From contig CAZWRV010000003.1 of assembly GCA_964636325.1 (NCBI GenBank), forward strand, positions 1,824 to 65,823: a stretch of 64,000 bases of DNA. The letters are read 5' to 3'. The position numbers and the translations under genes were made by a program. Positions 1-64,000 of the stretch are shown here, piece after piece. Under the pieces are notes generated by a model that saw only the letters and a list, made by a program, of their open reading frames with translations, did not search any database and was not told the DNA's origin. How positions within the stretch are numbered: position 1 is the stretch's first letter; the number at the start of each line of letters is the position of its first letter. This DNA is from an uncultured Victivallaceae bacterium. GTDB taxonomy: Bacteria > Verrucomicrobiota > Lentisphaeria > Victivallales > GWF2-50-93.

Positions 1-3000
1 ATCCGCGGCCAGCCGCGCCCCTACGGCGCGGGAATCGACATGGGCTGCGACGAGTTCGCCGACTCCGACAACGACGGCCTCGCCGACTGGTGGGAGCTCG
101 AACACTTCGGCGACCTCGCCGCCTCCGACGGCACCGGCGACTTCGACTCAGACACCTACTCCGACATGGCCGAATACCTCGCAGGTTCCAATCCGACAAA
201 GCCCGAGAGCAAGCCCTTGTACACCATCACATTCACCGCTTCTGCGGGCGGTGTCCTCACTTGTCCTCCAAGTCCTCCCTGTCCTCCCGCTCCTTCAATC
301 GTCCTCACCGCCCGCCACGGCTTCGACGCCCAATCCGTCACCGCCGCGCCGGACGATGGTTACCAGTTCACAGGATGGTCCGGCGCCGCAACCGGAACAA
401 TGAACCCCCTCAAAATCCGCAACGTCACCTCCGATATGTCTGTCACTGCTAATTTCGCAGTAAAAACATACACAGTAAATATTTCCGCAGGTTCTGGCGG
501 AAAAATTGAAGGTGCCGCGATTCAGGTTGTGAATCACGGCACGGACACCGCCGCAGTCGAGGCAGTGCCGGACGAAGGCTACTCTTTCATAGGCTGGTCC
601 GTCGATTACATCGGCACCGAAAACCCGCTCGCAATTCCGAACGTCACTTCAAACATGAATATCACCGCCAACTTTGAATTGAAGACTTATACCGTCACAT
701 ATTCCGCAGGGCCGGGCGGTTCGATCAGCGGCGAGTCGCCGCAGACCGTGAACCACGGCGCTGACGGCACCCCTGTCACCGCAGTTCCAGACGACGGCTA
801 CCGCTTCATAGGCTGGAGCGACGGCTCCACCGCCAATCCCCGCGCCGACGAAAACGTCACGGCGGACATAAATGTCACCGCGAACTTCGAACAGGCTTAT
901 CGGGTTGAATTCCGCGCCCTTACCGGTGGAAGGCTCATCGGCGAGGCGGTCCAGCTCGTCCCGCCCGGCGGCTCGTGCTCGCCGGTGACCGCGGTGGCGG
1001 ACGCAGGATGGCATTTTACCCGATGGATCGTGTCCGGCGACAATTATTCCATCGACAATCCCCTGACAATTTCAAACGTCCAGTCCGACATGCTTCTTGA
1101 AGCGGCATTCCATGCGGACGCCGCCGGGCTTTCCGTCAACGGCGGCAGGCTGTATACCAATTCACGGGACATCGTCATTGATCCATTGACCTGCCAGTTA
1201 CCGGAAATAAGGATAGGCTCATCCCCGACCTTGCTTGACAGCGTTGAGGTTCAGAATCCACTCGAACCATTCGTCTACACGCTCCCTGACAAAGGGGATG
1301 GCAGATATATGCTCTATTTCCAATATTATGATTCTGGAGTCTCGTGCAGCGACATCATAGGCAAATCGGTGATGCTTGACACGCTTGCGCCTTCCGTGAC
1401 TATAACACAACCAACCAATGGCGAAACCACCGACCAGGGTTATATTGATCTTCAGGCGCGGGTCTACGATCCCGACCCCGCATCGCTCGGGGAAAGCAGG
1501 CCTGGGAGTGCACTCATTGTGCGGATCAACGGCAAACCGTTCTACGCAATGGACGAGGATATTGTGAGGGACGACAGGTTCAAGCTCAATCCCGGGGAAA
1601 ACACAATAAGCGTCGAGGACGAGGACGAGGCAGGAAATATCTCGTCCGCGACGGTCACGGTGACGTGCGATCCATCAACGGATACCACGGCTCCGGCATT
1701 GTCCGATGTAAATCTCGAAGGAGTTACCGTCCTCCCCGCGAACCTCTCGAAATTCATGCTCCTCGGCGGCATCGACGACTATTTCTCAGACGTCCGCGTA
1801 ACAGTGAATGGCGGAGATCCCATAACCTGTTCCGTTTCCAAGGACTTGGCCGGGAATTGCCAGGCCAGCGCGGTTCTCCCGCTTGAAGAAGGATTGAACA
1901 GCATAGAAGTCACCGCGTTTGACGCCGCAAGAAACACGGACGTCAGGTCGTACTCCGTGGACAAATCCGACAAATACCGCATCGAAATCATATCACCCGA
2001 GGATGGAGCGTTCGCAAACGGAACCGCCACGGACGTAACGGGCTACGTGTGGGAACCTGGCTGGGGCACCCAGGACGAGGATCCGCTGGCCTCCGTGACG
2101 ATAAACGGCGTCGAGTGCGTCATCGGCAGCCCGGATACCGAAGGCAAGCGCAACTTCAGCGCCACAGTCCCGCCAGCCGCGGACGGCGCGGCCACACCAC
2201 TGAAATTCACGGTTTCAACAACAAGCGGCGCGAATGCACCCAATATGTCTCTTAGCCATCTCGACGGTTATGCGATAACAGAATGCTCGAGGACCATGCT
2301 GACATACAACGCCCCGCACAACTTCATTCACAGGTCCGAAGGCCCAGGTTGGTCGTCAGACTGGTCTATCAGAAATTCAATTGGAAACAGCACATATGAA
2401 TGGGAACCGGATTATTCTTGTGCAAAAAGCTGTTACTCTGAAGTTATTAAAACACACTGCAAATCGCCACACTTTGATGACAATGACTGGGACGATGGAA
2501 CTCCAACAGGAAATCCCGACCCGAATCCACCATCCAGTCCCAGCATCTCACCCATTTTCAAAGTCTGCGAGGAAGAGACCCTGCAAATCCCCTGCTATTA
2601 TTATTGTTGGGGGACTGATTACTATTATGAATATGCTGCATCTTCCACGTTTAATAAAACGAACACAACCCTTTCGTTAAACGTTCCGAAAAAATATCAG
2701 GACGCTGGAGCTACTAATCTTGTTTTGTATTTCAGCGGGATAGAGGGGATTCCAGATATTTCAATGCTCAAGTTCAATGGGCAATCACCGATCTTCTATG
2801 ACAATGCCGCAAAAACCGCAGGATATTTTATTCCCGCTGGAACAAAATCTATCACAGTCAGCAAAGGTTCATTTAACTGGGATGAATTACCGGAATATGC
2901 GGCTGACAGTGGAACCATTCCCTACTATCTCAGATATTTTGGTTCGTTGGTCTCATATGAATTCTTTGTAGAAAAGAAAAAGATCGAATTCAATAATTAT

Positions 3001-4041
3001 TACATTAAAGATATTATCACATTGAAATTACCACCTGCGGTTAGGCGCTTTTACAGTGAGCCAGAGGGACAAAGAAGCTATACAACAATACTTAATGTTA
3101 AGGCAAACAAAGACATGAAATATCGCCTCATCATTAGTCGAACCAACGGTTCTAAAGGTAGTGCCGTTTTCGAGTATGGTGAATTTCCTGGACAAAGAGA
3201 TATTGAATATTTGGGGAAGGGGATTGAAGAAGAAGTGAAAGTAATTGGGACCGAGGAAAGCGATTTAGAAGATAATTTATCGATTATTGTAAAGGACGAA
3301 TATTGGAATGATTTACCGAGCAACCAGATTAAAGCTTATAGAATTATTAAGAAGCCTAATGGATCAATTGAAGAAATACCCGTCGGAGCTATCAATTTTA
3401 TTGTTTTCAGTAAAATCATAAATGATTTCGAGTCTAGCGAAACTCAACATAAAGACACAAATGCTTCATGTATAAAATGCGCTAAACAACAGAATAATGA
3501 TCTTCTTCCACCTAAACATGTTCATTATGCAGTTCCTCCTGATTACGATGAAATCACGCCATGTGATCATGGTGAATATAATTTTATCTGTAAACATTGT
3601 AGCTCCAATTGTTTCAGATGTTGTTTGAAAGTTAAATATGGTGGAAATCAAGATGATTACCATGAATTAACAATTGGAGCTAAAACTGTTGAGGATGATC
3701 ATGGATTTGGGCTTTCATCATTTTCATTTAGAGAATATGTTAAAGATAAATGGAAAATCGTCCTAGGAAAAGAAGACGATCCACAATATTCATTTATCTA
3801 CGATAAAATCCCAAAAGATGGCTCTTGTGCAACAAGCATATCGACTCCCTTGAATCATGGTGTTATTACCCACGGGTGCCGCCATAATGATGAAGATGGA
3901 AATATTACAAAAGAAGAAATATTATATTGGGATCCTAAATATGCCGAAAATTGTTGGGCTGAAATGTTGGAAAAGGAAGAGGAAGTGTTACCCCCTAATA
4001 TATATATATTAGAAATATTATATAAAATGCAAAGCCAATGA
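1..4041 (+). CDS. Giant secreted/surface repeat protein, 5-prime partial, with an AT-rich C-terminal module of unknown family
   Basis: Frame 1 is open from base 1 with no stop before the ATG at 40. The upstream residues ..RPYGAGIDMGCDEF resemble the G-x-x-ID-x-G-x-x-E motif that closes parallel beta-helix surface proteins, so the gene starts outside the window. It carries Asp-rich DSDNDG / DFDSD TSP3-like motifs, four ~70-aa InlB B-repeat-like modules and Ig-like stretches (LDTLAPSVTITQP.., TAPALSDV..). From about nt 2370 the sequence becomes AT-rich, N/K/I/Y-rich and Cys-clustered with no family I recognise. Confidence 0.8.
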   Translation: MRGQPRPYGAGIDMGCDEFADSDNDGLADWWELEHFGDLAASDGTGDFDSDTYSDMAEYLAGSNPTKPESKPLYTITFTASAGGVLTCPPSPPCPPAPSIVLTARHGFDAQSVTAAPDDGYQFTGWSGAATGTMNPLKIRNVTSDMSVTANFAVKTYTVNISAGSGGKIEGAAIQVVNHGTDTAAVEAVPDEGYSFIGWSVDYIGTENPLAIPNVTSNMNITANFELKTYTVTYSAGPGGSISGESPQTVNHGADGTPVTAVPDDGYRFIGWSDGSTANPRADENVTADINVTANFEQAYRVEFRALTGGRLIGEAVQLVPPGGSCSPVTAVADAGWHFTRWIVSGDNYSIDNPLTISNVQSDMLLEAAFHADAAGLSVNGGRLYTNSRDIVIDPLTCQLPEIRIGSSPTLLDSVEVQNPLEPFVYTLPDKGDGRYMLYFQYYDSGVSCSDIIGKSVMLDTLAPSVTITQPTNGETTDQGYIDLQARVYDPDPASLGESRPGSALIVRINGKPFYAMDEDIVRDDRFKLNPGENTISVEDEDEAGNISSATVTVTCDPSTDTTAPALSDVNLEGVTVLPANLSKFMLLGGIDDYFSDVRVTVNGGDPITCSVSKDLAGNCQASAVLPLEEGLNSIEVTAFDAARNTDVRSYSVDKSDKYRIEIISPEDGAFANGTATDVTGYVWEPGWGTQDEDPLASVTINGVECVIGSPDTEGKRNFSATVPPAADGAATPLKFTVSTTSGANAPNMSLSHLDGYAITECSRTMLTYNAPHNFIHRSEGPGWSSDWSIRNSIGNSTYEWEPDYSCAKSCYSEVIKTHCKSPHFDDNDWDDGTPTGNPDPNPPSSPSISPIFKVCEEETLQIPCYYYCWGTDYYYEYAASSTFNKTNTTLSLNVPKKYQDAGATNLVLYFSGIEGIPDISMLKFNGQSPIFYDNAAKTAGYFIPAGTKSITVSKGSFNWDELPEYAADSGTIPYYLRYFGSLVSYEFFVEKKKIEFNNYYIKDIITLKLPPAVRRFYSEPEGQRSYTTILNVKANKDMKYRLIISRTNGSKGSAVFEYGEFPGQRDIEYLGKGIEEEVKVIGTEESDLEDNLSIIVKDEYWNDLPSNQIKAYRIIKKPNGSIEEIPVGAINFIVFSKIINDFESSETQHKDTNASCIKCAKQQNNDLLPPKHVHYAVPPDYDEITPCDHGEYNFICKHCSSNCFRCCLKVKYGGNQDDYHELTIGAKTVEDDHGFGLSSFSFREYVKDKWKIVLGKEDDPQYSFIYDKIPKDGSCATSISTPLNHGVITHGCRHNDEDGNITKEEILYWDPKYAENCWAEMLEKEEEVLPPNIYILEILYKMQSQ
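220..1116 (+). repeat. Four tandem ~70-aa coding repeats (InlB B-repeat / Listeria-Bacteroides repeat type) inside the giant protein
   Basis: The units are aa 61-141, 143-213, 216-284 and 287-357. Each follows the pattern Y-T/R-V-x-F/Y..G G.I......V.HG.D...TA.PD.GY.F.GWS....NP....NVTSDM.VTANF. Confidence 0.7.
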
Positions 4042-4106
4042 TTATCTTGTATCTTATGAAGTAATTTATTCTCATTTTTTAAATATATTTATGAAAGGGA
4101 TTGCTT

Positions 4107-4940
4107 ATGGTTACATGGCATTATTTTATCATAATAATTGTTCTATTTTATACATTTAATATTCAATCAGCTAATGAAAATTATTTTGATGAGAAAATCA
4201 TAATAAGCGAAATATGTATTAAAAAAGAAAATAATGAATATCCTAAATGGTTAGTATTAATTTCTAATTTGAATGAAACGATAAATCTTAAGAATTGGTC
4301 ATTAAGCGATTCGCAAAAATGCTTTTATAAATTTACTGAAAATATAAATATTGAGCCCAAGGGAATATTAATGATATGCTTTTATCCTGATGATACTCCT
4401 TCTTCAGATTTTAAAGATAAAATATCAGCTAATGTTAATCAAATAATCGATATATTCAAATGCGAGCCTTTCGATAGCAAAGGAGAATATAATATCTCAC
4501 AGATATTAATAAATAAAACTGTACCTTTATATTTGAGTTTAGGGGAGAAACAATCGATTCATGAATTAGAGCAAACAACAGGGCCAATGTATAAATGGTT
4601 TTATGATGAATCATTAAAATATATTAAAATAAACAATTATCCTGATAATTACAAATATCCTATTATGAGTATTATGTCACAAATTCCAAGAGAATATGAT
4701 GAAGTGGCATTAATTGATGACAAAAACAATCTTATTTCTTACATTAGCTGGGGGAATCAGGCAAATGTGAAGCCATCGCATGAGTTTAAATGGGAAAAAC
4801 AAGTAAAAGATAATTGTAGCTTATATAGAACTTATCCATTAACTATAAATATAAAATCTACAAATGCAATAATTTTAAAAAGGATATCTAAATCAATATT
4901 CGAATTTGAGAAGGATATAAAAAGTTCATTTTTAAAATAG
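4107..4940 (+). CDS. AT-rich hypothetical protein with an N-terminal hydrophobic anchor/signal and a possible lamin-tail-domain (LTD)-like segment
   Basis: ATG at 4107 is preceded by aaaggga; the ORF track starts at TTG 4101. The N-terminus is WHYFIIIIVLFYTF. The segment IISEICIKK..YPKWLVLISNLNETINLKNWSLSDSQKCFYKF..IEPKGILMICF resembles the LTD pattern (I.E...... e.iEL.N....vdLsgW.Lsd....y.f....l.pg....v). Its base composition matches the AT-rich tail of the upstream gene. Confidence 0.55.
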   Translation: MVTWHYFIIIIVLFYTFNIQSANENYFDEKIIISEICIKKENNEYPKWLVLISNLNETINLKNWSLSDSQKCFYKFTENINIEPKGILMICFYPDDTPSSDFKDKISANVNQIIDIFKCEPFDSKGEYNISQILINKTVPLYLSLGEKQSIHELEQTTGPMYKWFYDESLKYIKINNYPDNYKYPIMSIMSQIPREYDEVALIDDKNNLISYISWGNQANVKPSHEFKWEKQVKDNCSLYRTYPLTINIKSTNAIILKRISKSIFEFEKDIKSSFLK

Positions 4941-5214
4941 CAAGCTTGGTAATATCGCTGGGGGGAAGGGACGTTCACACTTAAGTGGCTGAAATAAAAT
5001 GGGATGCGGCGGATATGACGGCGCATGTCCGGGGGGAAGCTTGTACTTTCAGGCCGGTAAATCCACGCATCCCTATATCCACCCTAACTATATCCACCCC
5101 CGGGGCTCGGTAACATCCATAACAACAGATAGTTATGAACATAATATGCCCAGATAATAGCGTTAGAATGAAACAAAGAGGCATCCATTTGACTTTAAGG
5201 ATAGCAATGCTATA

Positions 5215-5919
5215 TTGTCCTCCATGACCACCAGCCGACAATTTCAGGGCGGGCGCAGCTACCATGTGACCCAGCGCTGCCACGGGCGGGCTTTCCTGCT
5301 GGGCAAGGACGTGGATCGGCGCGCCTACCTGAATCTGCTGTGGTCGGGCAAGCAGACGTGGCCGGTGTCGCTGCTGGCGTACAACCTGACCAGCAATCAT
5401 GTGCATCTGCTGGTGTCGGCCGAGGAGCTTGGGGCGCTGAGCGGATTCATGGCCCATGTGTCGGGAGCGATGGGCCGCAACTACAACCGCCGCAAGGAAC
5501 GGGCCGGTGCGTTCTGGGAGGGGCGTTACCGGACGACGCTGATCCAGGACGGCAGCCACCTGTCGCGTTGCCTGTTCTACATCGAGATGAACATGGTGCG
5601 GGCGGGGGTGGTGGATCATCCCCGGGAATGGCCTTGGAGCTCTTACCGGGAGTTGTGCGGGGAACGCCAGCGGTATCGGCTGCTCGACCAGGAACTGCTT
5701 TTGCGCAAGCTAGACTGCGGCCCGGACCGCGGGCTGTTCCGGCAATGGTACCGGGCCACCCTCGACCAGATGAGCGAGCGCCGGGCGGAGCTCCGCCGTG
5801 AGCCATGGTGGGCCGGAGCCAAGGTCGTAGGCGACCGCCAGTTCGTCACCCACCAGGTTGACAAGCGCCGCGCCGAGGATATCGTCGAACTGGAAGATGG
5901 CACCTGCACTTGGGCTTAA
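5215..5919 (+). CDS. HUH/Y1 transposase, IS200-like / REP-associated tyrosine transposase (RAYT)-type
   Basis: The HUH motif is in SNHVHLLVS and the catalytic-Tyr helix motif is in RCLFYIEMNMVRAGVV, followed by WPWSSY. Length is ~230 aa. No tnpB or other IS gene is adjacent. The gene is GC-rich and flanked by AT-rich DNA. Confidence 0.7.
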   Translation: MSSMTTSRQFQGGRSYHVTQRCHGRAFLLGKDVDRRAYLNLLWSGKQTWPVSLLAYNLTSNHVHLLVSAEELGALSGFMAHVSGAMGRNYNRRKERAGAFWEGRYRTTLIQDGSHLSRCLFYIEMNMVRAGVVDHPREWPWSSYRELCGERQRYRLLDQELLLRKLDCGPDRGLFRQWYRATLDQMSERRAELRREPWWAGAKVVGDRQFVTHQVDKRRAEDIVELEDGTCTWA

Positions 5920-6102
5920 AATCGATAAAATGTCCAGTAAATGAATAATGGTTTATAACTAGGTATCATATCCCGGGATGGAGTAATAAAAGTATTCAAA
6001 CTATGGGGTATTCAAACTTGCGGCTCCGCCAGAAAATATCCCGATCCGGCTTGCATTTCCTGCAATCCGCATAAAATTACATTAAATGCTTGGAGCATTG
6101 CC

Positions 6103-6500
6103 ATGAAAAGCCATTTCCGCAAGCGCAAACTCCTTCACCTTGATCGAACTGCTTGTCGTGATCGCGATCATCGCCATTCTCGCAAGCCTGCTAATGCCGG
6201 CCCTCAGCAGTGCCAGGGCAGAGGCCCGCCAGATCAGCTGCCTCAACGACATCAGGCAGCTTTATTCCGCCTCATACAACTACATCCAGGACAACAGCGA
6301 GTGGGTGCCTTTGCACGTCATGCCGGTCAACGGGAGGAACTGACCCACCTGGGTGGCGCTTCCAAGCTATCATAAATATTTGAGCGTGCCGGCCAATGAT
6401 CCCAACAAATAACGTATATTTCTTCGACGGCCACGGCACCGGGTTGCACATCAACGATCCGGAACACAGCAAGGAAGCCGCATACTGCATGTGGAAATAG
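6103..6500 (+). pseudogene. Decayed prepilin-type N-terminal cleavage/methylation (H-X9-DG / DUF1559-like) gene
   Basis: The leader MKSHFRKRK is in frame 1. The cleavage/methylation helix [24 protein letters not shown] is in frame 2, with no start of its own and a stop at 6343. The C-terminal remnant NNVYFFDGHGTGLHIND is in frame 3 and ends at 6500. It parallels [15 protein letters not shown] of the intact paralogue at 18086-18904. Total span is ~400 nt against ~820 nt for the intact gene. Confidence 0.6.
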
Positions 6501-6577
6501 ATGTCGCCGGTCGTACTAAAAAAAAGCGGCTCGGCATTTGAGGCCGAGCCGCCGTTGTGCCTCATGACGGAGACGTC

Positions 6578-7009
6578 TTATTTCTTCCCCTTGACGCTCC
6601 ACTCGTAGAGGTCGAACGTCTCGCCCTCCTTCTCGAGCTCCTTGTACTTCTTCTTGCCGGAGTATTGGACGAAGGCGTCCGTCAGATTCCAGATCACTCC
6701 GCCGAACTCGAGGTATACGCCCTTGACCTCGCCGGAGACGGAACCGACTTCCGCGTCCGAGAGGTCCAGGATGTTGGTGTCGGTGTCAGGCAGGGGTTTG
6801 CCTGTGATCGTGACGACGAGCTCCTTCTTGTCGATCTTGTTCCACTTGAACGTGATCTTCTCGACGGTCTTTTCCTTCTCGTTGTCGTCGACCTCCTTTA
6901 TCGTGAAGACGGCGGATCCGCCCTTCTCCCCCTTGGGTGTGATCTTCGCATCGCTTTTACTTATGGTATAAGATGCGGTTACGACGTTACAAACGGCTGC
7001 AAGAAAATT
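6578..7009 (-). pseudogene. 143-codon open frame with host-like codon bias but no ATG/GTG/TTG start; probable 5-prime-truncated small exported/lipoprotein gene
   Basis: My own minus-strand translation gives NFLAAVCNVVTASYTISKSDAKITPKGEKGGSAVFTIKEVDDNEKEKTVEKITFKWNKIDKKELVVTITGKPLPDTDTNILDLSDAEVGSVSGEVKGVYLEFGGVIWNLTDAFVQYSGKKKYKELEKEGETFDLYEWSVKGKK*. Stop TAA is at 6578-6580. An in-frame TAA sits at 7010-7012 directly upstream. Codons strongly end in G/C, as in neighbouring genes. It is absent from the ORF track because the only start-type codon is a GTG about 30 codons from the end. FLAAVC looks like the tail of a signal/lipobox. Confidence 0.4.
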
Positions 7010-7038
7010 TTAAATGAAGATGTGTAGATTGGCTTATT

Positions 7039-7146
7039 TTACCCCCCCCCAAGAAGTGCAGTTTTCGGGCAATAACCCTAAGGCCACAATACCCTTAACT
7101 TGGATTGACATTCTTACATGTCAAGAGAGGGAGGGGGGGGGGGTAA
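7039..7146. repeat. Inverted repeat built on homopolymer tracts: TTACCCCCCCCC ... GGGGGGGGGTAA
   Basis: The C9 run is at 7042-7050 and the G11 run at 7133-7143. The 12-nt arms at 7039-7050 and 7135-7146 are exact reverse complements, separated by ~84 nt that has stops in all three minus-strand frames. Confidence 0.7.
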
Positions 7147-7187
7147 TTATTTTCTATTTTTTTTTCAACTTCCTCAAACTCGATCAT

Positions 7188-7219
7188 CTTTGTCGTGAGC
7201 TTTGTCGCGAGCTTTGTCG
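7188..7219 (-). repeat. Three tandem 12-nt units containing CGACAAAG (read on the minus strand); copy A of a two-locus motif
   Basis: CTTTGTCG occurs at 7188, 7200 and 7212 on the plus strand with an exact 12-nt period. The same CGACAAAG x3 array with a 12-nt period occurs at 29107-29138. A perfect 8-bp hairpin GGTTGAGC-CAT-GCTCAACC lies at 7230-7248. Confidence 0.65.
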
Positions 7220-7444
7220 TCTTCCGGAGGGTTGAGCCATGCTCAACCACGGCTCAGCACCCGCCTTCGCTGGGAAGCTACGGCGCGGCAGGCGGCTTCG
7301 CCCTCCATAGGATACGTTGCACGATCCAAGGGCGACATTAATGCCGAGCTGGGGCTCGGCGTTCCCAGGGCTCGTCCGTCAGTGTTTTGTAATTGCCGCC
7401 ATACCTCTTATAGTATGTGATTTTACGGGCGCTTCCTACTCTTT

Positions 7445-9049
7445 ATGAAAAGAATTGTTTCTCTTTCCCAGGGCAGTCTGGCGAAGGGCTGGTCATCCGG
7501 GAAAAGTTTGTTCAATATAATATTCCTGGGTTCCGACGGCGGCGAAGACATCCAGACGCTTCGCCTGTCCCTCCGCAGGGTCATAGTCGCATGGCTATAC
7601 GGCTCCGCCTGGATGTATCTGGTCACCGGAGCCGCCTTCACGCGCTACGCGGAGCTGCTGGGCCTTTCTGAGTTCGGATTCGGCCTTCTTGCCGCGATTC
7701 CATTCATCGGGCCGATGATGCAGCTTCCCGCCAGCTACATGCTCGAGCGCTACGGCCACCGCAAGGAGATATTCCTCTGGACCTGCACGATCCACCGCTT
7801 CCTCTGGATCGTCATCGCCGCGCTTCCATGGCTGGTTCCGGCGTCATGGCAGTGGCCTGCGCTGGTGACACTGATGCTGATATCTTCCATTCTCGCGCAT
7901 TTGGCGACGCCGGCCTGGATGTCGTGGATGGCGGATCTGATACCTGCACGGATCAGAGGCCGCTATTTTTCGCGGCGCATCCAGTTCGGGCAGGCGGTCG
8001 GGTTCGTGATCTCGCTGCTCGCGGGCCTGGCGCTGGACTGGCAGACGTTCGCGCCATGGTTGTCCGAGCATTGCGGCATCAGCTTCTCGTATCCTGTCGC
8101 CGACCAGGCGCGGATGCTCCGCAATACGATCAGCTGCATGTTCGCCATCGCGGGGATCCTCGGGATGATAGACATCCTGATCTTCATCAAGGTGCCGGAC
8201 GAGAAGCACAAGCTGCACCGGCCGCAGTTCAGCCTCTCCGACCTCATTGTGAAACCGCTGGCCAACAGGAACTTCAGGCTCTTCCTGGGATATTCAGCGA
8301 CGATGACCTTCGCGACCGGCTACATAGGGCAGTTCGTATGGCTCTACCTCTTTAACGAGGTTGGCATGAGCAACTTCAAGGCCAACCTGATGCTCGTATG
8401 CATTCCGATCCTTGTCATGGCGTGCACCTATCCCGCCTGGGGCCGCATTGTGGACCGCTTCGGCTCGAAGCCGGCGCTCCTGATAGCGGGGCTCTTCGTA
8501 GTCAACGGCGCGACCGCCTGGGTCTTTGTGACGCGCGACCACTGGGTCCTCGGCTACATGTGCGCGATGATCGCGACGATGGCCTGGCCGGGGATGGATC
8601 TGGCGGCATTCAACCTGCTTCTCCGGATGACGGACGCCGGCGACAAGGGCCGCGCAAGTTCGGCGGTGATCGCGATCAACAGCTTCGTCGTCGCGGTCGC
8701 AGGCGTGCTCAGCGGCATATTCGGGGGCGCAGTGGCGGAATTTCTCGGGAAGAACTGGCATGCGACAGTCCTGGGATGGCCGCTGTCCTACCACGGCGTG
8801 CTCTTCATAATCTCCGCGTTCCTGCGTGCGGCCTCGCTACTCTGGCTCCTTCCGCTCAAGGAGACCAAGGGGGCGGCGCCGCGAGACGCGCTCCGCTACA
8901 TGGTGACCAACGCCTACTCCAACCTCCTGCAGGCGAGCGACTTCTCGATGCGGATGCTCATCACGATGGTCAAGCTCACCTGGAGGCTGCCTATCTCGAC
9001 CTACCGCCAGGTCGAACGCCTGATCGACGACGACGGCAAGGAACCCTGA
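7445..9049 (+). CDS. Polytopic membrane transporter, probably major facilitator superfamily
   Basis: There are about 12 hydrophobic segments in two halves, for example LLAAIPFIGPMMQLPASYMLERYGHRK and VCIPILVMACTYPAWGRIVDRFGSKPALL (D-R-x-G-R/K-like loops). No specific subfamily was recognised. The exact start is uncertain. Confidence 0.6.
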   Translation: MKRIVSLSQGSLAKGWSSGKSLFNIIFLGSDGGEDIQTLRLSLRRVIVAWLYGSAWMYLVTGAAFTRYAELLGLSEFGFGLLAAIPFIGPMMQLPASYMLERYGHRKEIFLWTCTIHRFLWIVIAALPWLVPASWQWPALVTLMLISSILAHLATPAWMSWMADLIPARIRGRYFSRRIQFGQAVGFVISLLAGLALDWQTFAPWLSEHCGISFSYPVADQARMLRNTISCMFAIAGILGMIDILIFIKVPDEKHKLHRPQFSLSDLIVKPLANRNFRLFLGYSATMTFATGYIGQFVWLYLFNEVGMSNFKANLMLVCIPILVMACTYPAWGRIVDRFGSKPALLIAGLFVVNGATAWVFVTRDHWVLGYMCAMIATMAWPGMDLAAFNLLLRMTDAGDKGRASSAVIAINSFVVAVAGVLSGIFGGAVAEFLGKNWHATVLGWPLSYHGVLFIISAFLRAASLLWLLPLKETKGAAPRDALRYMVTNAYSNLLQASDFSMRMLITMVKLTWRLPISTYRQVERLIDDDGKEP

Positions 9050-9098
9050 AAGGGGCCCGCAGTGAAATTCCGGAGGTGCCTGCGTCAGGCGGCAAGGC

Positions 9099-11069
9099 TT
9101 ATTTGAAGGACGGGACGACGATCCCCTTCAGAATGATGTTCTGGCAGAAGACGAAGACGAGCAAGGTGGGAACGGCGGAAACCACCAGCGACGCCATCAC
9201 CAGATAGTTCGGATAATTCTGCTGGAATTCATACAGGAAGACCATCAGAGTCCACATCTTCGGATCCTGGCAGGTGAGGAACGCGAACATGAAGGCGCTG
9301 TATGCGTGGGTGAACGCGCCGAGCGCGATTATCGCGAGGATGGGCTTTGTCATCGGCACCGCCATCCTGCAGAATATCGTGATTTCCGAGGCACCGTCTA
9401 TGAGGGCCGCCTCGTACATCTCCGAAGGCAGGCTGTCGAAGAAGCCCTTGAGCAGGAATATGCTGTATCCGTTGGCGAGGCCCGGCAGGACCAGCGCCGC
9501 GAAAGTGTTGAGGAGGCCGAGATCCTTAAGCAGCAGGAAGCTCGGTATCATTCCAACCGAATGGGGGAAGGCCATGGTCGCGAGCAGGAATAGCATTATC
9601 TTGTTGGTGTAGCTCAGCTTGTAGCGGGAGAGGGCATAGGCCGCGAGCGGATTCACCGTAAGTGCGCAGGCGATCGCCAGCACGACGAATACGATCGTGT
9701 TGAAGAGCGCCCTTCCGTGGACTGCGATCACATTGAACACCATCATGTAGTTGCCGGTCAGGTACTTCCAGAATATGGCCGACCTGCTGGCGCGGAACGT
9801 ATGGATGTCTATCCAGGGGGAGGGGAGCCTGATGTCGGCGGCGTCCCTGAAATCGGAGCCGTACCTCGCGTTGATGGCATCGAGCCCTCCGTATTTGCCG
9901 ATCAGGAAAGACTGGTACATAAGGGCAGGATCCTCGAAGCTTATCTTTTCGGCCGGGACTTTCTTCTCCATGAACTCGATCCATTCGTTGGCCTGCCCCG
10001 TGTAGTCCGTGTCCATCGGGCATGTCGGCGAGAACTTTATCGCGAGCTTCGCATCCCTGGTCTCCTTGGAGAAGTTGCGGTATTTTTCTTCAATGAAATC
10101 CTTGAAGGCCGGCTCCATCGAGGGATCGAGCTTAAGGAATATCACCGGGCACTTCTTCTTGATGAACTCCTCGCGGATGCCGTCGGCAAGAAGCTTTCTT
10201 GAGAATGCGCTGAAGAGGCTGATCTCCGAATGCCTGCGGATTCCGAGCCCTGTGGCCTTCCTTAGATCATCCATCATCGGGAACTTCTCCACGAGGAACT
10301 TCTGGAACGCCATCTCCGCGCTGACCACCCTTACCTTGCCGGCGGGCAGCGTCCTCTTGAACTCGGCCCAGTCGGCATATTTGCTGTCGAGCGGAAGCAC
10401 CCACCTCTGCCGCAGGGGATCCTCATAGGGCGGTGAAACCTGGCTGAACTCGTCCGCGTTCTCGACATATGCCCTGTTCAGCTCCTGGATGGTTCCGTAC
10501 TTCTTCTTCAGCCATTCCCTGTATTCGGGCTTCAGGTCGAGCACCGTGTACGTGCCTGATCCGGCGTCAGTGAAATAGGTGAACTTGTAGAGGTTCGGGC
10601 ACAGTTTGAGGAATTCGTCCCAGTCGGATGCGATCGCTCCGACCTTGGAAGGATCCTTCTCGAAATAGACGCTCAGCGGGTCTTCGAGCCGGGTGACCTT
10701 CCTGATATAGCACGTCTTGCCGGTCCTGTTCGTCCTCTCCACGTCGATTTCGCTCTTTTCCTGGTCGATGACTTCGGCTTCGACCTTGATGTCTATCGGA
10801 TGATACCAAGGATGGCCGTATTCGTAGCCGAGGAAGTTCGTCTTGCACTTGTCGACGATGTATTTCTTGAACAGCATCTTCTCGCTGAAAAGGTATCTAG
10901 GGACAAGCGTGAACTCGTGGTAGTCGGCATATGAGCATATCGAGCTTGAGACCATGAGTGCGAAAGGATAGACCATGGTTACTCCGCCGAGGCAGAGGAC
11001 CACGTAGAAGACGCCTATCAGCGCCGCCGACCTCAGGCTTTTCCTTCCTACGCTAGAAACGAGCGGCAT
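9099..11069 (-). CDS. Carbohydrate-type ABC transporter permease (MalG-like) with a ~400-aa extracytoplasmic insertion after TM1
   Basis: The C-terminal region carries the EAA loop SLPSEMYEAALIDGASEITIFCRMAVPMTKP within five TM segments. The N-terminal TM is LIGVFYVVLCLGGVTMVYPFALMV, followed by a long soluble region. At 656 aa it is about twice the usual permease length. Confidence 0.75.
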   Translation of the reverse strand: MPLVSSVGRKSLRSAALIGVFYVVLCLGGVTMVYPFALMVSSSICSYADYHEFTLVPRYLFSEKMLFKKYIVDKCKTNFLGYEYGHPWYHPIDIKVEAEVIDQEKSEIDVERTNRTGKTCYIRKVTRLEDPLSVYFEKDPSKVGAIASDWDEFLKLCPNLYKFTYFTDAGSGTYTVLDLKPEYREWLKKKYGTIQELNRAYVENADEFSQVSPPYEDPLRQRWVLPLDSKYADWAEFKRTLPAGKVRVVSAEMAFQKFLVEKFPMMDDLRKATGLGIRRHSEISLFSAFSRKLLADGIREEFIKKKCPVIFLKLDPSMEPAFKDFIEEKYRNFSKETRDAKLAIKFSPTCPMDTDYTGQANEWIEFMEKKVPAEKISFEDPALMYQSFLIGKYGGLDAINARYGSDFRDAADIRLPSPWIDIHTFRASRSAIFWKYLTGNYMMVFNVIAVHGRALFNTIVFVVLAIACALTVNPLAAYALSRYKLSYTNKIMLFLLATMAFPHSVGMIPSFLLLKDLGLLNTFAALVLPGLANGYSIFLLKGFFDSLPSEMYEAALIDGASEITIFCRMAVPMTKPILAIIALGAFTHAYSAFMFAFLTCQDPKMWTLMVFLYEFQQNYPNYLVMASLVVSAVPTLLVFVFCQNIILKGIVVPSFK

Positions 11070-11087
11070 GCTTTCCTCCTTGTTCCG

Positions 11088-13835
11088 TCAGGCGTTGTCG
11101 GCCCTTCCGGCCCTTTTGAACTCCACTTTTCCAAGGACCTGGAGCTGGAGCACGGTGAAACCGATCAGCATCGCCCCGAGTATCCAAGCCTCTGCGGTGG
11201 CGAAACCGAAGTTCAGGTAGAGGAACGAGTGGTACCAGATGTCGAGCCCTACCGTCATGGTCTTGTTCACGGGCCCGCCTCCTGTCATCACGAATATGTT
11301 CTCCGAGGCCTGGAACGCCCCGACGAAGGCGCCGAGGAAGTTGATCAGTATCAGCGCCTTGAGGTTCGGCACAAGTATGTGCCAGAACTTGTGGAGGAAT
11401 CCGGCGCCGTCGAGGTCCGCTGCCTCGTACTGGTCCTCCGGAATGCACTTCATGGCGGCGAGATATATCAGGCATCCGGGCCCAGCATGGGCCCATATGC
11501 CGGGGATTATGATGCAGACCATCGCAAGCCCAGGATCCTCCAGGAAATTCTGCGGCGAAATGCCGAAGAGGCCGAGTATCCAGTTCACGGCTCCGTCGGG
11601 CGTAGGATCAAAGAGCAGCTGCTTCCACAGGAACATCGTCACAAGTCCGGTGGTCACGGCGGGCAGGTAATATATGATCCTGAAGAGAACCCCGCCTCTA
11701 GGGATCTCCGTCAGCATTATCGCCAGTATGATCGGAACCAGGAAGCCCATTATGATGGAGAGGAACACATAATAGAAAGTCTGGAAGAGGAACTGCCAGA
11801 AGTTCTTCTCAAGCACCACCTCGATGAAGTTCTGCGTGCCGACGAAGGGGCCTCCTCCGAGTATCTTGAAGTCCTGGAACGCCATCAGCGAGCCCCTGAA
11901 CAGCGGGTAGTACTGCCAGACTGCTATCGAAAGGAACGCAATGGAGAGGAACGACCAGGCATAGATCGTCCTCCTCCGGCGTGTAAGCCCCGGTATGTAG
12001 AAGTCGACCGCCTTCTTCTGGCCTTTCATCTTTGAGCGGAGCATGTATGTGAACGCCAGGACAACGAGAAGGGCGGCAAGGGCTATTGCCCAGTACGAAT
12101 GCGCCTTGTACTTCCTCATCGTCTCCTCGGGGCGCTTGCCGAGGATGGTGGCGTTGACCTCGCGGCAGGTCTTCGCCATGAGGCCCTCCGCCGGCTCCTC
12201 CGGATAAAGTATAGCCATGTCCATCGGATGGCCAAGGCTAACGGTCATGACGTGCGTGAAGCCCCGGCAGTAGGGCTCCACCTCCGTGTTCTTGGCGACG
12301 GACTCGTTGATCTGGATCCATTCCCCGGGAAGATCGTTGTAGTAGTCGATATAGCCATATTTCTTGAGGAGGAACGGGCGGACATACTGGGCCATACCGT
12401 TTTCAACCATTGCCTTGACGCGCATCTGGATCGCCTCCTCGCTCGTCATGAACTTGATATACTGCCACGCGGCCTCCTGGCGTTCAGGCGGGGAAGTCCT
12501 GTTGACCGACAGGTACCATCCGGCGATGAAGCTCTTCACATCATGGCCTTTCCTGGGAGGGAAGGCTGTGAGGCTCCACAGCGTGAGATCGATGTTGGTG
12601 AGGGCGCCCATCGTGGTGATGCCCATGGCGGTCTCGTACCGTTCACCGCGCGTATTCCCGGTCGAACTCCTCGCGATGCCGTTGTAGATTCTGTTCTTCA
12701 CTCCCTCGGAGGAGAGGTCGTATTTCTCGCCGCAGACCGGACATACCGCCATAGAGGACTTCTTCATCTCCGGGGTGATGTCGAATTCGCGCTTCTCATG
12801 CTGCTTGAGGCACCTGAGCCACGGCTGAGTCGCAAGCTTCCTGTAGTATTCTAGCGCGGCGACACCGTTCTCATCGTCGCAGACGAGACGCCACTTGAGT
12901 TCCCTGACGCCTGAAAGATCCGCCCCGCATGCCTTGCACGCCTCCTTCGTTCCACCGGCATACGCCTGCTCATATTCCTTAAGGTTGATCGGGGTTATGC
13001 CGCAGGACATATAGTCGAAGTACGGCGGCTTGACCTCGGCCAGCGCCTTGCAGGAAGGGCATTCCTTGTAGCACTTGACGACATCGCCGCCGGCCGCCCA
13101 GATGAACTGGAGGAAATGCCAGCCCTGGAACATGCCCCTCAGAAGATTGAAGCCGTATGTCGGCAGCTGGTCTGTCACAGTGCCGGGCTCCTTCGACGGC
13201 ACGAAGGTCAGCTTCTTGCCCATCTCCCACATCTCGTCCCAGTCGCGCGGAGGCTTCGACGGATCAAGACCCGCCTTTATGAAAAGATCCTTCCGGTAGG
13301 TCAGGGACATGAAATAGTAGCTCTGCGGAACTGCATATATGCTGCCATCCTTTATGCAGAGTTCCCATACCTTGTCTGGCGCCTCGACCCCGTAATAGTC
13401 CTTCCCCTGATCCTTGAAATCCCTTCTGAAACGGTCGTTCAGGGGTGCAAGGAACCCCTGGTCTATGTAGTCGCCAACCTTGCGGCCGTAGAGGTCGAAG
13501 ACGTCGGGCGCCATCCCGCCGGCGACCGCCAGGAACTGATTGCCCTCCGCCCCGGCGCCCTGAATCTTGAGAGGAACTAGAGTCTTCACATCGATATGAG
13601 GGTGCTTCTTCAGAAAAAGATCGAAGACTTCCCGGTTCGCCTTCTGTTCGACATCCATGCTTCCCTTGGGCGGGATGTTCCAGAGGAGAAGGGTCAGCCG
13701 CTTAGACCCTTCGGATGCCGCCGCCGCATTATTGTCATCGGCCATCAGCTGCTGGCATGGGACATAGACGGTCGCCATGGCAGATGCAATAATGAAAAAC
13801 AAAAGGTTGCGGGTTGCCATCGGAGAACTCCCCAA
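11088..13835 (-). CDS. Fusion of an extracellular solute-binding protein (family 1-like) and an ABC permease (MalF-like)
   Basis: The N-terminal ~560 aa has a signal/anchor and SBP-like sequence (LTLLLWNIPPKG.., QFLAVAGGMAPDVFDLYG, SIYAVPQSYYFMSLTYRKDLF). The C-terminal ~340 aa has six TM segments and the EAA loop IPEDQYEAADLDGAGFLHKFWHILVPNLK. A Cys-rich insert (CYKECPSC, CKAC, CPVC) lies at aa 255-368. Confidence 0.75.
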   Translation of the reverse strand: MGSSPMATRNLLFFIIASAMATVYVPCQQLMADDNNAAAASEGSKRLTLLLWNIPPKGSMDVEQKANREVFDLFLKKHPHIDVKTLVPLKIQGAGAEGNQFLAVAGGMAPDVFDLYGRKVGDYIDQGFLAPLNDRFRRDFKDQGKDYYGVEAPDKVWELCIKDGSIYAVPQSYYFMSLTYRKDLFIKAGLDPSKPPRDWDEMWEMGKKLTFVPSKEPGTVTDQLPTYGFNLLRGMFQGWHFLQFIWAAGGDVVKCYKECPSCKALAEVKPPYFDYMSCGITPINLKEYEQAYAGGTKEACKACGADLSGVRELKWRLVCDDENGVAALEYYRKLATQPWLRCLKQHEKREFDITPEMKKSSMAVCPVCGEKYDLSSEGVKNRIYNGIARSSTGNTRGERYETAMGITTMGALTNIDLTLWSLTAFPPRKGHDVKSFIAGWYLSVNRTSPPERQEAAWQYIKFMTSEEAIQMRVKAMVENGMAQYVRPFLLKKYGYIDYYNDLPGEWIQINESVAKNTEVEPYCRGFTHVMTVSLGHPMDMAILYPEEPAEGLMAKTCREVNATILGKRPEETMRKYKAHSYWAIALAALLVVLAFTYMLRSKMKGQKKAVDFYIPGLTRRRRTIYAWSFLSIAFLSIAVWQYYPLFRGSLMAFQDFKILGGGPFVGTQNFIEVVLEKNFWQFLFQTFYYVFLSIIMGFLVPIILAIMLTEIPRGGVLFRIIYYLPAVTTGLVTMFLWKQLLFDPTPDGAVNWILGLFGISPQNFLEDPGLAMVCIIIPGIWAHAGPGCLIYLAAMKCIPEDQYEAADLDGAGFLHKFWHILVPNLKALILINFLGAFVGAFQASENIFVMTGGGPVNKTMTVGLDIWYHSFLYLNFGFATAEAWILGAMLIGFTVLQLQVLGKVEFKRAGRADNA

Positions 13836-13838
13836 TCT

Positions 13839-14891
13839 CTAGTTTTCCGGAGTTGCTCGTATATCGTCGAAATCGACCGTTCCTGTCGAATGGTAGATGC
13901 CGGGCTGCAGCCTTATTCCCGCGGCGCCTTCCGGCACCTCTCGGACCGCGGACATTTCCTTCCAGTCCTGATCGGCCTTGGCGAACGGGACTTCTCCGTA
14001 TCCGCCGACCTTCTGCCCTTTTGAGTCCGTGAAGATCAACATAACTCTGGCGTCATGATAGACTTCCGAACCGCACTTCAGATCCTTCGTCCGCATTTTA
14101 GCAGATATCCTGACTTTCTTCCATGAAGGGTCCAGTGCAAAAAAGTTTTCGGCGAAGACGTCCTTTTCCGGACTGCCGTTCCTGACACGCAGGAAGCGCA
14201 TGCCGTCCTCATCCTTGAGGGCGATCTCGGGATTGTCCTTCGTCTGCTGATCGTAGCTGACAATCCAGTTGGGCGGAGAGTTCGTCCTGAGCGTCCGGCG
14301 GTGGTCGAATCCGCCGGCGAGATCGAGCGCGGCTAGGGGGATGCACTTGTCGTTCGTCGCGAAGAGCCTCACGTCGGAGATGTCGAATTCCCCCACCGCT
14401 GCGGACATGTCGAATACCAGCTCGGCCGTCTTTGAATCGGGAGGGACCGGCATCGTCTCCCAGCGTTCGAACCATTTACCGCCGGTGCTGTCAGCCAGAT
14501 GGCAGAACGGCCTGTATTGGGCCTCACCGGCAGAATTGAAAAATACAAGCATGGCCCGGGGAACGTCGCCGGGCTTCGCGGCAGTCTTCTCGTCCAGTTT
14601 GTTCACTCTCATCCTGAAGCCAAGCGTCAAGCTCTCCCATTCCGGCTTGAGATCGAAGATCTGCTTGATGCTGGCATATCCGCCGGGCGCCGTATTCGAT
14701 ATCCTGGCAAAGGCGGCATCCGCTTCCTTTTCTATGGATACGCCCTTTCCGTATCTCCAGTCGGACGCCTTCCCGTCCTCTCCGACCTGCGAGAAGCCGC
14801 CGTTCCTGACCAGGTTTTCCGCCGCTCCTGAGGAGAGCGCCGCGAGCGCGAATGCCGCAGCGGCAATCATCATGATGGAAACCGCCTTCAT
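13839..14891 (-). CDS. Secreted protein with two tandem jelly-roll carbohydrate-binding-module-like domains
   Basis: It has a signal peptide MKAVSIMMIAAAAFALAALSSGAAE. It starts ENLVRNGGFS...W as in the CBM4_9/CBM22-type N-G-x-F-E motif. Each half ends in a G.(F/V)D(I/F).D(V/I)R motif (GEFDISDVRLF, GTVDFDDIRAT). Confidence 0.6.
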   Translation of the reverse strand: MKAVSIMMIAAAAFALAALSSGAAENLVRNGGFSQVGEDGKASDWRYGKGVSIEKEADAAFARISNTAPGGYASIKQIFDLKPEWESLTLGFRMRVNKLDEKTAAKPGDVPRAMLVFFNSAGEAQYRPFCHLADSTGGKWFERWETMPVPPDSKTAELVFDMSAAVGEFDISDVRLFATNDKCIPLAALDLAGGFDHRRTLRTNSPPNWIVSYDQQTKDNPEIALKDEDGMRFLRVRNGSPEKDVFAENFFALDPSWKKVRISAKMRTKDLKCGSEVYHDARVMLIFTDSKGQKVGGYGEVPFAKADQDWKEMSAVREVPEGAAGIRLQPGIYHSTGTVDFDDIRATPEN

Positions 14892-14968
14892 CTGTCCCCC
14901 TTCCGTTAAATTATTAGCCGTAACGATTCGTTAATTCAGGTTGGCAACCTAATAGCTGGCATATTGAA

Positions 14969-15268
14969 TCACTCCCCGGACAAATCCATCGCGGAGGAGT
15001 CCTTTTCCGAGTCAGGCATTCGGCCGCCGCCGATAAAAGATGGATGTTTATTGACATGGAAATGACGGCATGCCTCTTTTTCGACTTCCTCCTTTTCAAG
15101 CATTCTGCCGGCCAGGGAGCTTCGGGCGTCGCAGCATTTGTATCGGCGCCTAGTTTTGTCAAAAATCAACCAGCCGCAGTCAATGTGCCTTTTCATCTTA
15201 TCCTCCATAAGATCTGCCGTTCCGGCTGATGATGTCTGCCTCTTCAATGTCTTTGCCCCCAAGTCCAT
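14969..15268 (-). CDS. Possible small Cys/His-rich protein (99 aa) in the gap of the glycan locus
   Basis: The ATG lies 10 nt after the upstream GH stop and is preceded by GAGGG (TGAGGGCAAGCCATG). The peptide contains HIDCGW..YKCCD..ACRHFHVNKH. G+C is lower than in neighbours and no family was recognised. Confidence 0.3.
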   Translation of the reverse strand: MDLGAKTLKRQTSSAGTADLMEDKMKRHIDCGWLIFDKTRRRYKCCDARSSLAGRMLEKEEVEKEACRHFHVNKHPSFIGGGRMPDSEKDSSAMDLSGE

Positions 15269-15277
15269 GGCTTGCCC

Positions 15278-18058
15278 TCAAAGCCAGCCGAAGAGCCTGA
15301 TCCAGAAACTCTTTTCCTCCACCTTCTTTTCTAAGGGGACCGTATCTTGGATAGGCGCCTTTTCCCCGGATCCCTTTCCGGCAATGGCCGAGGCAAGTTT
15401 GGCGGCAGGCATTCCTTTTCCCTCCATGAACACGGCGTATCCGCCGAGCTTGACCGGAGCTTGTAAGTCGTTCCCGAAAAGATCCCTGGCCTTTACTTCC
15501 GTTCCGCCGATGTCGAGTTCGAAGGATACGGCCGACTTTGGAATCAATACGGCCGCGGAACCCGCGCCGTCTTCGAAAAGATATGCGAAGAGGCCTTGCG
15601 TGACTTCGCAGGTCTCCACGTATCTTTTTCCCTCGAGATGCCAGGCCAGATTCGATATCCCGGCCATGTTCGGCGACAGCCTGCCGTCGACGTTCAGTGG
15701 CGAATAGGTGTTTCCAAACTCCCCCCAGCCATGGTTCGTGTAGAGGAAGAACTTGTCCGCTCCGCTCGCAAGCGTCGACACCCAGTAGCGAACCATGTAG
15801 TCGGCCCAGAACGCGCTCTTGTCCTCCTTCCCCAGCGGCGGGAAGCGACGGTAGAAGTTCCTGACGTCGGAAGGTCCTGGCCCGCCTTCAGTGTTCCATA
15901 CTTGCATTACGGGATCCTCCGGATTGGAGTTCTCCTTGGTCGCCTTGTAGATGGCGTCTCCGGGATATCCTATTCCGGATGCAAGATAAGAGTGGTAGCT
16001 GACGGCGTCGACAGTCTTGAACGCCCCCTCAGCGAAAAGTTTTCTGGTCCAGGCGTCAGCAGGGGCATGATAGTGGGCGCCTGCGTTGAGGAGGATAATG
16101 GCGTCCGGATCGCCGGTCCTCGCTCCATCGGCGGCGGCCTTGTGGATCCTGAGGAATTCCTCAGGCGCCGGATGGACGTATTTGCCGTTCTCGAAGCCGG
16201 CGTTGAGGAAGCCCGGGAGAAACGGTTCGTTCCATGTCTCCCACGCCTCGACTTTATCCTTGTATCTCTCGGCCATGCGTCTGCAGTATTCGCTCCATTC
16301 GCCCAGATCCTTCGGAGGAACACTCTTCGCGTGCCAGTTGTTGTAGCCCTTGGGCGGAGGCTCAGGCATCTTCCAGCTCCGCGCCCATTCCGGAATCCCG
16401 GCGAATATTCCTAGTACGCAGAGGCCGGATTCCCGCAAGTTGCGGACGATCCCGTCCATCCCCTCGAAGCTCCACTGGCCCTTCTCCTTCTCGACCGACT
16501 GCCAGTCCATTCCGAACTGGCGCGCCCATGTGAAGCCCAGCTTGCGCATGACCTTCGGCATCTCGCTGTTCGGGACAAGATGTATGCCGAACGGTGAATC
16601 CGGCCTCAGCTGCCCTGCGAACTTCGCAGGCCTGACGCGGTGCAGCAGTGTCTCGCCTGTCTTTGAGGCTTCCTTCCCTTCCTTGTCCACGACCCTGTAT
16701 TCGAGCCGGTAGCTGCCGAGCGGAGGCTGTCCCGCCTCCGGAAGCTCCACGTCCATGCTCTGGAAGCTCCCCGCCTTGAGCGCGAGATCGGGCATAGGAT
16801 GCGCCTTTCCGTAGACATCGCAGATTTCGCTCCTCAAGAGCATTCCGTCCGTGATTTCACCGTAGACTGCCGCCTTCAGCCTGAAAGGTTGACCCGCCTC
16901 ATAAAGCCCGTATGGTTCGAGAGGCTGGACTGCTGCCTCAACCCTGCCGCATCTTTTGAAGTCTGTTACGTTTTCAGATGCTTCGACCTGGACGCCGTCG
17001 ACCCAGAATCTGCCCTTCGGCCCCCAGTTCATGATCTGGGCCAGATAGAACCCCGAAGAAGAATAGGGAAGCTTCAGCGTGAAGCTGAACCTTTTCCATT
17101 CCTTCCCTAACGCTATGGTCTTCTGGTATGGTTCTACCCAGAGTTTCTCGTCGGGAGGGCCGAACCTCATGTTCAGGAAGTGGCCTGAGTTTTCCGCCTT
17201 CGCCCAGAAGCTGAAAGTGTAGTGCCTGTCCCCCAGCCCGACGAACGGACAGGTGATGGCGGCGACACCGTGCTTCCCGTATGGCGCGGTTGTCATCCTG
17301 AAGGACGCTACCCCGGTCGGTCCGGTCTCAACGGGGTCGCTGGCATAGTTTTCCGGACTGTAGCTTTCATGGAAGGGGGTCCAGGGCGCCGGGAGCCAGT
17401 TCGGAAATGAACTGTTGGTGAGGAGGTTGCCCTCCAATCTCACGCCCTCGGCAACTTCCGCCGGCGAAAGATACTCGATCGAGACCTCGTCGACTTCAAG
17501 GACGCTTGGCGTCCGGACTTCGAACATCAGGCAGGCGTATGGATCGTCCGCCACCGGAGAAACCAACAGTTCATGCTTCACCCATTCTGGTATCGCTGTC
17601 ACCTCGCGGCTGCCGTAGTAGTTGTAGGGGGAGTCCACTCTGCGTATGCCCGTCTTGACAGGGACGCTGTCGGGGCTCCTGAGGGCGAACTTGACCTTCG
17701 CGAACCAGTCCTTGCTCATCTTCACCCGCGGAAGCCGGAAGAGGACAGCACCGTTCCTGATCTCCTTGACAGTCACCCTCAGCGCACCTTTGCCCTGGAA
17801 GGGGTTGTCAAGGACCTTCGCATATTCCACGTCGACGTCGGCCCACGCCGAATCGTCCTCGCAGCGGGGCGGCATCTCCCCGGTTATTTTCGACTTCTCC
17901 GACTTTACTTCCAGACGCTTGAACCCGCCTTCGAAGTCGCAGGCGATTGGAGCAGGGCGGACCTTTTCCTTTCCTGCGGAGCTTTCATCAGCCGCGGAAA
18001 CAGCCATGCTCGCAAGGAGCGCCGAGGCCCCCAATATCCACATCACAATCTTTTTCAT
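15278..18058 (-). CDS. Secreted multidomain glycoside hydrolase (clan GH-A TIM barrel) with N-terminal CBM-like domains
   Basis: It has a signal peptide MKKIVMWILGASALLASMAVSAA. Two CBM-like modules end in VLEVDEVSIEY and RFWVDGVQVEA. The acid/base-type motif VEAWETWNEPF is typical of clan GH-A (GH5/30/39/79-like). The family cannot be assigned by eye. Confidence 0.7.
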   Translation of the reverse strand: MKKIVMWILGASALLASMAVSAADESSAGKEKVRPAPIACDFEGGFKRLEVKSEKSKITGEMPPRCEDDSAWADVDVEYAKVLDNPFQGKGALRVTVKEIRNGAVLFRLPRVKMSKDWFAKVKFALRSPDSVPVKTGIRRVDSPYNYYGSREVTAIPEWVKHELLVSPVADDPYACLMFEVRTPSVLEVDEVSIEYLSPAEVAEGVRLEGNLLTNSSFPNWLPAPWTPFHESYSPENYASDPVETGPTGVASFRMTTAPYGKHGVAAITCPFVGLGDRHYTFSFWAKAENSGHFLNMRFGPPDEKLWVEPYQKTIALGKEWKRFSFTLKLPYSSSGFYLAQIMNWGPKGRFWVDGVQVEASENVTDFKRCGRVEAAVQPLEPYGLYEAGQPFRLKAAVYGEITDGMLLRSEICDVYGKAHPMPDLALKAGSFQSMDVELPEAGQPPLGSYRLEYRVVDKEGKEASKTGETLLHRVRPAKFAGQLRPDSPFGIHLVPNSEMPKVMRKLGFTWARQFGMDWQSVEKEKGQWSFEGMDGIVRNLRESGLCVLGIFAGIPEWARSWKMPEPPPKGYNNWHAKSVPPKDLGEWSEYCRRMAERYKDKVEAWETWNEPFLPGFLNAGFENGKYVHPAPEEFLRIHKAAADGARTGDPDAIILLNAGAHYHAPADAWTRKLFAEGAFKTVDAVSYHSYLASGIGYPGDAIYKATKENSNPEDPVMQVWNTEGGPGPSDVRNFYRRFPPLGKEDKSAFWADYMVRYWVSTLASGADKFFLYTNHGWGEFGNTYSPLNVDGRLSPNMAGISNLAWHLEGKRYVETCEVTQGLFAYLFEDGAGSAAVLIPKSAVSFELDIGGTEVKARDLFGNDLQAPVKLGGYAVFMEGKGMPAAKLASAIAGKGSGEKAPIQDTVPLEKKVEEKSFWIRLFGWL

Positions 18059-18085
18059 CGTAGCTCCTTTTCAAAACGGTTGAAA

Positions 18086-18904
18086 TCAGAAGTCGTCCGG
18101 CCTGTAGCTTTTATATGCCTCTCGGAACGGAAGGGCGTCTCCATGCCCGTCCCAGAACAAGTAGTTAGCGACCGATCCGTGCCTCATCACCGCCGAATAA
18201 AAGAGCTTGCTGTTGATCATCGGAAACTGTCCGTCCATCGCGTTCGGATGGTAGAAGACCTGCGAACTTCCCCGGCATTCGCCGAAGAACACCCGCTTGT
18301 CCGGCTTCTTGATGTCGCTGACTCGCGCAAGCTCGACTTCTGAGGGGGTGTCGGAGTGCATCGTCCGGAAATTGGAGTCGTAGCCGCCGTTTAGGGCGCG
18401 GGACTTCGGAGGCGAAAAGGGCTCGGTGTTTATGCCGTAGGCGATCGTCCACCAGTTCCAGGCGCCGCTGTCCGCCTCAGGGGACGGATATGACATGCAG
18501 CCCCAGAAGGGATAGCCGGAATTCTTCATGCAATACTTGTCCTTTATTTCGTTCATCCATGGAAGCCCGTCCGAGTTCGCCAGGCCAGCTGCGCCCGGGG
18601 CGATGTATTGCATCAGGAATGACGGCCAAAGCACCTGTTGGTCGCAAGAAGGGACGAATGTCTTGTTCCGGGGGGGAGTCACATATTCGTTGTAGTCGGA
18701 TGCATATAGGAATTCGGTCGTCCCTATCTGCTTGAGCGTGTTCGCGCACTGTATCTTCTTGCCCGTGTCCCTGGCCCGCTTAAGGGCCGGCAGCAGCATC
18801 GCGGACAGTATCGCGATGATCGCGATCACCACTAGAAGTTCAATAATGGTGAATTGTCTCCCCCTTTTGGCCGGTGGGCATGGCCCTCTGATTCTGCGCT
18901 TCAT
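18086..18904 (-). CDS. Prepilin-type N-terminal cleavage/methylation domain protein with a C-terminal H-X9-DG motif (DUF1559-like)
   Basis: The N-terminus is [28 protein letters not shown]. The C-terminus is [16 protein letters not shown], which is H, nine residues, then DG. It overlaps the LacI stop by 4 nt. Confidence 0.85.
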
Positions 18905-19914
18905 GACAATGTCCCTCCCTCGATCTTAGTGAACTTGACCGTTGCGCTGGGCACGTCGCGTCCCTCCTTGGAGAGCCTCAGCATGAGCAGCTTCGCAGCC
19001 TCCTCTCCGAGCGAGAGCGACGAATATTTGTATCCGCTGAAAACCGTGCCGGAATCGCAGCTCTCGTCCCTGGTTGTGAACGCGATTATTCCTATGTCCT
19101 GCGGAACCCTCCTTCCACATTCGAGCGCCAGCGCATGGCACCGCCTCGCCTCATGGAAGGAGGGCGCGACAAACGCCAGCCTGCGCCTTGCGCCGCGCAT
19201 GATCCTGATTGTCTTGGCGGTCCATTCCCCGGGCGGAATCCTTATGTCGGTCTGCACAGATAAATGCCTGCGTCCGGATCCCCGGCTCCATTCCGCGAAA
19301 GAGCGCCATATCCCGTCGGCATAATGGTGATACTTGGCCTCGGTCGGACCGAGATAAACGAGGCTCTCGTATCCCCGCTCCAACGCCTCGTTGAACGCTC
19401 CGGGGAGAACCGAGCGGAAGTCCTGACGCACGCAGTTCACGCTGCCGTCACCCATGATCCAGACCGACGGAACCGGAGGAGAATCAAGGAACTGAGGCAT
19501 GCCTGACGCCCTTATTATGCCTGCATGCATGATAAGGCCGTCGACCATGCTTTCCATGAAAAGGCGGGGGACCGACCACGATTCGAACTTCTCCCTCTCG
19601 TAAGGCACTTCGGCAAAGACCAGGTTCATCCCCTCCCTGTTCAGTATCCGCGAAATTCCAACCACGGAAGCCATCTCAAGGTCGGCGGGACCCGTCGCCA
19701 GACCGACGCTTCCGAACCTTCCGCTACGGATGGCACGGGCATGGCTGTTCGGGCGGTAATTATGCTTCTTCGCCAGCTCCATGATCCGCTTCTTGGTATC
19801 GGAGCTGATGTCGGGATGGCCGTGAAGGGCGCGGTGTATGGTCATCACCGAAACACCCGCCATCCTGGCGATGTCCGACATCCTGCTCGCGCCGCTCCTG
19901 ACTTCGCTTTTCAA
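18901..19914 (-). CDS. LacI-family transcriptional regulator
   Basis: The HTH is [55 protein letters not shown], followed by a periplasmic-binding-fold sugar domain. The true start may be the internal MSDIARM, about 19881. Confidence 0.85.
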
Positions 19915-19936
19915 GCTGCCTCCGCTCTTTGTTATA

Positions 19937-19960
19937 CGATTACGTTAACGATTACGTTAA
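19937..19960. promoter_or_regulatory. Candidate operator: exact tandem duplication of CGATTACGTTAA containing the half-palindrome TAACGATTACGTTA
   Basis: The units are at 19937-19948 and 19949-19960 and are identical, about 23 nt upstream of the LacI ORF start. AACG-ATTA-CGTT has the AACG/CGTT dyad symmetry typical of LacI-family operators, but with an atypical centre. Confidence 0.35.
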
Positions 19961-20477
19961 TGATTTCAAGGCCGGTTCCGGACTTTTTTTACGTTTTTTT
20001 TCCGCGGCCGCCAGTCCGGCGCGGATGGGCGAGGATTCAGGCCGCATGCTGCCGAGCTTCATCGAGACCCGGCTGAAGCCGGAACTGCAAACGGGGAAGC
20101 TTCAGGGCTGGCCGGCGGATATGAGCAAGGACGATCGCGCTTCAGCCTAATTGCCGCAGTTGAAAATATGCTTTATAAATTAACTCTCTCATAATAAGGC
20201 ATTTACATATTTAGAGGCTTTCACCCGATGAGTGAAAGCCAGTTTCGGCATATTTTCAACCCGGGAGGGTTGGCCGCATTCGCCATATCTACTTCGTCAG
20301 CTGCAACTTGCAGTGGTCACCACAGCTGCGTCTTGCCGCCTGGCAGCTACGGCAATGCGGCCAACTGCGGCTATTAGGTTCAGGCGGATATTCGGCTTAT
20401 GTTTTTGTCGCCGGCCTTTGTCCTTATGTAATGGACGAAGAACGGAGGTCAGGATGAAATGCAAGGATGCTGGGATT

Positions 20478-21794
20478 TCAGGGGCGCTGTTCGCCGAGGG
20501 CCTTCTTGATGGAATCGAGATCGGCCTTGACCTTGAGCGGCCTGTTGGCGAAGCTGCCTGCGATGTCCCTGTCGCGGAGGGTGTCGGTGTGGTAGCCGAT
20601 GATGGCGTCGGGGTCCTTGAGCATGCCGCCGGTGAGGATTCCGACGGCCGACTCGCCCCTGGAGATTACGCCGGCGCGGACCAGCTTTCTTGCGCCGGCG
20701 ACGACGCAGCATGAGGCGGGTTCGGCGCCGATACCGGCCCTGTCGACCATGGCCTTGGCGTCCATTATCTCCTGCTCGCCGACCTGCTCGACGACGCCGT
20801 TGCTCCACTTGATCCCCTTCATGGACTTCTCCCATGAGACGGGGTTGCCGATCTTGATGGCGGTGGCGATGGTCTCGGGGTTGCCGACTGGCCTGAAGTC
20901 CGTTCCGTCCTTCCACATCCTGTAGAGCGGGTTCGCGCCCTCGGCCTGAATCACGGCGATCCTGGGGATTTTCCTTATTATGCCGAGCTGGTGCAGCTCC
21001 ATGAGGGCCTTGGACAGCGCGCTGTTGTTGCCGAGGTTTCCGCCCGGGACGATGAACCAGTCCGGCGGATTCCAATCGAGCTGCTGGAGCGTCTCGAAGC
21101 ATATGGCCTTCTGGCCTTCCAGCCTGAATGGATTGATGGAGTTGAGAAGATAGATGTCCATCTCGGCGCATATTTTCTGGACGAGCTCCATGGCGTCGTC
21201 GAAGTTGCCGTCGATCTGGAAGGTGAGCCCGCCGTATGCTAGCGCCTGGGCGAGCTTGCCGTATGCGATCTTCCCGGAAGGTATGAATATGACGGCCTTC
21301 ATGCCGCACTGCGCGGCGTACGCGGCCATGCTGGCGCTGGTGTTGCCGGTGCTGGCGCATGCGACGGTGCCGGCGCCGTAGATGCGTGCGGCGGTCACCC
21401 CGCAGGTCATGCCCCTGTCCTTGAAGCTGGAGGTGGGGTTCTCGCCTTCGTGCTTGAGCAGGAGGCTGTCCATTCCGGCATATTCTCCGGCGCTGCCGGC
21501 CGGATAAAGCCTGGTATTGCCCTCGAGCTTGGTGACGATCAGCTCCTCGGGCACGTCAATCACAAGCTCCTTGTATCTCCAGACTCCGGAAGCCAGCGGG
21601 CCGCGCTTGAGCATCCTCCGGGCCTCCCATTTTTCAAGAAGACCGCGCGGATCGAGCTTCGCAAGATCCCTCCTGATCTCGAGCAGGCCGCCGCATGAGC
21701 AGGTGTAGCGCACCTCGTCCAGCCCGTATTTCAAGCCGCACCTGATGCACTCCGCCCATGCCGAACCGTCGAACTTGTATCTGAGGCTACTCAT
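20478..21794 (-). CDS. thrC: Threonine synthase
   Basis: It has the N-terminal zinc-ribbon-like CIRCG..YTCSCGG, the PLP-lysine motif SSFKDRGMT, and GNTSASMAAYAA. Length is 438 aa. Confidence 0.9.
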   Translation of the reverse strand: MSSLRYKFDGSAWAECIRCGLKYGLDEVRYTCSCGGLLEIRRDLAKLDPRGLLEKWEARRMLKRGPLASGVWRYKELVIDVPEELIVTKLEGNTRLYPAGSAGEYAGMDSLLLKHEGENPTSSFKDRGMTCGVTAARIYGAGTVACASTGNTSASMAAYAAQCGMKAVIFIPSGKIAYGKLAQALAYGGLTFQIDGNFDDAMELVQKICAEMDIYLLNSINPFRLEGQKAICFETLQQLDWNPPDWFIVPGGNLGNNSALSKALMELHQLGIIRKIPRIAVIQAEGANPLYRMWKDGTDFRPVGNPETIATAIKIGNPVSWEKSMKGIKWSNGVVEQVGEQEIMDAKAMVDRAGIGAEPASCCVVAGARKLVRAGVISRGESAVGILTGGMLKDPDAIIGYHTDTLRDRDIAGSFANRPLKVKADLDSIKKALGEQRP

Positions 21795-23340
21795 CGATCC
21801 CCTTGCCCAATGTTTTCCTTGTCAGTTCAATCTGTCCGAGCATGGCGTCGATCCTTGCGAGCCTGTCCGGATCCCTGGTCTTGGCCCTCATGTCCCTGAG
21901 GAGCCTTTCCGACTCGCCGAACTTCCTCTTGCCGTACAGCTTTTCGGCGCGGTCGAGATTGTCCTGATATGTCTCCTGCTCCCTCTTCATGTCCTCGGCG
22001 AACACGAACGCCTTCTTGTAGAACTCCTCGGCCTGGCGGGCGTAGAAAGTGCCCTTGCAGGTCTCCCTGGCGAACTTCGCCCTTGCGATGATCTCCTCGT
22101 ATTCGTATGGGTAGCGGCGCATGTAGTCGTCGGCGGCCTGTATGCTCAGCTTCGCGTCGTAGTTGACGGAGCATGAGCGTATGAGGAGGATGCACAGCAG
22201 GATTGAAACGCCGATGATTCCGTACCTGATGGCAAGGGTCTTCCCGGCGGCCGCCTGCGGCCTGGGCAGCGATGCCGCGATCTTGCTTATGTCCTGCCGC
22301 GGCAGCCTGTCCAGGTTTACGGGGGCCCGCGGCGCGGCCGCCGGCTTCTTGCCGGCGCGGGAGGCGAGGTTGACGGCGGAAGTCTTGGTGGATTTTTCGG
22401 CCTCGCCCGACAGGAGCCGGCCGACTATGAGCTTGAAGTCGTCCCAGGAGCTGAAGCGGTCGTCCGGCTTCTTCGCCATCATCTTTTTCAAAACCGCGAG
22501 AACCCCGTTGCTGACCTTGGCGTTCGGATTGCACTTCTTCGGATCGGGGAACGGTTCGGTTATCTGCTTGAGGATTATCTCGTTGGGGGAGCCGGCGTCG
22601 AAGGGTGGTACGCCTACGATCATGTGGAAGAGGGTCGCCCCGAGCGAATACTGGTCGCTCCGCCAGTCGAGCGCCTCGCCCTTCGCCTGCTCCGGGCTCA
22701 TGTAGAAGGGCGATCCGAGCACGAACTCGTCGTTCTCAGTCTTCGAAGTTATCTTCTGGGCAATGCCGAGATCCATCAGGAAGACCTCGCCGCGCCTGTC
22801 CCTTATGATGTTGCCGGGCTTGATGTCCTTGTGCAGGAGGCCATGCTTCTCCCACGCATACTTGAGGGCGTCCGAAATCTTCAGCGCAAGCTCGAGGGCC
22901 TCCTTCTCGGGGATCGCGAAGTCCCTGTTCATCCTCTTCTCGTAGTCCTCCCCGTCGATGTAGTTGACGGCGAGAAACAAGGTGTTGTTCTCCTCCCCGG
23001 CGTCGATCGCGGTTATGATGTTCGGATGCTGGAGCTTGCCGGAGAGCTGCACCTCGCTCTTGAACTGGGAGAGGATGTTGGGATCGTCGACCAGGCCGGA
23101 GGACAGCAGCTTCAGGGCGACAAGCCTCTGCATCGACATCTGGCTGGCGAGATAGACGTTCCCCATGCCGCCCCGCCCGAGCAGGCGGACTATCTCAAAG
23201 CCGCCTACAAGCGTGCCCGGCTTGAGCTCGTCCTCGGGTATGAGCACGACCCCGTTGCAGTGCGGGCAGAGCAGGACGGCGTTCGGCCTCTTCTCGGCCT
23301 GGAATATGTTCTGGCAGTGCGGGCAGGTGAAATTTTCCAT
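21787..23340 (-). CDS. Ser/Thr protein kinase with an N-terminal zinc ribbon, a TM segment and a C-terminal helical domain
   Basis: The zinc ribbon is CPHCQNIF..CPHCNG. The kinase motifs are GRGGMGNVYLA, ALK, HKDIKPGNII, DLGIA and SPFYMSPEQ. The TM is YGIIGVSILLCILLI. Its stop overlaps the thrC start by 8 nt (ATGAGTAG). Confidence 0.85.
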   Translation of the reverse strand: MENFTCPHCQNIFQAEKRPNAVLLCPHCNGVVLIPEDELKPGTLVGGFEIVRLLGRGGMGNVYLASQMSMQRLVALKLLSSGLVDDPNILSQFKSEVQLSGKLQHPNIITAIDAGEENNTLFLAVNYIDGEDYEKRMNRDFAIPEKEALELALKISDALKYAWEKHGLLHKDIKPGNIIRDRRGEVFLMDLGIAQKITSKTENDEFVLGSPFYMSPEQAKGEALDWRSDQYSLGATLFHMIVGVPPFDAGSPNEIILKQITEPFPDPKKCNPNAKVSNGVLAVLKKMMAKKPDDRFSSWDDFKLIVGRLLSGEAEKSTKTSAVNLASRAGKKPAAAPRAPVNLDRLPRQDISKIAASLPRPQAAAGKTLAIRYGIIGVSILLCILLIRSCSVNYDAKLSIQAADDYMRRYPYEYEEIIARAKFARETCKGTFYARQAEEFYKKAFVFAEDMKREQETYQDNLDRAEKLYGKRKFGESERLLRDMRAKTRDPDRLARIDAMLGQIELTRKTLGKGIDE

Positions 23341-23393
23341 AGTCCTATCCTAAAGCCTTTCAGACTTGGACGAATACACCGCGGTAATTAAAT

Positions 23394-24743
23394 TCATCTA
23401 TCTCCAATTTCATCCTGGGGAATTAAATTTTTCAGGATTTCGCGGGACTCCCTGTCTCCTGCCGTCGCCGCCTTTGCGAGCCATGCGGCCCCGGCCTTGG
23501 CATCCTTCGGCGTCCCCTCCCCTTTCAGATACGCCAGCGCAAGCCTCCTCTGCGCCTTCGGATCCCCGCCCTCGGCGGCCCGCTTGAACCAGTAGAACGC
23601 CGCCTTGGGATCCTTCGCCACGCCCCTGCCGTCCGAATAGCAGCTCCCTATGTTGAACTGCGCGTGCAGGTTCCCCCTTCTGGCGGCGTCGAGAAAATAG
23701 ATCGCGGCCTTCCTGTCGTCCGCATCCTGCCCGATCCCCTCGGCCGCCATGAAACCGAGGTTGAACAGCGCATAATGGTTGCCCTTTTCGGCGGCCTTCT
23801 CAAAGCACTGCCGCGCGCGGCGGATGTCAGTCTCGACCATCTTGCCTTCCATGTAGATTTCGCCGAGCTTCACAAGGGCCATGCAGTTGCCCGCCTCGGC
23901 CGCCTTTGCATATAGCCCGCATATCCTGGCCGGATCGCGCTCCAGCCCGCCGATCCCGTTCTCATGGCAGAACGCGAGTTTGGCAAATGCCTCGCCGAAA
24001 TCCTGCTCGGCCGCCCTTTCCAGCCAGAAGACCATCTTCTTCTCGTCCTTCTGGCATAGCTTCCCGGAATAGTAGAAGTCTGCGAGCATGCACATTCCGC
24101 CCGGATCCCCTGCCTCGGCGGATCTGCCGAGCAGTTCGAAGGCCCTCCCCATATCCACAGCAAGCCCCCCCTCGCCTTCCATATATGCCTCGGCAAGCTT
24201 TAGATAGGCGGGTGGGAACCCCTCGTCCGCAAGTTCCTTCAGCATCTCCACCGCGCGGACGGGATCTCTGTTTACTAAGACGATCTCCTCACCCTCCGGA
24301 GAGTCCGCCGCGGCAAGTCCGTTCCGGAAGGTCAGCGCCACATTGTATTTCGCCTGTGGGACTCCGGCCTTGCCGGCGAGATCATACCACTTGAACGCCT
24401 CAAGCCTGTCCTCCTTCACGCCAAGCCCCTTGTCGAAGCAGACCCCAAGGTTGAACTGCGCCTCCGGCAGCCTCTGAAGGGCGGCCTTCCTGAACCAGAA
24501 CGCCGCAAGCGAATAGTCCTTCTTCCTGCCCTCGGAGCCGTAGAAATATATGTTGCCGAGCCTGAACTGCGCCCTCGCGTCGCCCGCCCTCGCCTCCTGC
24601 TCGATCCTTCCGAACGAATCCGCCGCGGCGGCGTCTTTGGAAGAAGATTCGTCCCCGCCGGCAACTACGCTGGGCGCGGCGAGCAGCATGCCATAAATGG
24701 CGATGCTGCCCAAGATCCACATCAATTTGCGACTGACAGGCAT
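23394..24743 (-). CDS. Secreted Sel1-type (TPR-like) repeat protein
   Basis: It has a signal peptide and about 10 repeats of the Sel1 pattern, for example AQFRLGNIYFYGSEGRKKDYSLAAFWFRKAA and AQFNLGVCFDKGLGVKEDRLEAFKWYDLAG. Confidence 0.85.
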   Translation of the reverse strand: MPVSRKLMWILGSIAIYGMLLAAPSVVAGGDESSSKDAAAADSFGRIEQEARAGDARAQFRLGNIYFYGSEGRKKDYSLAAFWFRKAALQRLPEAQFNLGVCFDKGLGVKEDRLEAFKWYDLAGKAGVPQAKYNVALTFRNGLAAADSPEGEEIVLVNRDPVRAVEMLKELADEGFPPAYLKLAEAYMEGEGGLAVDMGRAFELLGRSAEAGDPGGMCMLADFYYSGKLCQKDEKKMVFWLERAAEQDFGEAFAKLAFCHENGIGGLERDPARICGLYAKAAEAGNCMALVKLGEIYMEGKMVETDIRRARQCFEKAAEKGNHYALFNLGFMAAEGIGQDADDRKAAIYFLDAARRGNLHAQFNIGSCYSDGRGVAKDPKAAFYWFKRAAEGGDPKAQRRLALAYLKGEGTPKDAKAGAAWLAKAATAGDRESREILKNLIPQDEIGDR

Positions 24744-24750
24744 TCGAACT

Positions 24751-24862
24751 CCTGAAACTCGCCTGAAGTAACGCAGACATTCCTGTCTGTGATTCCGCAG
24801 GTAAGAATACCTGCGCTACTTTAAGTCTCACACCGATAAAACTGTCCGCCGCGGCAGACAGA
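24751..24862 (+). repeat. Dispersed palindrome-rich repeat, short copy (C1)
   Basis: It matches the reverse complement of 28787-29009 in two blocks. The first is 77 nt with about 4 substitutions plus a 2-nt indel; the second is ~33 nt with 3 substitutions. It contains CGCAGACA-TTCC-TGTCTG(T/C)G and CTGTCCGCCGCGGCAGACAG palindromes. It lies 8 nt upstream of the Sel1 gene start. Confidence 0.75.
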
Positions 24863-25054
24863 GCGGCACTCCTCTGGAACTCGTCCGTCTTTACCTCGCA
24901 TCTTCGCCTGCCCAGGGAAGGACAAAGAGACGAAGACATATGACGAAGAATCTCACGATGCGGGATGGAGAGCTTAATTTTCCCCGTCTGGGCGGGCGAT
25001 TCAAGCGTTTTTTTGGCGGCGAATACTTCCGCCGGTAGGATCATGAGGAGCCGT

Positions 25055-25693
25055 TCATGAGTTTTTGATCGCAGACTGCTCCTGACCTTTCTCGGACTTC
25101 TGCCGCGCCAGTTCCTGAGAATATACCGACTGGAACTCCCTGAAGGCCTTCTCATACCGCTCGCGGTCCTCCTCCCCGAATTTCCTCAATCCCCTGTCCC
25201 TGAACTGCCTTATGGCAGACTCGGCGGCCTTTACGAGGCTGCATATGCAATTGAAAATTTCGGACTCGCTCTTGGTAAAAATCTGATCCGTCAGCTTCAC
25301 CTGGGAGGCGAACTCCCCTCCTATGAAATATCTGAGGTCCTTTTCCTCCGCCTGGAGTATCAGCTCGTGGTTGAGCATGGACGACGACGCCTGGATGGTG
25401 TCGGTAAGAAGGATAAGATACTGCTCGTAGGGGTCGGCGGCCTCGCCGCCGAAGGCGGCCCCCCCTCCCGAGATGGCGTGAGTAGCGTCCATCGCGTCGC
25501 CCAGAAGCCTCAGGGCCGACTGATACATACCCAGCCGCCTCTCCTTGTCAAACGACATTATCTCGGGCACAAGAAGCGACACCGCAAGATCATAGGCCAC
25601 GTCCCTCCGCGCAGAATACGCGGGTATGTTCATCACCACGAGGTAGTCCTTCTTCGCCCCTGAACTGCTTTTCCTCATGAACGGGAACATCAC
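25055..25693 (-). CDS. Hypothetical protein (212 aa), no recognisable family
   Basis: The ORF has host-like codon bias and is predicted helical (..YEQYLILLTDTIQASSSMLNHELILQAEEKDLRYF..). No motifs were recognised. Confidence 0.55.
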   Translation of the reverse strand: MMFPFMRKSSSGAKKDYLVVMNIPAYSARRDVAYDLAVSLLVPEIMSFDKERRLGMYQSALRLLGDAMDATHAISGGGAAFGGEAADPYEQYLILLTDTIQASSSMLNHELILQAEEKDLRYFIGGEFASQVKLTDQIFTKSESEIFNCICSLVKAAESAIRQFRDRGLRKFGEEDRERYEKAFREFQSVYSQELARQKSEKGQEQSAIKNS

Positions 25694-25957
25694 TGCACCT
25701 GCGCGGAGTTTGTTCTTTTCCTAGTGCCTGTGCCGAGTTTCGGTAAAAGCATTTGAAAAACCGCGACAATATCCTGCTGGCACCTGAACTCTGACACCTT
25801 GTTTCAATAACTATATCACCGCCCCCGTCCATTTCCAAGCGGAGCCCCTGCGACAGCAGGTTTCTGGTGATGCGCCAGTCTTTGCTCCGCACGGCGCGGG
25901 GGAGCGGTGAACTGGTCACCCGAGACAGGCTATGGCTTCCCGGAAAAAACAGACGCA

Positions 25958-26914
25958 TTACGGTTTCTGCGGCAGCTTCCCGAAGCATTTCATGACCTTC
26001 TGAAGATCCTCCCAGGCATACTTCTTCATCCCGGGCGACCTCAGGAGATACGAGGGATGGAAGGTCGGCATAGTCCTGATCCCCTTGTATTCGAGCCAGC
26101 CGCCGCGCAGCCGAGTTATCCCTGTCAGGTTGAAGAGGGCCTTCAGGGGAACCGCCCCGAGGGTCACTATGACCTCTGGCCGTATGAGCTCGATCTGCCT
26201 CTCCAGATAGGGAAGGCATGCCTCGACTTCGTCGTCCTCCGGCGCCCTGTTGCCAGGGGGACGGCATTTCACTATATTCGCGATATAGACCTCGGCCCTG
26301 TCGAACTGCATCGCCGAAATCATCTTGGTCAGAAGCTGGCCCGCGCGCCCCACAAAGGGAAGCCCCTGCAGATCCTCGTCCTCGCCGGGCCCCTCCCCGA
26401 CAAACATCAGCCTCGCAGCTGACGGACCGCTTCCGAAGACGGTGTTCGTCCTCCCGGAATGGAGCTTGCACTTCTTGCATGCCGACACCGTATTCTGCAG
26501 TTGACCAAGATCGCCAGACGGAACGGTTCCCGACGGCTGATAAGTATTGACCCCCTCCTTCACCTGGGAAAGCTTGGATGCGGGATTCCCTGGAGCCGCG
26601 CCGGACTCGCGGCGCTGCACCGACGGTCCAGGCGAAGGCGAGCTCTTCATGGTGGGCGGGGGGGACGGGACGGTGCCCTTCGGAGCGGGCGCCCCATTCT
26701 TCGTCGCGGCGCCGCCGCGGAGCGGCGCAAAAAGCCTCGCCCGGACCCCGGAATCCAAGCTGAGGAGCGGCGTCCTCTCCCCCTCCAGCGAAATGCACTC
26801 GATTATCTCGTCGAACAAATCCTTCTTGGCCATTGAAAGTTCTCCTGGGAATTTTGTCCCGTCGTCCGTTATTGGTTGTCCGCCGCGAGCTTTGACCTTA
26901 ATCGCCATACGCAA
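25958..26914 (-). CDS. Family-4 uracil-DNA glycosylase with a ~130-aa low-complexity N-terminal extension
   Basis: The motifs are LMFVGEGPGEDED (GE-G/A-PG motif), FVGRAGQLL, ANIVKCRPPGNR and HPSYLLR. Confidence 0.85.
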   Translation of the reverse strand: MRMAIKVKARGGQPITDDGTKFPGELSMAKKDLFDEIIECISLEGERTPLLSLDSGVRARLFAPLRGGAATKNGAPAPKGTVPSPPPTMKSSPSPGPSVQRRESGAAPGNPASKLSQVKEGVNTYQPSGTVPSGDLGQLQNTVSACKKCKLHSGRTNTVFGSGPSAARLMFVGEGPGEDEDLQGLPFVGRAGQLLTKMISAMQFDRAEVYIANIVKCRPPGNRAPEDDEVEACLPYLERQIELIRPEVIVTLGAVPLKALFNLTGITRLRGGWLEYKGIRTMPTFHPSYLLRSPGMKKYAWEDLQKVMKCFGKLPQKP

Positions 26915-27110
26915 GCGTCCAGTGAAAAGCTGCGGCCGGGAAAAACAGCGCCCCCTCTAAGACGGCCGGCAAACGCCAGCCAAATATAAATCCTGGAGCA
27001 TATTTTACACGTGCCTAAGCGGCCTTAATGGCGACATATTCGCAAAAAAATCTTGCCAAAAGACTGTGCCGAACTATAATATTGATTCTGCTCAGTTTCC
27101 ATTCATTCAC

Positions 27111-27200
27111 GGAGAGATGGCCGAGTGGTCGAAGGCGCAGCACTGGAAATGCTGTAAACGGGCAACTGTTTCGTGGGTTCGAATCCCACTCTCTCCGCCA
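27111..27200 (+). tRNA. tRNA-Ser (anticodon GGA), class II with a long variable arm, encoded CCA
   Basis: The acceptor is GGAGAGA/TCTCTCC. The anticodon stem is CAGCA/TGCTG with loop CTGGAAA. The variable arm is AAAC..GTTT, the T-arm is GTGGG-TTCGAAT-CCCAC, and the discriminator is G plus CCA. Confidence 0.9.
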
Positions 27201-27237
27201 TTCGATTCAATATCTGAAAATAAACCGAGGGGCATCC

Positions 27238-28608
27238 ATGTCGAAAATCCCCAGGCTCAAGAGCGAGTGGAAAAAGATTCTGCCGGTAATAGAGGCGTAT
27301 CAGGACAGGATTGATCCGACGTACATGACGCCGGCGCCGGAATTCGGGCGCAGGCAGCATCTCGTCGCCAAGGCTTTGAAGGACAACGGGTTCGACGTAG
27401 GGATTGTCTTCTCCGACGAGCACTACTGCGGCGACGTGCCATATCTCGGCGGCAACAGCAACGTGTCGGTCGAGCAGGTCGCCGGAGTGATGGGGCCGGA
27501 GGGTTTCCATATCGTGGCCGGCTTAGAGGGCGGCTATGTCGCGGAACAGCTTTCCCCGCGTTCGGGCGCGAAAGTCCACAAGGCGGAGCTGCTGCAGCTC
27601 GCCGACGAGAAATATCCGGTCGCGGCCGAACGCCTTGAGGACATCCTCTCGGCAGCCGCAGGAAAACCCTGGAAGGAGATCAAAAAGGTCGCCCTGCTCA
27701 CGCCGCGCCAGGTGATCCCCGCAAGCCTCGTGGAATATCTTGAAAAGCTGCTGGGGAAGAAGGGAGTCGTCGACGCCCAGCACCTCTACTTCCACATAAA
27801 ATACATAAAGTCCGACGTCGAGATGAGGCTCATACGCGACGCATGCGCGGTGGCCGACGCGATGATGCGCGGGATGCTGGCGGTACTCAGGCCCGGCATG
27901 CTCGAGACCGAGGTCGTGGCCTGGGGCTACTTCATCGGCCGGGAGCTCGGCTGCGAGGACACCGGCTTCAAGCTGATGTGCGGCTCCGACGAGGCGAACC
28001 GCACGCTTATCGGCAAGGCGCTCAACCGGCCGGTCAAGAAGGGGGAATGGGTGCATCTAGGCGTCGCCCCGACCCGCGACGGCATGAACTCCTGCATCCG
28101 CCGCTCGGTGATCGCTGTCGAAAAACCTTCCCAGGTGACTCCGGATCAGAAATATTGGTTCGACTTAATCGAGGCCGCCTACAAGGTCGGATACGACAAG
28201 TTCGTGGAGGTCGCCAGGAAGAACCTGCCGGCAAGGCTGCAGGAGCAGGCGCTGGTCGACTTCTTCGCATCCAAGGCTGAGGAAGTCTCGAAACGCTGCG
28301 GCAGGGAAATCCCGCTTGCCATGCTCAAGCCGTATACCGGCACGCACAACTCCGGCTACACCGAATGCCAGGAGTTCTTCGGCGCGATAACTCTTGATTC
28401 CGACAAGCCGCTAGGCTCGCAGATAGTCATGATGCTCGACGTCGCCCTGCGCGGTTTCGGCAACCACTGGAACGACATCGTCATCCCCGGCTTCGACTAC
28501 ATCGTCGTTGAAAACACGCTCGGCAAGTTCGGAAGACGCGTCGAAACTTTGACGAAACTGCCGATCAACGTCCAGGGGCTGGTTGGAAACATCAAGGGGC
28601 TCTGCTGA
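27238..28608 (+). CDS. M24-family metallopeptidase (Xaa-Pro aminopeptidase / creatinase-like)
   Basis: It has the pita-bread fold pattern: an N-terminal creatinase-like domain, then SDVEMRLIRDACAVADAMMRGM..PGMLETEV and ..GEWVHLGVAPTRDGMNSCIRRS. The start is set at ATG 27238, preceded by ccgagggg, because the longer ORF (27028) runs through the tRNA. Confidence 0.7.
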   Translation: MSKIPRLKSEWKKILPVIEAYQDRIDPTYMTPAPEFGRRQHLVAKALKDNGFDVGIVFSDEHYCGDVPYLGGNSNVSVEQVAGVMGPEGFHIVAGLEGGYVAEQLSPRSGAKVHKAELLQLADEKYPVAAERLEDILSAAAGKPWKEIKKVALLTPRQVIPASLVEYLEKLLGKKGVVDAQHLYFHIKYIKSDVEMRLIRDACAVADAMMRGMLAVLRPGMLETEVVAWGYFIGRELGCEDTGFKLMCGSDEANRTLIGKALNRPVKKGEWVHLGVAPTRDGMNSCIRRSVIAVEKPSQVTPDQKYWFDLIEAAYKVGYDKFVEVARKNLPARLQEQALVDFFASKAEEVSKRCGREIPLAMLKPYTGTHNSGYTECQEFFGAITLDSDKPLGSQIVMMLDVALRGFGNHWNDIVIPGFDYIVVENTLGKFGRRVETLTKLPINVQGLVGNIKGLC

Positions 28609-28786
28609 AAGAAATACAACGGTTGAATAGAGTTCAACCCTCCATCCGCCGGTCGGCGGATTAGAATCCTTGTCCTTAATCGTCATGCGTAATCATATGC
28701 CGATTCGGGAATCAAGCGTTCGACGATTGCGGACTGCGATTACGGTTCACGAATAACAAGAAGTTATCATAGGAGAGAATGGCCAT

Positions 28787-29009
28787 CTGTCTGCCGCGGC
28801 GGACAGTTTTGCCGGTGTAAAACCTAGGTTTTTCCCTGCGGGAAAAAGGCGCCCTTACGGCGCGCAGGTAGCTTGCGCGCGCCGCGCGCAAACTACTTTT
28901 GGTAAAAACGTTTTCCAAGTCGCACCGTAAGGGACTTAAAGTAGCGCAGGTATTCTTCTGCGGGATCGCAGACAGGAATGTCTGCGTTACTTGAGGCGAG
29001 TTTCAGAGG
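28787..29009 (-). repeat. Dispersed palindrome-rich repeat, long copy (C2) carrying a ~113-nt nested palindromic insert (28820-28932)
   Basis: It is the reverse complement of C1 plus an insert. The insert contains TTTTTCCC-TGC-GGGAAAAA (28829-28847), TTGCGCGCG-C-CGCGCGCAA (28873-28891) and flanking CCCTTACGG / CCGTAAGGG (28852-28860 / 28925-28933). Confidence 0.75.
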
Positions 29010-29106
29010 AGTGCTCATCTGCGAACCTCGCAGTTCTGTCAACCAGAAACTTTCGGGAGGGACGCCGGCCTCGGCGTCCGCGGACACCGAGGCCGGTGCC
29101 CCTCCC

Positions 29107-29138
29107 CGACAAAGTTAGCGACAAAGCTACCGACAAAG
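29107..29138 (+). repeat. Three tandem 12-nt units containing CGACAAAG; copy B of the two-locus motif, 25 nt upstream of the sulfatase start
   Basis: CGACAAAG occurs at 29107, 29119 and 29131. It is preceded by a 44-nt near-perfect palindrome at 29059-29102 (GGGACGCCGGCCTCGG-CGTCCGCGGACA-CCGAGGCCGGTGCCCC). It is followed by AT..TC.AGTTT, as in copy A. Confidence 0.65.
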
Positions 29139-29163
29139 ATTTTCAAGTTTCGGGGGAGTCGAG

Positions 29164-30543
29164 TTGAATCCCAGAGGCATAATACTGATACAGTCCGACC
29201 AGCACCGCGCCGACTGCCTCGGCGTGTCCGGACATTCCATTGTCAAGACGCCGCATCTTGACAGGCTTGCCTCGGAAGGAATCATCTTCCGCGAGGCATA
29301 CTGCCCCTCCCCCGTCTGCGTTCCGGCGAGGACTTCGCTTCTTTGCGGGCGCTGGCCGCTACAGCACGGGGCCGTTACGAACTTCGACAGCGAGAGCTCG
29401 AAGGTTCTGCAGCCCGACGCTGACAACTTCGCGAAAACTCTTAAGGCGCACGGACTTTCGCTGGACTTCATCGGGCGCTGGCATGTTCATCCCCGCCTCA
29501 AGCCGACAGACTTCGGATTCGACAGCTTCACAAGCGACTCCGGGTATGGTGCATGGAGGATTGCCAAGGGCGCGGCACCGGTGAAATGCGGCTGGCAGGG
29601 AGCCGTCGACCATCACATAAAACCCGAGGAGTCAAGGCTCCATTGGCTCACCGACATCCTTATAGCCATCATGAGGCGAAGGATCGCCGAGGGAGGCCGC
29701 TTCTTCATAAGCATGGACATTCAGGAACCGCACCTTCCGAACCTTGTTCCGGAACCATATGCCTCCATGTATCCGCCGGAAAGCATCCCGCCATGGGGAA
29801 GCTTCTCAGATGATTTTAAGGGGAAACCATACATCCAAAGACAACAGCTTAAATCCTGGGGCATCGAGGACATGACCTGGGACGAGTGGGCTAAATCCGT
29901 CTCCCTCTACCTGGGACAGCTCTCGCTAATCGACGCCCAGATCGGAAGGGTGCTTGCCGAGCTCGACAGGCTCGGCGCGTCCGACGAAGTTCTCCTCGTC
30001 TACACCTCCGACCACGGCGACATGTGCGGCGGGCACAGGATGCTGGACAAGCATTTCATCATGTATGACGACGTCGTGAAAGTCCCGCTGCTGATGCGCT
30101 GCCCGGCGCTCATAAAGGCGGGCCTTGATCACGAGGGATTTGTCTCCAGCGCGATCGACCTCGCCGCAACATTCTGCGCCGCCATGGGCGCCGCCATACC
30201 CGCCTCCTTCTCCGGAAAAAGCCTCATGCCGTGCATGGCCGGAGAAACAAAGCCGATCCGAGACGACATCCTCTGCACCTACTGCGGAAACCAGTTCGGC
30301 CTGTTCAGCCAGAGGATGGTCCGGAACAAGAAATGGAAATATGTCTGGAACGCCACAGCGGAGGACGAACTTTACGACTTGTCAGAGGACAGGCACGAAC
30401 TGAAAAACCTCGCCGCCTCGGAAAAACACGCCACAATTCTGGGCGCCATGCGGAAAAGGCTCTGGGAATGGATGGAAGAGACCCGCGATCCCCTCAGAAA
30501 CGAGTGGATCCGCAGACAGCTCCGCGACGGGAAAAAGATTTGA
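29164..30543 (+). CDS. Formylglycine-dependent sulfatase (arylsulfatase family), no signal peptide
   Basis: The motifs are ILIQSDQHRADCLG and the signature CPSPVCVPARTSLLCG (C-x-P-x-R). The TTG start is preceded by GGGGAG. The N-terminus goes straight into the catalytic domain. Confidence 0.85.
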   Translation: MNPRGIILIQSDQHRADCLGVSGHSIVKTPHLDRLASEGIIFREAYCPSPVCVPARTSLLCGRWPLQHGAVTNFDSESSKVLQPDADNFAKTLKAHGLSLDFIGRWHVHPRLKPTDFGFDSFTSDSGYGAWRIAKGAAPVKCGWQGAVDHHIKPEESRLHWLTDILIAIMRRRIAEGGRFFISMDIQEPHLPNLVPEPYASMYPPESIPPWGSFSDDFKGKPYIQRQQLKSWGIEDMTWDEWAKSVSLYLGQLSLIDAQIGRVLAELDRLGASDEVLLVYTSDHGDMCGGHRMLDKHFIMYDDVVKVPLLMRCPALIKAGLDHEGFVSSAIDLAATFCAAMGAAIPASFSGKSLMPCMAGETKPIRDDILCTYCGNQFGLFSQRMVRNKKWKYVWNATAEDELYDLSEDRHELKNLAASEKHATILGAMRKRLWEWMEETRDPLRNEWIRRQLRDGKKI

Positions 30544-30581
30544 GCAGGTTTGGCGATAAGCTTAAATAAATCGACCCAAGG

Positions 30582-32831
30582 ATGCAGCACATGGACAATC
30601 TGATTTTCCTTGACTGGGAACTGGGATTCACGCTGGATCCGGGGCTGAAGCCGGAGGAGTTTGTGCCGGCGTCGGTTCCCGGTGCCGTGCAGCTGGACTG
30701 GTCGAGGGCGAAAGGCATGGGCGATCCGCACTGGGCGGACAACTGGCGCGACTACCTCTGGATGGAGGATGCCTGGTGGCTCTACCGCGCCCGCCTGAAA
30801 CCGCCGAAGCTGAATGGCGGCGAGCGCCTCCACTTCATCGCCGGAGGCGTCGACTATGCGTTCAAGATATCTCTCTGCGGCGAAATGCTCCACGAACAAG
30901 AAGGGATGTTCACGCCAGTCGACATCGACTTGGGAACTTCCGTCCATGAAGGCGCCCTGCTTGAAATCCTGATAAATCCGGCCCCGAAATCGCGGCCTTC
31001 GCCGCCGGACCGAGTCCAGGCGAACCAGAGCTGCAAGCCGGCGGTAGCATATGGCTGGGACTTCCATCCGCGCCTGATCCCGCTCGGTGTCTGGCAGCAC
31101 GCGGGTTTGAAAGTTGTTCCGGCCACCCGTCTCGTCGATGCTGAAATTTCCTACACTCTTTCGCCGGATTTCACTTCCGCCGACGTATCTCTCGCTGTCC
31201 GTCCTTCCGCTCCGAAAGGCGGGCGGATCCGCTGGACGCTGACAGCGCCAGACGGCCGTGCGGCAATAACTGCCGGCGCTCCAGCAGACAATCCGGAACT
31301 GCTTCTGCGCGAGAAGCTTGCGAATCCCGAACTCTGGTGGCCGAACGGGCACGGCCGCCCCGCCCTTTACACTTCTTCAGTCGAACTGCTCTCAAGCGGA
31401 GGCAAAGTTTTGGACTGTATCCACAGCCGCGTAGGTTTCCGCAGCATCCGGCTGGTGATGCACGAAGGTGCCTGGGATGAGCCCGCCAACAACGATTTCC
31501 CGAAGCCGCGCAGCAATCCGCCGACAACGATCGAGATCAACGGACGCCGAATCTTCGCGAAAGGCAGCAACTGGGTCTGCCCGGACATATTCCCCGGGCG
31601 TGTCCCAGATTCGCGCTACCGCGAGCAGGTCGAGATGGCGGCCCGCGCCAACTTTAATATTCTGAGATGCTGGGGCGGCGCGGCTGTTCCGCCCGACGCA
31701 TTCTACGACGCCTGCGACGAACTGGGAATCATGGTCTGGCAGGAATTCCCACTGGCGTGCAACCGCTACGAGGGGACGCCGCCGTATCTGAAAGTCCTCG
31801 ACCAGGAATCCCGCTCGATCATCAGGCGCCTCCGTTCAAGGCCGAGCCTGGCGATATGGTGCGGCGGCAACGAGCTTTTCAACTCCTGGTCGGGCATGAC
31901 GGACCAGGATCTCGCGCTGCGGCTGCTTAACAGGAATTGCTATGACCTAGATCCGATGCGTCCCTTCCTTATGACTTCGCCTCTTTCCGGAATGGGGCAC
32001 GGGCACTACGTGTTCAGGGATGCGGATGGGCGCGAGACATACCAGATTTTCTCCCGTGCTTCGTTCACCGCCTACACAGAGTTCGGGTGCCCCGGTCCGG
32101 CGAACACCGATGTGCTGCGCAGCATTATTCCAGAAAAGGATATCTTCCCTCCAAAGCCCGGAACTCCGTGGGAGACGCACCACGCATTCCTGGCCTGGCA
32201 GCCTAACAGCCACCTGCTGCTGGACGTCATAGAGCACTATTTCGGTTCCGCTCCGGACTTGCAGACGCTTGTGGACCGCGGCCAGCTACTGCAGTCGGAA
32301 GGGTTGAAAAGCATTTTCGAGGAGGTGCGCCGGCAGAAGCCCAAGGCGGCGATGGCGCTGAACTGGTGCTTCAACGAGCCCTGGCCGGCCGCGGCGAACA
32401 TGAGCATGCTCTGCTGGCCGTCGATTCCCAAACCGGCGCTGGCCGCCGTCTCGGAGAGCTGCCGGCCCGTCCTGGCAAGCGCGAAAATCGCAAAATACAG
32501 CTGGCAGGAAGGCGAGATCTTCAATCCTGAACTGTGGATTTTGAACGACAGCCCCGCGCCAGTTGCGTCCGGCAGGATCGAGGCCTGGCTCCTTCTCGGC
32601 GGAGCAAAAATATTCCTGCTCGGATGGGATCATCCAGAAATCGCAGCAAACTGCAATCTGCCGGGCCCGCTCATCAGGCGTGCGCTTCCCGCTGCGGCCG
32701 CGGACATGATGACACTGGAGCTGCGCGTCCCCGCAAATCCCGGATGGAGTTCGTCCTACCGCCTGAGATACAGCCCTTTGCCGCGCCATGATGCGGTTGA
32801 CGGCGCTGCTGCACGCCCGCTGAATCAATAG
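30582..32831 (+). CDS. Glycoside hydrolase family 2 enzyme (beta-mannosidase-like), no signal peptide
   Basis: It has a sugar-binding N-domain and Ig-like domain order. The TIM-barrel motifs are NFNILRCWGGAAVPPDAFYDACDELGIMVWQEFPLAC and LAIWCGGNE. Confidence 0.75.
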   Translation: MQHMDNLIFLDWELGFTLDPGLKPEEFVPASVPGAVQLDWSRAKGMGDPHWADNWRDYLWMEDAWWLYRARLKPPKLNGGERLHFIAGGVDYAFKISLCGEMLHEQEGMFTPVDIDLGTSVHEGALLEILINPAPKSRPSPPDRVQANQSCKPAVAYGWDFHPRLIPLGVWQHAGLKVVPATRLVDAEISYTLSPDFTSADVSLAVRPSAPKGGRIRWTLTAPDGRAAITAGAPADNPELLLREKLANPELWWPNGHGRPALYTSSVELLSSGGKVLDCIHSRVGFRSIRLVMHEGAWDEPANNDFPKPRSNPPTTIEINGRRIFAKGSNWVCPDIFPGRVPDSRYREQVEMAARANFNILRCWGGAAVPPDAFYDACDELGIMVWQEFPLACNRYEGTPPYLKVLDQESRSIIRRLRSRPSLAIWCGGNELFNSWSGMTDQDLALRLLNRNCYDLDPMRPFLMTSPLSGMGHGHYVFRDADGRETYQIFSRASFTAYTEFGCPGPANTDVLRSIIPEKDIFPPKPGTPWETHHAFLAWQPNSHLLLDVIEHYFGSAPDLQTLVDRGQLLQSEGLKSIFEEVRRQKPKAAMALNWCFNEPWPAAANMSMLCWPSIPKPALAAVSESCRPVLASAKIAKYSWQEGEIFNPELWILNDSPAPVASGRIEAWLLLGGAKIFLLGWDHPEIAANCNLPGPLIRRALPAAAADMMTLELRVPANPGWSSSYRLRYSPLPRHDAVDGAAARPLNQ

Positions 32832-32887
32832 GCGCATATACCAGTTTCATTTGGAAGTTCAGACTTCCATATCTGCGGGAATAATAA

Positions 32888-33083
32888 TTCAGATTTCCTG
32901 ACCCGCCCGCTATGAAAAGCTTAAAAACGACTGGAAAATACCCATATGGCTTTTCAGGCCGGGGCGCCGGAAATCTGAACTGAAATACCTTCCGGGGGTC
33001 GGTATTTCACCACATTTTTATTTTCCACGGATCAGGATGTCTGACTTTTTAGCCGTTTCAGATACGGGGTCAGGAAATCTGAA
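32888..33083. repeat. Perfect 17-bp inverted repeat pair bracketing ~160 bp (MITE-like or long terminator structure)
   Basis: TTCAGATTTCCTGACCC at 32888-32904 pairs with GGGTCAGGAAATCTGAA at 33067-33083. A third GGAAATCTGAA lies at 32969-32979 inside the hairpin CCGGAA..TTCCGG. A related palindrome GGAAGT-TCAG-ACTTCC lies at 32852-32867. Confidence 0.7.
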
Positions 33084-33089
33084 ATCCGG

Positions 33090-34373
33090 CTACAGGGCAG
33101 GCAAGGAGATTTTCAGGACAGCGGGGAAAATTTTCCTTGATGCGAGGCGGCGGATGATGCTTCTTGTGTGCCGGAGGCCGAAGAACGGTGATTTTGAGAA
33201 TGTGTGGTCGATGATTTCGATCGCCTTTCTGACGTCGGGCTCGCGGACTGCCCTGTCCTCGCTGCGCTGGGCGAGCATTGCGGCGAGCATGACGATTGAA
33301 GGGACGGCGAGTAGAAGCTGCCGCATGCCCTCCTCGAAGGTGATTCGCTGGAGCGGGTATCCGCAGAAATGCAGGGACTTCAGCTTGCTGCCGAGGTATG
33401 GACGGAGCGGCGCCAGCGCGTTCTTATCAACGTTAATCTTTAGCGTCAGCGCCAATGGATCCAGCGCTGGAATGTCATCATGCCCGGGCAGGAAATCGGA
33501 GAGTTTTGCTCTGCCGGTTATGAACTTGTAGATCTGTCCGCCCCTTCTCAGCCTCGCCTTTACACCCCTGACGGATAATTCGGCGGCGGCACTTTCGTCC
33601 GTGCGCAGGAATCCGGCGAGCAGATATCTGAGGAAAATCCTTGAGCGCGCATCGGGATGCGGTGCGTTTTCGAGTTCGTCCTTGAGATCCTCCCGGCTTC
33701 TGCGGACAAGCGTCATGGCGTCCTGCATGAACGAACCGTCGGCGCCGAGAATTTCCTTGGAGTTCTCCTTGTCGGAGTGGAATTCGAGGAGCCTTGCGGC
33801 GGCGAGAAGGCGGACGGGCAGCTCCAAGTCCTCGCACAGCAGGAAGTTGCAGTATGCGGAGGCGATTAGCCTGAGCCTGTCGAGCCCCGGTTCCAGGTTC
33901 CAGCCGTAGGAGGCGTCGGCTGAAATTCCGCTCTTCGACAGCTCGGCGGCGAAGGAGCGTATCTGCGACTTGAAGTGCGACATCGGCCTCCCCTGCCCTG
34001 CCGCCACGGCGGGGCAGTCGAACCTGAGGGAGGCGGAGACGGAGCCGTCCTTCCAGTTGAAGACGTCGAAGGGATAGATTCGGCATGCGAGCGGCTTGGC
34101 GGCTTCGCCGTGGTGCGAATGTATCCGGCAGAGGTTCTTTTCGTCCAGGAAGACGCATTTTCTGCCGGTCTTGGCTACATAGAAGATGTTTCTTCTTTTA
34201 CGATCCGGAACGAAGAGCTCCTGCAGGGCGGCGCCGGGGACGGGGATTTTAAGTGCCTGGATGCGTTCCCTTTCCGCCTTGGTGGCGGGAACCTCCCATA
34301 CGCCGCAGCATTTGCCGCAGCTTACGCACGAGAAGGACTGCTCCTCCGAGAAATGGAGGGCAGGGCTTCTCAT
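33090..34373 (-). CDS. YkgJ-family Cys-cluster (CxxCxxCC) protein, FliB-like (putative lysine-N-methylase-like)
   Basis: The motifs are FSCVSCGKCCGVWEV, KCVFLDEKNLCRIH and ACRIYPF. A ~300-aa helical C-terminal region gives a FliB-like overall length. The start is set at MRSPALHF (34373), which forms an ATGA overlap with the upstream stop. The longer ORF to 34568 overlaps the upstream gene by 200 nt. Confidence 0.6.
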   Translation of the reverse strand: MRSPALHFSEEQSFSCVSCGKCCGVWEVPATKAERERIQALKIPVPGAALQELFVPDRKRRNIFYVAKTGRKCVFLDEKNLCRIHSHHGEAAKPLACRIYPFDVFNWKDGSVSASLRFDCPAVAAGQGRPMSHFKSQIRSFAAELSKSGISADASYGWNLEPGLDRLRLIASAYCNFLLCEDLELPVRLLAAARLLEFHSDKENSKEILGADGSFMQDAMTLVRRSREDLKDELENAPHPDARSRIFLRYLLAGFLRTDESAAAELSVRGVKARLRRGGQIYKFITGRAKLSDFLPGHDDIPALDPLALTLKINVDKNALAPLRPYLGSKLKSLHFCGYPLQRITFEEGMRQLLLAVPSIVMLAAMLAQRSEDRAVREPDVRKAIEIIDHTFSKSPFFGLRHTRSIIRRLASRKIFPAVLKISLPAL

Positions 34374-35266
34374 GCCTTGGGCCGTGCGGCCGTCCTGATG
34401 AGCATTGTGTTCGTGAGGATTTCCTGCAGCGAGCGCCTGTAGGGGCTCAGATACACGAGCAGGAGCGAAGGCAGGCCGAGAGCCAGCATAAGGAAGGAAT
34501 AAAGGTATGCGCGGCCCAGGAAGACCTCGCCGAGATCCTTCCTCACGATCAGCAGGCCCCAGAACCACATTCCGAAGGTCTGGGCGAAGAGTCCGAGAGT
34601 TATCCCATAATAAAGCAGGATGCCGAGGACAAAGGCGATGAAGGCCTTCGAGAAGACGCTGTTGACCAGGTCGCTGTTGAGGGGGGGAGATGCGGACATC
34701 GCAGAAGCAGCTTCGGAGCCTTGGGATTCCGCTGCGGGGGGAGCAGGTGCTGCCGGAACTGCCGCATCAGAACCGGCGGCGCCGGGAGCGGAGGATGACA
34801 GATCCGCGCCCGGGGCGGAGGGGGAGGTCTCGGCCGGCATGCCGCCCTCGGACTGCACCACGGCGGAGCATATGAACGCCAGAACGAGGAAGTATATGAA
34901 GACAACTATTCCGTCGGTGCATGCGGTCGCGATCCTGAGGAAGACGCCCGCGTTTTCATGGATGTAGGCATGCCTGAACGCGGTTCCGTCCATGAATATG
35001 TTCTTGGTTTTCTTGGTCCGTATGATGGAGAGAAGGGCGTCAACGGTCTTTTCCTTGAAGGACTTTTCCTTCTCGGCCTGCTGGAACTGCACTGCGAAGG
35101 GCTGCTTGAGGAAGTCGAAGTCCTTGGCCTTGTTCCACTTCTTGATCATGGTGTTGCGGACTGGGGTTTCAGGATGGACCCTGCCGTGCTCGACCCACTT
35201 GACTAGGGTGTCGCCGTCGATTGGCCCGTATTCCTTGTTGTCGTCGCCGAGGATGACGTATTTCAT
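34370..35266 (-). CDS. GYF_2 (DUF4339)-domain plus RDD-family membrane protein
   Basis: The N-terminus MKYVILGDDNKEYGPIDGDTLVKWVEHGRVHPETPVRNTMIKKWNKAKDF follows the GYF-2 pattern. It is followed by three or four TM segments and an Ala/Pro/Ser-rich loop typical of RDD proteins. Confidence 0.6.
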   Translation of the reverse strand: MKYVILGDDNKEYGPIDGDTLVKWVEHGRVHPETPVRNTMIKKWNKAKDFDFLKQPFAVQFQQAEKEKSFKEKTVDALLSIIRTKKTKNIFMDGTAFRHAYIHENAGVFLRIATACTDGIVVFIYFLVLAFICSAVVQSEGGMPAETSPSAPGADLSSSAPGAAGSDAAVPAAPAPPAAESQGSEAASAMSASPPLNSDLVNSVFSKAFIAFVLGILLYYGITLGLFAQTFGMWFWGLLIVRKDLGEVFLGRAYLYSFLMLALGLPSLLLVYLSPYRRSLQEILTNTMLIRTAARPKA

Positions 35267-35287
35267 GGATGGCCTCCGCCGTTGCTA

Positions 35288-36649
35288 TCATGCGCTGATG
35301 AGTTCGTCCTCGTCGGACTGGCCTGTGCGGCCCTTGTCCTTGCCGTCCGTATTGGACTTCATCAGCGGAGGGGCGCCCTTTTTTATTGTGTCCTCCGTGA
35401 CGACGCATTCGCAGATTTCATTCTGGGACGGCAGCTTGAACATCACGTCCAGCATCACCTCTTCGAGAATGGCCCGGAGTCCCCGCGCGCCGGTGCCCTT
35501 TTCCAGGGCCTTGTCGGCGAGGGCGGATAGAGCCTCGGGCTGGAAGACCAGCCTGACGTTTTCCATTCCGAGAAGCTTGACATACTGCTTGGTGAGGGCG
35601 TTTCTGGGCTCTGTGAGTATCCTGACAAGATCGTCCTTGGAAAGAGGCGAGAGGCCGCTGACGACGGGGATGCGTCCGATGAACTCGGGAATCATGCCGT
35701 ATCTGATGAAGTCCTCGGGTTCTGCCAGGTTGTAGATGCGGTCGTCCTTGGAGTCGGAAATGATGTCCTCTGATGTCTTTTCTATCTGCTTGAACCCGAG
35801 GATATGCCTCCCGATGCGGCGCCTTATTATCTTGTCCAGTCCGACGAAGGCGCCGCCGCAGATGAAGAGAATGTTTGAAGTGTCGACCTGCATGAACTCC
35901 TGATGGGGGTGTTTCCTGCCGCCCTTCGGCGGTATGTTCGCGACGGTTCCCTCCAGTATCTTGAGGAGGGCCTGCTGGACTCCCTCGCCTGAGACATCCC
36001 TGGTTATGGAGACATTCTCCGTCTTTCTGGCGATCTTGTCGATCTCATCGATGTATATGATGCCTATCTGCGCGCGCTGGACATCGTAGTCGGCCGCCTG
36101 GACAAGCCTTAGGATTATGTTCTCGACGTCCTCGCCGACGTATCCGGCCTCGGTGACGGTGGTAGCGTCGGAGATCGAGAACGGTACGTCGAGCATCCTG
36201 GCCAGCGTCTTCGCTAGGAGCGTCTTGCCGGATCCGGTATGCCCGATGAGCATGACATTGCTCTTTTCGATCTCGACGTCGTCGCCGCCCCCCGGGAAGG
36301 CTCCCTTGGCCTGCGCGCACTGGAGGCGCTTGTAATGGTTGTGGACGGCCACGGAGAGGACCTTCTTCGCATGCTCCTGCCCGATCACGTACTTGTCAAG
36401 GAAGTCCTTTATGCGCTGGGGCTTTGGAACCTGCAGGAGGCCGAGGGGCTTCCCCTGAGCCTTCGGGGCGGGTGTTCCCCCCTTCTTATCCTCGTCCTTG
36501 AACATCCCCATGCAGATTTCGATGCAGTTCCTGCAGATGTTCGCGCCGGTGGGGCTGGTGATCAGCATCCCCGTCTTTTCGGGGCCGAAGCCGCAAAACG
36601 AGCATTTCGACTTGAATTTGCCCATGTCGTCGATTTTTCTGGCGCACAT
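35288..36649 (-). CDS. clpX: ATP-dependent Clp protease ATP-binding subunit ClpX
   Basis: The zinc-binding domain is CSFCG..CRNC and Walker A is [17 protein letters not shown]. It also has [10 protein letters not shown] and GARGLR. The start is probably MGKFKSK at 36625. Confidence 0.95.
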
Positions 36650-36663
36650 CTTTGGATGCCCCT

Positions 36664-37257
36664 TTACTTCTTTTCGATCTTAGTATACACATGATCCACG
36701 ATGCCGTAGCCTTTGGCCTCGGCAGCGGACATGAAGAAGTCGCGGTCGGTGTCTTCCGCGATCTTTTCGAGGGTCTGGCCGGTATGCTTGGCGAGGATTC
36801 CGTTGAGCGAGGCCTTGAGCCGCATTATCTCCCTGGCCTGGATGTCTATGTCGGTGGCCGAGCCTTCGGCGCCGCCGAGGGGCTGGTGTATCATGATCCT
36901 GGAGTTTTCGAGCGCGTATCTCTTGCCCTTGGTGCCGGCCGCGAGGAGGATCGCCCCCATGCTCGAGGCCTGTCCGAGGCAGTATGTGTTGATGTCGCAG
37001 GTGAGTATCTGCATGGTGTCGTAGATGGCCAGGCCGGCGGTGACGGATCCGCCCGGGGAGTTGACATACATGTTGATGTCTTTCCTGGGATCCTCGGACT
37101 GGAGGTATAGCAGCTCGGCGACGATCAGGTTCGCTATGGCGTCGTCGATGTGGGTTCCGAGGAGGATGATCCTGTCCTTGAGCAGGCGCGAATATATGTC
37201 GTAGCCCCTCTCGCCCTGCCCGGTCTGTTCGATCACATATGGTACAAGCACCGACAT
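36664..37257 (-). CDS. clpP: ATP-dependent Clp protease proteolytic subunit ClpP
   Basis: The sequence reads [30 protein letters not shown] (active-site Ser) and [10 protein letters not shown] (His). Confidence 0.95.
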
Positions 37258-37272
37258 CTTTCAGATTCCTTT

Positions 37273-38688
37273 CTATTTTGCATCAGGCGGAACGTCCTTG
37301 CCCGCCCCGCCGGTCAAGTTCTTGACAAGATGGTCAGTCACTTTTCGTATGAGCATGTCCATCTTGATGTCTTCTATTCCTCCTGTCTCCTCGAGTCTGT
37401 TTTCCAGCTCCTTCTTGGTGACGCCGTAGTAGCGGCTCATGCCCTTAAGGTAGAATTCGAGCTCGTCGTTTCCGACCTCGATCTTTTCATCCTTTGCGAT
37501 CTTCCTCATTATAAAGAACAGCCTGAGCCTCCTTTCGGCGTTGTCCTTTGCGGCCTTCAAATGTTTTTCCTTGTCCTTCTCGAAGCTGCCGATGTCCTCC
37601 TTAGACCTTACGATCCTGTCTACGATCGACGACAGCTCTGTCCTTGTCTGCGAGGCGACCAATGCCGGCGGGAGGGGGAACTCCCCGGCGGCGGAAACGA
37701 GCTGGGCTATGACGCTGTTCCTGATCTCGGCATTGGCCTTCGCCGCGGCATCGCCCTTCAGCTTCTTCTCGATGTCAGCCCTGAGGGCCTCGACGCCGTC
37801 CACCTTCAGCCTGCGGCAGAGCTCCTCGTCGGATGCCACAGGCATCCTGCGCTGGATTTCGAGAACCTTGATCCTGTATCCGACCGTCTTCCCCGACAGG
37901 CACTTCTCCCTGAAGTCCGCCGGGAAGGATGCGCTGAAGGAATATTCGTTCCCGCATGTCGCGCCGGCAAGCGCGGCGATGAGGCCGGGGATCGACTCGG
38001 GATGGGAAAGCCATAGCCATGCCTCGGCCGCGCCCAGCAGATTCTTGTCCTTGACTGTTTCCGCGGCCTCGGGCTTGAAGTCTGTCTCGACGCAAGCCTT
38101 GAGGAAATCACCTTCCCTGGCTGCATCCTCGACCTTCGCGAACTCGCCGTAGACTTCGCGGAACCGTTCTATCTCCTTGTCCACGTCGGCCTGGCCGATC
38201 TTGACTTCAGGCATTTCAGCCTTGAGGGCGGTCCTATACTCGGGCAGCTTGAATTCCGGCGCCACGTTCAGGACGATCTTGAACTCGAACGGGGCCCCCT
38301 GTTTCAGCTCCGGCAGCTTGTCGTCCTTCAGCGTGAAGGAGAGCATTTCCGTCTTGTCCTCCTTGATTATGTCGAAAAGGCAGGCGAATATCCTCTGGAC
38401 GATCTCCTCCCTGATCTTAGGGTCGAGGTGTCTCTTAACCAGCTGGGCCGGCGCCTTTCCAGGCCTGAAGCCGGGAATCAATGCAATCTTCCTGACGTCT
38501 CCAAGGACCGCCTCATACTCCCTGTCCACCGCCTCGGGAGGCACTTTGACCGAGAGTTCGCGCAGGCATGGTTCGCTCTGCACGGATTCGATATGGAACG
38601 ATTTTTTCAGCTCTTCGCTTTTTTCTTCTTTGTTTTTCATTATGGCGTCTGCTTCTTTCCAAGGTGAAACATTGCCGCAGGCCGACAT
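37273..38688 (-). CDS. tig: Trigger factor
   Basis: The ribosome-binding signature is PGFRPGKAP. It has a PPIase-like middle and helical C-terminal arms, in the conserved tig-clpP-clpX order. The start is probably MKNKEEK at 38640. Confidence 0.85.
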   Translation of the reverse strand: MSACGNVSPWKEADAIMKNKEEKSEELKKSFHIESVQSEPCLRELSVKVPPEAVDREYEAVLGDVRKIALIPGFRPGKAPAQLVKRHLDPKIREEIVQRIFACLFDIIKEDKTEMLSFTLKDDKLPELKQGAPFEFKIVLNVAPEFKLPEYRTALKAEMPEVKIGQADVDKEIERFREVYGEFAKVEDAAREGDFLKACVETDFKPEAAETVKDKNLLGAAEAWLWLSHPESIPGLIAALAGATCGNEYSFSASFPADFREKCLSGKTVGYRIKVLEIQRRMPVASDEELCRRLKVDGVEALRADIEKKLKGDAAAKANAEIRNSVIAQLVSAAGEFPLPPALVASQTRTELSSIVDRIVRSKEDIGSFEKDKEKHLKAAKDNAERRLRLFFIMRKIAKDEKIEVGNDELEFYLKGMSRYYGVTKKELENRLEETGGIEDIKMDMLIRKVTDHLVKNLTGGAGKDVPPDAK

Positions 38689-38900
38689 GGCATGCGGAGC
38701 GGGAACGACTATTATATTTTGCGGCGCGTGTTTTTCAAATACGGATACTCAATATGTCGGCAATTATTGAGACGTAAAAAGATGTCAATAAATATAAGGT
38801 TGCCCGGTTGACTTTCATTTTTTCCATCGAATATTATTCCTTTCTTAAACTGCGACTCCAGCAGCCGTGGCAAGTCCGGAGGAATTTTCGGGGCGAAAAG

Positions 38901-39506
38901 ATGGCAGTCATTCCAAAACTCATCATCCTTTCGGAGCAGCTCAGGGGCAACAACTTCGAGCTCATCGGGGAGAGATACATCGTCGGCAGGGTCGACACCT
39001 GCGACATCACCCTCAAGGATCCCACCGTAAGCTCCAGGCACTGCGAATTCATAAAGAAGGGCACCACCTACCTGCTGAGGGATCTCAACAGCACCAACGG
39101 AACCCGTGTGAACAACGTGCCCATCTCCGAGCAGGAACTGCGCAGCAGCGACATCCTCCAGATCGGCGGAATAGAGATACTCTTCGACTGCGAGGACAAG
39201 TCGTTGAGCACCGCGATAAAGACAACGACCAACATAAAGCTGGACACCACCGACCAGGGGATTTCCACCATAAAGAAGATGGAGAATTTCTCCCCTTACA
39301 GCTCGGGCAAGGGATCCGACAAGATAAAGCACGGAGCCATAATCGCCGTCCTTGTCCTGCTCGCCCTGCTGGTCCTCTGCCTCATCCTGTATCTTGTCTA
39401 CATACTGTTTCTCAGGAATCCCCCTTCGGCTGGGGGGGCAGGCGTTTTTTTCAACATCCCGGAAATCCTGTCCGGCCATCTGAGGGAATTCTTAGGACGG
39501 GCCTGA
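38901..39506 (+). CDS. FHA-domain protein with a C-terminal transmembrane anchor
   Basis: The FHA domain is YIVGRVDTCDITLKDPTVSSRHCEFIKKGTTYLLRDLNSTNGTRVNN. The C-terminal TM is AIIAVLVLLALLVLCLILYLVYILF. The start is set at MAVIPKL. Confidence 0.8.
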   Translation: MAVIPKLIILSEQLRGNNFELIGERYIVGRVDTCDITLKDPTVSSRHCEFIKKGTTYLLRDLNSTNGTRVNNVPISEQELRSSDILQIGGIEILFDCEDKSLSTAIKTTTNIKLDTTDQGISTIKKMENFSPYSSGKGSDKIKHGAIIAVLVLLALLVLCLILYLVYILFLRNPPSAGGAGVFFNIPEILSGHLREFLGRA

Positions 39507-39590
39507 CATATCCCCCCGCCGACCGACAGTTCCGTTGAGCGGCAGTAACCGCCGCGTATTTTTCAACCTCACGGAAGGACGTTCGATTTG

Positions 39591-41546
39591 ATGGAAACAC
39601 CCGACAAAAAGTTGAACGGCGACAAATACAAGTCTCCGGACACGGAGCCGGATCAGAAACAGGAGCCGAGCCAGCCTCCTTCGAGGAGGCCGCATATTGC
39701 GCTAGTCGTATGGATGATCATATTCGGCTGCCTCGGCGCGCTTCTCATATACAACAGCGCCAAAGGAAACTACATCAAGTGGGACCAGGGCAGGTTCGAG
39801 AAGGAGCTCGCCGCCGGCAACATACAGTCGGCGACAATAAGCCTCGGCAGCGACAGGACCGCGACCATCAAGGGCCAGTTCAGGATTCCAGGAGACGACA
39901 ACCTCAAGGTGGTCACTTCCGGCGGGGAGAACTATTACAAGGTTGAAGTAGTCTACACCGACAACCTTGACAAGATGCTCAGGGATCAGCCCGGCATAGA
40001 GAGGAAGGTCGAGAGCCGTGACTCCCTTATGACCGGACTGCTATACACATATCTGCCCATACTTATCCTCGTCGCGCTGCTGTATTTCCTCTTCTCAAGG
40101 CAGATAAAGCTCGCCGGCAAGGGCGCCCTTCAGTTCGGGAAAAGCAGGGCGAGGATGATATTGCCGAACAGCCAGAAGGTGACCTTCGAAGACGTCGCCG
40201 GCGCGGAGGAGGCCAAGGAGGAGACAAAGGAGATTATAGACTACCTGAAGGATCCCCTTAAGTTCAAGATGGTCGGAGGCAAGATACCCAAGGGCGCCCT
40301 CCTCACAGGTCCGCCGGGAACCGGCAAGACATTGCTTGCCAAGGCGATCGCGGGCGAGGCCGGAGTGCCCTTCTTCTCGATCAGCGGCTCGGACTTCGTG
40401 GAGATGTTCGTCGGCGTGGGCGCAAGCCGCGTCCGCGACATGTTCGAACAGGCCCGCAGGCATGCCCCCTGCCTTATTTTCATCGACGAAATCGACGCGG
40501 TCGGCCGTTCCCGTTTTTCCGGGATCGGAGGGGGCCATGACGAGAGGGAGCAGACATTGAACGCACTTCTTGTCGAAATGGACGGCCTCGAGACCCAGGA
40601 GGGCGTAATAGTCCTGGCGGCCACCAACCGGCCCGATGTCCTCGACGCCGCCCTGCTCCGTCCGGGAAGGTTCGACAGGCAGATCATACTGGACTTGCCC
40701 GACATCAAGGGCCGGCGCCAGATACTCGAAGTCCACGCGAAGCATATAAAGCTTGTGAAAGGCATAGACCTTGAAATAATCGCACGGGGAACCCCCGGCT
40801 TCAGCGGCGCCGATCTCGCCAACCTTATCAACGAGGCTGCGCTTCTGGCTGCAAGACTTAACAAGAAGGCTGTGGAAATGCCGGAGCTCGAAGAGGCCAG
40901 GGACAAGGTGCGCTGGGGCAGGGAGCGCAAGAGCAGGAAGATCAGCGACAAGGAGAGGAAGCTCACCGCCTACCACGAGGCAGGGCACACTTTGGTCGCA
41001 TTGAACTGCCCCAACGCGACCCCCGTCCACAAGGTCACAATAATCCCGCGCGGTATCGCATATCTGGGGGCGACCATGCATCTTCCCCATGAGGACAGAT
41101 ACACCCAGAGCCGCCAGGAGATGCTTGACGAACTTACTGTCCTCATGGGCGGCCGCTCTGCGGAGGAGATTGTCTTCCAGGAAATAACAACAGGTGCCGC
41201 GGCGGACATCGAGTACGCAACCAAGATCGCAAGAAAAATGGTCTGCGCCTTCGGAATGAGCGACAAGATGGGGCCGGTGCAATATGGCACCCGGGATGAA
41301 CACATATATCTAGGAAGGGACATTGTCCGCTCGGAAGGCTACAGCGAGATGACATCCAGGGAAATCGACATTGAGATCAAATCCATATTGGACGGCGCCA
41401 AGGCCAAGGCCAAGGATATCCTCGCCAAGAACCGCGACAAGCTTGAACTTCTTTCCCTAAAGCTGCTCGAGGTCGAGACGCTCGAGCTGAAGGACATTGA
41501 AAAGCTGCTTGGAATCACACCGCCGGCGCAGCAGCCCGCGCCATAA
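39591..41546 (+). CDS. ftsH: ATP-dependent zinc metalloprotease FtsH
   Basis: It has two N-terminal TM segments, Walker [18 protein letters not shown], an SRH region, and the zinc site HEAGHTLVA. Confidence 0.95.
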
Positions 41547-41609
41547 ACCCGCCTGAGAAGAATGGCTGGGAGAAAGTACGGCCGGTAGCCACCATGCCAT
41601 GTATAAATT

Positions 41610-41632
41610 CAGCAAACTACGCCCTTTTGCTG
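41610..41632. terminator. Possible bidirectional terminator hairpin between the convergent ftsH and secretin genes
   Basis: CAGCAAA-ctacgccct-TTTGCTG forms a 7-bp stem flanked by A/T-rich sequence on both sides. There is no strong U-tract. Confidence 0.3.
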
Positions 41633-41651
41633 CATTCATACAGCTTAAGCT

Positions 41652-44240
41652 CTACTGCCGGAAGGGCGGAAGCCCTCTGATTTCGCGCGCCCTGTATGGC
41701 GAACCGTCCGGCTGCACAAGGCGGACGGTGGTGAAAATCAGGAGGTTACGCTTGGCAAGATCTTCAACCTTGGACTGGAACAGTCTTCCTACGACTGGAA
41801 TTGATCCGAGGCCGGGGATTCTGTCGTCGATATAGCCGCTGGTATCCCTGGTAACTCCGCCCATGACGACCGTCTCTCCATCGTATATCTGCATCTGCGT
41901 GGTTATTGTCCTTGCCTCGATGATCGGCATCCGCAAGGTATTCGTGTAGAAGTTGCCGTTGGCGGCAGGAACCTGATAGCTGTAGTCGATCCATCCGATG
42001 AACGCCTGAAGGACGGGGGTCATGTCAAGGGCTATCGTGTATCTGTCCGCGTCCACCTGCGGAGTCACGGTCAGCCTAACGCCCAGCTCGGTAGGGGATC
42101 CGAACTGCGGTACGGAAGGCGTAAATATATCCCCCCATCCTGCCGCCCCGCCTCCGCCGCCGCCCGCAGGGATATAGTTCGCGTCGCTCCAGCTCTCAGG
42201 CAGATACACCTCCGTTATCATCCTTATGGTCGCCTCCTCTCCGTTCTGCGTCGTTATCCTGGGTGTGGAAAGGATATCTGTGGATTCGGAGGTGTTCAAT
42301 GCGTGGACGAGGGCCTGATATGTGACGCCGTCGCTGGAATGCTTAGTCACATTGAAAATCACATCCCTGTTGTTTGTCCATATCGGCGAAACATCGTCCG
42401 AGAAACGCAGAAGCGGATCGTTCTGGTTGAAGGTCATGCTCTTGTCCGACAGAGGCGGATGCGACAGGGAGGACGGCCTGCTGACAAGCCATTCAAATCC
42501 CAAGGAATTCATGTCCTGCTGGGCGATTTCAACGAATTTCGCCTCAATAAGAACCTGGGGATCGGTGATATTCATCTCCTTCAAGACCTTTTCAATCTTC
42601 TCGAGGTTGTCCGGAGTGTTTGTGGCGATGAGACGGCTGATGGCGGAATCATAGACCACTTTCGCCCCCTCGGGGAATGTGACGCCGCGCTGGACGAAGA
42701 ACTGCTGTATTGCGGCGCTCTGCCCGGTAGCCGCAGCGCCGCCCTCCTCCCCGCCTCCTCCACCGCCTCCGAATTCCGAGAATGTCTCCTGTTCGACGGG
42801 ATATATGCGTGTTTCGAGCTCGTCCAGGGCGACGTCGGGGGAGGCTATGACTACGGCATACTTCTCAACGCGCCACTTCAAGTTCACGCCTCTGCAGACA
42901 TATTTTATCGCCTCGATGAGGGGGATGTCTTCTACAAGGATGGTTACTGTCATGTCACTGCCCGGAGCCGCAAGCGCGCCATCCGTAAGGTTGCCGGCCT
43001 CTTCTTCGGCGTTGGCGCCCTCTGCCGCAGGGGCGGCTCCGCCCTCCGCCCCTTCGGCCGGAGCCGGTGCGGCGGCTCCGCCTTCGCCGCCGGCGGCCGG
43101 CGCCGGTGCGGCACCGCCTCCGCTCAGCCTGAGGAAGATATTGACGCCTTCGCCTTCCTTGTCAAGCTCCTTGCTCTTCATCTTCAGATATTTGACTACT
43201 ACCGGAACTGAAACCTCCTCGAACTCCATCCTGTCGATTATTATGCTCTCCAGCTTTTTCTGTATGTCGCTTACCCCTTCTTTCTTCTCTATCGGAGCTT
43301 CTACTATCTCCTTCTCGCCGGTGAACGTCCTAGGCAGGAGGGGGGTCACATACTTCCATTCGGACTCAGTGAGCCTTTCCTTGAGCGTGAGCTTCAAGCG
43401 GTCGCTGCCTGACTGGAAAAGCTTCTGGTTGACCAACTTCATAAACCTTATCGTATTGATATGATAGGGGTTTATTATCAGAATCTGCTCGAACTTGTCA
43501 CGGGCCTTGTCATACTGTCCGTCGTAATAGAAGGTTTTGCCCTGCTCGTAAAGGACTTCGAGATTATAGGTCCTCTGGTTGGCGTCCGGAAGGAGGGTGT
43601 CCTTGGAGGTTTCCTTGCGGAACTTCAATACATCCTTCATTTTTTCGTATTTTTCAATCATGGCATCCATCCTGGCGGAAGTGGAAGGGCTGATTCTCTT
43701 GGCCTCCTTGCATTTTTCGATCGCCGAATCATACTGGTTCGCGTTCGCGACCTCCTCGGCCTTCGCCGCAACGCTTTGCGCCCAGTAGTAGTAAGCGACC
43801 GACATGGCCTCGTCAACGGAGTCCAGCTTCGCCTTTATCCTGGCGGAAGGATTGGCTCCGCCCAGGCCGAGAAGCTTCTTTTTCGCCTCGAGATAGAGAT
43901 TGATCGCATTTTCATAATCGTTGTTTTGGAAGGCGATCCTGGCCTTGTTGAAAATCTCGTTGACTTTAATGTCCTCCTCGGACATTTCGATTTCAAACTT
44001 ATTGACATCGTTCTCTATTTCCATCTTTATCTCTTCCGGAGAAGGCGGAGGGAATTCCACTGCCGGCTTCTTCTTCGGGGACGGCTGGGGGGCGTCGTCG
44101 GGCAGTTCCTGCTGTCCTTGTACGGCTTCGGGATTAGCCGGATTGTCCGCAGGCGCCTCTTCCTGGGACAGGAGAGGCGTGCCCGGAGCGAACAGCAAGA
44201 TTGGAAGGACGAACAGCGAAATTATTCGCAAAAAACGCAT
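41652..44240 (-). CDS. Secretin-family outer-membrane channel protein (paralogue 2) with an N-terminal TPR-like region and an Ala/Gly/Glu-rich linker
   Basis: The C-terminal secretin signature is DDRIPGLGSIPVVGRLFQSKVEDLAKRNLLIFTTVRLV. The N0/N1-like modules include IIDRMEFEEVSVPVVVKYLK and VEDIPLIEAIKYVCRGVNLKW. It has a signal peptide MRFLRIISLFVLPILLFA. The start is set at the ATG preceded by GGAGG. Confidence 0.85.
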   Translation of the reverse strand: MRFLRIISLFVLPILLFAPGTPLLSQEEAPADNPANPEAVQGQQELPDDAPQPSPKKKPAVEFPPPSPEEIKMEIENDVNKFEIEMSEEDIKVNEIFNKARIAFQNNDYENAINLYLEAKKKLLGLGGANPSARIKAKLDSVDEAMSVAYYYWAQSVAAKAEEVANANQYDSAIEKCKEAKRISPSTSARMDAMIEKYEKMKDVLKFRKETSKDTLLPDANQRTYNLEVLYEQGKTFYYDGQYDKARDKFEQILIINPYHINTIRFMKLVNQKLFQSGSDRLKLTLKERLTESEWKYVTPLLPRTFTGEKEIVEAPIEKKEGVSDIQKKLESIIIDRMEFEEVSVPVVVKYLKMKSKELDKEGEGVNIFLRLSGGGAAPAPAAGGEGGAAAPAPAEGAEGGAAPAAEGANAEEEAGNLTDGALAAPGSDMTVTILVEDIPLIEAIKYVCRGVNLKWRVEKYAVVIASPDVALDELETRIYPVEQETFSEFGGGGGGGEEGGAAATGQSAAIQQFFVQRGVTFPEGAKVVYDSAISRLIATNTPDNLEKIEKVLKEMNITDPQVLIEAKFVEIAQQDMNSLGFEWLVSRPSSLSHPPLSDKSMTFNQNDPLLRFSDDVSPIWTNNRDVIFNVTKHSSDGVTYQALVHALNTSESTDILSTPRITTQNGEEATIRMITEVYLPESWSDANYIPAGGGGGGAAGWGDIFTPSVPQFGSPTELGVRLTVTPQVDADRYTIALDMTPVLQAFIGWIDYSYQVPAANGNFYTNTLRMPIIEARTITTQMQIYDGETVVMGGVTRDTSGYIDDRIPGLGSIPVVGRLFQSKVEDLAKRNLLIFTTVRLVQPDGSPYRAREIRGLPPFRQ

Positions 44241-44280
44241 GATGAAAACCTCCATGTATTATATATGCGATTAACTAAAA

Positions 44281-47094
44281 TCACCTTCTGAAATCCGGCA
44301 TCCCTTTGCCCTCAAGCTCTCTGACAGGCATTCCGTCAGGATTGACAAGCCTCGCAGTGACAAAGATCATAAGATTCCTTTTCTCGCTCCTGTCGTTCTT
44401 GGCGGAGAACAGCCTTCCGAGTATCGGTATGTCACCTATTCCGGCAACCCTGTCGTCGACAGCCGACAGCCTTTCAGTAAGCATTCCGCCCAGGACTATG
44501 GTCTCACCGTCATAGACCTTGACGGTGGCTGTCGCATCGCGCCTTGATATTTCGGGCATCTTCAGGTTGAACTGGGCGCCGGAGCCCGCTATTCCAATGA
44601 TAAGAGTGTAGAAGTTGTTGGTCCAGCCGGACAGATCGACCACCTGCGGGTTGAGCTGCAAAGTTATCGTGTAATGGTTGGGGCTGACCGTGGGAGTGAC
44701 AACAAGGACAATGCCGACGTCGGTGGCGGAGCCGAGGTCAGGCTTGGGAGGGGTTATCTGGAAGACACCGTTGGTGATGGCGACAGTAGGCTCAGTCCAG
44801 GAGGTCGGATAATATTCCTCCCTGACCATCCTTATCTGCGCCTCCTGCCCGCTTGTCGCAATAACCTTGGGCGCGGACAGTATCTCCGTCCTGTCGCTCC
44901 AGTCAATCGCATGCAGCATCATCTGAAGGTGCATCTGGCCCCTGCCTGGCGAACCGAACGCCGGGAACACGAGGTTGTTGATCAGCCTGTCGTTGACTAC
45001 GGGGTCGACTGGGCTGAGCACGCCGCTCATGTTGCTTCCGAGAGGCCTGACGGTCGATGCGTTGGGCGCAATCTGCCACCACGAGTCGGAGTCCGTGGGA
45101 TTCTGTACGCTGGGATCCTTGCTGAAAATCCATTCAAAGCTCAGGTCTTCAAGATCGGTCTGGACCATTTCAATGAATTTAGACTCAATAAGGACTAGGG
45201 GGCTTTCAACGTCAAGTTCCCTCAGGATATATTCAAGGCGCCTGAGGTTTTCCGGGGTGTTCGTGCAGGAAAGCCGGCTGGATTGCCGGTTATAGGCGAT
45301 TCCGGCTCCTTCAGGGAAGGGAATGCCTCTCTCGGCAAAATACGCCATGAGAGCCTCGGCCGTAAGTGACTTCTTCGCGGTCTTATCGTCATCTTTAGAC
45401 AGGATATCCTCCTCAAAAAGTCCCGTACCAGCTTTCTGGGAAGCGATGCTTTCCTCCTTCTCGCCCTGCTCCTGTGGCACTATACGCGTGATCAGCGCCG
45501 CCCTGACCCTGAAATACCTTGTCTCCATGACATCGGGAATTTCATCGCCGATCATTACCGCGTGCTCCTCCACCCTGTATTTCAGCCCGCAGTTCAAGCA
45601 GATATACCTTATAAGTTCGCCGATCGGGATATTGTCGAAGTTCATCGTCACCCTGGGAATTGACGCAAGCCTTTCGGGCTTGATTGTGAGCTGTATGGCG
45701 ATTCCCTCCTTCTGCGTGTCGACCTCCCTGCTCTTCTGCAGGAGCCAAGTTACGACAGACGAAATAGGGGCGTCCTCGAAGTCCATGTGGTCGATCACTA
45801 TCTTCGCAAGCTTCTCATACATTTCCGAGTTCGACGATCTTGAGACATTATCCTCTTCGGGCGGCTTCACGGCCGGAGCGGGCAGGACAGGTTCGTTCCA
45901 TTTCCATCTGACTTCGGTGAGCCTTTCAAGCGTGTCGTTGTATTTCCTTATCTTTGCGAAATAATAAAGCTTCTGGTAAATGTTGGAAAGCAGGTTGGTC
46001 GCCTTCAAATTATATGGATCTCTGGCGAGGATTTTCTCGAGGGCGTTCCTGGCGAGGATGAATTCGTCGTTGTCCAGCAGGACTTCAGCCTGCTTCAAGG
46101 AGACTTCCATCTCATATAGCCTTAAGGGCCTCTCCGGATCCATGTTGAACTTGGGGTTCTCCTGGTCGCTGTGCTCTATGTCGCTGAGCTTGAGCGCTTC
46201 CGCAGTCCGTATTCTCGCGTCGCAATGGTCAATTGCCTTCTGTATGCCTGGTGTGAGCGAATTGTCGGCCTGGACAGCCTTGCGAAGTATTTCCTTCGTC
46301 CTATCATACCTCCCCTTGAGCTCCTCATAATAGACGTCCGCCGACTTCTTCTCCAGCTCATCCGGCTTTTCACATGCGGAGTATGCCTCGAATCCAATGT
46401 CCTTTATATACTGGCCGAGTCTGCTTTTCAGGGATGCAACACCGTCTTCCACCTTCCCCTTCAAGATATCGACCGCCGGGCCCGTAAGCCCTTTCACCGA
46501 CTTGTCGAAGTCGGCCTTCGCGTTGTCAATCAGCTTGATCGCATCGTCGAACTTCTGTTTGTCCGCGAGCGCCTTAGCTTCCTCGAAGAGCTTGCCGCTA
46601 ATGATCGGGTCGGCGATCTCCTTGTTCTTCTTGAGGTTTTCCTCCCTCTGCATATCTTCGGCTGAAACCACGGTCGAGACGTCCGACGAGCCGATCTTCT
46701 TATTTGACTCGCTGATGATCAGCTTAAGAGGCTCCCGCAACGAAGGATCCAGCTCCACGGCGACGTTTGCGGCAACCAAGGCTTGGTCGAACTTCCCTTC
46801 CTTGAAGGCGGATTCGGCCTTGGCCCTGTAATCGGCCGCCTTTTGCAGCTTTCCGGCATCGGCGGCCTTGGCGGCTTTTTGTACAGGCTTTCCGGCTGGC
46901 TCTCCGGCATCTGGCTGTTCATTCTTTTCCGCGTCGGCATTTCTCTCGTCGGGCTTGCCGGCCTTGCCGCCGTCCTGTTTAAGGGAGAGATTGTCGAGAT
47001 CGTCTTCCTGCGCCCCGGCATTGACCGCGCCCACAAATGTGAAGACAGCAACTGCCAGGAACAAAAGCAGATTTGGCTTATTTATCATGAGCAT
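44281..47094 (-). CDS. Secretin-family outer-membrane channel protein (paralogue 1) with an N-terminal TPR-like region
   Basis: The C-terminal secretin signature is DDRVAGIGDIPILGRLFSAKNDRSEKRNLMIFVTARLV. The N-domain modules include VIDHMDFEDAPISSVVTWLL and FDNIPIGELIRYICLNCGLKY. It has a signal peptide. Confidence 0.85.
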   Translation of the reverse strand: MLMINKPNLLLFLAVAVFTFVGAVNAGAQEDDLDNLSLKQDGGKAGKPDERNADAEKNEQPDAGEPAGKPVQKAAKAADAGKLQKAADYRAKAESAFKEGKFDQALVAANVAVELDPSLREPLKLIISESNKKIGSSDVSTVVSAEDMQREENLKKNKEIADPIISGKLFEEAKALADKQKFDDAIKLIDNAKADFDKSVKGLTGPAVDILKGKVEDGVASLKSRLGQYIKDIGFEAYSACEKPDELEKKSADVYYEELKGRYDRTKEILRKAVQADNSLTPGIQKAIDHCDARIRTAEALKLSDIEHSDQENPKFNMDPERPLRLYEMEVSLKQAEVLLDNDEFILARNALEKILARDPYNLKATNLLSNIYQKLYYFAKIRKYNDTLERLTEVRWKWNEPVLPAPAVKPPEEDNVSRSSNSEMYEKLAKIVIDHMDFEDAPISSVVTWLLQKSREVDTQKEGIAIQLTIKPERLASIPRVTMNFDNIPIGELIRYICLNCGLKYRVEEHAVMIGDEIPDVMETRYFRVRAALITRIVPQEQGEKEESIASQKAGTGLFEEDILSKDDDKTAKKSLTAEALMAYFAERGIPFPEGAGIAYNRQSSRLSCTNTPENLRRLEYILRELDVESPLVLIESKFIEMVQTDLEDLSFEWIFSKDPSVQNPTDSDSWWQIAPNASTVRPLGSNMSGVLSPVDPVVNDRLINNLVFPAFGSPGRGQMHLQMMLHAIDWSDRTEILSAPKVIATSGQEAQIRMVREEYYPTSWTEPTVAITNGVFQITPPKPDLGSATDVGIVLVVTPTVSPNHYTITLQLNPQVVDLSGWTNNFYTLIIGIAGSGAQFNLKMPEISRRDATATVKVYDGETIVLGGMLTERLSAVDDRVAGIGDIPILGRLFSAKNDRSEKRNLMIFVTARLVNPDGMPVRELEGKGMPDFRR

Positions 47095-47134
47095 ATTTCC
47101 CTTAATTGTTCATTATGTTAAATATTTTCAGATA

Positions 47135-48463
47135 TCATTTCCTGTCGCGAGGAGGCTGGGGCATCTGCCCAGGGAACACTCCTGGAGGGGCAGGAGGCAT
47201 CGGCATGCCTGCCGGGCCTGGAACAGGCGTCGTCTTGGAAGGCGTCTTCGGCTGTTTCGGAGGCTGCGGGCCGGGAGTGAATCCCGGAGGGAGAGGCATC
47301 CCCTCCGGGTGCATCATGTTCTCCGGATTCTCCTCGGGCGGCGGTATCTCCTTCTTGTCCCATTCCTGCTGTGCGATAAATGTCTTATCCCCGAGATTGA
47401 ATGGCATGCCCTCCTTATTCTTCAACTTCACCTTCTTGTTCTTGGCGTCCGCCGCTCCGTCGACCACATATGTCTCTGGCTGGATGTTCTTGCCGGTAAC
47501 GGTGAATTCGCCGCTGCTGTTGGGCGTGTATTCCTTGCCTGTCGCGGAATCGATGATGAAAATCTTCTCCTTGTTTTCAAAGACCTTCTTTTCGGGTTGT
47601 ATCTCTATTGGAGGATCGTCCTCCCTTTGTATAATGATGCCAGTCATGTCCTTGGAAACCAAGGTCTTGAGCTTTTTATCCTCTACCTCGACGGTTTTCG
47701 GGACAATGTCGACGATGTTGAACTTGTCATTCGGGCCGTAATCTATGACGTTTCCAATCTTGTAGAACTTCAACTTCCCCTTGACATACATCTGGATTTC
47801 CCACTTGCTCTTGTCGTCGCCGCTCTTCACGACCTTCTGAAGCTTCAAGTTCAGCTCCCGGCGCTCTATCTTGCTGACGTAAAGCCTCAATGCGGCCGGG
47901 GGGTGCGACTTCGCGTCGTTCATCTTCGTCTTGAGCTTGTATTCTGTAAGATTGTTGAAGCCATCCTCGTCGAGGTCGGTGAAGGCATCGGTCGGGTTGT
48001 TGGGATCCAAGTTGAATTCCTTCTCGACCTTGTCTGGAATCCCGTCCTTGTCGGTGTCGAAAGTGACGCCGTCCTCATCCGGCCCTTTTTTGATTTTAGG
48101 CGGCTGCAGCTTGGCGCCGCAGTTGGGACATTTCTCTTTTTCCCAGGACTGGTATGGGATAATCTTCGAACAGACCCCGCATGGTGCCGCCGGATACGGG
48201 AGCACCAGATCCGCCGAAAGCTTGTCCTCGGAGTCGGCATTCTGCCTTGCCCAGTCGTGTTCGGAGTAGAATATGTTTGCTATCTCATAATCGGCGAGCT
48301 TCAGCGGGTTGTAGTTCGCCCTTATGTAAGGGAGCTTCAAATCCTCGGGCTTTATGTTAAGTGACACGCTCAGGACCGCGATCAGCCAGATCAGCGAGAA
48401 TATGAACACCAGCAGTGAAATGGCCAGTATTATCTTTTCGTAATGTTTCTTCAGGAAGTTCAT
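47135..48463 (-). CDS. Bitopic pilus-like-system protein: TM anchor, CxxC..CxxC zinc ribbon, TSP3-like Asp-rich repeats, Pro-rich tail
   Basis: The TM is IILAISLLVFIFSLIWLIAVL and the zinc ribbon is CGVCSKIIPYQSWEKEKCPNCG. The Asp-rich repeats are DEDGVTFDTDKDGIPD..DPNNPTD..DLDEDGFNNLTEY. The C-terminal tail is PPGFTPGPQPPKQPK..PPAPPGVFPGQMPQPP. It overlaps the upstream gene by 4 nt. Confidence 0.75.
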   Translation of the reverse strand: MNFLKKHYEKIILAISLLVFIFSLIWLIAVLSVSLNIKPEDLKLPYIRANYNPLKLADYEIANIFYSEHDWARQNADSEDKLSADLVLPYPAAPCGVCSKIIPYQSWEKEKCPNCGAKLQPPKIKKGPDEDGVTFDTDKDGIPDKVEKEFNLDPNNPTDAFTDLDEDGFNNLTEYKLKTKMNDAKSHPPAALRLYVSKIERRELNLKLQKVVKSGDDKSKWEIQMYVKGKLKFYKIGNVIDYGPNDKFNIVDIVPKTVEVEDKKLKTLVSKDMTGIIIQREDDPPIEIQPEKKVFENKEKIFIIDSATGKEYTPNSSGEFTVTGKNIQPETYVVDGAADAKNKKVKLKNKEGMPFNLGDKTFIAQQEWDKKEIPPPEENPENMMHPEGMPLPPGFTPGPQPPKQPKTPSKTTPVPGPAGMPMPPAPPGVFPGQMPQPPRDRK

Positions 48464-49671
48464 TTCGCCTTCTGCACCATGTCGTTTTCGATGAACGTCA
48501 CATACTCGAAAGTTATCTCGGATGTCACTTCGCTTTCGGCGGGATCCCCGAGGATCAGCTTTGCCGGAGCCGCAGTCGAACCTGAGGATTCGGCGTCATC
48601 CTTGGCGGGCTTGAAGACGTTTTCGTCCTCAACGACTTCCTGCTTCTTCTCTGCCGCGGCGGCGGCGATGGGCGCGGCTTCGTCCTTAACCTTCTCTATG
48701 GAGACATATTTGATTTTGTAGACTCTGTTTTCCTTGTAAGCGTTCTTCATGCTGTTGACGAGGTCGCGCAGCGAACCGAGCGGGCAGCTCACGGTCATCT
48801 TATATGGCAGATAATGGTATCCTCTTTCGGTATATCCTTCGATGGTGCCCGTCTTCGCCAGGGACTTGAGGTTCGTGACTCCGGCCCCCTTCATCCTGTA
48901 GACCAGATCCTCCACCATCTTGTAGTTCCTGATTATATAAGGTATATGGTCGGGAACCGGCAGCTTGTTTTCGTAGACGGTGAAGATGTTCCTGTCGGGT
49001 ACGGTTATCGATATTCCTTTCCCGACGTTGGCGGACAGGAGCTTCATCAGGTTGCTGCTCATGCGCAGCATGTAGGCCTTGCATACCTCGGGGGAAATCC
49101 TCCTCTGCAGCCCCATCGCCTCTAAGAGTATGTCGTTGGAATTGACATTGTAGGGCTCGACCGATATCTTCTGATCCTCCTCGACGGTCAAAGTCTCCTT
49201 GTCCATCACCTTCCAGAAGGCCTCCTTTGCCGCGTTCAACGTCTCCGGTTCATACTTCTTGACGAAGCTGGCGAATATCTGCTCCGGCTGGCTGCCCATC
49301 TTGGACTCCTTCAGGAAGAGCTCCCTCCATCTCTTATACATCGCGAACTCGTTCTCCCCCAGCACTTCGCAGAAGGCCTGGAATGCAGCCCTGTACGGCT
49401 TCCCGAAGAGGTAATGGATCTCGTCGGCCTTCTTCTGGACGACAAGCGTGTCCTTCTTGATGTTGTCGAGGTTCTCCTGGACCGGGCCTGGAGGCGGCAT
49501 TTTCGCGGCCTCGTCAATCTTGGCCCTGTTCTCCTGGAGGATGCGCTGATACTCCTTGATCTTCTGATACTTCTGGAGCACCAGGAACAGGAGTGCGACG
49601 GAGGCCGCCAGCGAGACCGCCAGCGTTATGAACAGGAGCATGTTCTTCTTCAATATTGCAATGAAAAGCAT
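48460..49671 (-). CDS. Bitopic PilO-like / Amuc_1100-like pilus-system protein
   Basis: It has an N-terminal TM LFITLAVSLAASVALLFLVL, a coiled-coil region, and a C-terminal alpha/beta domain interrupted by an Ala-rich linker (..YKIKYVSIEKVKDEAAPIAAAAAEKK.. then ..SEITFEYVTFIE). As far as I recall, this architecture resembles Akkermansia Amuc_1100. Confidence 0.65.
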   Translation of the reverse strand: MLFIAILKKNMLLFITLAVSLAASVALLFLVLQKYQKIKEYQRILQENRAKIDEAAKMPPPGPVQENLDNIKKDTLVVQKKADEIHYLFGKPYRAAFQAFCEVLGENEFAMYKRWRELFLKESKMGSQPEQIFASFVKKYEPETLNAAKEAFWKVMDKETLTVEEDQKISVEPYNVNSNDILLEAMGLQRRISPEVCKAYMLRMSSNLMKLLSANVGKGISITVPDRNIFTVYENKLPVPDHIPYIIRNYKMVEDLVYRMKGAGVTNLKSLAKTGTIEGYTERGYHYLPYKMTVSCPLGSLRDLVNSMKNAYKENRVYKIKYVSIEKVKDEAAPIAAAAAEKKQEVVEDENVFKPAKDDAESSGSTAAPAKLILGDPAESEVTSEITFEYVTFIENDMVQKAK

Positions 49672-49672
49672 G

Positions 49673-51451
49673 TTACTTCATCACCGGTTCTTTGAGTTTT
49701 ATGCCCATTGTGAAGCTTGTTATGTTGTTTTCGACGCCCGGATTGAATTGGATCATCCTGATCTCGCTGATGTTGCTGCTGAAGAGCGGCGACTTCACAA
49801 GGTTGTCCTTGAAAGTAGCCTCGAGCGGTGTGCTCTCCTGGAAGTAGAGGAAGTAGCCCTTCACCTCGAGCCATTCGCACTTCGATGTCTCGGTAGGGCC
49901 TCTGGCCACGCCTCCTCCCTTTTTCCTGAATATCGGGATCATCATGGGGCCGCCAGGCCCCTCCCCGCCGCCTTCGGCCACGGCAGCCGCGGCGACTTCG
50001 CCGCCTTCCACGGTAGGCTTGGGAACCACGCTTGTGAGCCACATGTTTTCCGGCAGAAGCCTCTGTATCTCCTCGAAGATGCCTATGACCTTGCAGCGCT
50101 CCTGGAGTATCTTCGCCGCGAAATTGTAGTCGGCCTTGGCGGTCTCAAGCTTGCCATATGCGATCTTGACCTCGTTCTTCATGTTGTCGGTCTTTGCCAC
50201 CTCCTTGGTGGAGAGCTCCGACTTCATCTTGTCTATCTTCTCCTGGTTGATGAGGGCCGCGAACGTCAGGGCGAGGCACAGCACCAGCGAGGCGGCGCTC
50301 ATGAGGAAATACGGGGCCTTGTGCCTTATCTCCTGCAGCTTGCGCAGCTTCTGAGGGACGAGCGAGATCTCTATCGGGCAGACGGTCGCGTGCCTTAGCC
50401 CCAGGCCTATGACCTCCGAGAACATGTGCGCCACCTCGGCAAGCTCCTCCCTGTTTATATTGGGGGACAGGGAGACGACCTGGAAGGGGTTGAAGAAGTC
50501 GGAAGGTATCTTGAGCTTCTCCGTGAAGAATCTCGGCGTGAACGCCATCACGGAGCTTCCGCCTGCAAGATAGAGCTTGTTCGGCTTGTTGCCTTTCTGC
50601 TGGGAGCGGTAGACGTTGATAGACCTGTTGATTTCCCCGTGGAGCCTTGTCATGACGTTTCGGACAATCTTTGAAATCGTGGCGGCCACCTCCGAATCAG
50701 GCTCCTCGTATGCGCCGCCCAAGGCCACGAAACCGTGCTTCCGCTTGAGCTCCTCGGCATCCTTGAACGGAATGCCGAACTCCTTGCTGATCTGCTGGGT
50801 TATGGCATGGCCGGCGACCGCGATCGGCCTCACGAAGAACCTTCCGCTGTCGACGAAGACCAGGCTCGCGCAGCGCGAGCCGATGTTGAGGAGCATCACG
50901 CACTCTTCGCCTCCGATCTCGTTCGCCCTGGCAGCGTTGTAGCAGGCCGCCGGCGCGACGTCCACGAGCATGATCTCCTTGCCGAGCTCCTCGATCACGT
51001 TCGTGATTTCCTCTATCACGGAATCCTTTATCACGACGAACATCACGTTGATCTCGGTGTCGCCCTCGGCGCTTCCGATAAGCTGGTAGTCCCAGACGAC
51101 CTGCTCGATAGGGAAAGGCACGTTCTGCTTGGCCTCGTATTCGACGACCTGGCGAACCCTGTCCTCCTTGTCCCCTATAGGCGGCAGGCTGACGAAGCGG
51201 ATGAACGCGGACTGGCCGGAAATGGAAAGATAGACCTTCTCGGAATTGAACCCCTTTTCCTTGATGGTCGTAATGATGGCAGCCTTCAGCGCCCCGGCCA
51301 GCTCCTCCTCCTTGAGGTCTCCGCCATATTCCGTGAAGGCGAACTTCTCGAGTATCATACCTCCGGCCGGAGGGTAGCTGAACTCGGCGACCTTGAGGCT
51401 GTCGGCACCTATGTCTATCGCCAGAATTTTTTCCTGCTTAGCCATTGTCAC
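49673..51451 (-). CDS. PilM-like actin-fold ATPase fused to a TM/PilN-like and C-terminal periplasmic domain
   Basis: The N-terminus ILAIDIGADSLKVAEF..., ..MLVDVAPAACYNAARAN.. and LYLAGGSSVMAFTPRFF are PilM/FtsA-type. It is followed by the TM FLMSAASLVLCLALTFAALI, a coiled coil, and a ~170-aa periplasmic domain. Confidence 0.8.
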   Translation of the reverse strand: MTMAKQEKILAIDIGADSLKVAEFSYPPAGGMILEKFAFTEYGGDLKEEELAGALKAAIITTIKEKGFNSEKVYLSISGQSAFIRFVSLPPIGDKEDRVRQVVEYEAKQNVPFPIEQVVWDYQLIGSAEGDTEINVMFVVIKDSVIEEITNVIEELGKEIMLVDVAPAACYNAARANEIGGEECVMLLNIGSRCASLVFVDSGRFFVRPIAVAGHAITQQISKEFGIPFKDAEELKRKHGFVALGGAYEEPDSEVAATISKIVRNVMTRLHGEINRSINVYRSQQKGNKPNKLYLAGGSSVMAFTPRFFTEKLKIPSDFFNPFQVVSLSPNINREELAEVAHMFSEVIGLGLRHATVCPIEISLVPQKLRKLQEIRHKAPYFLMSAASLVLCLALTFAALINQEKIDKMKSELSTKEVAKTDNMKNEVKIAYGKLETAKADYNFAAKILQERCKVIGIFEEIQRLLPENMWLTSVVPKPTVEGGEVAAAAVAEGGGEGPGGPMMIPIFRKKGGGVARGPTETSKCEWLEVKGYFLYFQESTPLEATFKDNLVKSPLFSSNISEIRMIQFNPGVENNITSFTMGIKLKEPVMK

Positions 51452-52116
51452 TTCCTCTGACCCATCTTTAACAGCTCGTAGTAGTCGTTGTTCAGATTCC
51501 GCCAGGGGGTTTCCTCTATGCAGTAGATGCTGTCGTTCACCCTTGTTATGGCGGGATCCCTCGCGGCGGCCTTGAACATGTTTGCGACCTCCGCGGCCTT
51601 CCTTTCCGGATTTACAGCGCCGCCGATTATGGCCTGGTTCATCGTGACCTTCAGTCTTATATACATGTCCTTGGCGACCGAAGGTGTGATCTTGAGGTCG
51701 GGTGCGAACCTCTGGAGGAACCTCGGATGGACGAAGGCCACCGCATGGTGATCCTTTCCGTCAAGGGGGATGGACCAGTATGTCGTCGATCCGGAGAGGT
51801 ATATGGCCCTGTTGCCCTCCCCGCGCATGAGCACCTCATATTCGAAGGAGACGTCGTCCAGCCATTCCGTCTGCCTGTTCTTGTCCGTCTTGGACACGGT
51901 CGTGAAGGTCACGTTGATCACAAGCCACATCTCTATCTCTTTTACGATTCCGGCGACATTCTGGACATTTATCTGAGGCGTCTGCTGGAACTGGCAGTCG
52001 AACTTGAAGTTCTTGAAATATTCCTCCTGGGCGCTGAGGGACAGGCAGGCGGAAAACGCCGCTGCCAGGAGAATCCCGAATGCGGCCTTAGCGAATTTGG
52101 CATCCGTATACGGCAT
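51448..52116 (-). CDS. Small exported protein, paralogue B (possible lipoprotein), first-gene pair of the pilus-like operon
   Basis: The signal peptide has AAFSAC, a lipobox-like sequence. It aligns along its whole length with the gene at 52123-52773, for example DKNRQTEWLDDVSFEYEVL, TMNQAIIGGAVNPERKA and YYELLK. Confidence 0.7.
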   Translation of the reverse strand: MPYTDAKFAKAAFGILLAAAFSACLSLSAQEEYFKNFKFDCQFQQTPQINVQNVAGIVKEIEMWLVINVTFTTVSKTDKNRQTEWLDDVSFEYEVLMRGEGNRAIYLSGSTTYWSIPLDGKDHHAVAFVHPRFLQRFAPDLKITPSVAKDMYIRLKVTMNQAIIGGAVNPERKAAEVANMFKAAARDPAITRVNDSIYCIEETPWRNLNNDYYELLKMGQRK

Positions 52117-52122
52117 CCCTAT

Positions 52123-52773
52123 CTATCTCCGTACTGGCTTGATAAGCTCGTAATAGTCGTAGTTCAGGTCGCGCCAAGGCGTCTTGTCGATGCCGTAGAC
52201 GCTGTCGTTCACCCTCAATATGTTCGGATCTGTGGCGGCCTTCTTGAACGCATTGGCGACTTCCATAGCCTTGCGCTCAGGATTTACCGCCCCTCCGATG
52301 ATGGCCTGGTTCATGGTGACCTTTATCCTTATGTAGGTGTCCTTGGCAGCGGAGGGGGACGTGGACTTCAGTTCCGGAGCATAACGCTGCAGGAACCTGG
52401 GGTGTATGAAACCCACGGAATGATGCTCCTTCCCGTCGAGGGGGATGGCCCAGTAGGTGGTGGTTCCGGAAAGATAGACGGGCCCCTTGAAGCCCGGAAC
52501 CAGCACCTCGTATTCGAAGGAGACGTCGTCGAGCCACTCGGGCTGCCTGTTCTTGTCAGTCTTGCTGACGGTCGTGCATGTCACATTGATCACAAGCCAC
52601 ATGTCGAGCTTCGCGACCGGAAGGCCGGCCACGTTGGGGGCGTTTATCTGAGGGGTCTGCTGGAAGCTGCAGTCAATCTTGAAGTTCTTGAAGAAGTCCT
52701 GCTGCTGCGGGAATACGGAGAGGCAACAGGACAAGGACAGCACAACAAGCAGGAGCTTGAGGACAAGCTTCAT
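52123..52773 (-). CDS. Small exported protein, paralogue A, first gene of the pilus-like operon
   Basis: The signal peptide is MKLVLKLLLVVLSLSCC. It shares blocks with paralogue B: FFKNFK.DC.FQQTPQIN, MWLVINVT.TTVSKTDKNRQ.EWLDDVSFEYEVL and VTMNQAIIGGAVNPERKA.EVAN.FK.AA.DP. Confidence 0.7.
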   Translation of the reverse strand: MKLVLKLLLVVLSLSCCLSVFPQQQDFFKNFKIDCSFQQTPQINAPNVAGLPVAKLDMWLVINVTCTTVSKTDKNRQPEWLDDVSFEYEVLVPGFKGPVYLSGTTTYWAIPLDGKEHHSVGFIHPRFLQRYAPELKSTSPSAAKDTYIRIKVTMNQAIIGGAVNPERKAMEVANAFKKAATDPNILRVNDSVYGIDKTPWRDLNYDYYELIKPVRR

Positions 52774-52957
52774 ATCGCACCTCGGAATTCGGACAAGATT
52801 TTATGTGAATTTATAAATCTATATAAATGAATTGCAAAATAAACCTGAAAAGTCCATTCTGCAAGCTCATTTCGAACAATTATTTTATTTTATTTAGCAG
52901 TTTCAATTTGACGGCCTAGATTCATATGCCGCCATAACACGACGCCTCTGGAAACGC

Positions 52958-53755
52958 ATGGCGGGCAGGTTGAAAGGCAGCTCAGGTCAGACGATGAACA
53001 ACTCCGGCAAAGAGGCCGCTAGCACATGGATTGCAATCCCCGTCTTCAACCACGGAGCCGAGCTGGTGAAGCTGCTGCCGCGGCTCATCGGACACTGGAG
53101 GGGCGGTATACTTGTGGTTGACGACGGCTCGACCGACGTGGATCTGGGGCAGGAATTGAAAGCGTTTCCGTCCGTGGCGCTGCTCAGGCATGGAGGCAAC
53201 CGGGGGAAGGGCGCAGCTCTGCTCAGCGCCGCGGCGCATCTTGAAAGGCTCGGCTGCAAAACCATGATAACTCTCGACTCCGACGGCCAGCACGATCCCG
53301 CTGACATTTCGCGGTTCAGCCGTCTCCTGGAGGGAGGCTTCGAGGGCGTCATCATCGGCGACAGGGACTTCAGGGGCTCCCGCGCGCCCGCGGCAAGCCG
53401 GCTAGGCAGGAAACTCTCAAACCTTCTAGTATTCCTCCAGACGGGGGCATGGCTGCCCGACACCCAGTCAGGCTTCAGGGCATATCCGGTCAGGACGCTG
53501 CTGGACGTCAGGTGCATCTCAAACCGTTTCGCATTCGAATCTGAAATCATCGTCCGTGCGGCCTGGCGGGGGGTGGAAATAAGATCTGTCGGAATATCGG
53601 TTGATTATCCTGCCGGCAGGATCTCCCACTTCAGGCACTTCACAGACACCATCAGGATTGCGTCCGTCCATCTGCTGCTCCTCGCGGAGAGAATGTCGGG
53701 GAGACGTAGCCGGAACGATTCAGGATCTCAGCCGCGCATCTTCGGCTCGAGATAG
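52958..53755 (+). CDS. Family-2 glycosyltransferase
   Basis: The motifs are IAIPVFNHG, ILVVDDGSTD, NRGKGAAL, TLDSDGQHDP and QSGFRAY. The start could be the MNNSGK codon at 52994. Confidence 0.8.
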   Translation: MAGRLKGSSGQTMNNSGKEAASTWIAIPVFNHGAELVKLLPRLIGHWRGGILVVDDGSTDVDLGQELKAFPSVALLRHGGNRGKGAALLSAAAHLERLGCKTMITLDSDGQHDPADISRFSRLLEGGFEGVIIGDRDFRGSRAPAASRLGRKLSNLLVFLQTGAWLPDTQSGFRAYPVRTLLDVRCISNRFAFESEIIVRAAWRGVEIRSVGISVDYPAGRISHFRHFTDTIRIASVHLLLLAERMSGRRSRNDSGSQPRIFGSR

Positions 53756-53976
53756 TCTATGCAGCTGTTCAGCGTGGCAAGCCTGCCGTAGTCGGACTCC
53801 GGCACTTCGACCTTGTGCTTCTTCCTCAGCTCCATTACAATGTCCAGGAAGTCCATGGAGTCAAGCTCAAGCTGATCCCTCAGCCTCTTGTCCGGATCCA
53901 CTCCGGAACAGTCGCCGTCGGGCAGGATATCGTTGATTATCTGTATTATCGCTTCCCTGACCTGGTCTCTCGTCAT
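53728..53976 (-). CDS. Acyl/peptidyl carrier protein (phosphopantetheine-binding)
   Basis: It is 82 aa with the attachment motif LELDSMDFLDIVMEL. It is not the canonical AcpP DSLDTVELV sequence. Confidence 0.75.
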   Translation of the reverse strand: MTRDQVREAIIQIINDILPDGDCSGVDPDKRLRDQLELDSMDFLDIVMELRKKHKVEVPESDYGRLATLNSCIDYLEPKMRG

Positions 53977-54196
53977 CTTCAGAACTCCTGAGTTAGCCGG
54001 AAAAAGAATATAGGAATTTTAAGTATACCCCGCAAAGTCGTTCCGTGCAAGTGCAATTCCGCAAAAAAAGCGCGGGGTGTTGAAATCGGAAATAGCGGAA
54101 CTATTTTCGTAGCCTGCGGCAGGCGCCCGGGGGAAGCGGGGGCGGAAAGCCCCGGCATCCGGGCAAAACTGTCAACTCACAACCCACATCGGCGCC

Positions 54197-55510
54197 ATGG
54201 CTGGAAAGATTGCGGAATATTTCAGGGAAGGGATATGGAGGCAGGAGACGGACGGGCTGCATCCCTTGAAGGCTTCTGCCGTCGAGGCACTAAAGGCGGT
54301 CATTATCGCCGTCAAGGGATTCAGGGCCGACAAGTGCGAGTTCAGGGCCTCGGCCCTCACCTTCTACACCTTGCTTTCAATCGTGCCCGTGGCGGCCATG
54401 CTCTTCGCCGTCGCCAGGGGGTTCGGCATGGAGAAGCACCTTCGCCAGCGCCTCTACGATGAGTTCAGCCAGCACTCGCAGACCCTCGACTACGTCGTCA
54501 GCTTCGCGAACTCGCTCCTCGAAAACACCCGGGCCGGCGCCATGGCCGGAGTCGGCGTAATAATACTGATATATACGATAATCAAGGTTCTTGGCAACAT
54601 CGAGGAGTCCTTCAACGACATCTGGAAGATAGACCGGCCGCGCCCGCTGACGAGGATGATCAGCGACTATCTGTCCTTCGTCCTGATCTGCCCTGTCCTC
54701 CTGGTGCTTTCGGGAAGCATAACAGTCTTCATCGCGACATTTCTGAAGGGCCTGTCGGTCAAGATCGGCATGGGCCATTCGCCGCTGTGGCTCTCGTTCG
54801 TCATGCTGAAGATTTTCGCATACATCGTGCCCTGGATGATGTTCACGTTCATCTACATGTTCATGCCCAACACCAAGGTGCGTCCGAAGGCGGGGCTTGC
54901 CGCGGGCATACTTGCAGGCTCCATATACCAGATCATCCAGTGGACCTTCATCAAGTTCCAGATCGGCGTCTCCAGCTACAACGCCATTTACGGGAGCTTC
55001 GCGGCCCTGCCCCTCTTCCTGGTCTGGATGCAGCTCAGCTGGCTAACAGTCCTCTTCGGGGCGGAGTTCTGCAACGCGCTCCAGAACTTGAAGAGGTATT
55101 CGCCAGACCCCCTCTTCGACGGAATCAGCCGCTACGGGCGGAAAATCCTGGCGCTGGAAATCACATCACTGGTCGCCAGGAACTTCAACGAGGGGCGTCC
55201 TCCGCTGGACTCCGAGGCGATCTCGAGGTCTCTCCGGATGCCCTGCGCGGTGGCCGAGGACGTCCTCGCATGGCTGGTATCCTCCGGAATCCTCTGCGAG
55301 ACGAGATGCCGGGGTTCCTCATCCTATCTGCCGTCCACCTCCTGCGAAAAGTTCAAGCTGTCATTCATACTCAGGCAGCTCGACCTCTCCGGCGAGGACA
55401 AGTTCCTCGAATCAGGCAATCCTGAGTTCAGGCGCGTAGACCTGGCCGTCAGAAACCTGATGGAGGAGATGTCAAGATCCAAGTCGGACATCCGCGTCGC
55501 GGAATTATGA
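54197..55510 (+). CDS. YihY/BrkB-family inner-membrane protein with a C-terminal cytoplasmic extension
   Basis: The sequence reads FRADKCEFRASALTFYTLLSIVPVAAMLFAV, with six TM segments and SFAALPLFLVWMQLSWLTVLFGAEF. Confidence 0.8.
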   Translation: MAGKIAEYFREGIWRQETDGLHPLKASAVEALKAVIIAVKGFRADKCEFRASALTFYTLLSIVPVAAMLFAVARGFGMEKHLRQRLYDEFSQHSQTLDYVVSFANSLLENTRAGAMAGVGVIILIYTIIKVLGNIEESFNDIWKIDRPRPLTRMISDYLSFVLICPVLLVLSGSITVFIATFLKGLSVKIGMGHSPLWLSFVMLKIFAYIVPWMMFTFIYMFMPNTKVRPKAGLAAGILAGSIYQIIQWTFIKFQIGVSSYNAIYGSFAALPLFLVWMQLSWLTVLFGAEFCNALQNLKRYSPDPLFDGISRYGRKILALEITSLVARNFNEGRPPLDSEAISRSLRMPCAVAEDVLAWLVSSGILCETRCRGSSSYLPSTSCEKFKLSFILRQLDLSGEDKFLESGNPEFRRVDLAVRNLMEEMSRSKSDIRVAEL

Positions 55511-55615
55511 CTCGACATAATATCTACTGGTCTTCACAGCCCCTGCCCGTTTTCCGCGGAGCATGATTGCGGGCCGCCGCCATCCGGCAAGCTCCGCCTT
55601 CTTACCCGACCGGAC

Positions 55616-55643
55616 TTGACTATTCTCCCTGAAAATATATATT
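55616..55643 (+). promoter_or_regulatory. Candidate sigma70-type promoter for ftsW: TTGACT-N16-TATATT
   Basis: TTGACT is at 55616-55621 and TATATT at 55638-55643, about 19 nt upstream of the ftsW ATG. PVC promoter consensus is not well defined. Confidence 0.3.
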
Positions 55644-55661
55644 TTATATGTTGAATTATCC

Positions 55662-56864
55662 ATGAATAGAGGGCGCATGGCGGATGTCCGCTTCAAACGG
55701 CTTAAGATTTCCGGCGTCGGAGAAGATGCCTGGCTCGACTCCGGCAAGGCGGCGGTAGGCCTCGCAACAACCGTGATGATCATGGTGCTCTTCGGCCTTG
55801 CCATGCTCTACTCCACCTCATCTGGGATGGCCGGCGCAAAGCTTTTCATCAAGCAGCTGGTCTGGGCCATACTGGGGATATTCTTCGCCACGTCCATATA
55901 CTACTACGGCTACAAGCGGGTCCTCGCCTTCACCGGCTATTTCCTTGCAGGATGCGCTCTGCTGCTGATAATAGCCCGCCTCGGAAAGCCGATCAACGGC
56001 GCATACAGGTGGATACAGCTCGGAGGGATCAGCGTCCAGCCCTCGGAGTTCGCCAAGCTGGCGGTCATCATGTTCCTCGCGCAGTTCTGCACTTCCAAGC
56101 AGCACTCGCTGAGCTCGTTCAAGCACGGCCTGCTGCCGTGCGGCATCGTCTGCTGCGCCATGGCCGGGCTCATCCTCCTCGGAAAGGATCTGGGAACTAC
56201 CTTCCTGCTTGTGGCGACTATACTTTTCGTCCTTTTCGCCGCCGGGCTCAGGCTGAGGTGGTACCTCCTGCTGTTCTCCTTCTGCATCCTGCTCGCGCCG
56301 ATATGCGCGGAATACCTCAAGAGCCACGACCCCGAGAGATGGTCAAGGGTCACCTCCTTCACCGACCCCAAGAAATACGCCAAGGACGAGGGCTACCAGC
56401 TCTGGAACTCCCTCATGGCGCTGGGCTCGGGCAACTGGACCGGCCTCGGATTCACCAAGAGCCGCATGAAGGGGATGTATCTGCCCGAGGCGCACACCGA
56501 CTTCATACTGTCCATCGTCGGAGAGGAGCTCGGCTACGCCGCAATGCTCGCCGTCATATTCCTCTACTTCATGTTCATGGTGTTCGCCATCTACATCAGC
56601 ATAAGATCCCCGGACAGGCAGGGGATGCTGCTCGGGTTCGGCATATGCGCGCTGATCACAATGCAGAGCATCATCAACATAGGCGTCATATCCGGGATGC
56701 TCCCTACCAAGGGCATACCCGCACCCTTCATAAGCTACGGCGGCAGCAACCTTATGGCATGCCTCTGCGCCGTCGGCCTCCTGCTAAGCATCTCAAACCA
56801 GGAAAACTCCGGAGAGATCAAGCATACCGTAATAAGACCCCCCTTCCAGCCGCCGCCCGCATAA
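55662..56864 (+). CDS. ftsW: SEDS-family peptidoglycan polymerase FtsW/RodA
   Basis: The motifs are IQLGGISVQPSEFAKLAVIMFLA, EAHTDFILSIVGEELG and PTKGIPAPFISYGGSN. It lies next to murG. Confidence 0.9.
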   Translation: MNRGRMADVRFKRLKISGVGEDAWLDSGKAAVGLATTVMIMVLFGLAMLYSTSSGMAGAKLFIKQLVWAILGIFFATSIYYYGYKRVLAFTGYFLAGCALLLIIARLGKPINGAYRWIQLGGISVQPSEFAKLAVIMFLAQFCTSKQHSLSSFKHGLLPCGIVCCAMAGLILLGKDLGTTFLLVATILFVLFAAGLRLRWYLLLFSFCILLAPICAEYLKSHDPERWSRVTSFTDPKKYAKDEGYQLWNSLMALGSGNWTGLGFTKSRMKGMYLPEAHTDFILSIVGEELGYAAMLAVIFLYFMFMVFAIYISIRSPDRQGMLLGFGICALITMQSIINIGVISGMLPTKGIPAPFISYGGSNLMACLCAVGLLLSISNQENSGEIKHTVIRPPFQPPPA

Positions 56865-56892
56865 GAAAGCACCCCCAATCACCCATTCGACG

Positions 56893-58050
56893 ATGCCGCC
56901 GATGAACCAAAATCCATATAAGGCGCTCCGTAAGCTCGTAATAGTCTGCGGCGGCACCGGGGGACACTTCTATCCCGGACTTTCGGTGGCGAGGGCCTTC
57001 GCGGAGGCCGGAGGCGAGGTAAGGCTCTTCGTCGGGGGAAAGAACTCCGTGCCGCAGGCCGCGGTCGCGGCGAAGTTCGGAATCCAGTCCGACATCTTCC
57101 CGCCGGCGAGCCCGCCCGCCGGGCTACCCGGCAGGGCGATGTTCATGATCCACCTCTGCAGGGACATATTCTCGTCGTACAAGAGGCTCGGTTCATACAA
57201 GCCCCAGGCTATTCTGGCCATGGGAAGCTACAACAGCATCCCGCCCGCACTCGCGGCGGTGTTCATGAAGATCCCGCTCTTCCTGCACGACGGCAACGCG
57301 AGGCTGGGAAAGGCCAACATCTTCCTTTCGAAGCGGGCCAGAAGGCTCCTCCTGTCGTTCCCGCCCGTGAACGCGGAAAAATGCGCATGCCCGTGGACCG
57401 TAACCGGAATGCCGGTCCGCCCGGAACTCGCGTCGAAGCGCATCCCGAAGCAGGAGGCTATCGCGCAGATCAACGTCGGCCACGGAACCGCGTTCTCCGC
57501 GGAAACGCCCACCGTCCTCGTATTCGGCGGAAGCCTCGGAGCCGAAACGATAAACAGAAACTTGCCCCGGACCCTCGCCGGACTCTCGTCGAGGCACAGG
57601 CTCCAGGCCTTCCATCTGGCAGGCGCGGGCAACCTGGACAAAGTCAAAGCGGGATATGCGGAAGTTCCGTTCCCATCCCTCGTCCTTGAGAAGACCGAGG
57701 ACATGCACCTCTTCTACTCGGCCGCCGACATCGTGGTCTGCCGGGCCGGAGGAAGCACCGTCGCGGAGCTGTCAATCTTTGCGAAGTTCGCAGTCCTCGT
57801 GCCCTACCCCCACGCGTCGGAAAACCACCAGGCAGACAACGCCGCGCACTACGTCTCCTCCGGCGCAGGCACGTCGCTGCCCAACGCCGACTGCGTCCCG
57901 GAAAAGCTCGCGCCGATCCTCGAAACAATGCTCAGGGACAGGGAGGAACTGCAGGCAAGGGGCGCCAAAGGCCTCGCACTCGCCAAGCCTCAGGCCGCCG
58001 AAGAAATACTCAGGGCCATTGACGAGGACATCTCGCAGGTACCACGCTGA
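56893..58050 (+). CDS. murG: UDP-GlcNAc:lipid I N-acetylglucosaminyltransferase MurG
   Basis: It has CGGTGGHFYPGLSVA, VCRAGGSTVAEL and HQADNA. Confidence 0.9.
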   Translation: MPPMNQNPYKALRKLVIVCGGTGGHFYPGLSVARAFAEAGGEVRLFVGGKNSVPQAAVAAKFGIQSDIFPPASPPAGLPGRAMFMIHLCRDIFSSYKRLGSYKPQAILAMGSYNSIPPALAAVFMKIPLFLHDGNARLGKANIFLSKRARRLLLSFPPVNAEKCACPWTVTGMPVRPELASKRIPKQEAIAQINVGHGTAFSAETPTVLVFGGSLGAETINRNLPRTLAGLSSRHRLQAFHLAGAGNLDKVKAGYAEVPFPSLVLEKTEDMHLFYSAADIVVCRAGGSTVAELSIFAKFAVLVPYPHASENHQADNAAHYVSSGAGTSLPNADCVPEKLAPILETMLRDREELQARGAKGLALAKPQAAEEILRAIDEDISQVPR

Positions 58051-58052
58051 TA

Positions 58053-58844
58053 TCACTTGACGCCCTTGGCGCGGACGTAGCCGAGCCATTCGTCCAGTCC
58101 CTCGCCGGTCTTCGCGCTGAGCCTGATGATCCTGATGCGCGGGTTGATGAGGCGTATGTTCTTATGGCACAGCGAGATGTCGCAGTCGAGATGGGGCAGC
58201 AGATCGATCTTGGTGATGACCGCGAGCTCCGCGCGGGAGAATATCTCCGGATATTTGACGGGCTTATCCTCCCCTTCGGTCACGGAAAGAAGCGCTATCT
58301 TGGCCTGCTCTCCGAGCCCGAACGACGCGGGGCAGACGAGGTTGCCGACGTTCTCGATGAAGAGGACATCAATCTTTTTCATTGTGAGATCCGGCAGGGA
58401 ATGGGCGATGTGTTCTGCGGTAAGATGGCACGCTCCGTGAGTCTGGATCTGGCGGATTTCAGCCCCCCTCCCCTCGAGCCTTCTCGCGTCGTTGTCGGTC
58501 TCTATGTCGCCGGTGATGACTGCGCAGGAGAGCTTCCCCTTCAGCGCGTCGAGCGTCTTTTCCAGGAGCATGGTCTTGCCAGCCCCCGGGGATGAGATAA
58601 TGTTCAGGACACGAATGCCGTGCCGGCCGAAAAACTCGCGGTTCCGGGCCGCGGTCTCATTGTTGCCGGCAAGAATGTCCTTGTCCAATGCGACGGTCTT
58701 CAGGTGAAGATGACCCGCGGAGCCTCCGTCATGGCGGTGCGAATGCTCCTTAGAACCCTCATGATGCCGGTGCACGGTGCCGTCCTCATGGCGGTGCCAG
58801 CCCTTCTTCAGCTTTGTTCCTCCGCATCCGCAAGCGTCGCACAT
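58053..58844 (-). CDS. hypB: Hydrogenase nickel-incorporation GTPase HypB (G3E family)
   Basis: The N-terminus is MCDACGCGG with a His-rich stretch HRHHEGSKEHSHRHDGGSAGH. The P-loop is SSPGAGKT, followed by ENVGNLVCPA and TKIDL. Confidence 0.9.
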   Translation of the reverse strand: MCDACGCGGTKLKKGWHRHEDGTVHRHHEGSKEHSHRHDGGSAGHLHLKTVALDKDILAGNNETAARNREFFGRHGIRVLNIISSPGAGKTMLLEKTLDALKGKLSCAVITGDIETDNDARRLEGRGAEIRQIQTHGACHLTAEHIAHSLPDLTMKKIDVLFIENVGNLVCPASFGLGEQAKIALLSVTEGEDKPVKYPEIFSRAELAVITKIDLLPHLDCDISLCHKNIRLINPRIRIIRLSAKTGEGLDEWLGYVRAKGVK

Positions 58845-58933
58845 GGCGTCCTCCTTCCGGCCACCAAAGGTGGCAAATTGAACGACTGCGGCCGGCTGCT
58901 ATCGATCGCAGCCGAATGCAATCGGACTGGACA

Positions 58934-60907
58934 TTACACCAAGAACGCCTCGACGTCCAGTTCCGGTATCTGCAGGGCCAGCCGGCCGCCTGCAGTTTCT
59001 TCGGCCTTGACCCGGACAGTATCCTTCCCTGGCGAAAGAAGCTTTGACGGCCGCCATGCCCCCTTTCCCCTCGGCGGAAAGATCCTGATCCCGCGAACGG
59101 GGGTGTCAGAATAGTTCAGGAGTCCGACGGCAAACTTCCCTGCCTTGCTTTTACTGATGGAGCATTGGATGTGGGGCATGGGCGAAAAGACTTCCGGAAC
59201 GCCGGCGTCCGAAAGCATTTCCCTTATGATTTCCGCGATTTTCGCGGATGGAATCTCGCACGCCGGAGAGCCGTCCGGCATATGCAGCCCCCACGAGCCG
59301 GGGATCAGGACCGAGCCGTTTTTGCAGTTGAAAATCATCGAATCATGGCTGGCGTCCTCGAAGGAGTTGGAGAAGTCGGCTCCGAAGACATCCGCAAGCG
59401 CGTAGTTCCTGCGCATCCTCATCTTTTCGTCGTAGAGGCTTGACCGGCCGGTGGCCAGCACGCGCCCCCCGCCCTTCACGAATTTTCCGATCCTTGCAGC
59501 CTGGGAATCAGAGATCGGCAGGACGTTCGGAAGGATCAGCATCCTGATCCCGCTGAGGAGATCAAGCCGGTCGCTGAGGACATATCGGAACGGGATCTGA
59601 TTCTGCATCAGCAGTTGCGCCATGGAGTTCCGCGACTTGGCGTAGTCCGGTTCGTCGCCGAGCAGGGCTTCAAAGCTGTAGAGGATTCCGACCGCCGACG
59701 CGTCAGCGCTTCCGGAGAAAAGACGGCCGTTCGCGGCATACCATTCGCAGAGCTTCCGGTGTATCCTGCGGTAGCTGGAGTCCCGGACGATTATCGTATC
59801 CTCTCCGGCGTTTTCGCCGCGGAGCCCCCATGGGCCGCCGTATGCGTGGCCGCCGAACATCGCGCTTTCCGCGAAGCAGCGCCTCAGCTGGCGTTCGTCC
59901 GGAACCGCCGGGCGCGGATGCCTGCGGCTCATCTTCCCGAGACCGGCGCCGGGGACGACTTTTATCCCTGCAGCCTCGGCCAGCGACATCGTGAAGTGCT
60001 GGCTTGATATTTTCTCGTCCTCCCAGGCCGGGAAGAGATGGTTCTCCGCGTAGGTGAAGTCGAGAGGGGAAAGCGACGAAATCCAGTTCGCGTTCTCCAG
60101 GACATGCCTCTGCGGATTGCCGATTCCGATGTTCGCGGCCATCACCACGTCCGGCTTGAGCTTCCTCGCATGGCGGCATATCATTTCCAGGCTGCCCCTC
60201 ACCTCCTCGCAGCGGAACTTTATCCATTCCTGGAAGACCGGATCCCTCGGCCTTTCAGACCTTGGGATGCTGAGAGAAGAAACGTCCTTGACTCCGAGCT
60301 CGCGCCAAGGATCAGCGATTTTTTCAGCGAGCCATGCATTGAATTTCCTCTGGCATTCCGGACAATGGCAGCCGTCGGAATTAAGGTTGTCGATCCATAT
60401 GCCGTCCGCGCCGAACTCTACAGCCTTTTCAACGCATTTCAGTAGATACTCCCGGAAGCCCGGCTGGTTGGCGCACGGCTTGGCGCGCCAATACTGCGTT
60501 CCGTATTCGTAGGGATGGCCGTCGTGGTGGCTGTTCCAGTCCCTGCGATACCATTCGGCGGAGGACGGATCCTCGAGCTTGACCGTCTCGGGCATTATCG
60601 TCCCATACTGGATGTAGGTGAAGACCTTGACGCCGTGCCGGTGGAAGTTTTCGATGAGTCTTGCGGCCTCCCGCATCTCCTCGTCTTCGATTTCTATCCC
60701 GAACCCCTTGTAGAAATGCGTGGTGACCCAGTTGATTCCGGCATCCTTCAGCGCCCGAGCCGTCCTTTCCGATCCGAGCTTGCGCATCCATTCATCCGCC
60801 CATTCCGCGTTCCCCTCCTGCGCCTCGTGGAACCCGCCCAGCCTCCTGTAAAACTGCAGCGGCTCCCATCCGGCCCAGGTCCAGGACATTATGCTGTCGT
60901 ATGGCAT
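58934..60907 (-). CDS. GH42-like glycoside hydrolase (TIM barrel with a Cys cluster, plus a glutamine-amidotransferase-like domain), no signal peptide
   Basis: DGIWIDNLNSDGCHCPECQRKFNAWLAEK resembles the GH42 C-x-C-x-x-C zinc-site region. The overall length and domain order also fit. The assignment is tentative. Confidence 0.5.
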   Translation of the reverse strand: MPYDSIMSWTWAGWEPLQFYRRLGGFHEAQEGNAEWADEWMRKLGSERTARALKDAGINWVTTHFYKGFGIEIEDEEMREAARLIENFHRHGVKVFTYIQYGTIMPETVKLEDPSSAEWYRRDWNSHHDGHPYEYGTQYWRAKPCANQPGFREYLLKCVEKAVEFGADGIWIDNLNSDGCHCPECQRKFNAWLAEKIADPWRELGVKDVSSLSIPRSERPRDPVFQEWIKFRCEEVRGSLEMICRHARKLKPDVVMAANIGIGNPQRHVLENANWISSLSPLDFTYAENHLFPAWEDEKISSQHFTMSLAEAAGIKVVPGAGLGKMSRRHPRPAVPDERQLRRCFAESAMFGGHAYGGPWGLRGENAGEDTIIVRDSSYRRIHRKLCEWYAANGRLFSGSADASAVGILYSFEALLGDEPDYAKSRNSMAQLLMQNQIPFRYVLSDRLDLLSGIRMLILPNVLPISDSQAARIGKFVKGGGRVLATGRSSLYDEKMRMRRNYALADVFGADFSNSFEDASHDSMIFNCKNGSVLIPGSWGLHMPDGSPACEIPSAKIAEIIREMLSDAGVPEVFSPMPHIQCSISKSKAGKFAVGLLNYSDTPVRGIRIFPPRGKGAWRPSKLLSPGKDTVRVKAEETAGGRLALQIPELDVEAFLV

Positions 60908-60951
60908 ATATGCGAACTCCCCATATTATCGGTTCCTAAAAAGGCAAACCG

Positions 60952-61929
60952 CTATCGGCTTGCGGCGAGGCCGGTCCTGAGGCGTTCCAGGTTGGCGTCC
61001 ATGATCGAGATGAAGGTCGTGCCGTCCTGGAGCTCCTTCGCGCTGATGTTGTGGGCGCCGTGCAGGAGGAGGAGCTGAGCGCCTGTCTCTTCGGCAAGCG
61101 CCTTTGCGACGCGCGGATCTATCAGCTCCTCGTGGAAGATGTATTTCGCGCCGGACTGCCTCATGTTCTTTATCATCTCCGCAATGTCCTTGGGCGAGGG
61201 TTCGGCGTCCGGGGCGAATCCCTTGTATGGGGACTTGTGGCTGAGGCCGTAGCGCTTTGCGAGGTAGGCGAACGCGAAATGCCCGCCGTAGAAAATCGTC
61301 GCGCCCTTGCATTTCCCCAGCGTATCGCTGAACTTCCGGTCCAGTTCATCGAGCCTTTTCGCATAGTTTTCAGCGCGGGACTTGAAATATTCCGCGTCCT
61401 TGGATGATTTCTTCGACAGCGCCGACTCTATCTGCGAGACAATCTTCCTGCAGTTCGTGAAATCGAGCCAGTAATGCGGATCGATGCCGCCATGGTGCGA
61501 ATGCCCGCAGGTCTTATCGCTGCAGACATGGGCCTTCTTTTCATCTCCGGTATGCCCTTCATGGTCCTCGCCCTCGCACGAAAGGAGATCGGCCGCCTTG
61601 CTCGCATCTACAATCTCCCTGGGCCGCGCCTGAAGGCCGGCCAGTATTTCATCCATCCACGGCTCCATGCAGTCCCCGGCCCATAATATGACGTCGGCAT
61701 TGCCAAGCCTTATGATGTCCTGCGGCCTGGGCTCGAAGGAATGCGCCTCCACTCCGGGCGGCAGCAGCATGGAGACTTCAACTTTGTCCCCGCCGACTTC
61801 ACGGGTGAAGTCGAAGAGCGGAAAAATCGTCGCGACAGCCTTCAGCCTGCCGGAATCCTCGGCCGCCGATACGGGAGGAAGGAAGGCGAGAAGAAGGAAT
61901 GCAAAAATGATTTGTACCGTCGACCTCAT
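60952..61929 (-). CDS. ZnuA/TroA-type (cluster 9) metal-binding ABC substrate-binding protein with a His/Cys-rich loop
   Basis: It has a signal peptide, VATIFPLFDF, the loop CEGEDHEGHTGDEKKAHVCSDKTCGHSHHGGIDPHYWLD, and YIFHEELI. No cognate permease or ATPase gene is adjacent. Confidence 0.75.
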   Translation of the reverse strand: MRSTVQIIFAFLLLAFLPPVSAAEDSGRLKAVATIFPLFDFTREVGGDKVEVSMLLPPGVEAHSFEPRPQDIIRLGNADVILWAGDCMEPWMDEILAGLQARPREIVDASKAADLLSCEGEDHEGHTGDEKKAHVCSDKTCGHSHHGGIDPHYWLDFTNCRKIVSQIESALSKKSSKDAEYFKSRAENYAKRLDELDRKFSDTLGKCKGATIFYGGHFAFAYLAKRYGLSHKSPYKGFAPDAEPSPKDIAEMIKNMRQSGAKYIFHEELIDPRVAKALAEETGAQLLLLHGAHNISAKELQDGTTFISIMDANLERLRTGLAASR

Positions 61930-61935
61930 GGCGGG

Positions 61936-62550
61936 CTATTTCCTTATCTGGAAGACGCAAGTCGGGGCGAACATGTTGGGCATGAGCCTGGCGAGGAACG
62001 AGTTGGAGCTGCTTATCGGGATCTGCCGGACTATTGAAATGTCCTTGGCCCGGCATAGGAGCCTGAAGTCGCGGACGGTGGCAAGATGGATGTTGGGCGT
62101 CTCGAACCAGGGGGTGGGCAGCGTCTCCGTCACCGGCATCCTGCCTCCGAAGAGCAGCTGCAGCCTGACGTCGAGGCATCCGAAGTTGATGAAGCTTACG
62201 ACGCTGTTCCTGCCGACGCGCATCATCCCGTCGAGGAGGAGGTCCGGCCGGTTCACCGCCTGCAGTGTCTGGCTGAGCACGACGAAATCGAAGGACGCGT
62301 CGGGGAACTCTCGGAGGCCTTCGTTGAGATCGAGCTGGACGACGGGCACTCCGGCCCTGACGCAGTCCATAATCTTCTCCTGCGATATCTCGACCCCGCA
62401 TCCGGAGACGTTCTTCTCCTTCCTGAGGAGGTAGAGGAAGCTGCCGTCGCCGCAGCCGAGGTCGAGGACTCGCACGTCGGAGGGGATCAAGTCGTAGATC
62501 GCCGCGAGGTCGGGCCTCGACATAAGCTGTTTCCTGGCCTTGTCGGTCAT
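61936..62550 (-). CDS. metW: Methionine biosynthesis protein MetW (SAM-methyltransferase fold)
   Basis: It matches the MetW sequences I recall almost colinearly: VLDLGCGDGSFL, FDFVVLSQTLQAV, GRMPVTETLPTPWFETPNIHLATVRDF. The start is MTDKARK (62550) or MSRPDL (62523). Confidence 0.8.
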   Translation of the reverse strand: MTDKARKQLMSRPDLAAIYDLIPSDVRVLDLGCGDGSFLYLLRKEKNVSGCGVEISQEKIMDCVRAGVPVVQLDLNEGLREFPDASFDFVVLSQTLQAVNRPDLLLDGMMRVGRNSVVSFINFGCLDVRLQLLFGGRMPVTETLPTPWFETPNIHLATVRDFRLLCRAKDISIVRQIPISSSNSFLARLMPNMFAPTCVFQIRK

Positions 62551-62654
62551 ATGCCTCGTTTCCGTATATGAGGTTCTCCGAATCCCGCCGATACCTGCCG
62601 GCCCCTGACGGCGGCAATCCGACACTATCCACTATTCACTATTCACTGCCGGCT

Positions 62655-63533
62655 TCACCCCTGGTTCTTGAGGCCTTCGGCGCCGGAGATTATTTCGATG
62701 AGTTCGTTTGTTATGACGGCCTGCCTGGCGCGGTTCCGCAGAAGCGTGTACCTGTCGATCATGGCGTCAGCGTTCCTTGTGGCGTTGTCCATGGCGGTGA
62801 CTCTGGCGCTGTTCTCCCCGGCCGCGTTGACGAGCAGCGCGTAGTAGACTTCGAACTCCACGATCTTGGGGATCAGCATCGAGAGCAGTTCTGCGCGCGG
62901 CGGCTCGAAGATGAAGTTCGGGCTCAGCCTGTGCTCGCCGGGCTGTATCTTGCCTTCGTCGATAGGCAGGAGCTTCTGTATCTGGGGCTTCTGCGATATG
63001 GGGCTGATGAAGCTGTTGTAGACGAGGTTGACCTCGTCGAAGGCCCCCTTTGTGAAGTCCGTGGCCGCGTCGGCGGCGATCCTGGAGGCCTGGCTGAACA
63101 GCGGCTTCGCCGAATCGCCCTCGTAAGCGGAGCCCGACGGGAACTTTTTGCGGAAGGCCATGTGGCCCTTCCGGCCGAAGAACCGCAGTTCGAAGTCGTG
63201 CCTGACCTTCTGGAGCTGCAGGAAGTGGCGCTCGGCGAACCTGAGGAGGTTGTTGTTGAAGCCTCCGCACATGCCCCTGTCCGAGGTGATGACTATGAAG
63301 AGCGTCCTTCTGGGGGGCAGCCTGACTTCGAAAAGGGGGTGTGCCGACTGCTCGACTGACGCCATCAGGTGCGAGATGAGCTCGTGGACCCTGGCGGAGA
63401 AGATGCTTGCCTTGCGCTGGGCGTCCACGGCCTTGGTGAGCTTGCTCATCGCGACCATCTTCATGGTCTTGGTCATCTTCCTCGTATTTTTGAGGCTGAC
63501 GAGCCTGTTCTTGTATTCCTTCAGCGATGGCAT
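62655..63533 (-). CDS. atpG: F1 ATP synthase gamma subunit
   Basis: The N-terminus is MPSLKEYKNRLVSLKNTRKMTKTMKMVAMSKL and the C-terminus is RNRARQAVITNELIEIISGAE. Confidence 0.9.
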   Translation of the reverse strand: MPSLKEYKNRLVSLKNTRKMTKTMKMVAMSKLTKAVDAQRKASIFSARVHELISHLMASVEQSAHPLFEVRLPPRRTLFIVITSDRGMCGGFNNNLLRFAERHFLQLQKVRHDFELRFFGRKGHMAFRKKFPSGSAYEGDSAKPLFSQASRIAADAATDFTKGAFDEVNLVYNSFISPISQKPQIQKLLPIDEGKIQPGEHRLSPNFIFEPPRAELLSMLIPKIVEFEVYYALLVNAAGENSARVTAMDNATRNADAMIDRYTLLRNRARQAVITNELIEIISGAEGLKNQG

Positions 63534-63547
63534 GTGCGGCTGCCGCC

Positions 63548-64000
63548 TTAGTCGTTGTCGTTGAACCTGTTGCGGAATGAGTCCTTGAATTCGTGGAGAA
63601 CGGTGTCCAGCTCCTTCCTGATGGATTCGCTGAGCGCCCCGGACTGCGAGAGGGTCTTCATGACGCCCGCGTATGTGGTGTCGAGGGCGTCGAAAAGCTG
63701 TCGCTCAAATGTTCTGATCATCTTCACGGGGATGTCGTCCAGGAATCCGTTGACCCCCGCATAGATTATGACGACCTGCTTCATGACCGGGAGGATTTCG
63801 TGTACGCCCTGCTTCATGATCTCCATGAGGCGATGGCCGCGCTCGAGCTGCTTCCTTGTGGCGGCGTCGAGATCGGAGGCGAACTGCGAGAACGCCGCCA
63901 GCTCGCGGTACTGCGCCAGTTCGAGGCGGAGGGAGCCCGCGGTCTGCTTCATCGCCTTGATCTGGGCGTCGCCGCCGACGCGCGAGACGGAAAGTCCGGC
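63548..64000 (-). CDS. atpA: F1 ATP synthase alpha subunit, C-terminal part (gene continues beyond the window)
   Basis: The frame is open to base 64000. The sequence is AGLSVSRVGGDAQIKAMKQTAGSLRLELAQYRELAAFSQFASDLDAATRKQLERG. Confidence 0.9.
   Translation of the reverse strand, partial: AGLSVSRVGGDAQIKAMKQTAGSLRLELAQYRELAAFSQFASDLDAATRKQLERGHRLMEIMKQGVHEILPVMKQVVIIYAGVNGFLDDIPVKMIRTFERQLFDALDTTYAGVMKTLSQSGALSESIRKELDTVLHEFKDSFRNRFNDND

Follow-up and report, generated by a model that had tools for sequence, protein, structure and literature searches.

A predicted papain-like peptidase domain and a secreted lamin-tail-domain protein form an AT-rich, probably exchangeable module at the end of a giant surface protein of Lentisphaerota

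The staphopain gene of Staphylococcus aureus is directly followed by the gene encoding the specific binding protein of staphopain, the inhibitor staphostatin; staphostatins are small beta-barrel proteins of the cytoplasm and have no signal peptide. Zhang and Aravind defined the polymorphic toxin systems of the CDI/Rhs/MafB type. T-Mac (TDE0362) of Treponema denticola (PDB 9arc) consists of Ig-like domains, a beta-sandwich and a C-terminal papain-superfamily cysteine protease, in which a helix begins at the catalytic Cys and the His follows later, on a strand (PMC11833123). The protein described here resembles T-Mac, which is grouped with the IdeS/Mac-1 proteases, in its domain order and its surface or secreted location. 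It is encoded at the left end of the window (the whole 64-kb stretch of DNA analysed), of which nt 1–4041 correspond to the C-terminal 1,346 residues of a giant Lentisphaerota protein, secreted or located at the surface. The features of the locus are as follows:

1..2366, + strand: stalk of the giant surface protein, GC-rich (GC 0.579, GC3 0.68), with the N-terminus of the protein beyond the window
2367..3015, + strand: middle region of 216 aa (aa 790–1005), of unknown fold (GC 0.40, GC3 0.39)
3016..3390, + strand: beta-sandwich (“PPAVRR”) domain, aa 1006–1130; BLASTP homology to P0001 begins at aa 1006
3391..4041, + strand: Cys/His-rich C-terminal domain, aa 1131–1346, and stop codon (GC 0.33, GC3 0.22)
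4107..4940, + strand: secreted lamin-tail-domain (LTD) protein, 277 aa (Pfam LTD; GC 0.25)
4940..5218, no strand: unique spacer with the right edge of the AT-rich island (GC 0.46; composition changes at nt 4939 and 5218)
5215..5919, + strand: Y1 (IS200-like, RayT-like) transposase gene (Pfam Y1_Tnp, E 1.8e-10; host-like GC)

Frame 1 is open without interruption from nt 1 to the stop codon at nt 4039–4041, and the protein is truncated at the left edge of the window, because there are no stop codons ahead of the ATG at nt 40. Within this ORF, the GC content falls from 58% to 34% (about 34–35%), with maximum-likelihood change points at nt 2366 for GC and codon 790 for GC3 (log-likelihood ratio 88.7; at most 8.7 in 300 codon shuffles). 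The first-pass annotation had described an abrupt GC-to-AT switch near nt 2370 in a continuous ORF; both the switch and the continuity are real, and its hand counts of G+C (41/60 at nt 61–120 and 18/60 at nt 3301–3360) are exact. The junction is graded rather than razor-sharp (39, 30, 32, 27 and 23 G+C per 60 nt over nt 2161–2460, declining further), and a weaker second step occurs at nt 3262. Segmentation of nt 1–9000 yielded GC contents of 0.579 (nt 1–2366), 0.402 (2367–3262), 0.284 (3263–4939), 0.462 (4940–5218) and 0.662 (5219–5878). GC3 decreases from 0.68 in the stalk to 0.39 in the middle region, 0.34 in the beta-sandwich, 0.22 in the Cys/His-rich domain and 0.21 in the LTD gene, and is about 0.7–0.85 in most of the remaining long ORFs of the window. 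The 3' third of the ORF (nt 2367–4041) and the next gene (4107–4940) make up an AT-rich island of 2.6 kb, with deviant GC3 (0.21–0.39) and edges at the change points nt 2366 and 4939; the small downstream ORF does, as first noted, share the composition of the tail. A Logan contig (L007, from 2 samples) is 100% identical to nt 385–5206 of the window, with 0 mismatches, and terminates at nt 5206.

The stalk comprises four InlB B-repeats (about aa 75–370; Pfam Flg_new_2, E 2.8e-44, 4 stretches) and Ig-like domains (aa 371–789; Pfam Glucodextran_B/Big_13 at aa 464–557), so that two of the surface modules recognized at first sight are confirmed by Pfam, whereas another, a TSP3-like motif, is sub-threshold (E 0.005). 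A Pfam search of the whole protein gave no match beyond about aa 560. The tail has three parts: the 216-aa middle region, the beta-sandwich (about 125 aa) and the Cys/His-rich domain (about 215 aa). The middle region, directly past the GC junction, has no Pfam or NCBIfam match, is absent from the mobile cassette proteins and does not match the N-terminal domain of the stand-alone proteins (hhalign probability 0.1). It is common only to the fused orthologue L005 (28% identity) and probably also to P0093, the sequence of which appears to continue into the same region (weak L005-to-P0093 match, E 0.019). The beta-sandwich is the first part of the tail common to the stand-alone cassette proteins. 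Its AlphaFold2 model is all-beta (residues 1–131), its nearest relative is L005 (about 45–48% identity), and Ig-like PDB matches, such as PAD4 entries, presumably map to it.

The Cys/His-rich domain is predicted, from structural modelling, to be a Zn-ribbon-decorated papain-like cysteine hydrolase. The Cys cluster that had been quoted from the tail is present, and the statement that nothing in the tail is recognizable is true for Pfam and NCBIfam, but the structure model yields a papain-fold match. We propose C1157, C1160, C1197 and C1200 (nt 3469–3480 and 3589–3600) as a candidate Zn ribbon, C1204 (nt 3610–3612) or C1208 as candidate nucleophile, H1286 (nt 3856–3858) as candidate base and D1311 (nt 3931–3933) as candidate third catalytic residue. 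The invariant columns among 12–13 homologues are CxxC...CxHC, C199, C203 and H281, and D, N, E or S occupies position 306 (the “WDP” motif) across 13 sequences; the Cys...His...Asn/Asp order of clan CA peptidases is present. The fold call is based on one AlphaFold2 model of the tail, the best of five spanning pLDDT 48–75 (pLDDT 74.5, pTM 0.68) and derived from an alignment of 12 sequences. In this model of moderate confidence, helix 199–208 begins at the invariant C199 and H281 starts a strand within strands 271–337, giving the clan CA arrangement of a Cys at a helix N-terminus and a sheet carrying the His. Foldseek matched staphopain (probability 1.00, TM(target) 0.47–0.50) and T. denticola C0362 (E 6.9e-5), with modest TM-scores when normalized by query length (0.2–0.3). 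Searches of Pfam, NCBIfam and PDB sequences gave no link to a peptidase family, the PDB matches being at chance level (CmeR, for example; best E 0.05); should the domain be a peptidase, it would, judging by its sequence, constitute a new family.

An LTD-type gene lies 3' of the tail in 9/9 loci, and the gene after the peptidase-like domain is co-oriented and 5–65 nt downstream. These partners are 250–570 aa long, with varied architecture, sometimes including a fusion to leucine-rich repeats. The LTD protein of the window, for which an exact match to the product starting at ATG 4107 is already on record, has an N-terminal signal or transmembrane helix and matches Pfam LTD (PF00932) with 35.7 bits (cut-off 34.3); 6/6 homologues also match LTD. 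Foldseek identified the lamin Ig-fold (3gef_A, probability 1.00, TM(target) 0.68), and in the partner a helical insertion, about 60 aa long, interrupts the Ig-like fold. We found no paper on the pairing of an LTD protein with such a peptidase-like domain.

The beta-sandwich, the Cys/His-rich domain and the separate secreted LTD protein form a rare module, restricted to Lentisphaerota. About 15 relatives were found among about 15 billion proteins, every named host belonging to Lentisphaerota; the searches gave 2 matches in 5.8 billion clusters, 13 in 1.84 billion representatives and 3 loci, in Lentisphaerota throughout, in GTDB species genomes; JGI metagenome contigs, viral contigs and plasmids gave no match. 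It is either stand-alone, with a Sec signal and a TPR gene upstream, or joined to four mutually unrelated N-terminal regions. The cassette copies are all AT-shifted relative to their flanks: in L003, GC3 is 0.31–0.37, versus 0.62–0.65 in the flanks, and in L006, GC changes from 0.65 to 0.48 (nt 8396–11849) and back to 0.59, the left edge lying inside a 1,520-aa ORF. The module is AT-rich in GC-rich hosts and therefore appears to be horizontally mobile, probably originating from low-GC Lentisphaerota. L005 (from a Lentisphaeria MAG) is a collinear full-length orthologue of the window protein, followed by an LTD gene; it is 44% identical to the window in the stalk (P0093: 35%). A break in homology near aa 775 is not seen in L005, which is collinear through the junction, and the stalk orthologues found, L005 and the partial P0093, include none with an unrelated tail; further searches with the stalk added no useful match. 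The Y1 transposase gene lies 275 nt downstream of the island. A transposase had been counted as part of an exchange locus, and the gene is indeed present, but it scores below the RayT profile cut-off (NCBIfam REP_Tyr_transpos NF047646, 68.3 bits against 80; NF033573, 20.1 against 55) and no flanking or terminal repeats or hairpins connect it with either edge of the island (nt 2366 and 4939).

Neighbour-joining trees of the domains (96 and 192 columns) are in conflict. In the beta-sandwich tree, L003, P0001 and P0002 form a clade without the window (97% bootstrap), whereas the peptidase tree groups the window with L003, P0001 and P0002 (93%), and with L003 and P0001 (86%). The window peptidase domain is 55% identical to that of L003 but about 35–38% identical to that of L005, and the corresponding values for the LTD protein are 42% and 24%. 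The beta-sandwich sides with L005 and the peptidase domain and LTD gene with the stand-alone cassettes, implying an exchange near aa 1100–1130. Judged from these comparisons, the history of the window's peptidase domain and LTD gene is unlike that of the adjacent beta-sandwich and stalk, and the incongruence with flanking sequence holds for these two only. The GC junction (aa 790) is distinct from both the point where the shared cassette begins (aa 1006) and the tree breakpoint (about aa 1100–1130), so one more assumption is required to account for the AT-rich middle region: that it was replaced earlier from a low-GC orthologue, or that the donor was mosaic.

The reading we favour, with a probability of about 0.55, is that an AT-rich peptidase and LTD module has moved between hosts, has become fused to the stalk and has been partly replaced by recombination; it builds on the observed composition, continuity over both edges, synteny, modularity and tree conflict. 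The fusion in the window lineage is old, because it is common to the L005 orthologue. The module would fuse in frame to the C-terminus of unrelated stalks and would elsewhere be secreted as a stand-alone Sec-dependent protein; the peptidase domain and LTD gene would be swapped as a unit by recombination at the conserved beta-sandwich/peptidase boundary, marked by the “FIVFS” motif (about nt 3300–3390). The Ig-like/InlB stalk would then present a putative cysteine peptidase at its distal end, and the co-inherited LTD protein may be a cognate binding partner (a regulator, an inhibitor or a docking subunit). With best identities of only 42–55%, no donor is among the sequences sampled, so only the lack of amelioration would mark the event as recent, and the universal AT shift and the L005 gradient could be intrinsic to the cassette rather than due to repeated transfer. 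The first proposal of a foreign, exchangeable C-terminal cassette therefore survives in part: an AT-rich conserved unit, its fusion to unrelated N-terminal regions and the tree conflict speak for it, but L005 has the same full-length architecture and kind of tail, and the exchange maps near aa 1100–1130, not aa 790.

It has also been suggested that the locus has the layout of a polymorphic toxin with its immunity gene, in which the stalk would deliver a papain-like toxin to neighbouring cells, the secreted LTD protein would be a periplasmic immunity protein and the pair would be swapped between strains. The domain invariably forms the very C-terminus of its protein, with the co-oriented gene close behind; it occurs on unrelated N-terminal regions, its composition is deviant, and it co-varies with the LTD gene, the two being exchanged together just upstream of the domain. 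Papain-like amidase effectors with secreted beta-sandwich immunity proteins are, moreover, known from the T6SS. Co-variation of neighbouring genes is, however, expected from linkage alone, and we consider this explanation unlikely, given that the observed stalk orthologues (L005 and the partial P0093) carry no alternative toxin types, that tblastn with the tail and LTD protein found no orphan cassettes or paralogues in the window (self-matches only), and that Pfam detected no pre-toxin, VENN, PT-TG, HINT or Rhs module in the whole protein or family members (E <= 0.1). The stand-alone forms are ordinary Sec-signal proteins, and the partners, which are large and architecturally varied, with one leucine-rich-repeat fusion, are unlike typical small immunity proteins.

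Vertical inheritance of the whole gene and its partner from an ancestor shared with L005 appears more doubtful still. The AT bias would then be intrinsic to the cassette, resulting from local selection or mutation (silencing, low expression or a K/N/I/Y preference), and the tree conflict would reflect rate heterogeneity. The collinearity of L005, in which GC3 also falls from 5' to 3' (a mild gradient from 0.51 to 0.35, with no sharp step), the AT shift of each cassette copy and the richness of the tail proteins in FYMINK residues (0.34–0.47, versus 0.21 in the stalk) are consistent with this explanation, but the signal is present at synonymous sites, the island has sharp edges (nt 2366 and 4939), GC3 does not drop past the orthologous junction in P0093 (0.61 to 0.59), and the window falls within the clade of stand-alone cassettes when the peptidase domain and LTD gene are compared but outside it in the beta-sandwich. 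An assembly chimera, in which a high-GC contig was mis-joined to low-GC DNA from another organism, might be suspected in what is probably a metagenome-assembled genome with a large composition step within an ORF, but is effectively refuted already by the independently produced L007, identical over both edges, by the same domain order over the junction in L005, by a 557-codon open frame at 35% GC that is not attributable to chance (given the stop-codon frequency of AT-rich DNA), and by the return of host-like high GC after nt 4940, due to which two in-frame mis-joins would be needed.

The locus resembles polymorphic toxin systems in having a long stalk, a C-terminal predicted enzymatic domain and a co-inherited gene next to it, in its deviant composition and in recombination immediately ahead of the terminal domain, but its stalk carries one family of tails instead of many unrelated toxins, it has neither a demarcation motif nor orphan cassettes, and the partner is unlike known immunity families. 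T-Mac is the top Foldseek match, with both domains aligned (E 6.9e-5); its TM-scores are low (0.2), so the resemblance is at the fold level only, and sequence similarity is undetectable. The window domain, unlike T-Mac, has an invariant CxxC...CxHC block and a QHKD motif, and the stalk has InlB B-repeats instead. To our knowledge, T-Mac has no counterpart of the conserved LTD partner gene. Staphopain (PDB 1pxv, 1y4h) is the best domain-level structural match (172 aligned columns, probability 1.00), but sequence identity is 16–18% and the window domain lacks the Gln six residues ahead of the candidate nucleophile; its partner, unlike staphostatin, belongs to a set of secreted LTD Ig-fold proteins of 250–570 aa. 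Like bacterial LTD (PF00932) proteins, this partner scores above the Pfam gathering threshold and has a lamin Ig-like fold, but it is distinguished from them by its split fold and its strict linkage to a peptidase-like domain.

Frame 1 of the window is open from nt 1 to a stop codon at nt 4039–4041 and encodes 1,346 visible residues of a giant surface protein, which the window cuts, as there is no stop upstream of the ATG at nt 40. The features concerned (window positions, with amino-acid positions for the domains of this protein) are:

nt 1–2366, frame 1: stalk of the giant protein
aa 790–1005, same frame: middle region
aa 1006–1130, same frame: beta-sandwich
aa 1131–1346, same frame: Cys/His-rich C-terminal domain, predicted peptidase
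nt 4107–4940, + strand: lamin-tail-domain (LTD) gene, the partner
nt 2367–4939: AT-rich island
nt 5215–5919: Y1 transposase

The abrupt switch in base composition reported near nt 2370 in the first-pass annotation is borne out by a two-segment likelihood scan, which puts the change in GC at nt 2366 (log-likelihood ratio 88.7, against a maximum of 8.7 among 300 codon shuffles) and that in GC3 at codon 790; the hand counts given there (41/60 and 18/60 G+C) were both exact on recomputation. GC content declines further after this step, with no single clean edge.

GC content of the segments obtained by recursive segmentation over nt 1–9000
nt 1–2366: GC 0.579
nt 2367–3262: GC 0.402
nt 3263–4939: GC 0.284
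nt 4940–5218: GC 0.462
nt 5219–5878: GC 0.662

The remainder of the window has a GC content of 0.53–0.62. From the stalk onwards, GC3 falls from 0.68 to 0.39 (middle region), 0.34 (beta-sandwich), 0.22 (peptidase domain) and 0.21 (LTD gene), compared with about 0.7–0.85 for most other long ORFs of the window; the proportion of FYMINK residues rises from 0.21 in the stalk to 0.34–0.47 in the tail. The signal is, thus, synonymous, as the fall in GC3 across the parts indicates, and is more than an amino-acid effect alone. A scan for internal promoters and terminators gave results no better than shuffles, so nothing indicates that the tail is expressed separately.

The fusion of stalk and tail is real and conserved, because a collinear orthologue is present in a Lentisphaeria MAG (L005, JAGVIF010000474), with TSP3-like repeats, InlB B-repeats, Ig-like domains, middle region, beta-sandwich and Cys-rich domain, followed by an LTD gene. 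Pairwise identity over the collinear protein is 44% for the stalk, 28% for the middle region, 48% for the beta-sandwich and 38% for the Cys-rich domain. A Logan contig from run SRR12969846, on record for two samples, matches nt 385–5206 of the window at 100% identity, across both edges of the island, and this, together with the collinearity of the orthologue, refutes a mis-join in the assembly. The LTD protein is also recorded in a 131 kb NCBI contig.

Of the surface-protein modules recognized by eye in the stalk, Pfam recovered four InlB B-repeats and Ig-like domains of the Glucodextran_B/Big_13 type, extending to about aa 560, and the visible N-terminus, IRGQPRPYGAGIDMGCDEF (nt 1–60), resembles the end of a beta-helix-type domain, as had been suggested. 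Matches to a stalk query (aa 1–1005) were swamped by InlB B-repeat proteins, the sole informative one being P0093, a stalk relative; a shorter query (aa 371–789) yielded one weak match, and a metagenome scan with the stalk alignment yielded none. In P0093, a similar stalk is preceded by LamG domains, unlike the beta-helix-type end in the window, and the N-terminal end of these proteins, therefore, also seems to be modular.

Downstream of the stalk modules nothing had been recognized, and the databases agree: Pfam has no match beyond about aa 560, and NCBIfam has none in the tail. Searches for relatives of the tail recovered only two proteins from 5.8 billion clusters and 13 from 1.84 billion representatives, a family of about 15 members among roughly 15 billion predicted proteins. 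The shared module begins at aa 1006 and comprises a ‘PPAVRR’ beta-sandwich of about 125 aa and a C-terminal domain of about 215 aa with invariant residues (Q-H-K-D, CxxC, CxHCxxxCxRxC, QD, H, Y, H, N, G). An AlphaFold2 model of aa 1006–1346 (pLDDT 74.5, pTM 0.68) shows an all-beta domain, then a helix starting at invariant C1204 and a five-stranded sheet bearing invariant H1286. The best Foldseek matches in the PDB were C0362 of T. denticola (E 6.9e-5), which combines an Ig-like ‘120 domain’ with an IdeS/Mac-1-like papain-fold protease, and staphopain (probability 1.00, TM(target) 0.47–0.50); further Ig-like hits, PAD4 entries among them, are likely to lie on the beta-sandwich (Foldseek gave no aligned residues). 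The CxxC pairs suggest that C1157/C1160 and C1197/C1200 may form a structural zinc ribbon. By our reading, C1204 (or C1208) is the candidate nucleophile, H1286 the candidate base and D1311, in ‘WDP’, the candidate third residue. At the sequence level, the domain matched no described peptidase family, and profile searches of the PDB returned only chance matches to CmeR; the domain, if it is a peptidase, thus represents a new family.

The middle region (216 aa) has no homologue outside L005 and, probably, P0093. A fusion of a complete stand-alone gene at the GC junction was considered and rejected, since, by hhalign, the middle region is unrelated to the domain at the N-terminus of the stand-alone proteins. 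The beta-sandwich of the window carries an insertion of about 24–35 aa (VKDEYWNDLPSNQIKAYRIIKKPNGSIEE..., nt 3289–3396, aa 1097–1132), which is shorter in L005 and absent from the stand-alone proteins; it adjoins the inferred recombination breakpoint described below.

All named source organisms of the module belong to the Lentisphaerota. The stand-alone form (P0001, P0002, P0124) is about 440 aa long and has its own signal peptide, and the fused form lies C-terminal to four N-terminal regions without detectable mutual similarity: the stalk of the window and L005, P0127 (1,520 aa), P0128 and P0134. The genome scan for the tail family used a five-sequence alignment; a metagenome scan with the tail alignment gave no match. 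Nothing significant was found in viral contigs (scan), plasmids (tblastn) or viral structures (Foldseek), and no phage or plasmid origin is visible.

Every locus seen has a co-oriented LTD-type gene downstream of its tail-family member (the window, L001/L002, the ERZ1426829 contig, L003, L004, L005, L006, L009 and L010/L011). In the window, it encodes 277 aa from the ATG at nt 4107, with a hydrophobic helix at the N-terminus, and this exact product is on record. The partner and all six homologues tested pass the Pfam LTD threshold, and a model of the partner (pLDDT 61) matches the lamin Ig fold with probability 1.00, the fold being split by a helical insertion. The downstream protein of L010/L011 gives a weak LTD signal and is fused to BspA-type leucine-rich repeats; these LRR_5 repeats are C-terminal (E 1.2e-44; L010 6925–8631, L011 2397–4109) and accompany the most divergent members of the family (P0134). 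A TPR-repeat gene lies upstream of stand-alone cassettes (L001 1–1044, L009 1–894), and that of L001 is homologous to a 773-aa gene upstream of the fused P0127 (L006 3601–5922; 25% identity, E 1.5e-23), so the ancestral unit may have had three genes.

The composition of the island recurs in other hosts that are GC-rich. In L003, the cassette has a GC3 of 0.31–0.37 vs 0.62–0.65 in the flanks, with an edge at nt 2024 of that locus, and in L006, GC passes from 0.65 to 0.48 to 0.59, with boundaries inside the 1,520-aa ORF (left) and in the 3' end of the LTD gene (right). L009, L010 and L011 have a similar GC dip, L005 has only a mild gradient, and P0093 has no GC drop past the orthologous junction. 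The unrelated P0127 (L006 8396–11849, GCA_964436735.1) lies in a region of 65% GC that drops in-frame to 48% about 1.1 kb ahead of the shared module, paralleling the offset in the window.

Neighbour-joining trees of the separate domains (500 bootstraps) conflict. In the beta-sandwich tree, L003, P0001 and P0002 form a group that excludes the window at 97%, and the window pairs weakly with L005 (58%); in the peptidase tree, the window groups with L003, P0001 and P0002 at 93%, and with L003 and P0001 at 86%. The beta-sandwich of the window is 45% identical to that of L005 and 35–36% identical to those of L003 and P0001, and the corresponding values for the peptidase domain are 35% and 54–55%; its LTD protein is 42% identical to that of L003 and 24% identical to that of L005. 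It follows that exchange involved the peptidase domain and LTD gene together, and the mosaic copy is that of the window, because both domains of L005 resemble P0124 to about the same degree. Sliding windows place the crossover at about aa 1100–1130, close to a second, weaker GC step (nt 3262) and to the strongly conserved ‘FIVFS’ motif. The cassette exchange proposed earlier thus stands for the peptidase domain and its partner, with a breakpoint some 1 kb further downstream than the GC junction at which it had been placed. The simplest guess for the AT-rich middle region and beta-sandwich (GC3 0.34–0.39) is that the whole 3' part may have been replaced earlier, from a low-GC relative with an orthologous fused gene.

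The transposase has a host-like GC3 (0.83) and is RayT-like, with a score below the NCBIfam cut-off; exact look-ups with two alternative start codons returned no record. In two SRA runs, the Logan contigs from this organism stop at nt 5206 and about nt 7219, bracketing the transposase and gene fragments, and the DNA between these breaks is probably repeated or variable in the population, or decayed. The first-pass annotation likewise noted a transposase with pseudogenes, but no repeats or hairpins tie the transposase to the ends of the island, only short AT-rich chance matches being found. A 67-aa ORF (nt 6140–6343, + strand) with a prepilin-type N-terminal motif and a weak DUF1559 match (E 0.013) looks like a truncated or frameshifted gene fragment of this type, and an 85-nt stretch at nt 18769–18853 is 75% identical to it.

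These results are best accommodated by an AT-rich, horizontally exchanged, Lentisphaerota-restricted module (probability about 0.55) that would encode a papain-like cysteine hydrolase with a zinc ribbon, tethered by the beta-sandwich, and a cognate secreted LTD protein. Its fusion to the InlB/Ig-like stalk would be old, and the peptidase and LTD unit would have been replaced afterwards. A more ambitious version, which we consider unlikely as a whole, is a previously unrecognized, Lentisphaerota-specific effector–partner system, in which the hydrolase, on or released from long surface stalks, would target other cells, or proteins of the host or matrix, the dedicated LTD protein would serve as a specific immunity or inhibitor subunit, and the pair would move between lineages as an AT-rich cassette recombining at the conserved ‘FIVFS’ domain boundary; this would add to the PVC superphylum a new branch of contact-dependent antagonism. 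A polymorphic toxin with its immunity gene, the layout initially proposed, is also unlikely: no alternative tails, pre-toxin motif or orphan cassettes were seen, the window containing no paralogues or orphan copies of the tail, LTD gene or transposase, and the partner is atypical. Vertical inheritance with an intrinsic AT bias is improbable, given the GC3 signal, the sharp island edges, the composition of P0093 and the conflict between trees.

The finding provides a first description of a protein family missing from Pfam and NCBIfam, together with an obligate partner gene and an active-site hypothesis that can be tested, and a clean natural case in which a giant bacterial surface protein gained a C-terminal enzymatic module by in-frame fusion and later had it replaced in part, events that can be read from composition and domain trees. 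The Lentisphaerota is a phylum with few cultured members; should the pair prove to be an effector and its immunity or inhibitor protein, the principle of exchangeable toxin cassettes would apply to this phylum as well, and a function would be assigned to a bacterial LTD protein. Were the pair no more than a protease on a tether with a cofactor, the papain superfamily would gain a member that is new but ordinary. The papain fold and modular surface proteins are of known kinds; the unannotated family and its pairing with an LTD gene are new.

What the first reader, a model, noticed from the sequence alone, without database searches (positions are those of the whole stretch)
7188..7248. Shared upstream module, copy A: palindrome plus three 12-nt-spaced CGACAAAG boxes (see copy B at 29059-29160)
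Read on the minus strand, this locus has a perfect hairpin (GGTTGAGC-ATG-GCTCAACC). Ten nt later it has CGACAAAGCTCG-CGACAAAGCTCA-CGACAAAGATGATCGAGTTTGAGG. The only other place in the window with this array is directly upstream of the sulfatase gene, where it reads CGACAAAGTTAG-CGACAAAGCTAC-CGACAAAGATTTTCAAGTTTCGGG. Both have the same box, the same 12-nt phasing, the same AT..TC.AGTTT tail and a preceding palindrome. Both point toward a downstream gene. This looks like a conserved cis-regulatory array, either a multimeric DNA-binding-protein site or a structured leader, rather than chance.
Basis: seen in the sequence. Interest (0 to 1): 0.55.

Follow-up and report, generated by a model that had tools for sequence, protein, structure and literature searches.

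The report
Orphan repeat arrays from selfish cassettes
The two triple-repeat blocks are stray copies of a short DNA repeat found across one large bacterial group (PVC bacteria); in its complete form the repeat brackets a small gene of a long-mysterious protein family, so the blocks are probably not switches for the neighbouring genes but are a clue to what that protein family does.

Summary
There are two perfect arrays of three CGACAAAG boxes at 12-nt spacing (7188-7219 minus, 29107-29138 plus), and none in 100 shuffles. They are not a private upstream module of two genes. Pattern scans found 189 such arrays in 160 genome and metagenome loci. Every locus with a taxon name is Lentisphaerae, Kiritimatiellae, Verrucomicrobia or Planctomycetes, apart from one MAG labelled Bifidobacterium. 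89% of arrays have exactly three boxes. Flanks are unrelated, neighbouring genes are diverse, and orientation relative to genes is random. Arrays pair only tail-to-tail: a partner lies behind in 54/129 and ahead in 0/129. Complete pairs bracket a ~0.8-kb gene for a tandem four-helix-bundle protein (PF05635, the 23S-rRNA intervening-sequence / Avd family). All five such genes fetched by protein homology alone carry the arrays. A second protein clade carries a different 12-nt-spaced box (CTCGTACAC). Short ORF-less pairs, internal-deletion copies and solo arrays are common, and the two window copies are solo. Best reading: these are iteron-type binding sites, functioning as the ends of a selfish cassette and probably read by its own protein. 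Copy B's tail incidentally supplies the sulfatase ribosome-binding site. The preceding hairpins are not a family feature. I found no published description of this.

The parts
7188..7219 (-). Copy A: solo array of three iterons (CGACAAAG at 7219-7212, 7207-7200 and 7195-7188; spacers CTCG and CTCA)
   Evidence: No partner box within 1 kb behind it and no 4HB homology anywhere in the window. Short-read contigs of the same organism end exactly at 7219.
7166..7187 (-). Copy A tail (ATGATCGAGTTTGAGGAAGTTG): outer flank shared with copy B, ending in an SD-like GAGGAAG plus TTG that opens only a 4-codon frame (TTG AAA AAA AAA TAG)
   Evidence: By inference this is the lineage-specific outer segment of the element end; other lineages have their own conserved outer flank.
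7230..7248 (-). Perfect 8-bp hairpin GGTTGAGC-ATG-GCTCAACC, 10 nt before copy A; probably not part of the repeat unit
   Evidence: No conserved upstream hairpin in the family.
29107..29138 (+). Copy B: solo array of three iterons (CGACAAAG at 29107, 29119 and 29131; spacers TTAG and CTAC)
   Evidence: Short-read contigs of the same organism start at 29097. No partner array within 1 kb.
29139..29160 (+). Copy B tail (ATTTTCAAGTTTCGGGGGAGTC); its GGGGGAG (29152-29158) is the Shine-Dalgarno sequence for the sulfatase TTG start at 29164
   Evidence: independent gene calls use the same TTG start and give a 459-aa protein.
29055..29105 (+). Long GC-rich hairpin immediately before copy B. Its 5' foot (AACTTTCGGGAGGG, from 29048) resembles one decayed reverse box plus the GGAGGGCAGG that follows the left array in complete cassettes (weak evidence)
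   Evidence: comparison with L246 and L177. Speculative.
29164..30543 (+). Neighbouring sulfatase gene (context only, not part of the element)
   Evidence: Pfam PF00884, E = 3.5e-40.

Best explanation
The two arrays are solo copies of a dispersed repeat found in PVC bacteria. The repeat is a 36-bp block of three head-to-tail 12-bp iterons with consensus tC-GACAAAG-nTyrC and a T-rich exit. In its complete form the block occurs as a tail-to-tail inverted pair. That pair immediately brackets a ~0.8-kb gene for a protein made of two tandem four-helix bundles (PF05635/TIGR02436), the family of the ORF inside 23S-rRNA intervening sequences and of the DGR accessory protein Avd. Shown: the architecture, its spread, the ORF-less derivatives, and the switch of box sequence with protein clade. 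Inferred: the boxes are double-stranded DNA sites read one per 12 bp by the cassette's own protein. They would serve as the ends of a selfish cassette that is non-autonomous or moved by an unknown route, in the way transposase/TIR or Rep/iteron pairs work. Internal deletions leave 72-88-bp palindromic mini-elements and solo ends scattered in intergenic DNA without regard to neighbouring genes. In this window the arrays are therefore passengers in two intergenic regions. The outer tail of copy B happens to provide the sulfatase ribosome-binding site. If the cognate protein is made elsewhere in this genome, bound arrays could act as roadblocks next to the gene ends, but that is speculation.
For: 1. 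Family size and taxa. After removing Asp-Lys coding repeats, 189 arrays remain in 160 loci. All named taxa are Lentisphaerae, Kiritimatiellae, Verrucomicrobia, Planctomycetes or 'PVC group', except one MAG labelled Bifidobacterium.
2. Fixed anatomy. 168 of 189 arrays have exactly three boxes. In the unbiased genome scan, position -1 is C in 57/60, spacer position 2 is T in 111/128 and spacer position 5 is C in 120/128, while the other spacer positions are free.
3. Strict polarity. A perfect reverse box lies within 200 nt behind 54/129 arrays and ahead of 0/129. Preferred gaps are 0 and 15-17 nt.
4. Cassette. L216 and L092 show reverse array, ORF, forward array. The ORF is PF05635 (E = 9e-27, two domains) and TIGR02436. 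A profile search hits PDB 2gsc (E = 3.5e-8). The AF2 model has pLDDT 88, and Foldseek gives 2gsc TM 0.87 and Avd 4dwl TM 0.84.
5. Unbiased confirmation. Five homologues fetched by protein alone (L246, L255, L266, L267, L268; 55-80% identity) all carry the arrays: the CTTTGTC array mostly 10-25 nt before the ATG (about 100 nt in L266), and the GACAAAG array a few nt after the stop, decayed in L246. Overall 12 of 13 4HB segments have an array on at least one side in this configuration, and none has the opposite configuration.
6. Derivatives. L175 and L129 carry frameshifted or truncated ORFs. L177 and L246 carry the same internal deletion, keeping only the N- and C-termini, yet have perfect arrays. 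One MAG holds at least 6 copies of an 88-bp mini-element with related centres.
7. Co-variation. A second clade of double-4HB proteins (33-37% identity to clade 1) is flanked in 4 of 4 loci by GTGTACGAG x2 / CTCGTACAC x2, also at 12-nt period.
8. Protein recognition rather than hairpin pairing. Spacer identity between the two arms is the same when spacer order is swapped (7.46 versus 7.5 of 10), and box variants are not mirrored in 23 of 26 pairs listed.
9. Repeat behaviour. Most homologues sit on ~1-kb contigs, and assemblies of the window's own organism break at both arrays.
10. No link to particular genes. Orientation is random, neighbours are diverse, and a closest-listed homologue of the window sulfatase (P0006, 59% identity) has no array in front of it.
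Against: No enzyme for mobility is encoded in the cassette, and four-helix-bundle proteins of this family have no known catalytic or sequence-specific DNA-binding activity. No target-site duplication is visible at 14 pairs. Each exact protein variant examined sits at a single locus that is stable across samples, so no direct presence/absence evidence of movement was obtained. Perfect boxes alongside diverged spacers in solo copies look like purifying selection at each site, which fits a host function at least as well as junk. The full-length gene in L246 has decayed arrays while the deletion copy next to it has perfect ones. It is not known whether the window's genome encodes a clade-1 protein; there is none in these 64 kb. 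The gene-context statistics rest on my own crude ORF caller, of which 17 of 20 calls checked had Pfam support.
Confidence: 0.6

Rival explanations
1. Host-function reading. The tandem four-helix-bundle protein is a chromosomal sequence-specific DNA-binding protein, such as a nucleoid, insulator or roadblock factor. The arrays are its selected binding sites in intergenic DNA, and the sites flanking its own gene serve autoregulation. Nothing is mobile.
For: Boxes are perfect while spacers drift, both within the window (0/24 versus 4/8 differences) and family-wide. Copy number is fixed at three. The left array lies between any promoter and the ATG of the 4HB gene, a typical autorepressor position. 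Cassettes are stable at one locus across many samples. No TSD is seen. Arrays sit close to gene ends (median 72 nt).
Against: Internal-deletion pseudogenes keep perfect arrays on both sides (L177, L246). 88-bp ORF-less palindromes recur at unrelated loci in one genome. Arrays show no preference for any class of intergenic region or any gene function. A site after the stop codon in mirror orientation is not expected for simple autoregulation. Assemblies collapse the cassette onto ~1-kb contigs as they do for repeats.
Confidence: 0.25
2. RNA reading, by analogy with 23S-rRNA intervening sequences. The two arms pair in a transcript to give a ~36-bp stem that RNase III cuts, excising the cassette RNA from host transcripts. 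The 12-nt period matches the pitch of an A-form helix. Solo arrays would be dead halves.
For: The same protein family sits inside rRNA IVSs, which are bounded by inverted repeats and cut out by RNase III. The Coxiella IVS even has three tandem heptamers (GACAGAT) before the ORF start (PMC4990558). Paired arms can form a long duplex. Some pairs lie inside apparent operons, for example L088 between the two subunits of a molybdopterin dehydrogenase.
Against: There is no compensatory change between arms. At least 40% of arrays are solo with 300 nt or more of sequence seen behind them, including both window copies. Boxes are conserved far more than spacers, which a stem alone would not require. The arrays are unpaired and unremarkable in single-strand folds.
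Confidence: 0.1
3. The array, with its hairpin and tail, is a shared cis-regulatory module or structured leader that controls the gene downstream of each copy.
For: Copy B lies 25 nt upstream of the sulfatase start and its tail contains the SD. About 45% of family members do point at a co-directional gene start 15-90 nt away.
Against: 46 of 84 arrays point into the 3' end of a convergent gene, ten of them confirmed by Pfam. There is no common gene function, no conserved hairpin, no Rfam family and no special fold. Copy A has no intact downstream gene. In complete cassettes the gene reads from the CTTTGTC side, the opposite orientation to copy B and the sulfatase.
Confidence: 0.05
4. REP/BIME-type element serviced by the IS200-like (RAYT) Y1 transposase encoded 1.3 kb from copy A (5215-5919).
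For: The ORF matches Y1_Tnp (E = 1.8e-10). REPs are also abundant intergenic repeats, and both window copies follow GC-rich hairpins.
Against: The unit is a direct repeat, not a palindrome. RAYT homologues occur in only 2 of 242 loci, one of which holds only a coding-type repeat. Hairpins are not a family feature.
Confidence: 0.02

Closest known systems
23S-rRNA intervening sequences (IVS) carrying an S23p ORF (Coxiella, Leptospira, Xanthomonas and others)
   Same: The ORF belongs to the same protein family (PF05635/TIGR02436) and is bracketed by inverted repeats. Short direct repeats lie just before the ATG (three GACAGAT heptamers in Coxiella). The ORF is often decaying. IVSs are regarded as selfish and possibly once mobile (PMC4990558).
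   Different: These cassettes lie in ordinary intergenic DNA, not in helix 9, 25 or 45 of 23S rRNA. The protein is a tandem double bundle. Each inverted repeat is built from three phased 12-bp iterons whose arms do not co-vary as a stem. Hundreds of ORF-less pairs and solo arrays exist.
MITEs and other non-autonomous derivatives of insertion sequences (for example Correia/NEMIS, ERIC)
   Same: They are short intergenic elements with terminal inverted repeats, derived by internal deletion from a coding parent. They occur in many copies at unrelated sites and break short-read assemblies.
   Different: The parent has no recognisable transposase, no target-site duplication is seen, the ends are iteron arrays, solo ends are very common, and the same box occurs across several phyla.
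Iteron and direct-repeat operator systems: Rep-iteron origins, omega repressor heptads, SARP heptamer triplets (PMC5930380, listed)
   Same: Identical short boxes are repeated head-to-tail in fixed phase, often three times, and are read by an oligomerising protein. The box sequence co-varies with the protein.
   Different: The period is 12 bp rather than 7, 11 or 22 bp. There is no replication origin or promoter at a fixed distance, the candidate reader is a four-helix bundle rather than an HTH, RHH or wHTH protein, and the sites are scattered genome-wide.
Avd, the accessory protein of diversity-generating retroelements
   Same: Each half of the cassette protein has the Avd/S23p fold (Foldseek 4dwl TM 0.84 and 8ub7_B). 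Avd is a nucleic-acid-binding partner in a selfish or retro-element system (PMC10053308).
   Different: No reverse transcriptase, template repeat or variable repeat lies nearby. The protein is a double domain, whereas S23p is described as a homopentamer (PMC4990558).
REP/BIME elements with RAYT transposases
   Same: They are abundant, short and strictly intergenic, and are often found next to gene ends.
   Different: REPs are palindromic hairpins with a GTAG head and are species-specific. These arrays are direct repeats with no RAYT association.

Membership tests
PVC GACAAAG iteron arrays (family defined in this report) | Three (C)GACAAAG boxes at exact 12-nt spacing, C at -1, T at spacer position 2, C at spacer position 5 | tested here: met
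   Both window copies fit fully; family consensus.
PVC GACAAAG iteron arrays (family defined in this report) | Intergenic location, with unrelated flanks between copies | tested here: met
   Both copies are intergenic. Only 44 nt are shared between them.
Complete four-helix-bundle cassette (inverted arrays plus PF05635 ORF) | A partner array in tail-to-tail orientation behind the array | tested here: not met
   No box pair within 1 kb behind either copy, so both are solo ends.
Complete four-helix-bundle cassette (inverted arrays plus PF05635 ORF) | PF05635/TIGR02436 ORF between the arms | tested here: not met
   Six-frame HMM search of the whole window found no hit at E <= 0.01.
23S-rRNA intervening sequence | Inserted in a 23S rRNA helix | tested here: not met
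   Rfam at gathering threshold finds only a tRNA in the window. Family members lie between protein-coding genes.
23S-rRNA intervening sequence | Excised from the transcript by RNase III at a stem formed by the inverted repeats | not testable with these tools
   Needs RNA-end mapping. Arms show no compensatory change.
MITE / non-autonomous transposon | Terminal inverted repeats and derivation from a longer coding element by internal deletion | tested here: met
   Met for the family: L177 and L246 versus L216 and L267. The window copies are single ends only.
MITE / non-autonomous transposon | Target-site duplication | tested here: not met
   No direct repeat flanks 14 pairs.
MITE / non-autonomous transposon | Insertion polymorphism between strains or a cognate transposase | tested here: inconclusive
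   Loci compared across samples were nearly identical. No transposase lies in the cassette.
REP/BIME-RAYT | Palindromic unit, and repeats flanking a RAYT gene | tested here: not met
   The unit is a direct repeat. tblastn with the RAYT hits 2 of 242 loci.
Transcription-factor operator or structured leader upstream of regulated genes | Consistent position and orientation relative to gene starts, or a conserved RNA fold | tested here: not met
   38 co-directional versus 46 convergent downstream genes. No Rfam hit. z = -0.47 for the copy A region.

The most novel reading that the evidence does not exclude
Four-helix-bundle proteins of the S23p/Avd family are sequence-specific readers of phased 12-bp iterons. 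Together with their inverted iteron arrays they would form a previously unrecognised class of transposase-less, self-propagating cassette. The rRNA intervening sequences would be one specialised offshoot of this class, and the cassettes have seeded PVC genomes with hundreds of orphan binding arrays.
Probability: 0.3. Interest if true: 0.85.

Novelty: new variant of a known kind. Interest (0 to 1): 0.62.

Why it matters
The ORF inside 23S-rRNA intervening sequences, and its many free-standing 'four helix bundle protein' relatives, have had no assigned function since the early 1990s. Their only characterised cousin is Avd of diversity-generating retroelements. Here the gene comes with a defined, clade-specific and easily synthesised candidate ligand: three 12-bp boxes on each side. 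That turns the question into a simple binding experiment. It also explains a class of intergenic repeats that fragment assemblies of Lentisphaerae, Kiritimatiellae and Verrucomicrobia. For annotation, it warns against reading such arrays as regulons of the neighbouring sulfatase and glycan-degradation genes.

Tried and rejected
- Rfam at gathering threshold on the whole window and at E-value threshold on both loci gave only a tRNA and chance microRNA-like hits on the copy B hairpin.
- Conserved upstream hairpin: rejected, because family-wide the upstream and downstream 70-mers fold equally.
- Sigma-70 promoter or terminator at a fixed distance: no conserved position beyond -2/-1 and +1..+3 within 150 nt.
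- Coding reading of the 12-nt (4-codon) period: the two window copies are open in different frames, and the true Asp-Lys coding repeats found by the scan were removed.
- RAYT/REP link: rejected.
- Recurrent neighbouring gene family: none. The largest cluster is generic two-component proteins.
- Conserved body upstream of arrays: blastn finds only other arrays and low-complexity repeats.
- Heptamer tandem repeats as a defining companion: present near only 11 of 142 arrays.
- Target-site duplications: none seen.
- Phage or plasmid carriage: 2 hits in 2.9 million viral contigs, and none for the protein in the phage or plasmid collections.
- Conservation at the orthologous sulfatase locus: not testable, because the closest homologue is only 62% identical and the one homologue examined (P0006, 59%) has a different neighbourhood.
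- Selection test on orthologous copies across samples: too little divergence.
- Literature searches for the box sequences and for repeats in PVC genomes found no description.

Full report
**1. The observation**

On the minus strand the window reads GGTTGAGC-ATG-GCTCAACC (7248-7230), then 10 nt, then CGACAAAGCTCG-CGACAAAGCTCA-CGACAAAG (7219-7188), followed by ATGATCGAGTTTGAGGAAGTTG. On the plus strand CGACAAAGTTAG-CGACAAAGCTAC-CGACAAAG occupies 29107-29138, followed by ATTTTCAAGTTTCGGGGGAGTCGAG and the TTG start of a sulfatase gene at 29164.

Six of the seven CGACAAAG octamers in 64 kb lie in these two arrays. The three-box pattern with up to three mismatches finds only these two sites, and none in 100 shuffles. 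The repeat finder pairs 7176-7219 with 29107-29150. The 24 box positions are identical between the copies, while 4 of the 8 spacer positions differ.

So the description is accurate and far from chance. The one weak point is the claim that both copies point at a gene. Copy A is followed by a 107-nt insert with C11/G9 inverted arms and then by a secreted-protein-like ORF that has no start codon.

**2. Not an RNA family and not a structured leader**

Rfam gives only a tRNA at gathering threshold, and chance hairpin hits at relaxed threshold. In single-strand folds the arrays stay unpaired. The copy A region folds no better than shuffles (z = -0.47). The strong fold at copy B is entirely the hairpin in front of it.

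**3. The arrays belong to a large family**

I scanned one genome per species for GACAAAG-N5-GACAAAG-N5-GACAAAG, and scanned metagenomes for the C/T-flanked version. After removing Asp-Lys coding repeats, 189 arrays remain in 160 loci.

- Taxa. Every locus that carries a taxon name is Lentisphaerae/Victivallales, Kiritimatiellae, Verrucomicrobia (including Akkermansia-labelled MAGs), Planctomycetes or 'PVC group'. The only exception is one MAG labelled Bifidobacterium, which is probably mis-binned.
- Consensus. In the unbiased genome scan the consensus is tC-GACAAAG-nTyrC, repeated, with T-rich sequence after the last box. C at -1 occurs in 57/60, T at spacer position 2 in 111/128 and C at spacer position 5 in 120/128.
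- Copy number. 168 of 189 arrays have exactly three boxes, even when a fourth box with one mismatch is allowed.
- Viral contigs. Only 2 of 2.9 million carry the pattern.

**4. No relation to the neighbouring genes**

I used a simple ORF caller weighted by third-position GC. Of 20 of its calls checked, 17 had Pfam support.

- The gene the array points at is co-directional in 38 cases and convergent in 46. The gene behind the array is co-directional in 33 and divergent in 34.
- Ten arrays confirmed by Pfam lie 14-154 nt after the stop codon of a convergent gene. These genes include peptidase S41, NAD synthase, phosphoglucomutase, an MFS transporter and amidohydrolases.
- Neighbouring genes form no recurrent family.
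- There is no conserved upstream hairpin, no conserved position beyond the immediate edges and no link to the IS200-like RAYT gene that lies near copy A.

The 'AT..TC.AGTTT' tail is not a family feature. In this genome it ends in an SD-like purine run. A similar GAGTTTCAGGAG precedes the ATG of the Sel1-repeat gene at 24743.

**5. A strict polarity led to the answer**

Arrays lie close to the gene boundary they point at (median 72 nt) and far from the one behind them (median 207 nt). The distance ahead is the shorter one in 36 of 48 cases.

A perfect reverse box (CTTTGTCG) occurs within 200 nt behind 54 of 129 arrays and ahead of none. Arrays therefore pair only tail-to-tail. Preferred gaps are 0 and 15-17 nt, with a tail of gaps up to about 800 nt.

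Reading the longer gaps showed a gene. In L216 and L092 the arms bracket an ORF of about 255-260 codons. It scores as two tandem 23S_rRNA_IVP domains (PF05635, E = 9e-27) and as TIGR02436 'four helix bundle protein'.

- L175 and L129 hold frameshifted or truncated versions of this ORF.
- L177 holds a 190-nt internal-deletion copy that keeps only the first ~25 and last ~10 codons.
- L032, from a Pirellulaceae MAG, holds a one-domain version.

**6. Independent confirmation**

I searched the protein database with the L216 ORF and obtained 566 hits at E <= 1e-10. Most sit on contigs of about 1 kb, as collapsed repeats do. I fetched the DNA around five homologues of 55-80% identity, chosen only for contig length.

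All five carry the arrays. The CTTTGTC array lies mostly 10-25 nt before the ATG, and about 100 nt before it in L266. The GACAAAG array lies a few nt after the stop, though it has decayed in L246. L246 also has, next to the full gene, the same internal-deletion derivative as L177, with perfect arrays.

Overall, 12 of 13 four-helix-bundle segments have an array on at least one side in this configuration, and none has the opposite configuration.

The exception is a paralogue in L177 with 33-37% identity to clade 1. It is flanked by a different repeat: GTGTACGAG twice on the left and CTCGTACAC twice on the right, again at 12-nt period. Three further members of that second clade (1074 hits; 65-80% identity) have the same CTCGTACAC arrays. 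The box sequence therefore changes with the protein clade while the phasing stays the same.

**7. What the protein is**

A profile of 30 homologues hits the Xanthomonas S23p pentamer 2gsc (E = 3.5e-8) and Bacteroides 2rld. An AlphaFold model (pLDDT 88) shows two four-helix bundles joined by a disordered linker. Each bundle superposes on 2gsc (TM 0.87), 2rld, and Avd of the Bordetella phage DGR (4dwl, TM 0.84).

The literature treats the rRNA IVS as a selfish element of unknown origin whose S23p ORF has no known role. It notes inverted repeats, RNase III excision and three tandem heptamers before the ORF in Coxiella (PMC4990558). PF05635 is regarded as the Avd family (PMC10053308). I found no description of the iteron-flanked cassettes or of the arrays.

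**8. How it most likely works**

Shown:
- the cassette architecture;
- its ORF-less derivatives, namely 72-88-bp palindromes with related centres, of which at least six copies occur in one MAG;
- solo arrays, at least 40% of all arrays where 300 nt or more behind them could be inspected;
- co-variation of box sequence with protein clade.

Inferred: the boxes are duplex-DNA sites read one per 12 bp by the cassette's own protein, and they act as the ends of a selfish cassette. Three points favour protein recognition over arm-arm pairing.
- Spacers are no more complementary in register than out of register (7.46 versus 7.5 of 10).
- Box variants are not mirrored in 23 of 26 pairs listed.
- Boxes are conserved far more than spacers.

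Against mobility:
- there is no enzyme in the cassette;
- there is no target duplication;
- each protein variant sits at one stable locus across samples.

A host-function reading therefore remains a serious rival. In that reading the protein is a chromosomal DNA-binding factor, with selected sites near gene ends and around its own gene. An IVS-like RNA-stem role is possible for paired arms only.

**9. The window copies**

Both are solo. No partner lies within 1 kb and there is no four-helix-bundle homology anywhere in the 64 kb. Short-read assemblies of the same organism end exactly at them, at 7219 and 29097. That suggests further near-identical copies elsewhere in the genome.

The tail of copy B provides the sulfatase Shine-Dalgarno sequence. 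This is best seen as incidental or as exaptation. A closest-listed homologue of the sulfatase (P0006, 59% identity) has no array in front of it and a different neighbourhood.

**10. Verdict**

The finding is real. The gene-specific regulatory interpretation is not supported, although 'multimeric protein-binding site' probably is. The arrays are orphan members of an apparently undescribed, PVC-wide repeat family tied to the 23S-IVS/Avd protein family. I class it as a new variant of a known kind (IVS-like selfish cassettes and their miniature derivatives). Interest is moderate to high because it offers a direct experimental handle on that protein family.

Noticed in passing
window 24744-24871 (-) and 28777-29016 (+): A second shared non-coding module. 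About 75 nt directly upstream of the Sel1-repeat gene (ATG at 24743) recurs at 94-100% identity inside the intergenic region in front of copy B, there split by an insert rich in small palindromes. Both copies fold into a long hairpin (z = -4.2 and -4.7) ending in GAGTTTCAG(A)GGAG. There is no Rfam match.
   Followed up: partly
window about 7039-7146: A 107-nt insert with inverted arms TTA-C11 ... G9-TAA, flanked by AATAA on both sides, lies between copy A and a start-less secreted-protein-like ORF (about 6566-7009, minus). It looks like a miniature insertion that disrupted the gene's 5' end, although homopolymer assembly errors could also be involved.
   Followed up: no
window 5215-5919 (+): An IS200-like Y1 transposase (RAYT-type) ORF (PF01797, E = 1.8e-10) sits next to a low-GC (20-40%) island at about 2500-5000 that encodes a lamin-tail-domain protein. 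The arrays show no link to it.
   Followed up: partly
window 6140-6343 (+) and 18769-18853: A truncated prepilin-type (N-terminal methylation) ORF has a 5' end that repeats, inverted, at 18769-18853 in a full-length DUF1559-like gene (18086-18904). This family is typical of PVC bacteria.
   Followed up: no
L117-L120, L243-L244 (Logan assemblies SRR12969846 and SRR12976788): Short-read contigs of the same organism stop at window positions 7219 and 29097, at or within 10 nt of the two arrays. This is indirect evidence for more copies sharing 31-mers or longer elsewhere in the genome.
   Followed up: partly
L246 2100-2470, L177 175-425, L267, L091: In one lineage the similarity between element ends extends beyond the arrays. 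On the left it reads GGCGCTTCCGGGaatagtGGGGGATTTTCT...; on the right it reads aagaaatcCCCCgc..aaaCCCGGAAGCGCC. The clade-2 cassette in L177 has the same outer motif, so outer ends are shared while inner iterons differ.
   Followed up: partly
L273-L277 (P0301 locus): Across samples the clade-2 cassette and about 90 nt of the adjacent sulfatase 3' end are identical over ~1300 nt, while the next 120 nt of the sulfatase gene differ at 15 positions. This marks a sharp recombination or transfer boundary near the cassette.
   Followed up: no
L020, L026, L049, L070, L073, L095, L181 and others: Some PVC intergenic regions around arrays are built from tandem 6-7-nt repeats (GAACCCT, CTAGCCG, GACTGAA, AATCGT and others) and ~90-100-nt higher-order repeats that include an array. 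These resemble cyanobacterial STRR sequences. They occur near only 11 of 142 arrays.
   Followed up: partly
L127 597-819: One metagenome contig carries 19 consecutive 12-nt units (GACAAAG/GACGAAG-TTTCC). Arrays can therefore expand far beyond three boxes.
   Followed up: no
window 51466-52704: Two ~670-nt tandem copies at 75-86% identity (repeat families D1, D3, D5), presumably an internal duplication within a gene.
   Followed up: no

What the first reader, a model, noticed from the sequence alone, without database searches (positions are those of the whole stretch)
9099..13835. Atypical ABC importer: binding protein fused to permease, second permease with a ~400-aa loop, and no ATPase gene
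The 915-aa protein joins a family-1-like solute-binding domain to a MalF-like permease in one chain. The partner MalG-like permease (656 aa) carries a ~400-aa extracytoplasmic insertion after TM1. No nucleotide-binding subunit is encoded anywhere in the 10.8-kb operon, so it presumably uses a shared MsmK-type ATPase. SBP-TMD fusions are known for some amino-acid and osmolyte ABC systems, but they are uncommon for carbohydrate (CUT1-like) systems. Combined with a giant permease loop, this suggests a tethered glycan-capture machine.
Basis: partly seen in the sequence, partly recalled or inferred. Interest (0 to 1): 0.55.

Follow-up and report, generated by a model that had tools for sequence, protein, structure and literature searches.

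The report
Sugar ABC importer with tethered binding protein
Two adjacent genes encode a sugar-type ABC importer whose binding protein is permanently fused to one membrane subunit, while the other subunit carries a new four-repeat periplasmic domain; the pair is inherited together in several bacterial phyla and I found no description of it in the literature.

Summary
Gene A (11088-13820, minus strand, 910 aa from the ATG) has a signal or anchor peptide, a complete family-1 sugar-binding protein, one extra transmembrane helix and a six-helix MalF/UgpA-type permease. Gene B (9099-11069, 656 aa) is a MalG/UgpE-type permease with a 420-aa periplasmic insert after TM1. No ABC ATPase is encoded in the 64-kb window.

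The fusion is not an artefact. At least 127 homologue clusters in Lentisphaeria, Planctomycetota, Verrucomicrobiota, Armatimonadota and Cloacimonadota share it. Two independent assemblies carry the identical ORF.

Two results are new:
- The B insert consists of four homologous ~60-aa helical repeats. It is predicted with high confidence, matches no PDB structure as a whole, and shares only a 30-aa helix hairpin with GH42-type enzymes.
- The B-type permease is almost always next to a fused A. This held in 51 of 55 informative metagenomic loci, and none had an unfused partner.

The missing ATPase is ordinary for CUT1 systems. Five related loci carry a MalK-type ATPase nearby, and both permeases keep their EAA coupling motifs.

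The "glycan capture by the loop" idea has no support. A docking scaffold for the tethered binding domain is more likely but unproven. This is a new variant of a known kind.

The parts
11088..13820 (-).
   Evidence: ORF list, Pfam and NCBIfam, ribosome-binding site, 100% match to P0001
13740..13820 (-). A aa 1-27: N-terminal signal peptide or membrane anchor
   Evidence: Hydrophobic segment at aa 5-23. The model shows a helix at aa 2-25 with low pLDDT. Cleavage was not tested.
12141..13712 (-). A aa 37-560: complete family-1 (CUT1-type) substrate-binding domain, periplasmic
   Evidence: The profile matches PDB trehalose/maltose-binding protein 1eu8 at 6e-30. Foldseek aligns whole oligosaccharide-binding proteins at target TM-score 0.70-0.78, E 1e-15.
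12687..13079 (-). A aa 248-378: clade-specific insertion in the binding domain, with two cysteine clusters (C254/C257/C295/C298 and C337/C360/C363)
   Evidence: Alignment A2, cysteine column counts, pLDDT above 90
12039..12095 (-). A aa 576-594: extra transmembrane helix (TM0) that tethers the binding domain to the permease. The following 23-aa linker has 9 Lys/Arg, so it is cytoplasmic.
   Evidence: Hydropathy and positive-inside count. The model shows one long helix at aa 565-603.
11091..11981 (-). A aa 614-910: six-helix MalF/UgpA/AlgM1-type permease core, with the EAA coupling motif at aa 799 (window 11343-11426)
   Evidence: PDB profile hits to AlgM1 at 2.4e-36, SugA and MalF; NCBIfam UgpA at 1.9e-24; EAA motif
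9099..11069 (-). Gene B: MalG/UgpE-type permease with a giant periplasmic P1 loop (656 aa)
   Evidence: Ribosome-binding site AGGAGG.
9714..10970 (-). B aa 34-452: periplasmic domain between TM1 and TM2, mostly helical
   Evidence: AlphaFold2 pLDDT 94.3, pTM 0.90. No PDB structure matches at E below 0.5. The domain is confined to this permease family.
9825..10673 (-). Four tandem homologous ~60-aa repeats within the loop (B aa 133-213, 223-283, 291-351, 352-415). Consensus: DWxxFxxxxP...YRxFLxxKYGsixxLNxAYGtxxxSF.
   Evidence: Pairwise hhalign of the repeat profiles gives probability 98-99%, E 1e-14 to 1e-21. Repeat alignment A3. The hairpin half matches GH42, GH14 and GH50 structures.
9102..9713 (-). 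B aa 453-656: MalG-type permease core (TM2-TM6), with the EAA motif at aa 553 (window 9330-9413)
   Evidence: Pfam BPD_transp_1 at 7.7e-14, NCBIfam UgpE/MalG, EAA motif
13839..14891 (-). Operon neighbour: secreted 350-aa protein with no family match. By eye it has a signal peptide and a repeated carbohydrate-binding-module-like segment.
   Evidence: Translation. No Pfam, NCBIfam or PDB hit. The CBM-like reading is my inference.
15278..18058 (-). Operon neighbour: 926-aa putative clan GH-A glycoside hydrolase with a CBM4_9-like region
   Evidence: Weak Pfam hits to GH39, GH10 and GH42. PDB PslG at 5e-6.
18086..18904 (-). Operon neighbour: prepilin-type N-methylation / DUF1559 (pseudopilin-like) protein
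   Evidence: Weak Pfam hits to N_methyl and SBP_bac_10; NCBIfam pilin-type N-termini. The same neighbour occurs in L003 and L005.
18901..19914 (-). Operon neighbour: LacI-family regulator
   Evidence: Pfam LacI at 8e-15 and Peripla_BP_3

Best explanation
The two genes encode the membrane part of a type I, CUT1-class (sugar or oligosaccharide) ABC importer with a non-canonical build.

Protein A is exported N-terminus first, so its binding domain lies in the periplasm. One extra transmembrane helix (TM0) then returns the chain to the cytoplasm, where a normal six-helix MalF/UgpA-type permease begins. Protein B is the MalG-type partner. Its first periplasmic loop has grown into a 420-aa domain of four homologous helical repeats. 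A and B would form a heterodimer carrying exactly one tethered binding domain.

Both subunits keep the EAA coupling helix. The complex should therefore be powered by a MalK/MsmK-type ATPase dimer encoded elsewhere in the genome.

In this Lentisphaeria-like genome the pair closes a LacI-headed run of same-strand genes (an inferred operon). That run also holds a clan GH-A glycosidase, a secreted CBM-like protein and a pseudopilin-like DUF1559 protein. The likely cargo is therefore an oligosaccharide released by that glycosidase.

The repeat domain of B is inherited almost only together with a fused A. My inference is that it acts as a docking platform or scaffold for the tethered binding domain, a role comparable to the MalF P2 loop in the maltose system.

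Shown: domain identities, topology logic, conservation of the fusion, co-occurrence of A and B, repeat structure, absence of an ATPase in the window.
Inferred: heterodimer formation, ATPase supplied in trans, substrate class, docking role of the loop.
For: Domain identity:
- Pfam and NCBIfam assign both proteins.
- The family profile hits solved CUT1 binding proteins, and the AlgM1, SugA and MalF permeases.
- The A model has pLDDT 88.5 and pTM 0.85. Its binding domain superposes on whole oligosaccharide-binding proteins at target TM-score 0.70-0.78.

Topology:
- TM0 lies at aa 576-594, followed by a linker with 9 Lys/Arg in 23 aa. B has a Lys/Arg-rich N-terminus before TM1.
- EAA motifs are present at A aa 799 and B aa 553.

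The fusion is real:
- At least 127 homologue clusters of 780-1090 aa share the architecture, across Lentisphaeria, Phycisphaerae, Armatimonadota and Cloacimonadota.
- Two independent assemblies from different sequencing runs carry the identical ORF.
- Fused genes also occur in Verrucomicrobiota, Planctomycetota and Fimbriimonadaceae genomes. Actinomycetes have separate genes for the binding protein, the MalF-type permease and the MalG-type permease, in the same order.

Co-inheritance:
- Of 80 B-type metagenomic loci, 55 were informative. 51 had a fused A adjacent, 4 had no adjacent A, and none had an unfused partner.
- The same pairing appears in L003 and L005-L007.

The loop:
- AlphaFold2 gives pLDDT 94.3.
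- It contains four homologous repeats.
- The domain is found almost only in permeases of 600-680 aa, at the same position.

ATPase in trans:
- MalK-type genes (ABC_tran + OB_MalK + TOBE_2) lie near the cassette in L003, L015, L089, L115 and L150.
- Most canonical CUT1 loci fetched here also lack a nearby ATPase.
Against: - No ATPase partner was identified for this genome, because only 64 kb is available.
- No heterodimer model could be made, so the A-B contact and the loop-to-binding-domain contact are untested.
- The substrate is unknown. The glycosidase assignment rests on weak hits.
- Four B-type loci and three A-type loci (L004, L011, and possibly L009, where the contig ends) lack the partner next door. 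Adjacency is therefore not absolute.
Confidence: 0.72

Rival explanations
1. The B loop is itself a glycan-binding or glycan-processing module. It would catch or trim polysaccharide chains and pass them to the tethered binding domain.
For: The loop gives a Pfam Glyco_hydro_42 hit above the family cut-off (28.7 bits against 21). The operon encodes glycan-degrading and CBM-like proteins.
Against: The GH42 match covers only 58 of 376 profile positions. It is a helix hairpin that also occurs in GH14, GH50 and GH167 enzymes, outside their catalytic residues. In B this hairpin is simply the C-terminal half of each of the four repeats. No carbohydrate-binding module or enzyme fold was found by Foldseek; all E-values were above 0.5 and TM-scores at or below 0.12. 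The residues conserved in the repeats look structural: Trp/Phe, Pro, Tyr-Gly and Asn of the hairpin.
Confidence: 0.15
2. The fused ORF is an assembly or frameshift artefact, or a decaying pseudogene, and the real system has a separate binding protein and permease.
For: Canonical CUT1 loci have the same gene order with separate ORFs, so losing one stop codon could in principle create a fusion.
Against: The identical ORF occurs in two independent assemblies. More than 120 homologue clusters from at least five phyla keep the same fusion, including the extra TM0 helix that topology requires. A simple read-through of adjacent genes would lack TM0 and would leave the binding domain on the wrong side of the membrane.
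Confidence: 0.01
3. The pair is not a nutrient importer. Instead it senses a glycan, with the tethered binding domain and the loop signalling occupancy to a regulator. Alternatively, it works without ATP.
For: No ATPase is encoded in the window. In L006 the cassette sits among housekeeping genes with no glycosidase nearby.
Against: Both permeases keep canonical EAA coupling motifs and complete type I permease cores. MalK-type ATPases lie directly beside the cassette in L015 and L115. A LacI-plus-glycosidase context is typical of catabolic uptake operons.
Confidence: 0.07

Closest known systems
Canonical CUT1 ABC importers (MalEFGK2 of E. coli; LpqY-SugABC; AlgM1M2SS-AlgQ2; UgpBAEC)
   Same: A family-1 binding protein, two different permeases of MalF/UgpA and MalG/UgpE type with EAA motifs, the same gene order (binding protein, then the MalF-type permease, then the MalG-type permease), and a MalK-type ATPase that is often encoded elsewhere.
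   Different: Here the binding protein is covalently joined to the first permease through an extra transmembrane helix. The second permease carries a 420-aa four-repeat periplasmic domain between TM1 and TM2.
ABC importers with fused substrate-binding domains: OpuA, OpuF and GlnPQ (PMC7673798, PMC8025302)
   Same: The binding domain is tethered to the translocator by a transmembrane anchor helix. This gives a high local concentration and a fixed stoichiometry.
   Different: From the cited papers and my own knowledge, those systems are homodimers with two or four binding domains of cluster F type, and they carry osmolytes or amino acids. This system would be a heterodimer with a single, much larger sugar-type (family-1) domain, fused at the N-terminus of only one subunit. 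Its partner subunit has its own large periplasmic domain.
MalF P2 loop of the E. coli maltose transporter
   Same: A large periplasmic insertion in a CUT1 permease. In MalFGK2 it holds the binding protein on the transporter (established knowledge of the maltose system; review PMC6906923 came up but I did not read it). This is the functional analogy I propose.
   Different: From my own knowledge, the P2 loop lies in MalF between TM3 and TM4, is about 180 aa and is Ig-like. The loop here lies in the MalG-type subunit between TM1 and TM2, is 420 aa, and is built of four helical repeats. No sequence or fold similarity was found.
GH42 / GH14 / GH50 glycoside hydrolases (helix hairpin of the TIM barrel)
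   Same: A ~30-aa motif, (F/Y)RxWLxxKYGsxxxLNxAWG, is shared at E 5e-7 to 1e-2. Foldseek gives local matches of 35-55 columns.
   Different: Only the hairpin is shared. There is no TIM barrel and no catalytic region, and the hairpin is repeated four times within a longer repeat unit.

Membership tests
CUT1 family of type I ABC importers (TC 3.A.1.1) | Family-1 (MalE/UgpB-like) two-lobed substrate-binding protein | tested here: met
   Pfam SBP_bac_1 at 5.6e-24. The profile matches PDB 1eu8 at 6e-30 over aa 54-386. Foldseek aligns whole binding proteins at target TM-score 0.70-0.78.
CUT1 family of type I ABC importers (TC 3.A.1.1) | Two different permease subunits (MalF/UgpA-like and MalG/UgpE-like), each with an EAA coupling motif | tested here: met
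   NCBIfam UgpA at 1.9e-24 for A and UgpE at 1e-20 for B. PDB hits to AlgM1, SugA and MalF. EAA motifs at A aa 799 and B aa 553.
CUT1 family of type I ABC importers (TC 3.A.1.1) | MalK/MsmK-type ATPase with a C-terminal regulatory (TOBE) domain | tested here: inconclusive
   None in the 64-kb window. MalK-type genes lie within 10 kb of homologous cassettes in L003, L015, L089, L115 and L150. The rest of this genome is not available.
CUT1 family of type I ABC importers (TC 3.A.1.1) | Transports sugars or oligosaccharides | not testable with these tools
   There is only context: a LacI regulator, a putative clan GH-A glycosidase and a CBM-like protein in the operon. GH42, GH35 and GH2 genes occur in L003.
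SBD-fused ABC importers of the OpuA / GlnPQ kind | Binding domain covalently linked to the transmembrane domain through a membrane anchor helix | tested here: met
   One ORF, with TM0 at aa 576-594 between the binding domain and the permease. The arrangement is conserved in the homologues.
SBD-fused ABC importers of the OpuA / GlnPQ kind | Homodimeric translocator carrying two or four cluster-F binding domains | tested here: not met
   There are two different permease genes, and only A carries a binding domain, which is of family-1 sugar type. The defining features are taken from PMC7673798 and PMC8025302.
GH42 beta-galactosidases (for the B loop) | Complete catalytic TIM barrel of the Glyco_hydro_42 profile | tested here: not met
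   Only profile positions 152-209 of 376 match. Foldseek TM-scores are at or below 0.12. The matching piece is a repeated hairpin.
MalF P2-loop type docking domain | Insertion in the MalF-type subunit between TM3 and TM4, with an Ig-like fold | tested here: not met
   The insertion is in the MalG-type subunit between TM1 and TM2 and is helical. A has no comparable loop. The definition of the P2 loop is from my own knowledge.

The most novel reading that the evidence does not exclude
The fused A and the repeat-bearing B together define an undescribed subfamily of sugar ABC importers in diderm phyla (Planctomycetota-Verrucomicrobiota-Chlamydiota group, Armatimonadota, Cloacimonadota). In it, a new four-repeat periplasmic domain on the MalG-type subunit co-evolved with a single tethered binding domain. 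That domain would hold, orient or gate the binding domain. The result would be a self-contained one-binding-site importer suited to cells with large or unusual periplasms. A second, unrelated fused family whose MalG-type partner also has a long loop (L036) hints that tethering and loop expansion are mechanistically linked.
Probability: 0.35. Interest if true: 0.65.

Novelty: new variant of a known kind. Interest (0 to 1): 0.52.

Why it matters
How a binding protein docks, hands over its substrate and leaves is a central question for ABC importers. It has been studied mainly with free binding proteins (the maltose system) or with homodimers carrying two to four tethered domains (OpuA, GlnPQ).

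A natural heterodimeric sugar importer with exactly one tethered binding domain would be a clean system for structural and single-molecule work. A dedicated partner domain that is always inherited with it adds to that value. The system would also widen the known range of SBD-fused importers to carbohydrates and to diderm bacteria.

For annotation, the pair gives a simple rule. A permease of about 620-680 aa with this repeat domain predicts a fused binding-protein/permease gene next door. The GH42 Pfam hit on such permeases should not be read as a glycosidase.

Tried and rejected
- **Frameshift or assembly artefact:** rejected on conservation and on independent assemblies.
- **ATPase hidden in the window:** motif scans and phmmer with a related MalK found nothing.
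- **B loop as a GH42-like enzyme or a known fold:** Pfam at E up to 10 gives only GH42 and GH14 fragments. Foldseek against the PDB gives nothing below E 0.5.
- **Literature:** seven full-text searches for a description of a sugar-type fusion of a binding protein to a permease, or of the operon context, found nothing relevant. The 2002 review on fused binding domains was not held. A 2013 survey of ABC uptake porters does not mention such fusions in CUT1.
- **Organism name:** the cluster look-up gave no accession or name. The Lentisphaeria assignment rests on the closest named homologue, P0004, at 74% identity.
- **350-aa neighbour:** no family or PDB match.
- **Second fused family:** I tested whether the long loop of its MalG-type partner in L036 and L078 is related to the B loop. 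It does not match the loop profile.
Full report
**1. The observation**

The two ORFs are where the finding places them, on the minus strand.

The 915-aa reading of gene A starts at a TTG. The ATG at 13820 has a GGGGAG ribosome-binding site 8 nt upstream and gives a 910-aa product identical to database protein P0001. Gene B starts 18 nt after A's stop codon, behind an AGGAGG site.

Pfam finds SBP_bac_1 (E 5.6e-24), SBP_bac_8 and BPD_transp_1 in A. In B it finds BPD_transp_1 plus a short Glyco_hydro_42 fragment. NCBIfam places A's C-terminal part with UgpA, GlcT and MalF, and B's with UgpE and MalG.

Hydropathy shows a 420-aa gap between TM1 (aa 15-33) and the next helix (aa 454) of B. It also shows an isolated helix at aa 576-594 of A, between the binding domain and the permease.

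No ABC signature or Walker A motif occurs in any of the six frames of the 64-kb window. A MalK-type ATPase taken from a related locus finds no relative among the window's ORFs.

**2. The N-terminal part of A is a real binding-protein fold**

A profile of 68 homologues hits solved sugar-binding proteins. The best is trehalose/maltose-binding protein 1eu8 at 6e-30, spanning both lobes. With its C-terminal part the same profile hits the AlgM1, SugA and MalF permeases.

The AlphaFold2 model of the whole chain has pLDDT 88.5 and pTM 0.85. Foldseek superposes whole oligosaccharide-binding proteins on it (5ci5, MalE3 6dtr, 5f7v) at target TM-score 0.70-0.78 and E about 1e-15.

The model shows one long helix at aa 565-603, followed by six permease helices. 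The 23-aa linker after TM0 holds 9 Lys/Arg, so it is cytoplasmic. This puts the binding domain outside and the permease in its normal N-in orientation.

**3. The fusion is not an artefact**

- Two assemblies from different sequencing runs carry the identical ORF.
- A protein search found at least 127 clusters with the same architecture, 780-1090 aa long. Source names include Lentisphaeria, Phycisphaerae, Armatimonadetes and Cloacimonadota.
- A scan of species-representative genomes found fused genes in Fimbriimonadaceae, Chthonomonas, Verrucomicrobiota (Terrimicrobiaceae, Opitutia), Tepidisphaeraceae and Planctomycetaceae.
- In the same scan, actinomycetes and others showed the canonical arrangement: three separate genes in the same order, binding protein, then the MalF-type permease, then the MalG-type permease.
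- TM0 is present throughout the alignment. A simple read-through of adjacent genes would not supply it.

**4. The B loop**

AlphaFold2 predicts aa 34-452 with pLDDT 94.3 and pTM 0.90, as a mostly helical domain. Its secondary structure repeats.

I cut the homologue alignment into units and compared them profile against profile. This shows four homologous repeats of about 60 aa, with hhalign probability 98-99% and E 1e-14 to 1e-21. There is also a partial hairpin at the start. The repeat consensus is DWxxFxxxxP...YRxFLxxKYGsixxLNxAYGtxxxSF.

Only the C-terminal 30 aa of the repeat, a helix hairpin, matches solved proteins. The same element occurs in GH42, GH14, GH50 and GH167 enzymes at E 5e-7 to 1e-2. 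This explains the Pfam GH42 hit, which covers 58 of 376 profile positions.

As a whole the domain matches nothing in the PDB by Foldseek; the best E-value is 0.58 and TM-scores are at or below 0.12. More sensitive libraries were unavailable.

A search of 1.84 billion representative proteins with the loop alone found 195 clusters at E up to 1e-3. Nearly all are 600-680 aa with the domain at the same position. At this sensitivity the domain belongs to this permease family.

**5. A and B are a unit**

Context look-ups for distant homologues show the fused gene directly followed by the long-loop permease. This holds in L003, L005, L006 and L007.

I then fetched 80 metagenomic loci through the B alignment and classified their ORFs with HMMs built here:

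| Outcome | Loci |
|---|---|
| Informative | 55 |
| Fused A adjacent | 51 (48 upstream, 3 downstream) |
| No adjacent A | 4 |
| Unfused binding protein plus permease as neighbour | 0 |

Ten further loci have the permease part of an upstream gene cut off by the contig end.

Conversely, A-type genes in L004 and L011 lack an adjacent B. L009 also shows none, but there the contig ends just after A.

A second, distant fused family appears in L036, L063 and L078. In L036 its MalG-type partner also has a long loop after TM1, about 330 aa, but this loop does not match the B-loop profile.

**6. The ATPase**

Both permeases keep EAA coupling motifs, so an ATPase partner is expected.

MalK-type genes (ABC_tran + OB_MalK + TOBE_2) lie near the cassette in five loci:
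- L003, about 9 kb downstream;
- L015, directly upstream;
- L115, directly downstream of B;
- L089 and L150, about 5-6 kb downstream.

Most canonical CUT1 loci in the same data set also have no ATPase within 10 kb. From established knowledge, shared ATPases such as MsiK, MsmK and MsmX are common for this family. The missing ATPase is therefore ordinary.

**7. Context and likely cargo**

The genes run on one strand in this order: LacI regulator, prepilin/DUF1559 protein, 926-aa putative clan GH-A glycosidase, a small ORF, a secreted 350-aa protein, A, then B. The glycosidase gives weak GH39, GH10 and GH42 hits and matches PslG at 5e-6. A convergent MFS gene ends the run.

A LacI gene, a DUF1559 gene and a glycosidase gene recur next to the cassette in L003 and L005. 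In L006 the cassette stands among housekeeping genes.

An oligosaccharide released by the glycosidase is the likely cargo. This is an inference.

**8. Mechanism**

The best-supported reading is a heterodimeric CUT1 importer with one tethered binding domain and an ATPase supplied in trans. The strict co-inheritance of the B repeat domain with the fusion suggests that the domain docks or scaffolds the tethered binding domain, by analogy with the MalF P2 loop.

I could not test this.

**9. Comparison with what is known**

The papers I could read describe fused binding domains for OpuA, OpuF and GlnPQ. These are homodimers with cluster-F domains that carry osmolytes or amino acids (PMC7673798, PMC8025302).

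Seven full-text searches found no description of a sugar-type fusion of this kind, of the repeat domain, or of this operon context. A 2013 survey of ABC uptake porters lists only 6-8-helix CUT1 permeases and mentions no such fusion.

Public annotation calls these proteins "extracellular solute-binding protein" or "ABC transporter permease". The library does not cover subscription journals or TCDB, so an earlier mention cannot be excluded.

**10. Verdict**

This is a real, conserved and apparently undescribed architectural variant of a well-known transporter class. Interest is moderate.

Noticed in passing
window 12687-13079 (minus strand; A aa 248-378): The binding domain carries a clade-specific insertion of about 130 aa with two cysteine clusters. 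C254/C257/C295/C298 (CPSC...CKAC) occurs only in the five closest relatives. C337/C360/C363, with His341 nearby, is present or absent as a block: Cys-Cys-Cys in about 18-20 of 36 insert-bearing homologues, and Asn-Asp-Thr together in the rest. It looks like a zinc-knuckle-type site in a periplasmic domain.
   Followed up: partly
window 18086-18904 (minus strand); L003 5804-6685; L005 16203-17066: A prepilin-type N-methylation / DUF1559 protein (Pfam name SBP_bac_10) recurs beside the LacI gene and the transporter cassette in Lentisphaeria-type loci. Its function is unknown. It may be a membrane-anchored glycan-binding or pseudopilus component linked to uptake.
   Followed up: partly
L036 3-4668; L063 8909-11461; L078 9881-14085: A second, distantly related family also fuses a binding protein to a MalF-type permease (Planctomycetaceae, Latescibacterota and an unclassified MAG). 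In L036 the MalG-type partner again has a loop of about 330 aa after TM1, but this loop does not match the B-loop profile.
   Followed up: partly
alignment A2 columns about 1180-1270 (for example P0013, P0018, P0022): Many Phycisphaerae-type homologues of A carry an extra hydrophobic insertion of about 70 aa inside the permease. It probably adds two transmembrane helices. The window's protein lacks it.
   Followed up: no
window 13839-14891 (minus strand): A 350-aa secreted protein with no Pfam, NCBIfam or PDB match. By eye it has a signal peptide and two similar halves that resemble carbohydrate-binding modules (it begins ENLVRNGGF).
   Followed up: partly
window 2001-6000: GC content drops to about 0.41, against about 0.58 elsewhere. 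The region covers the end of a 1333-aa protein with InlB B-repeat/Flg_new domains, a lamin-tail-domain protein and an IS200-like (Y1_Tnp) transposase at 5215-5919. It may be an acquired island.
   Followed up: partly
L154 6124-12940; L143 220-6586: Some metagenomic loci carry one B-type permease followed by two tandem fused A genes (L154). Others carry the order B, A, B (L143). This suggests paralogue expansion with exchangeable partners.
   Followed up: no
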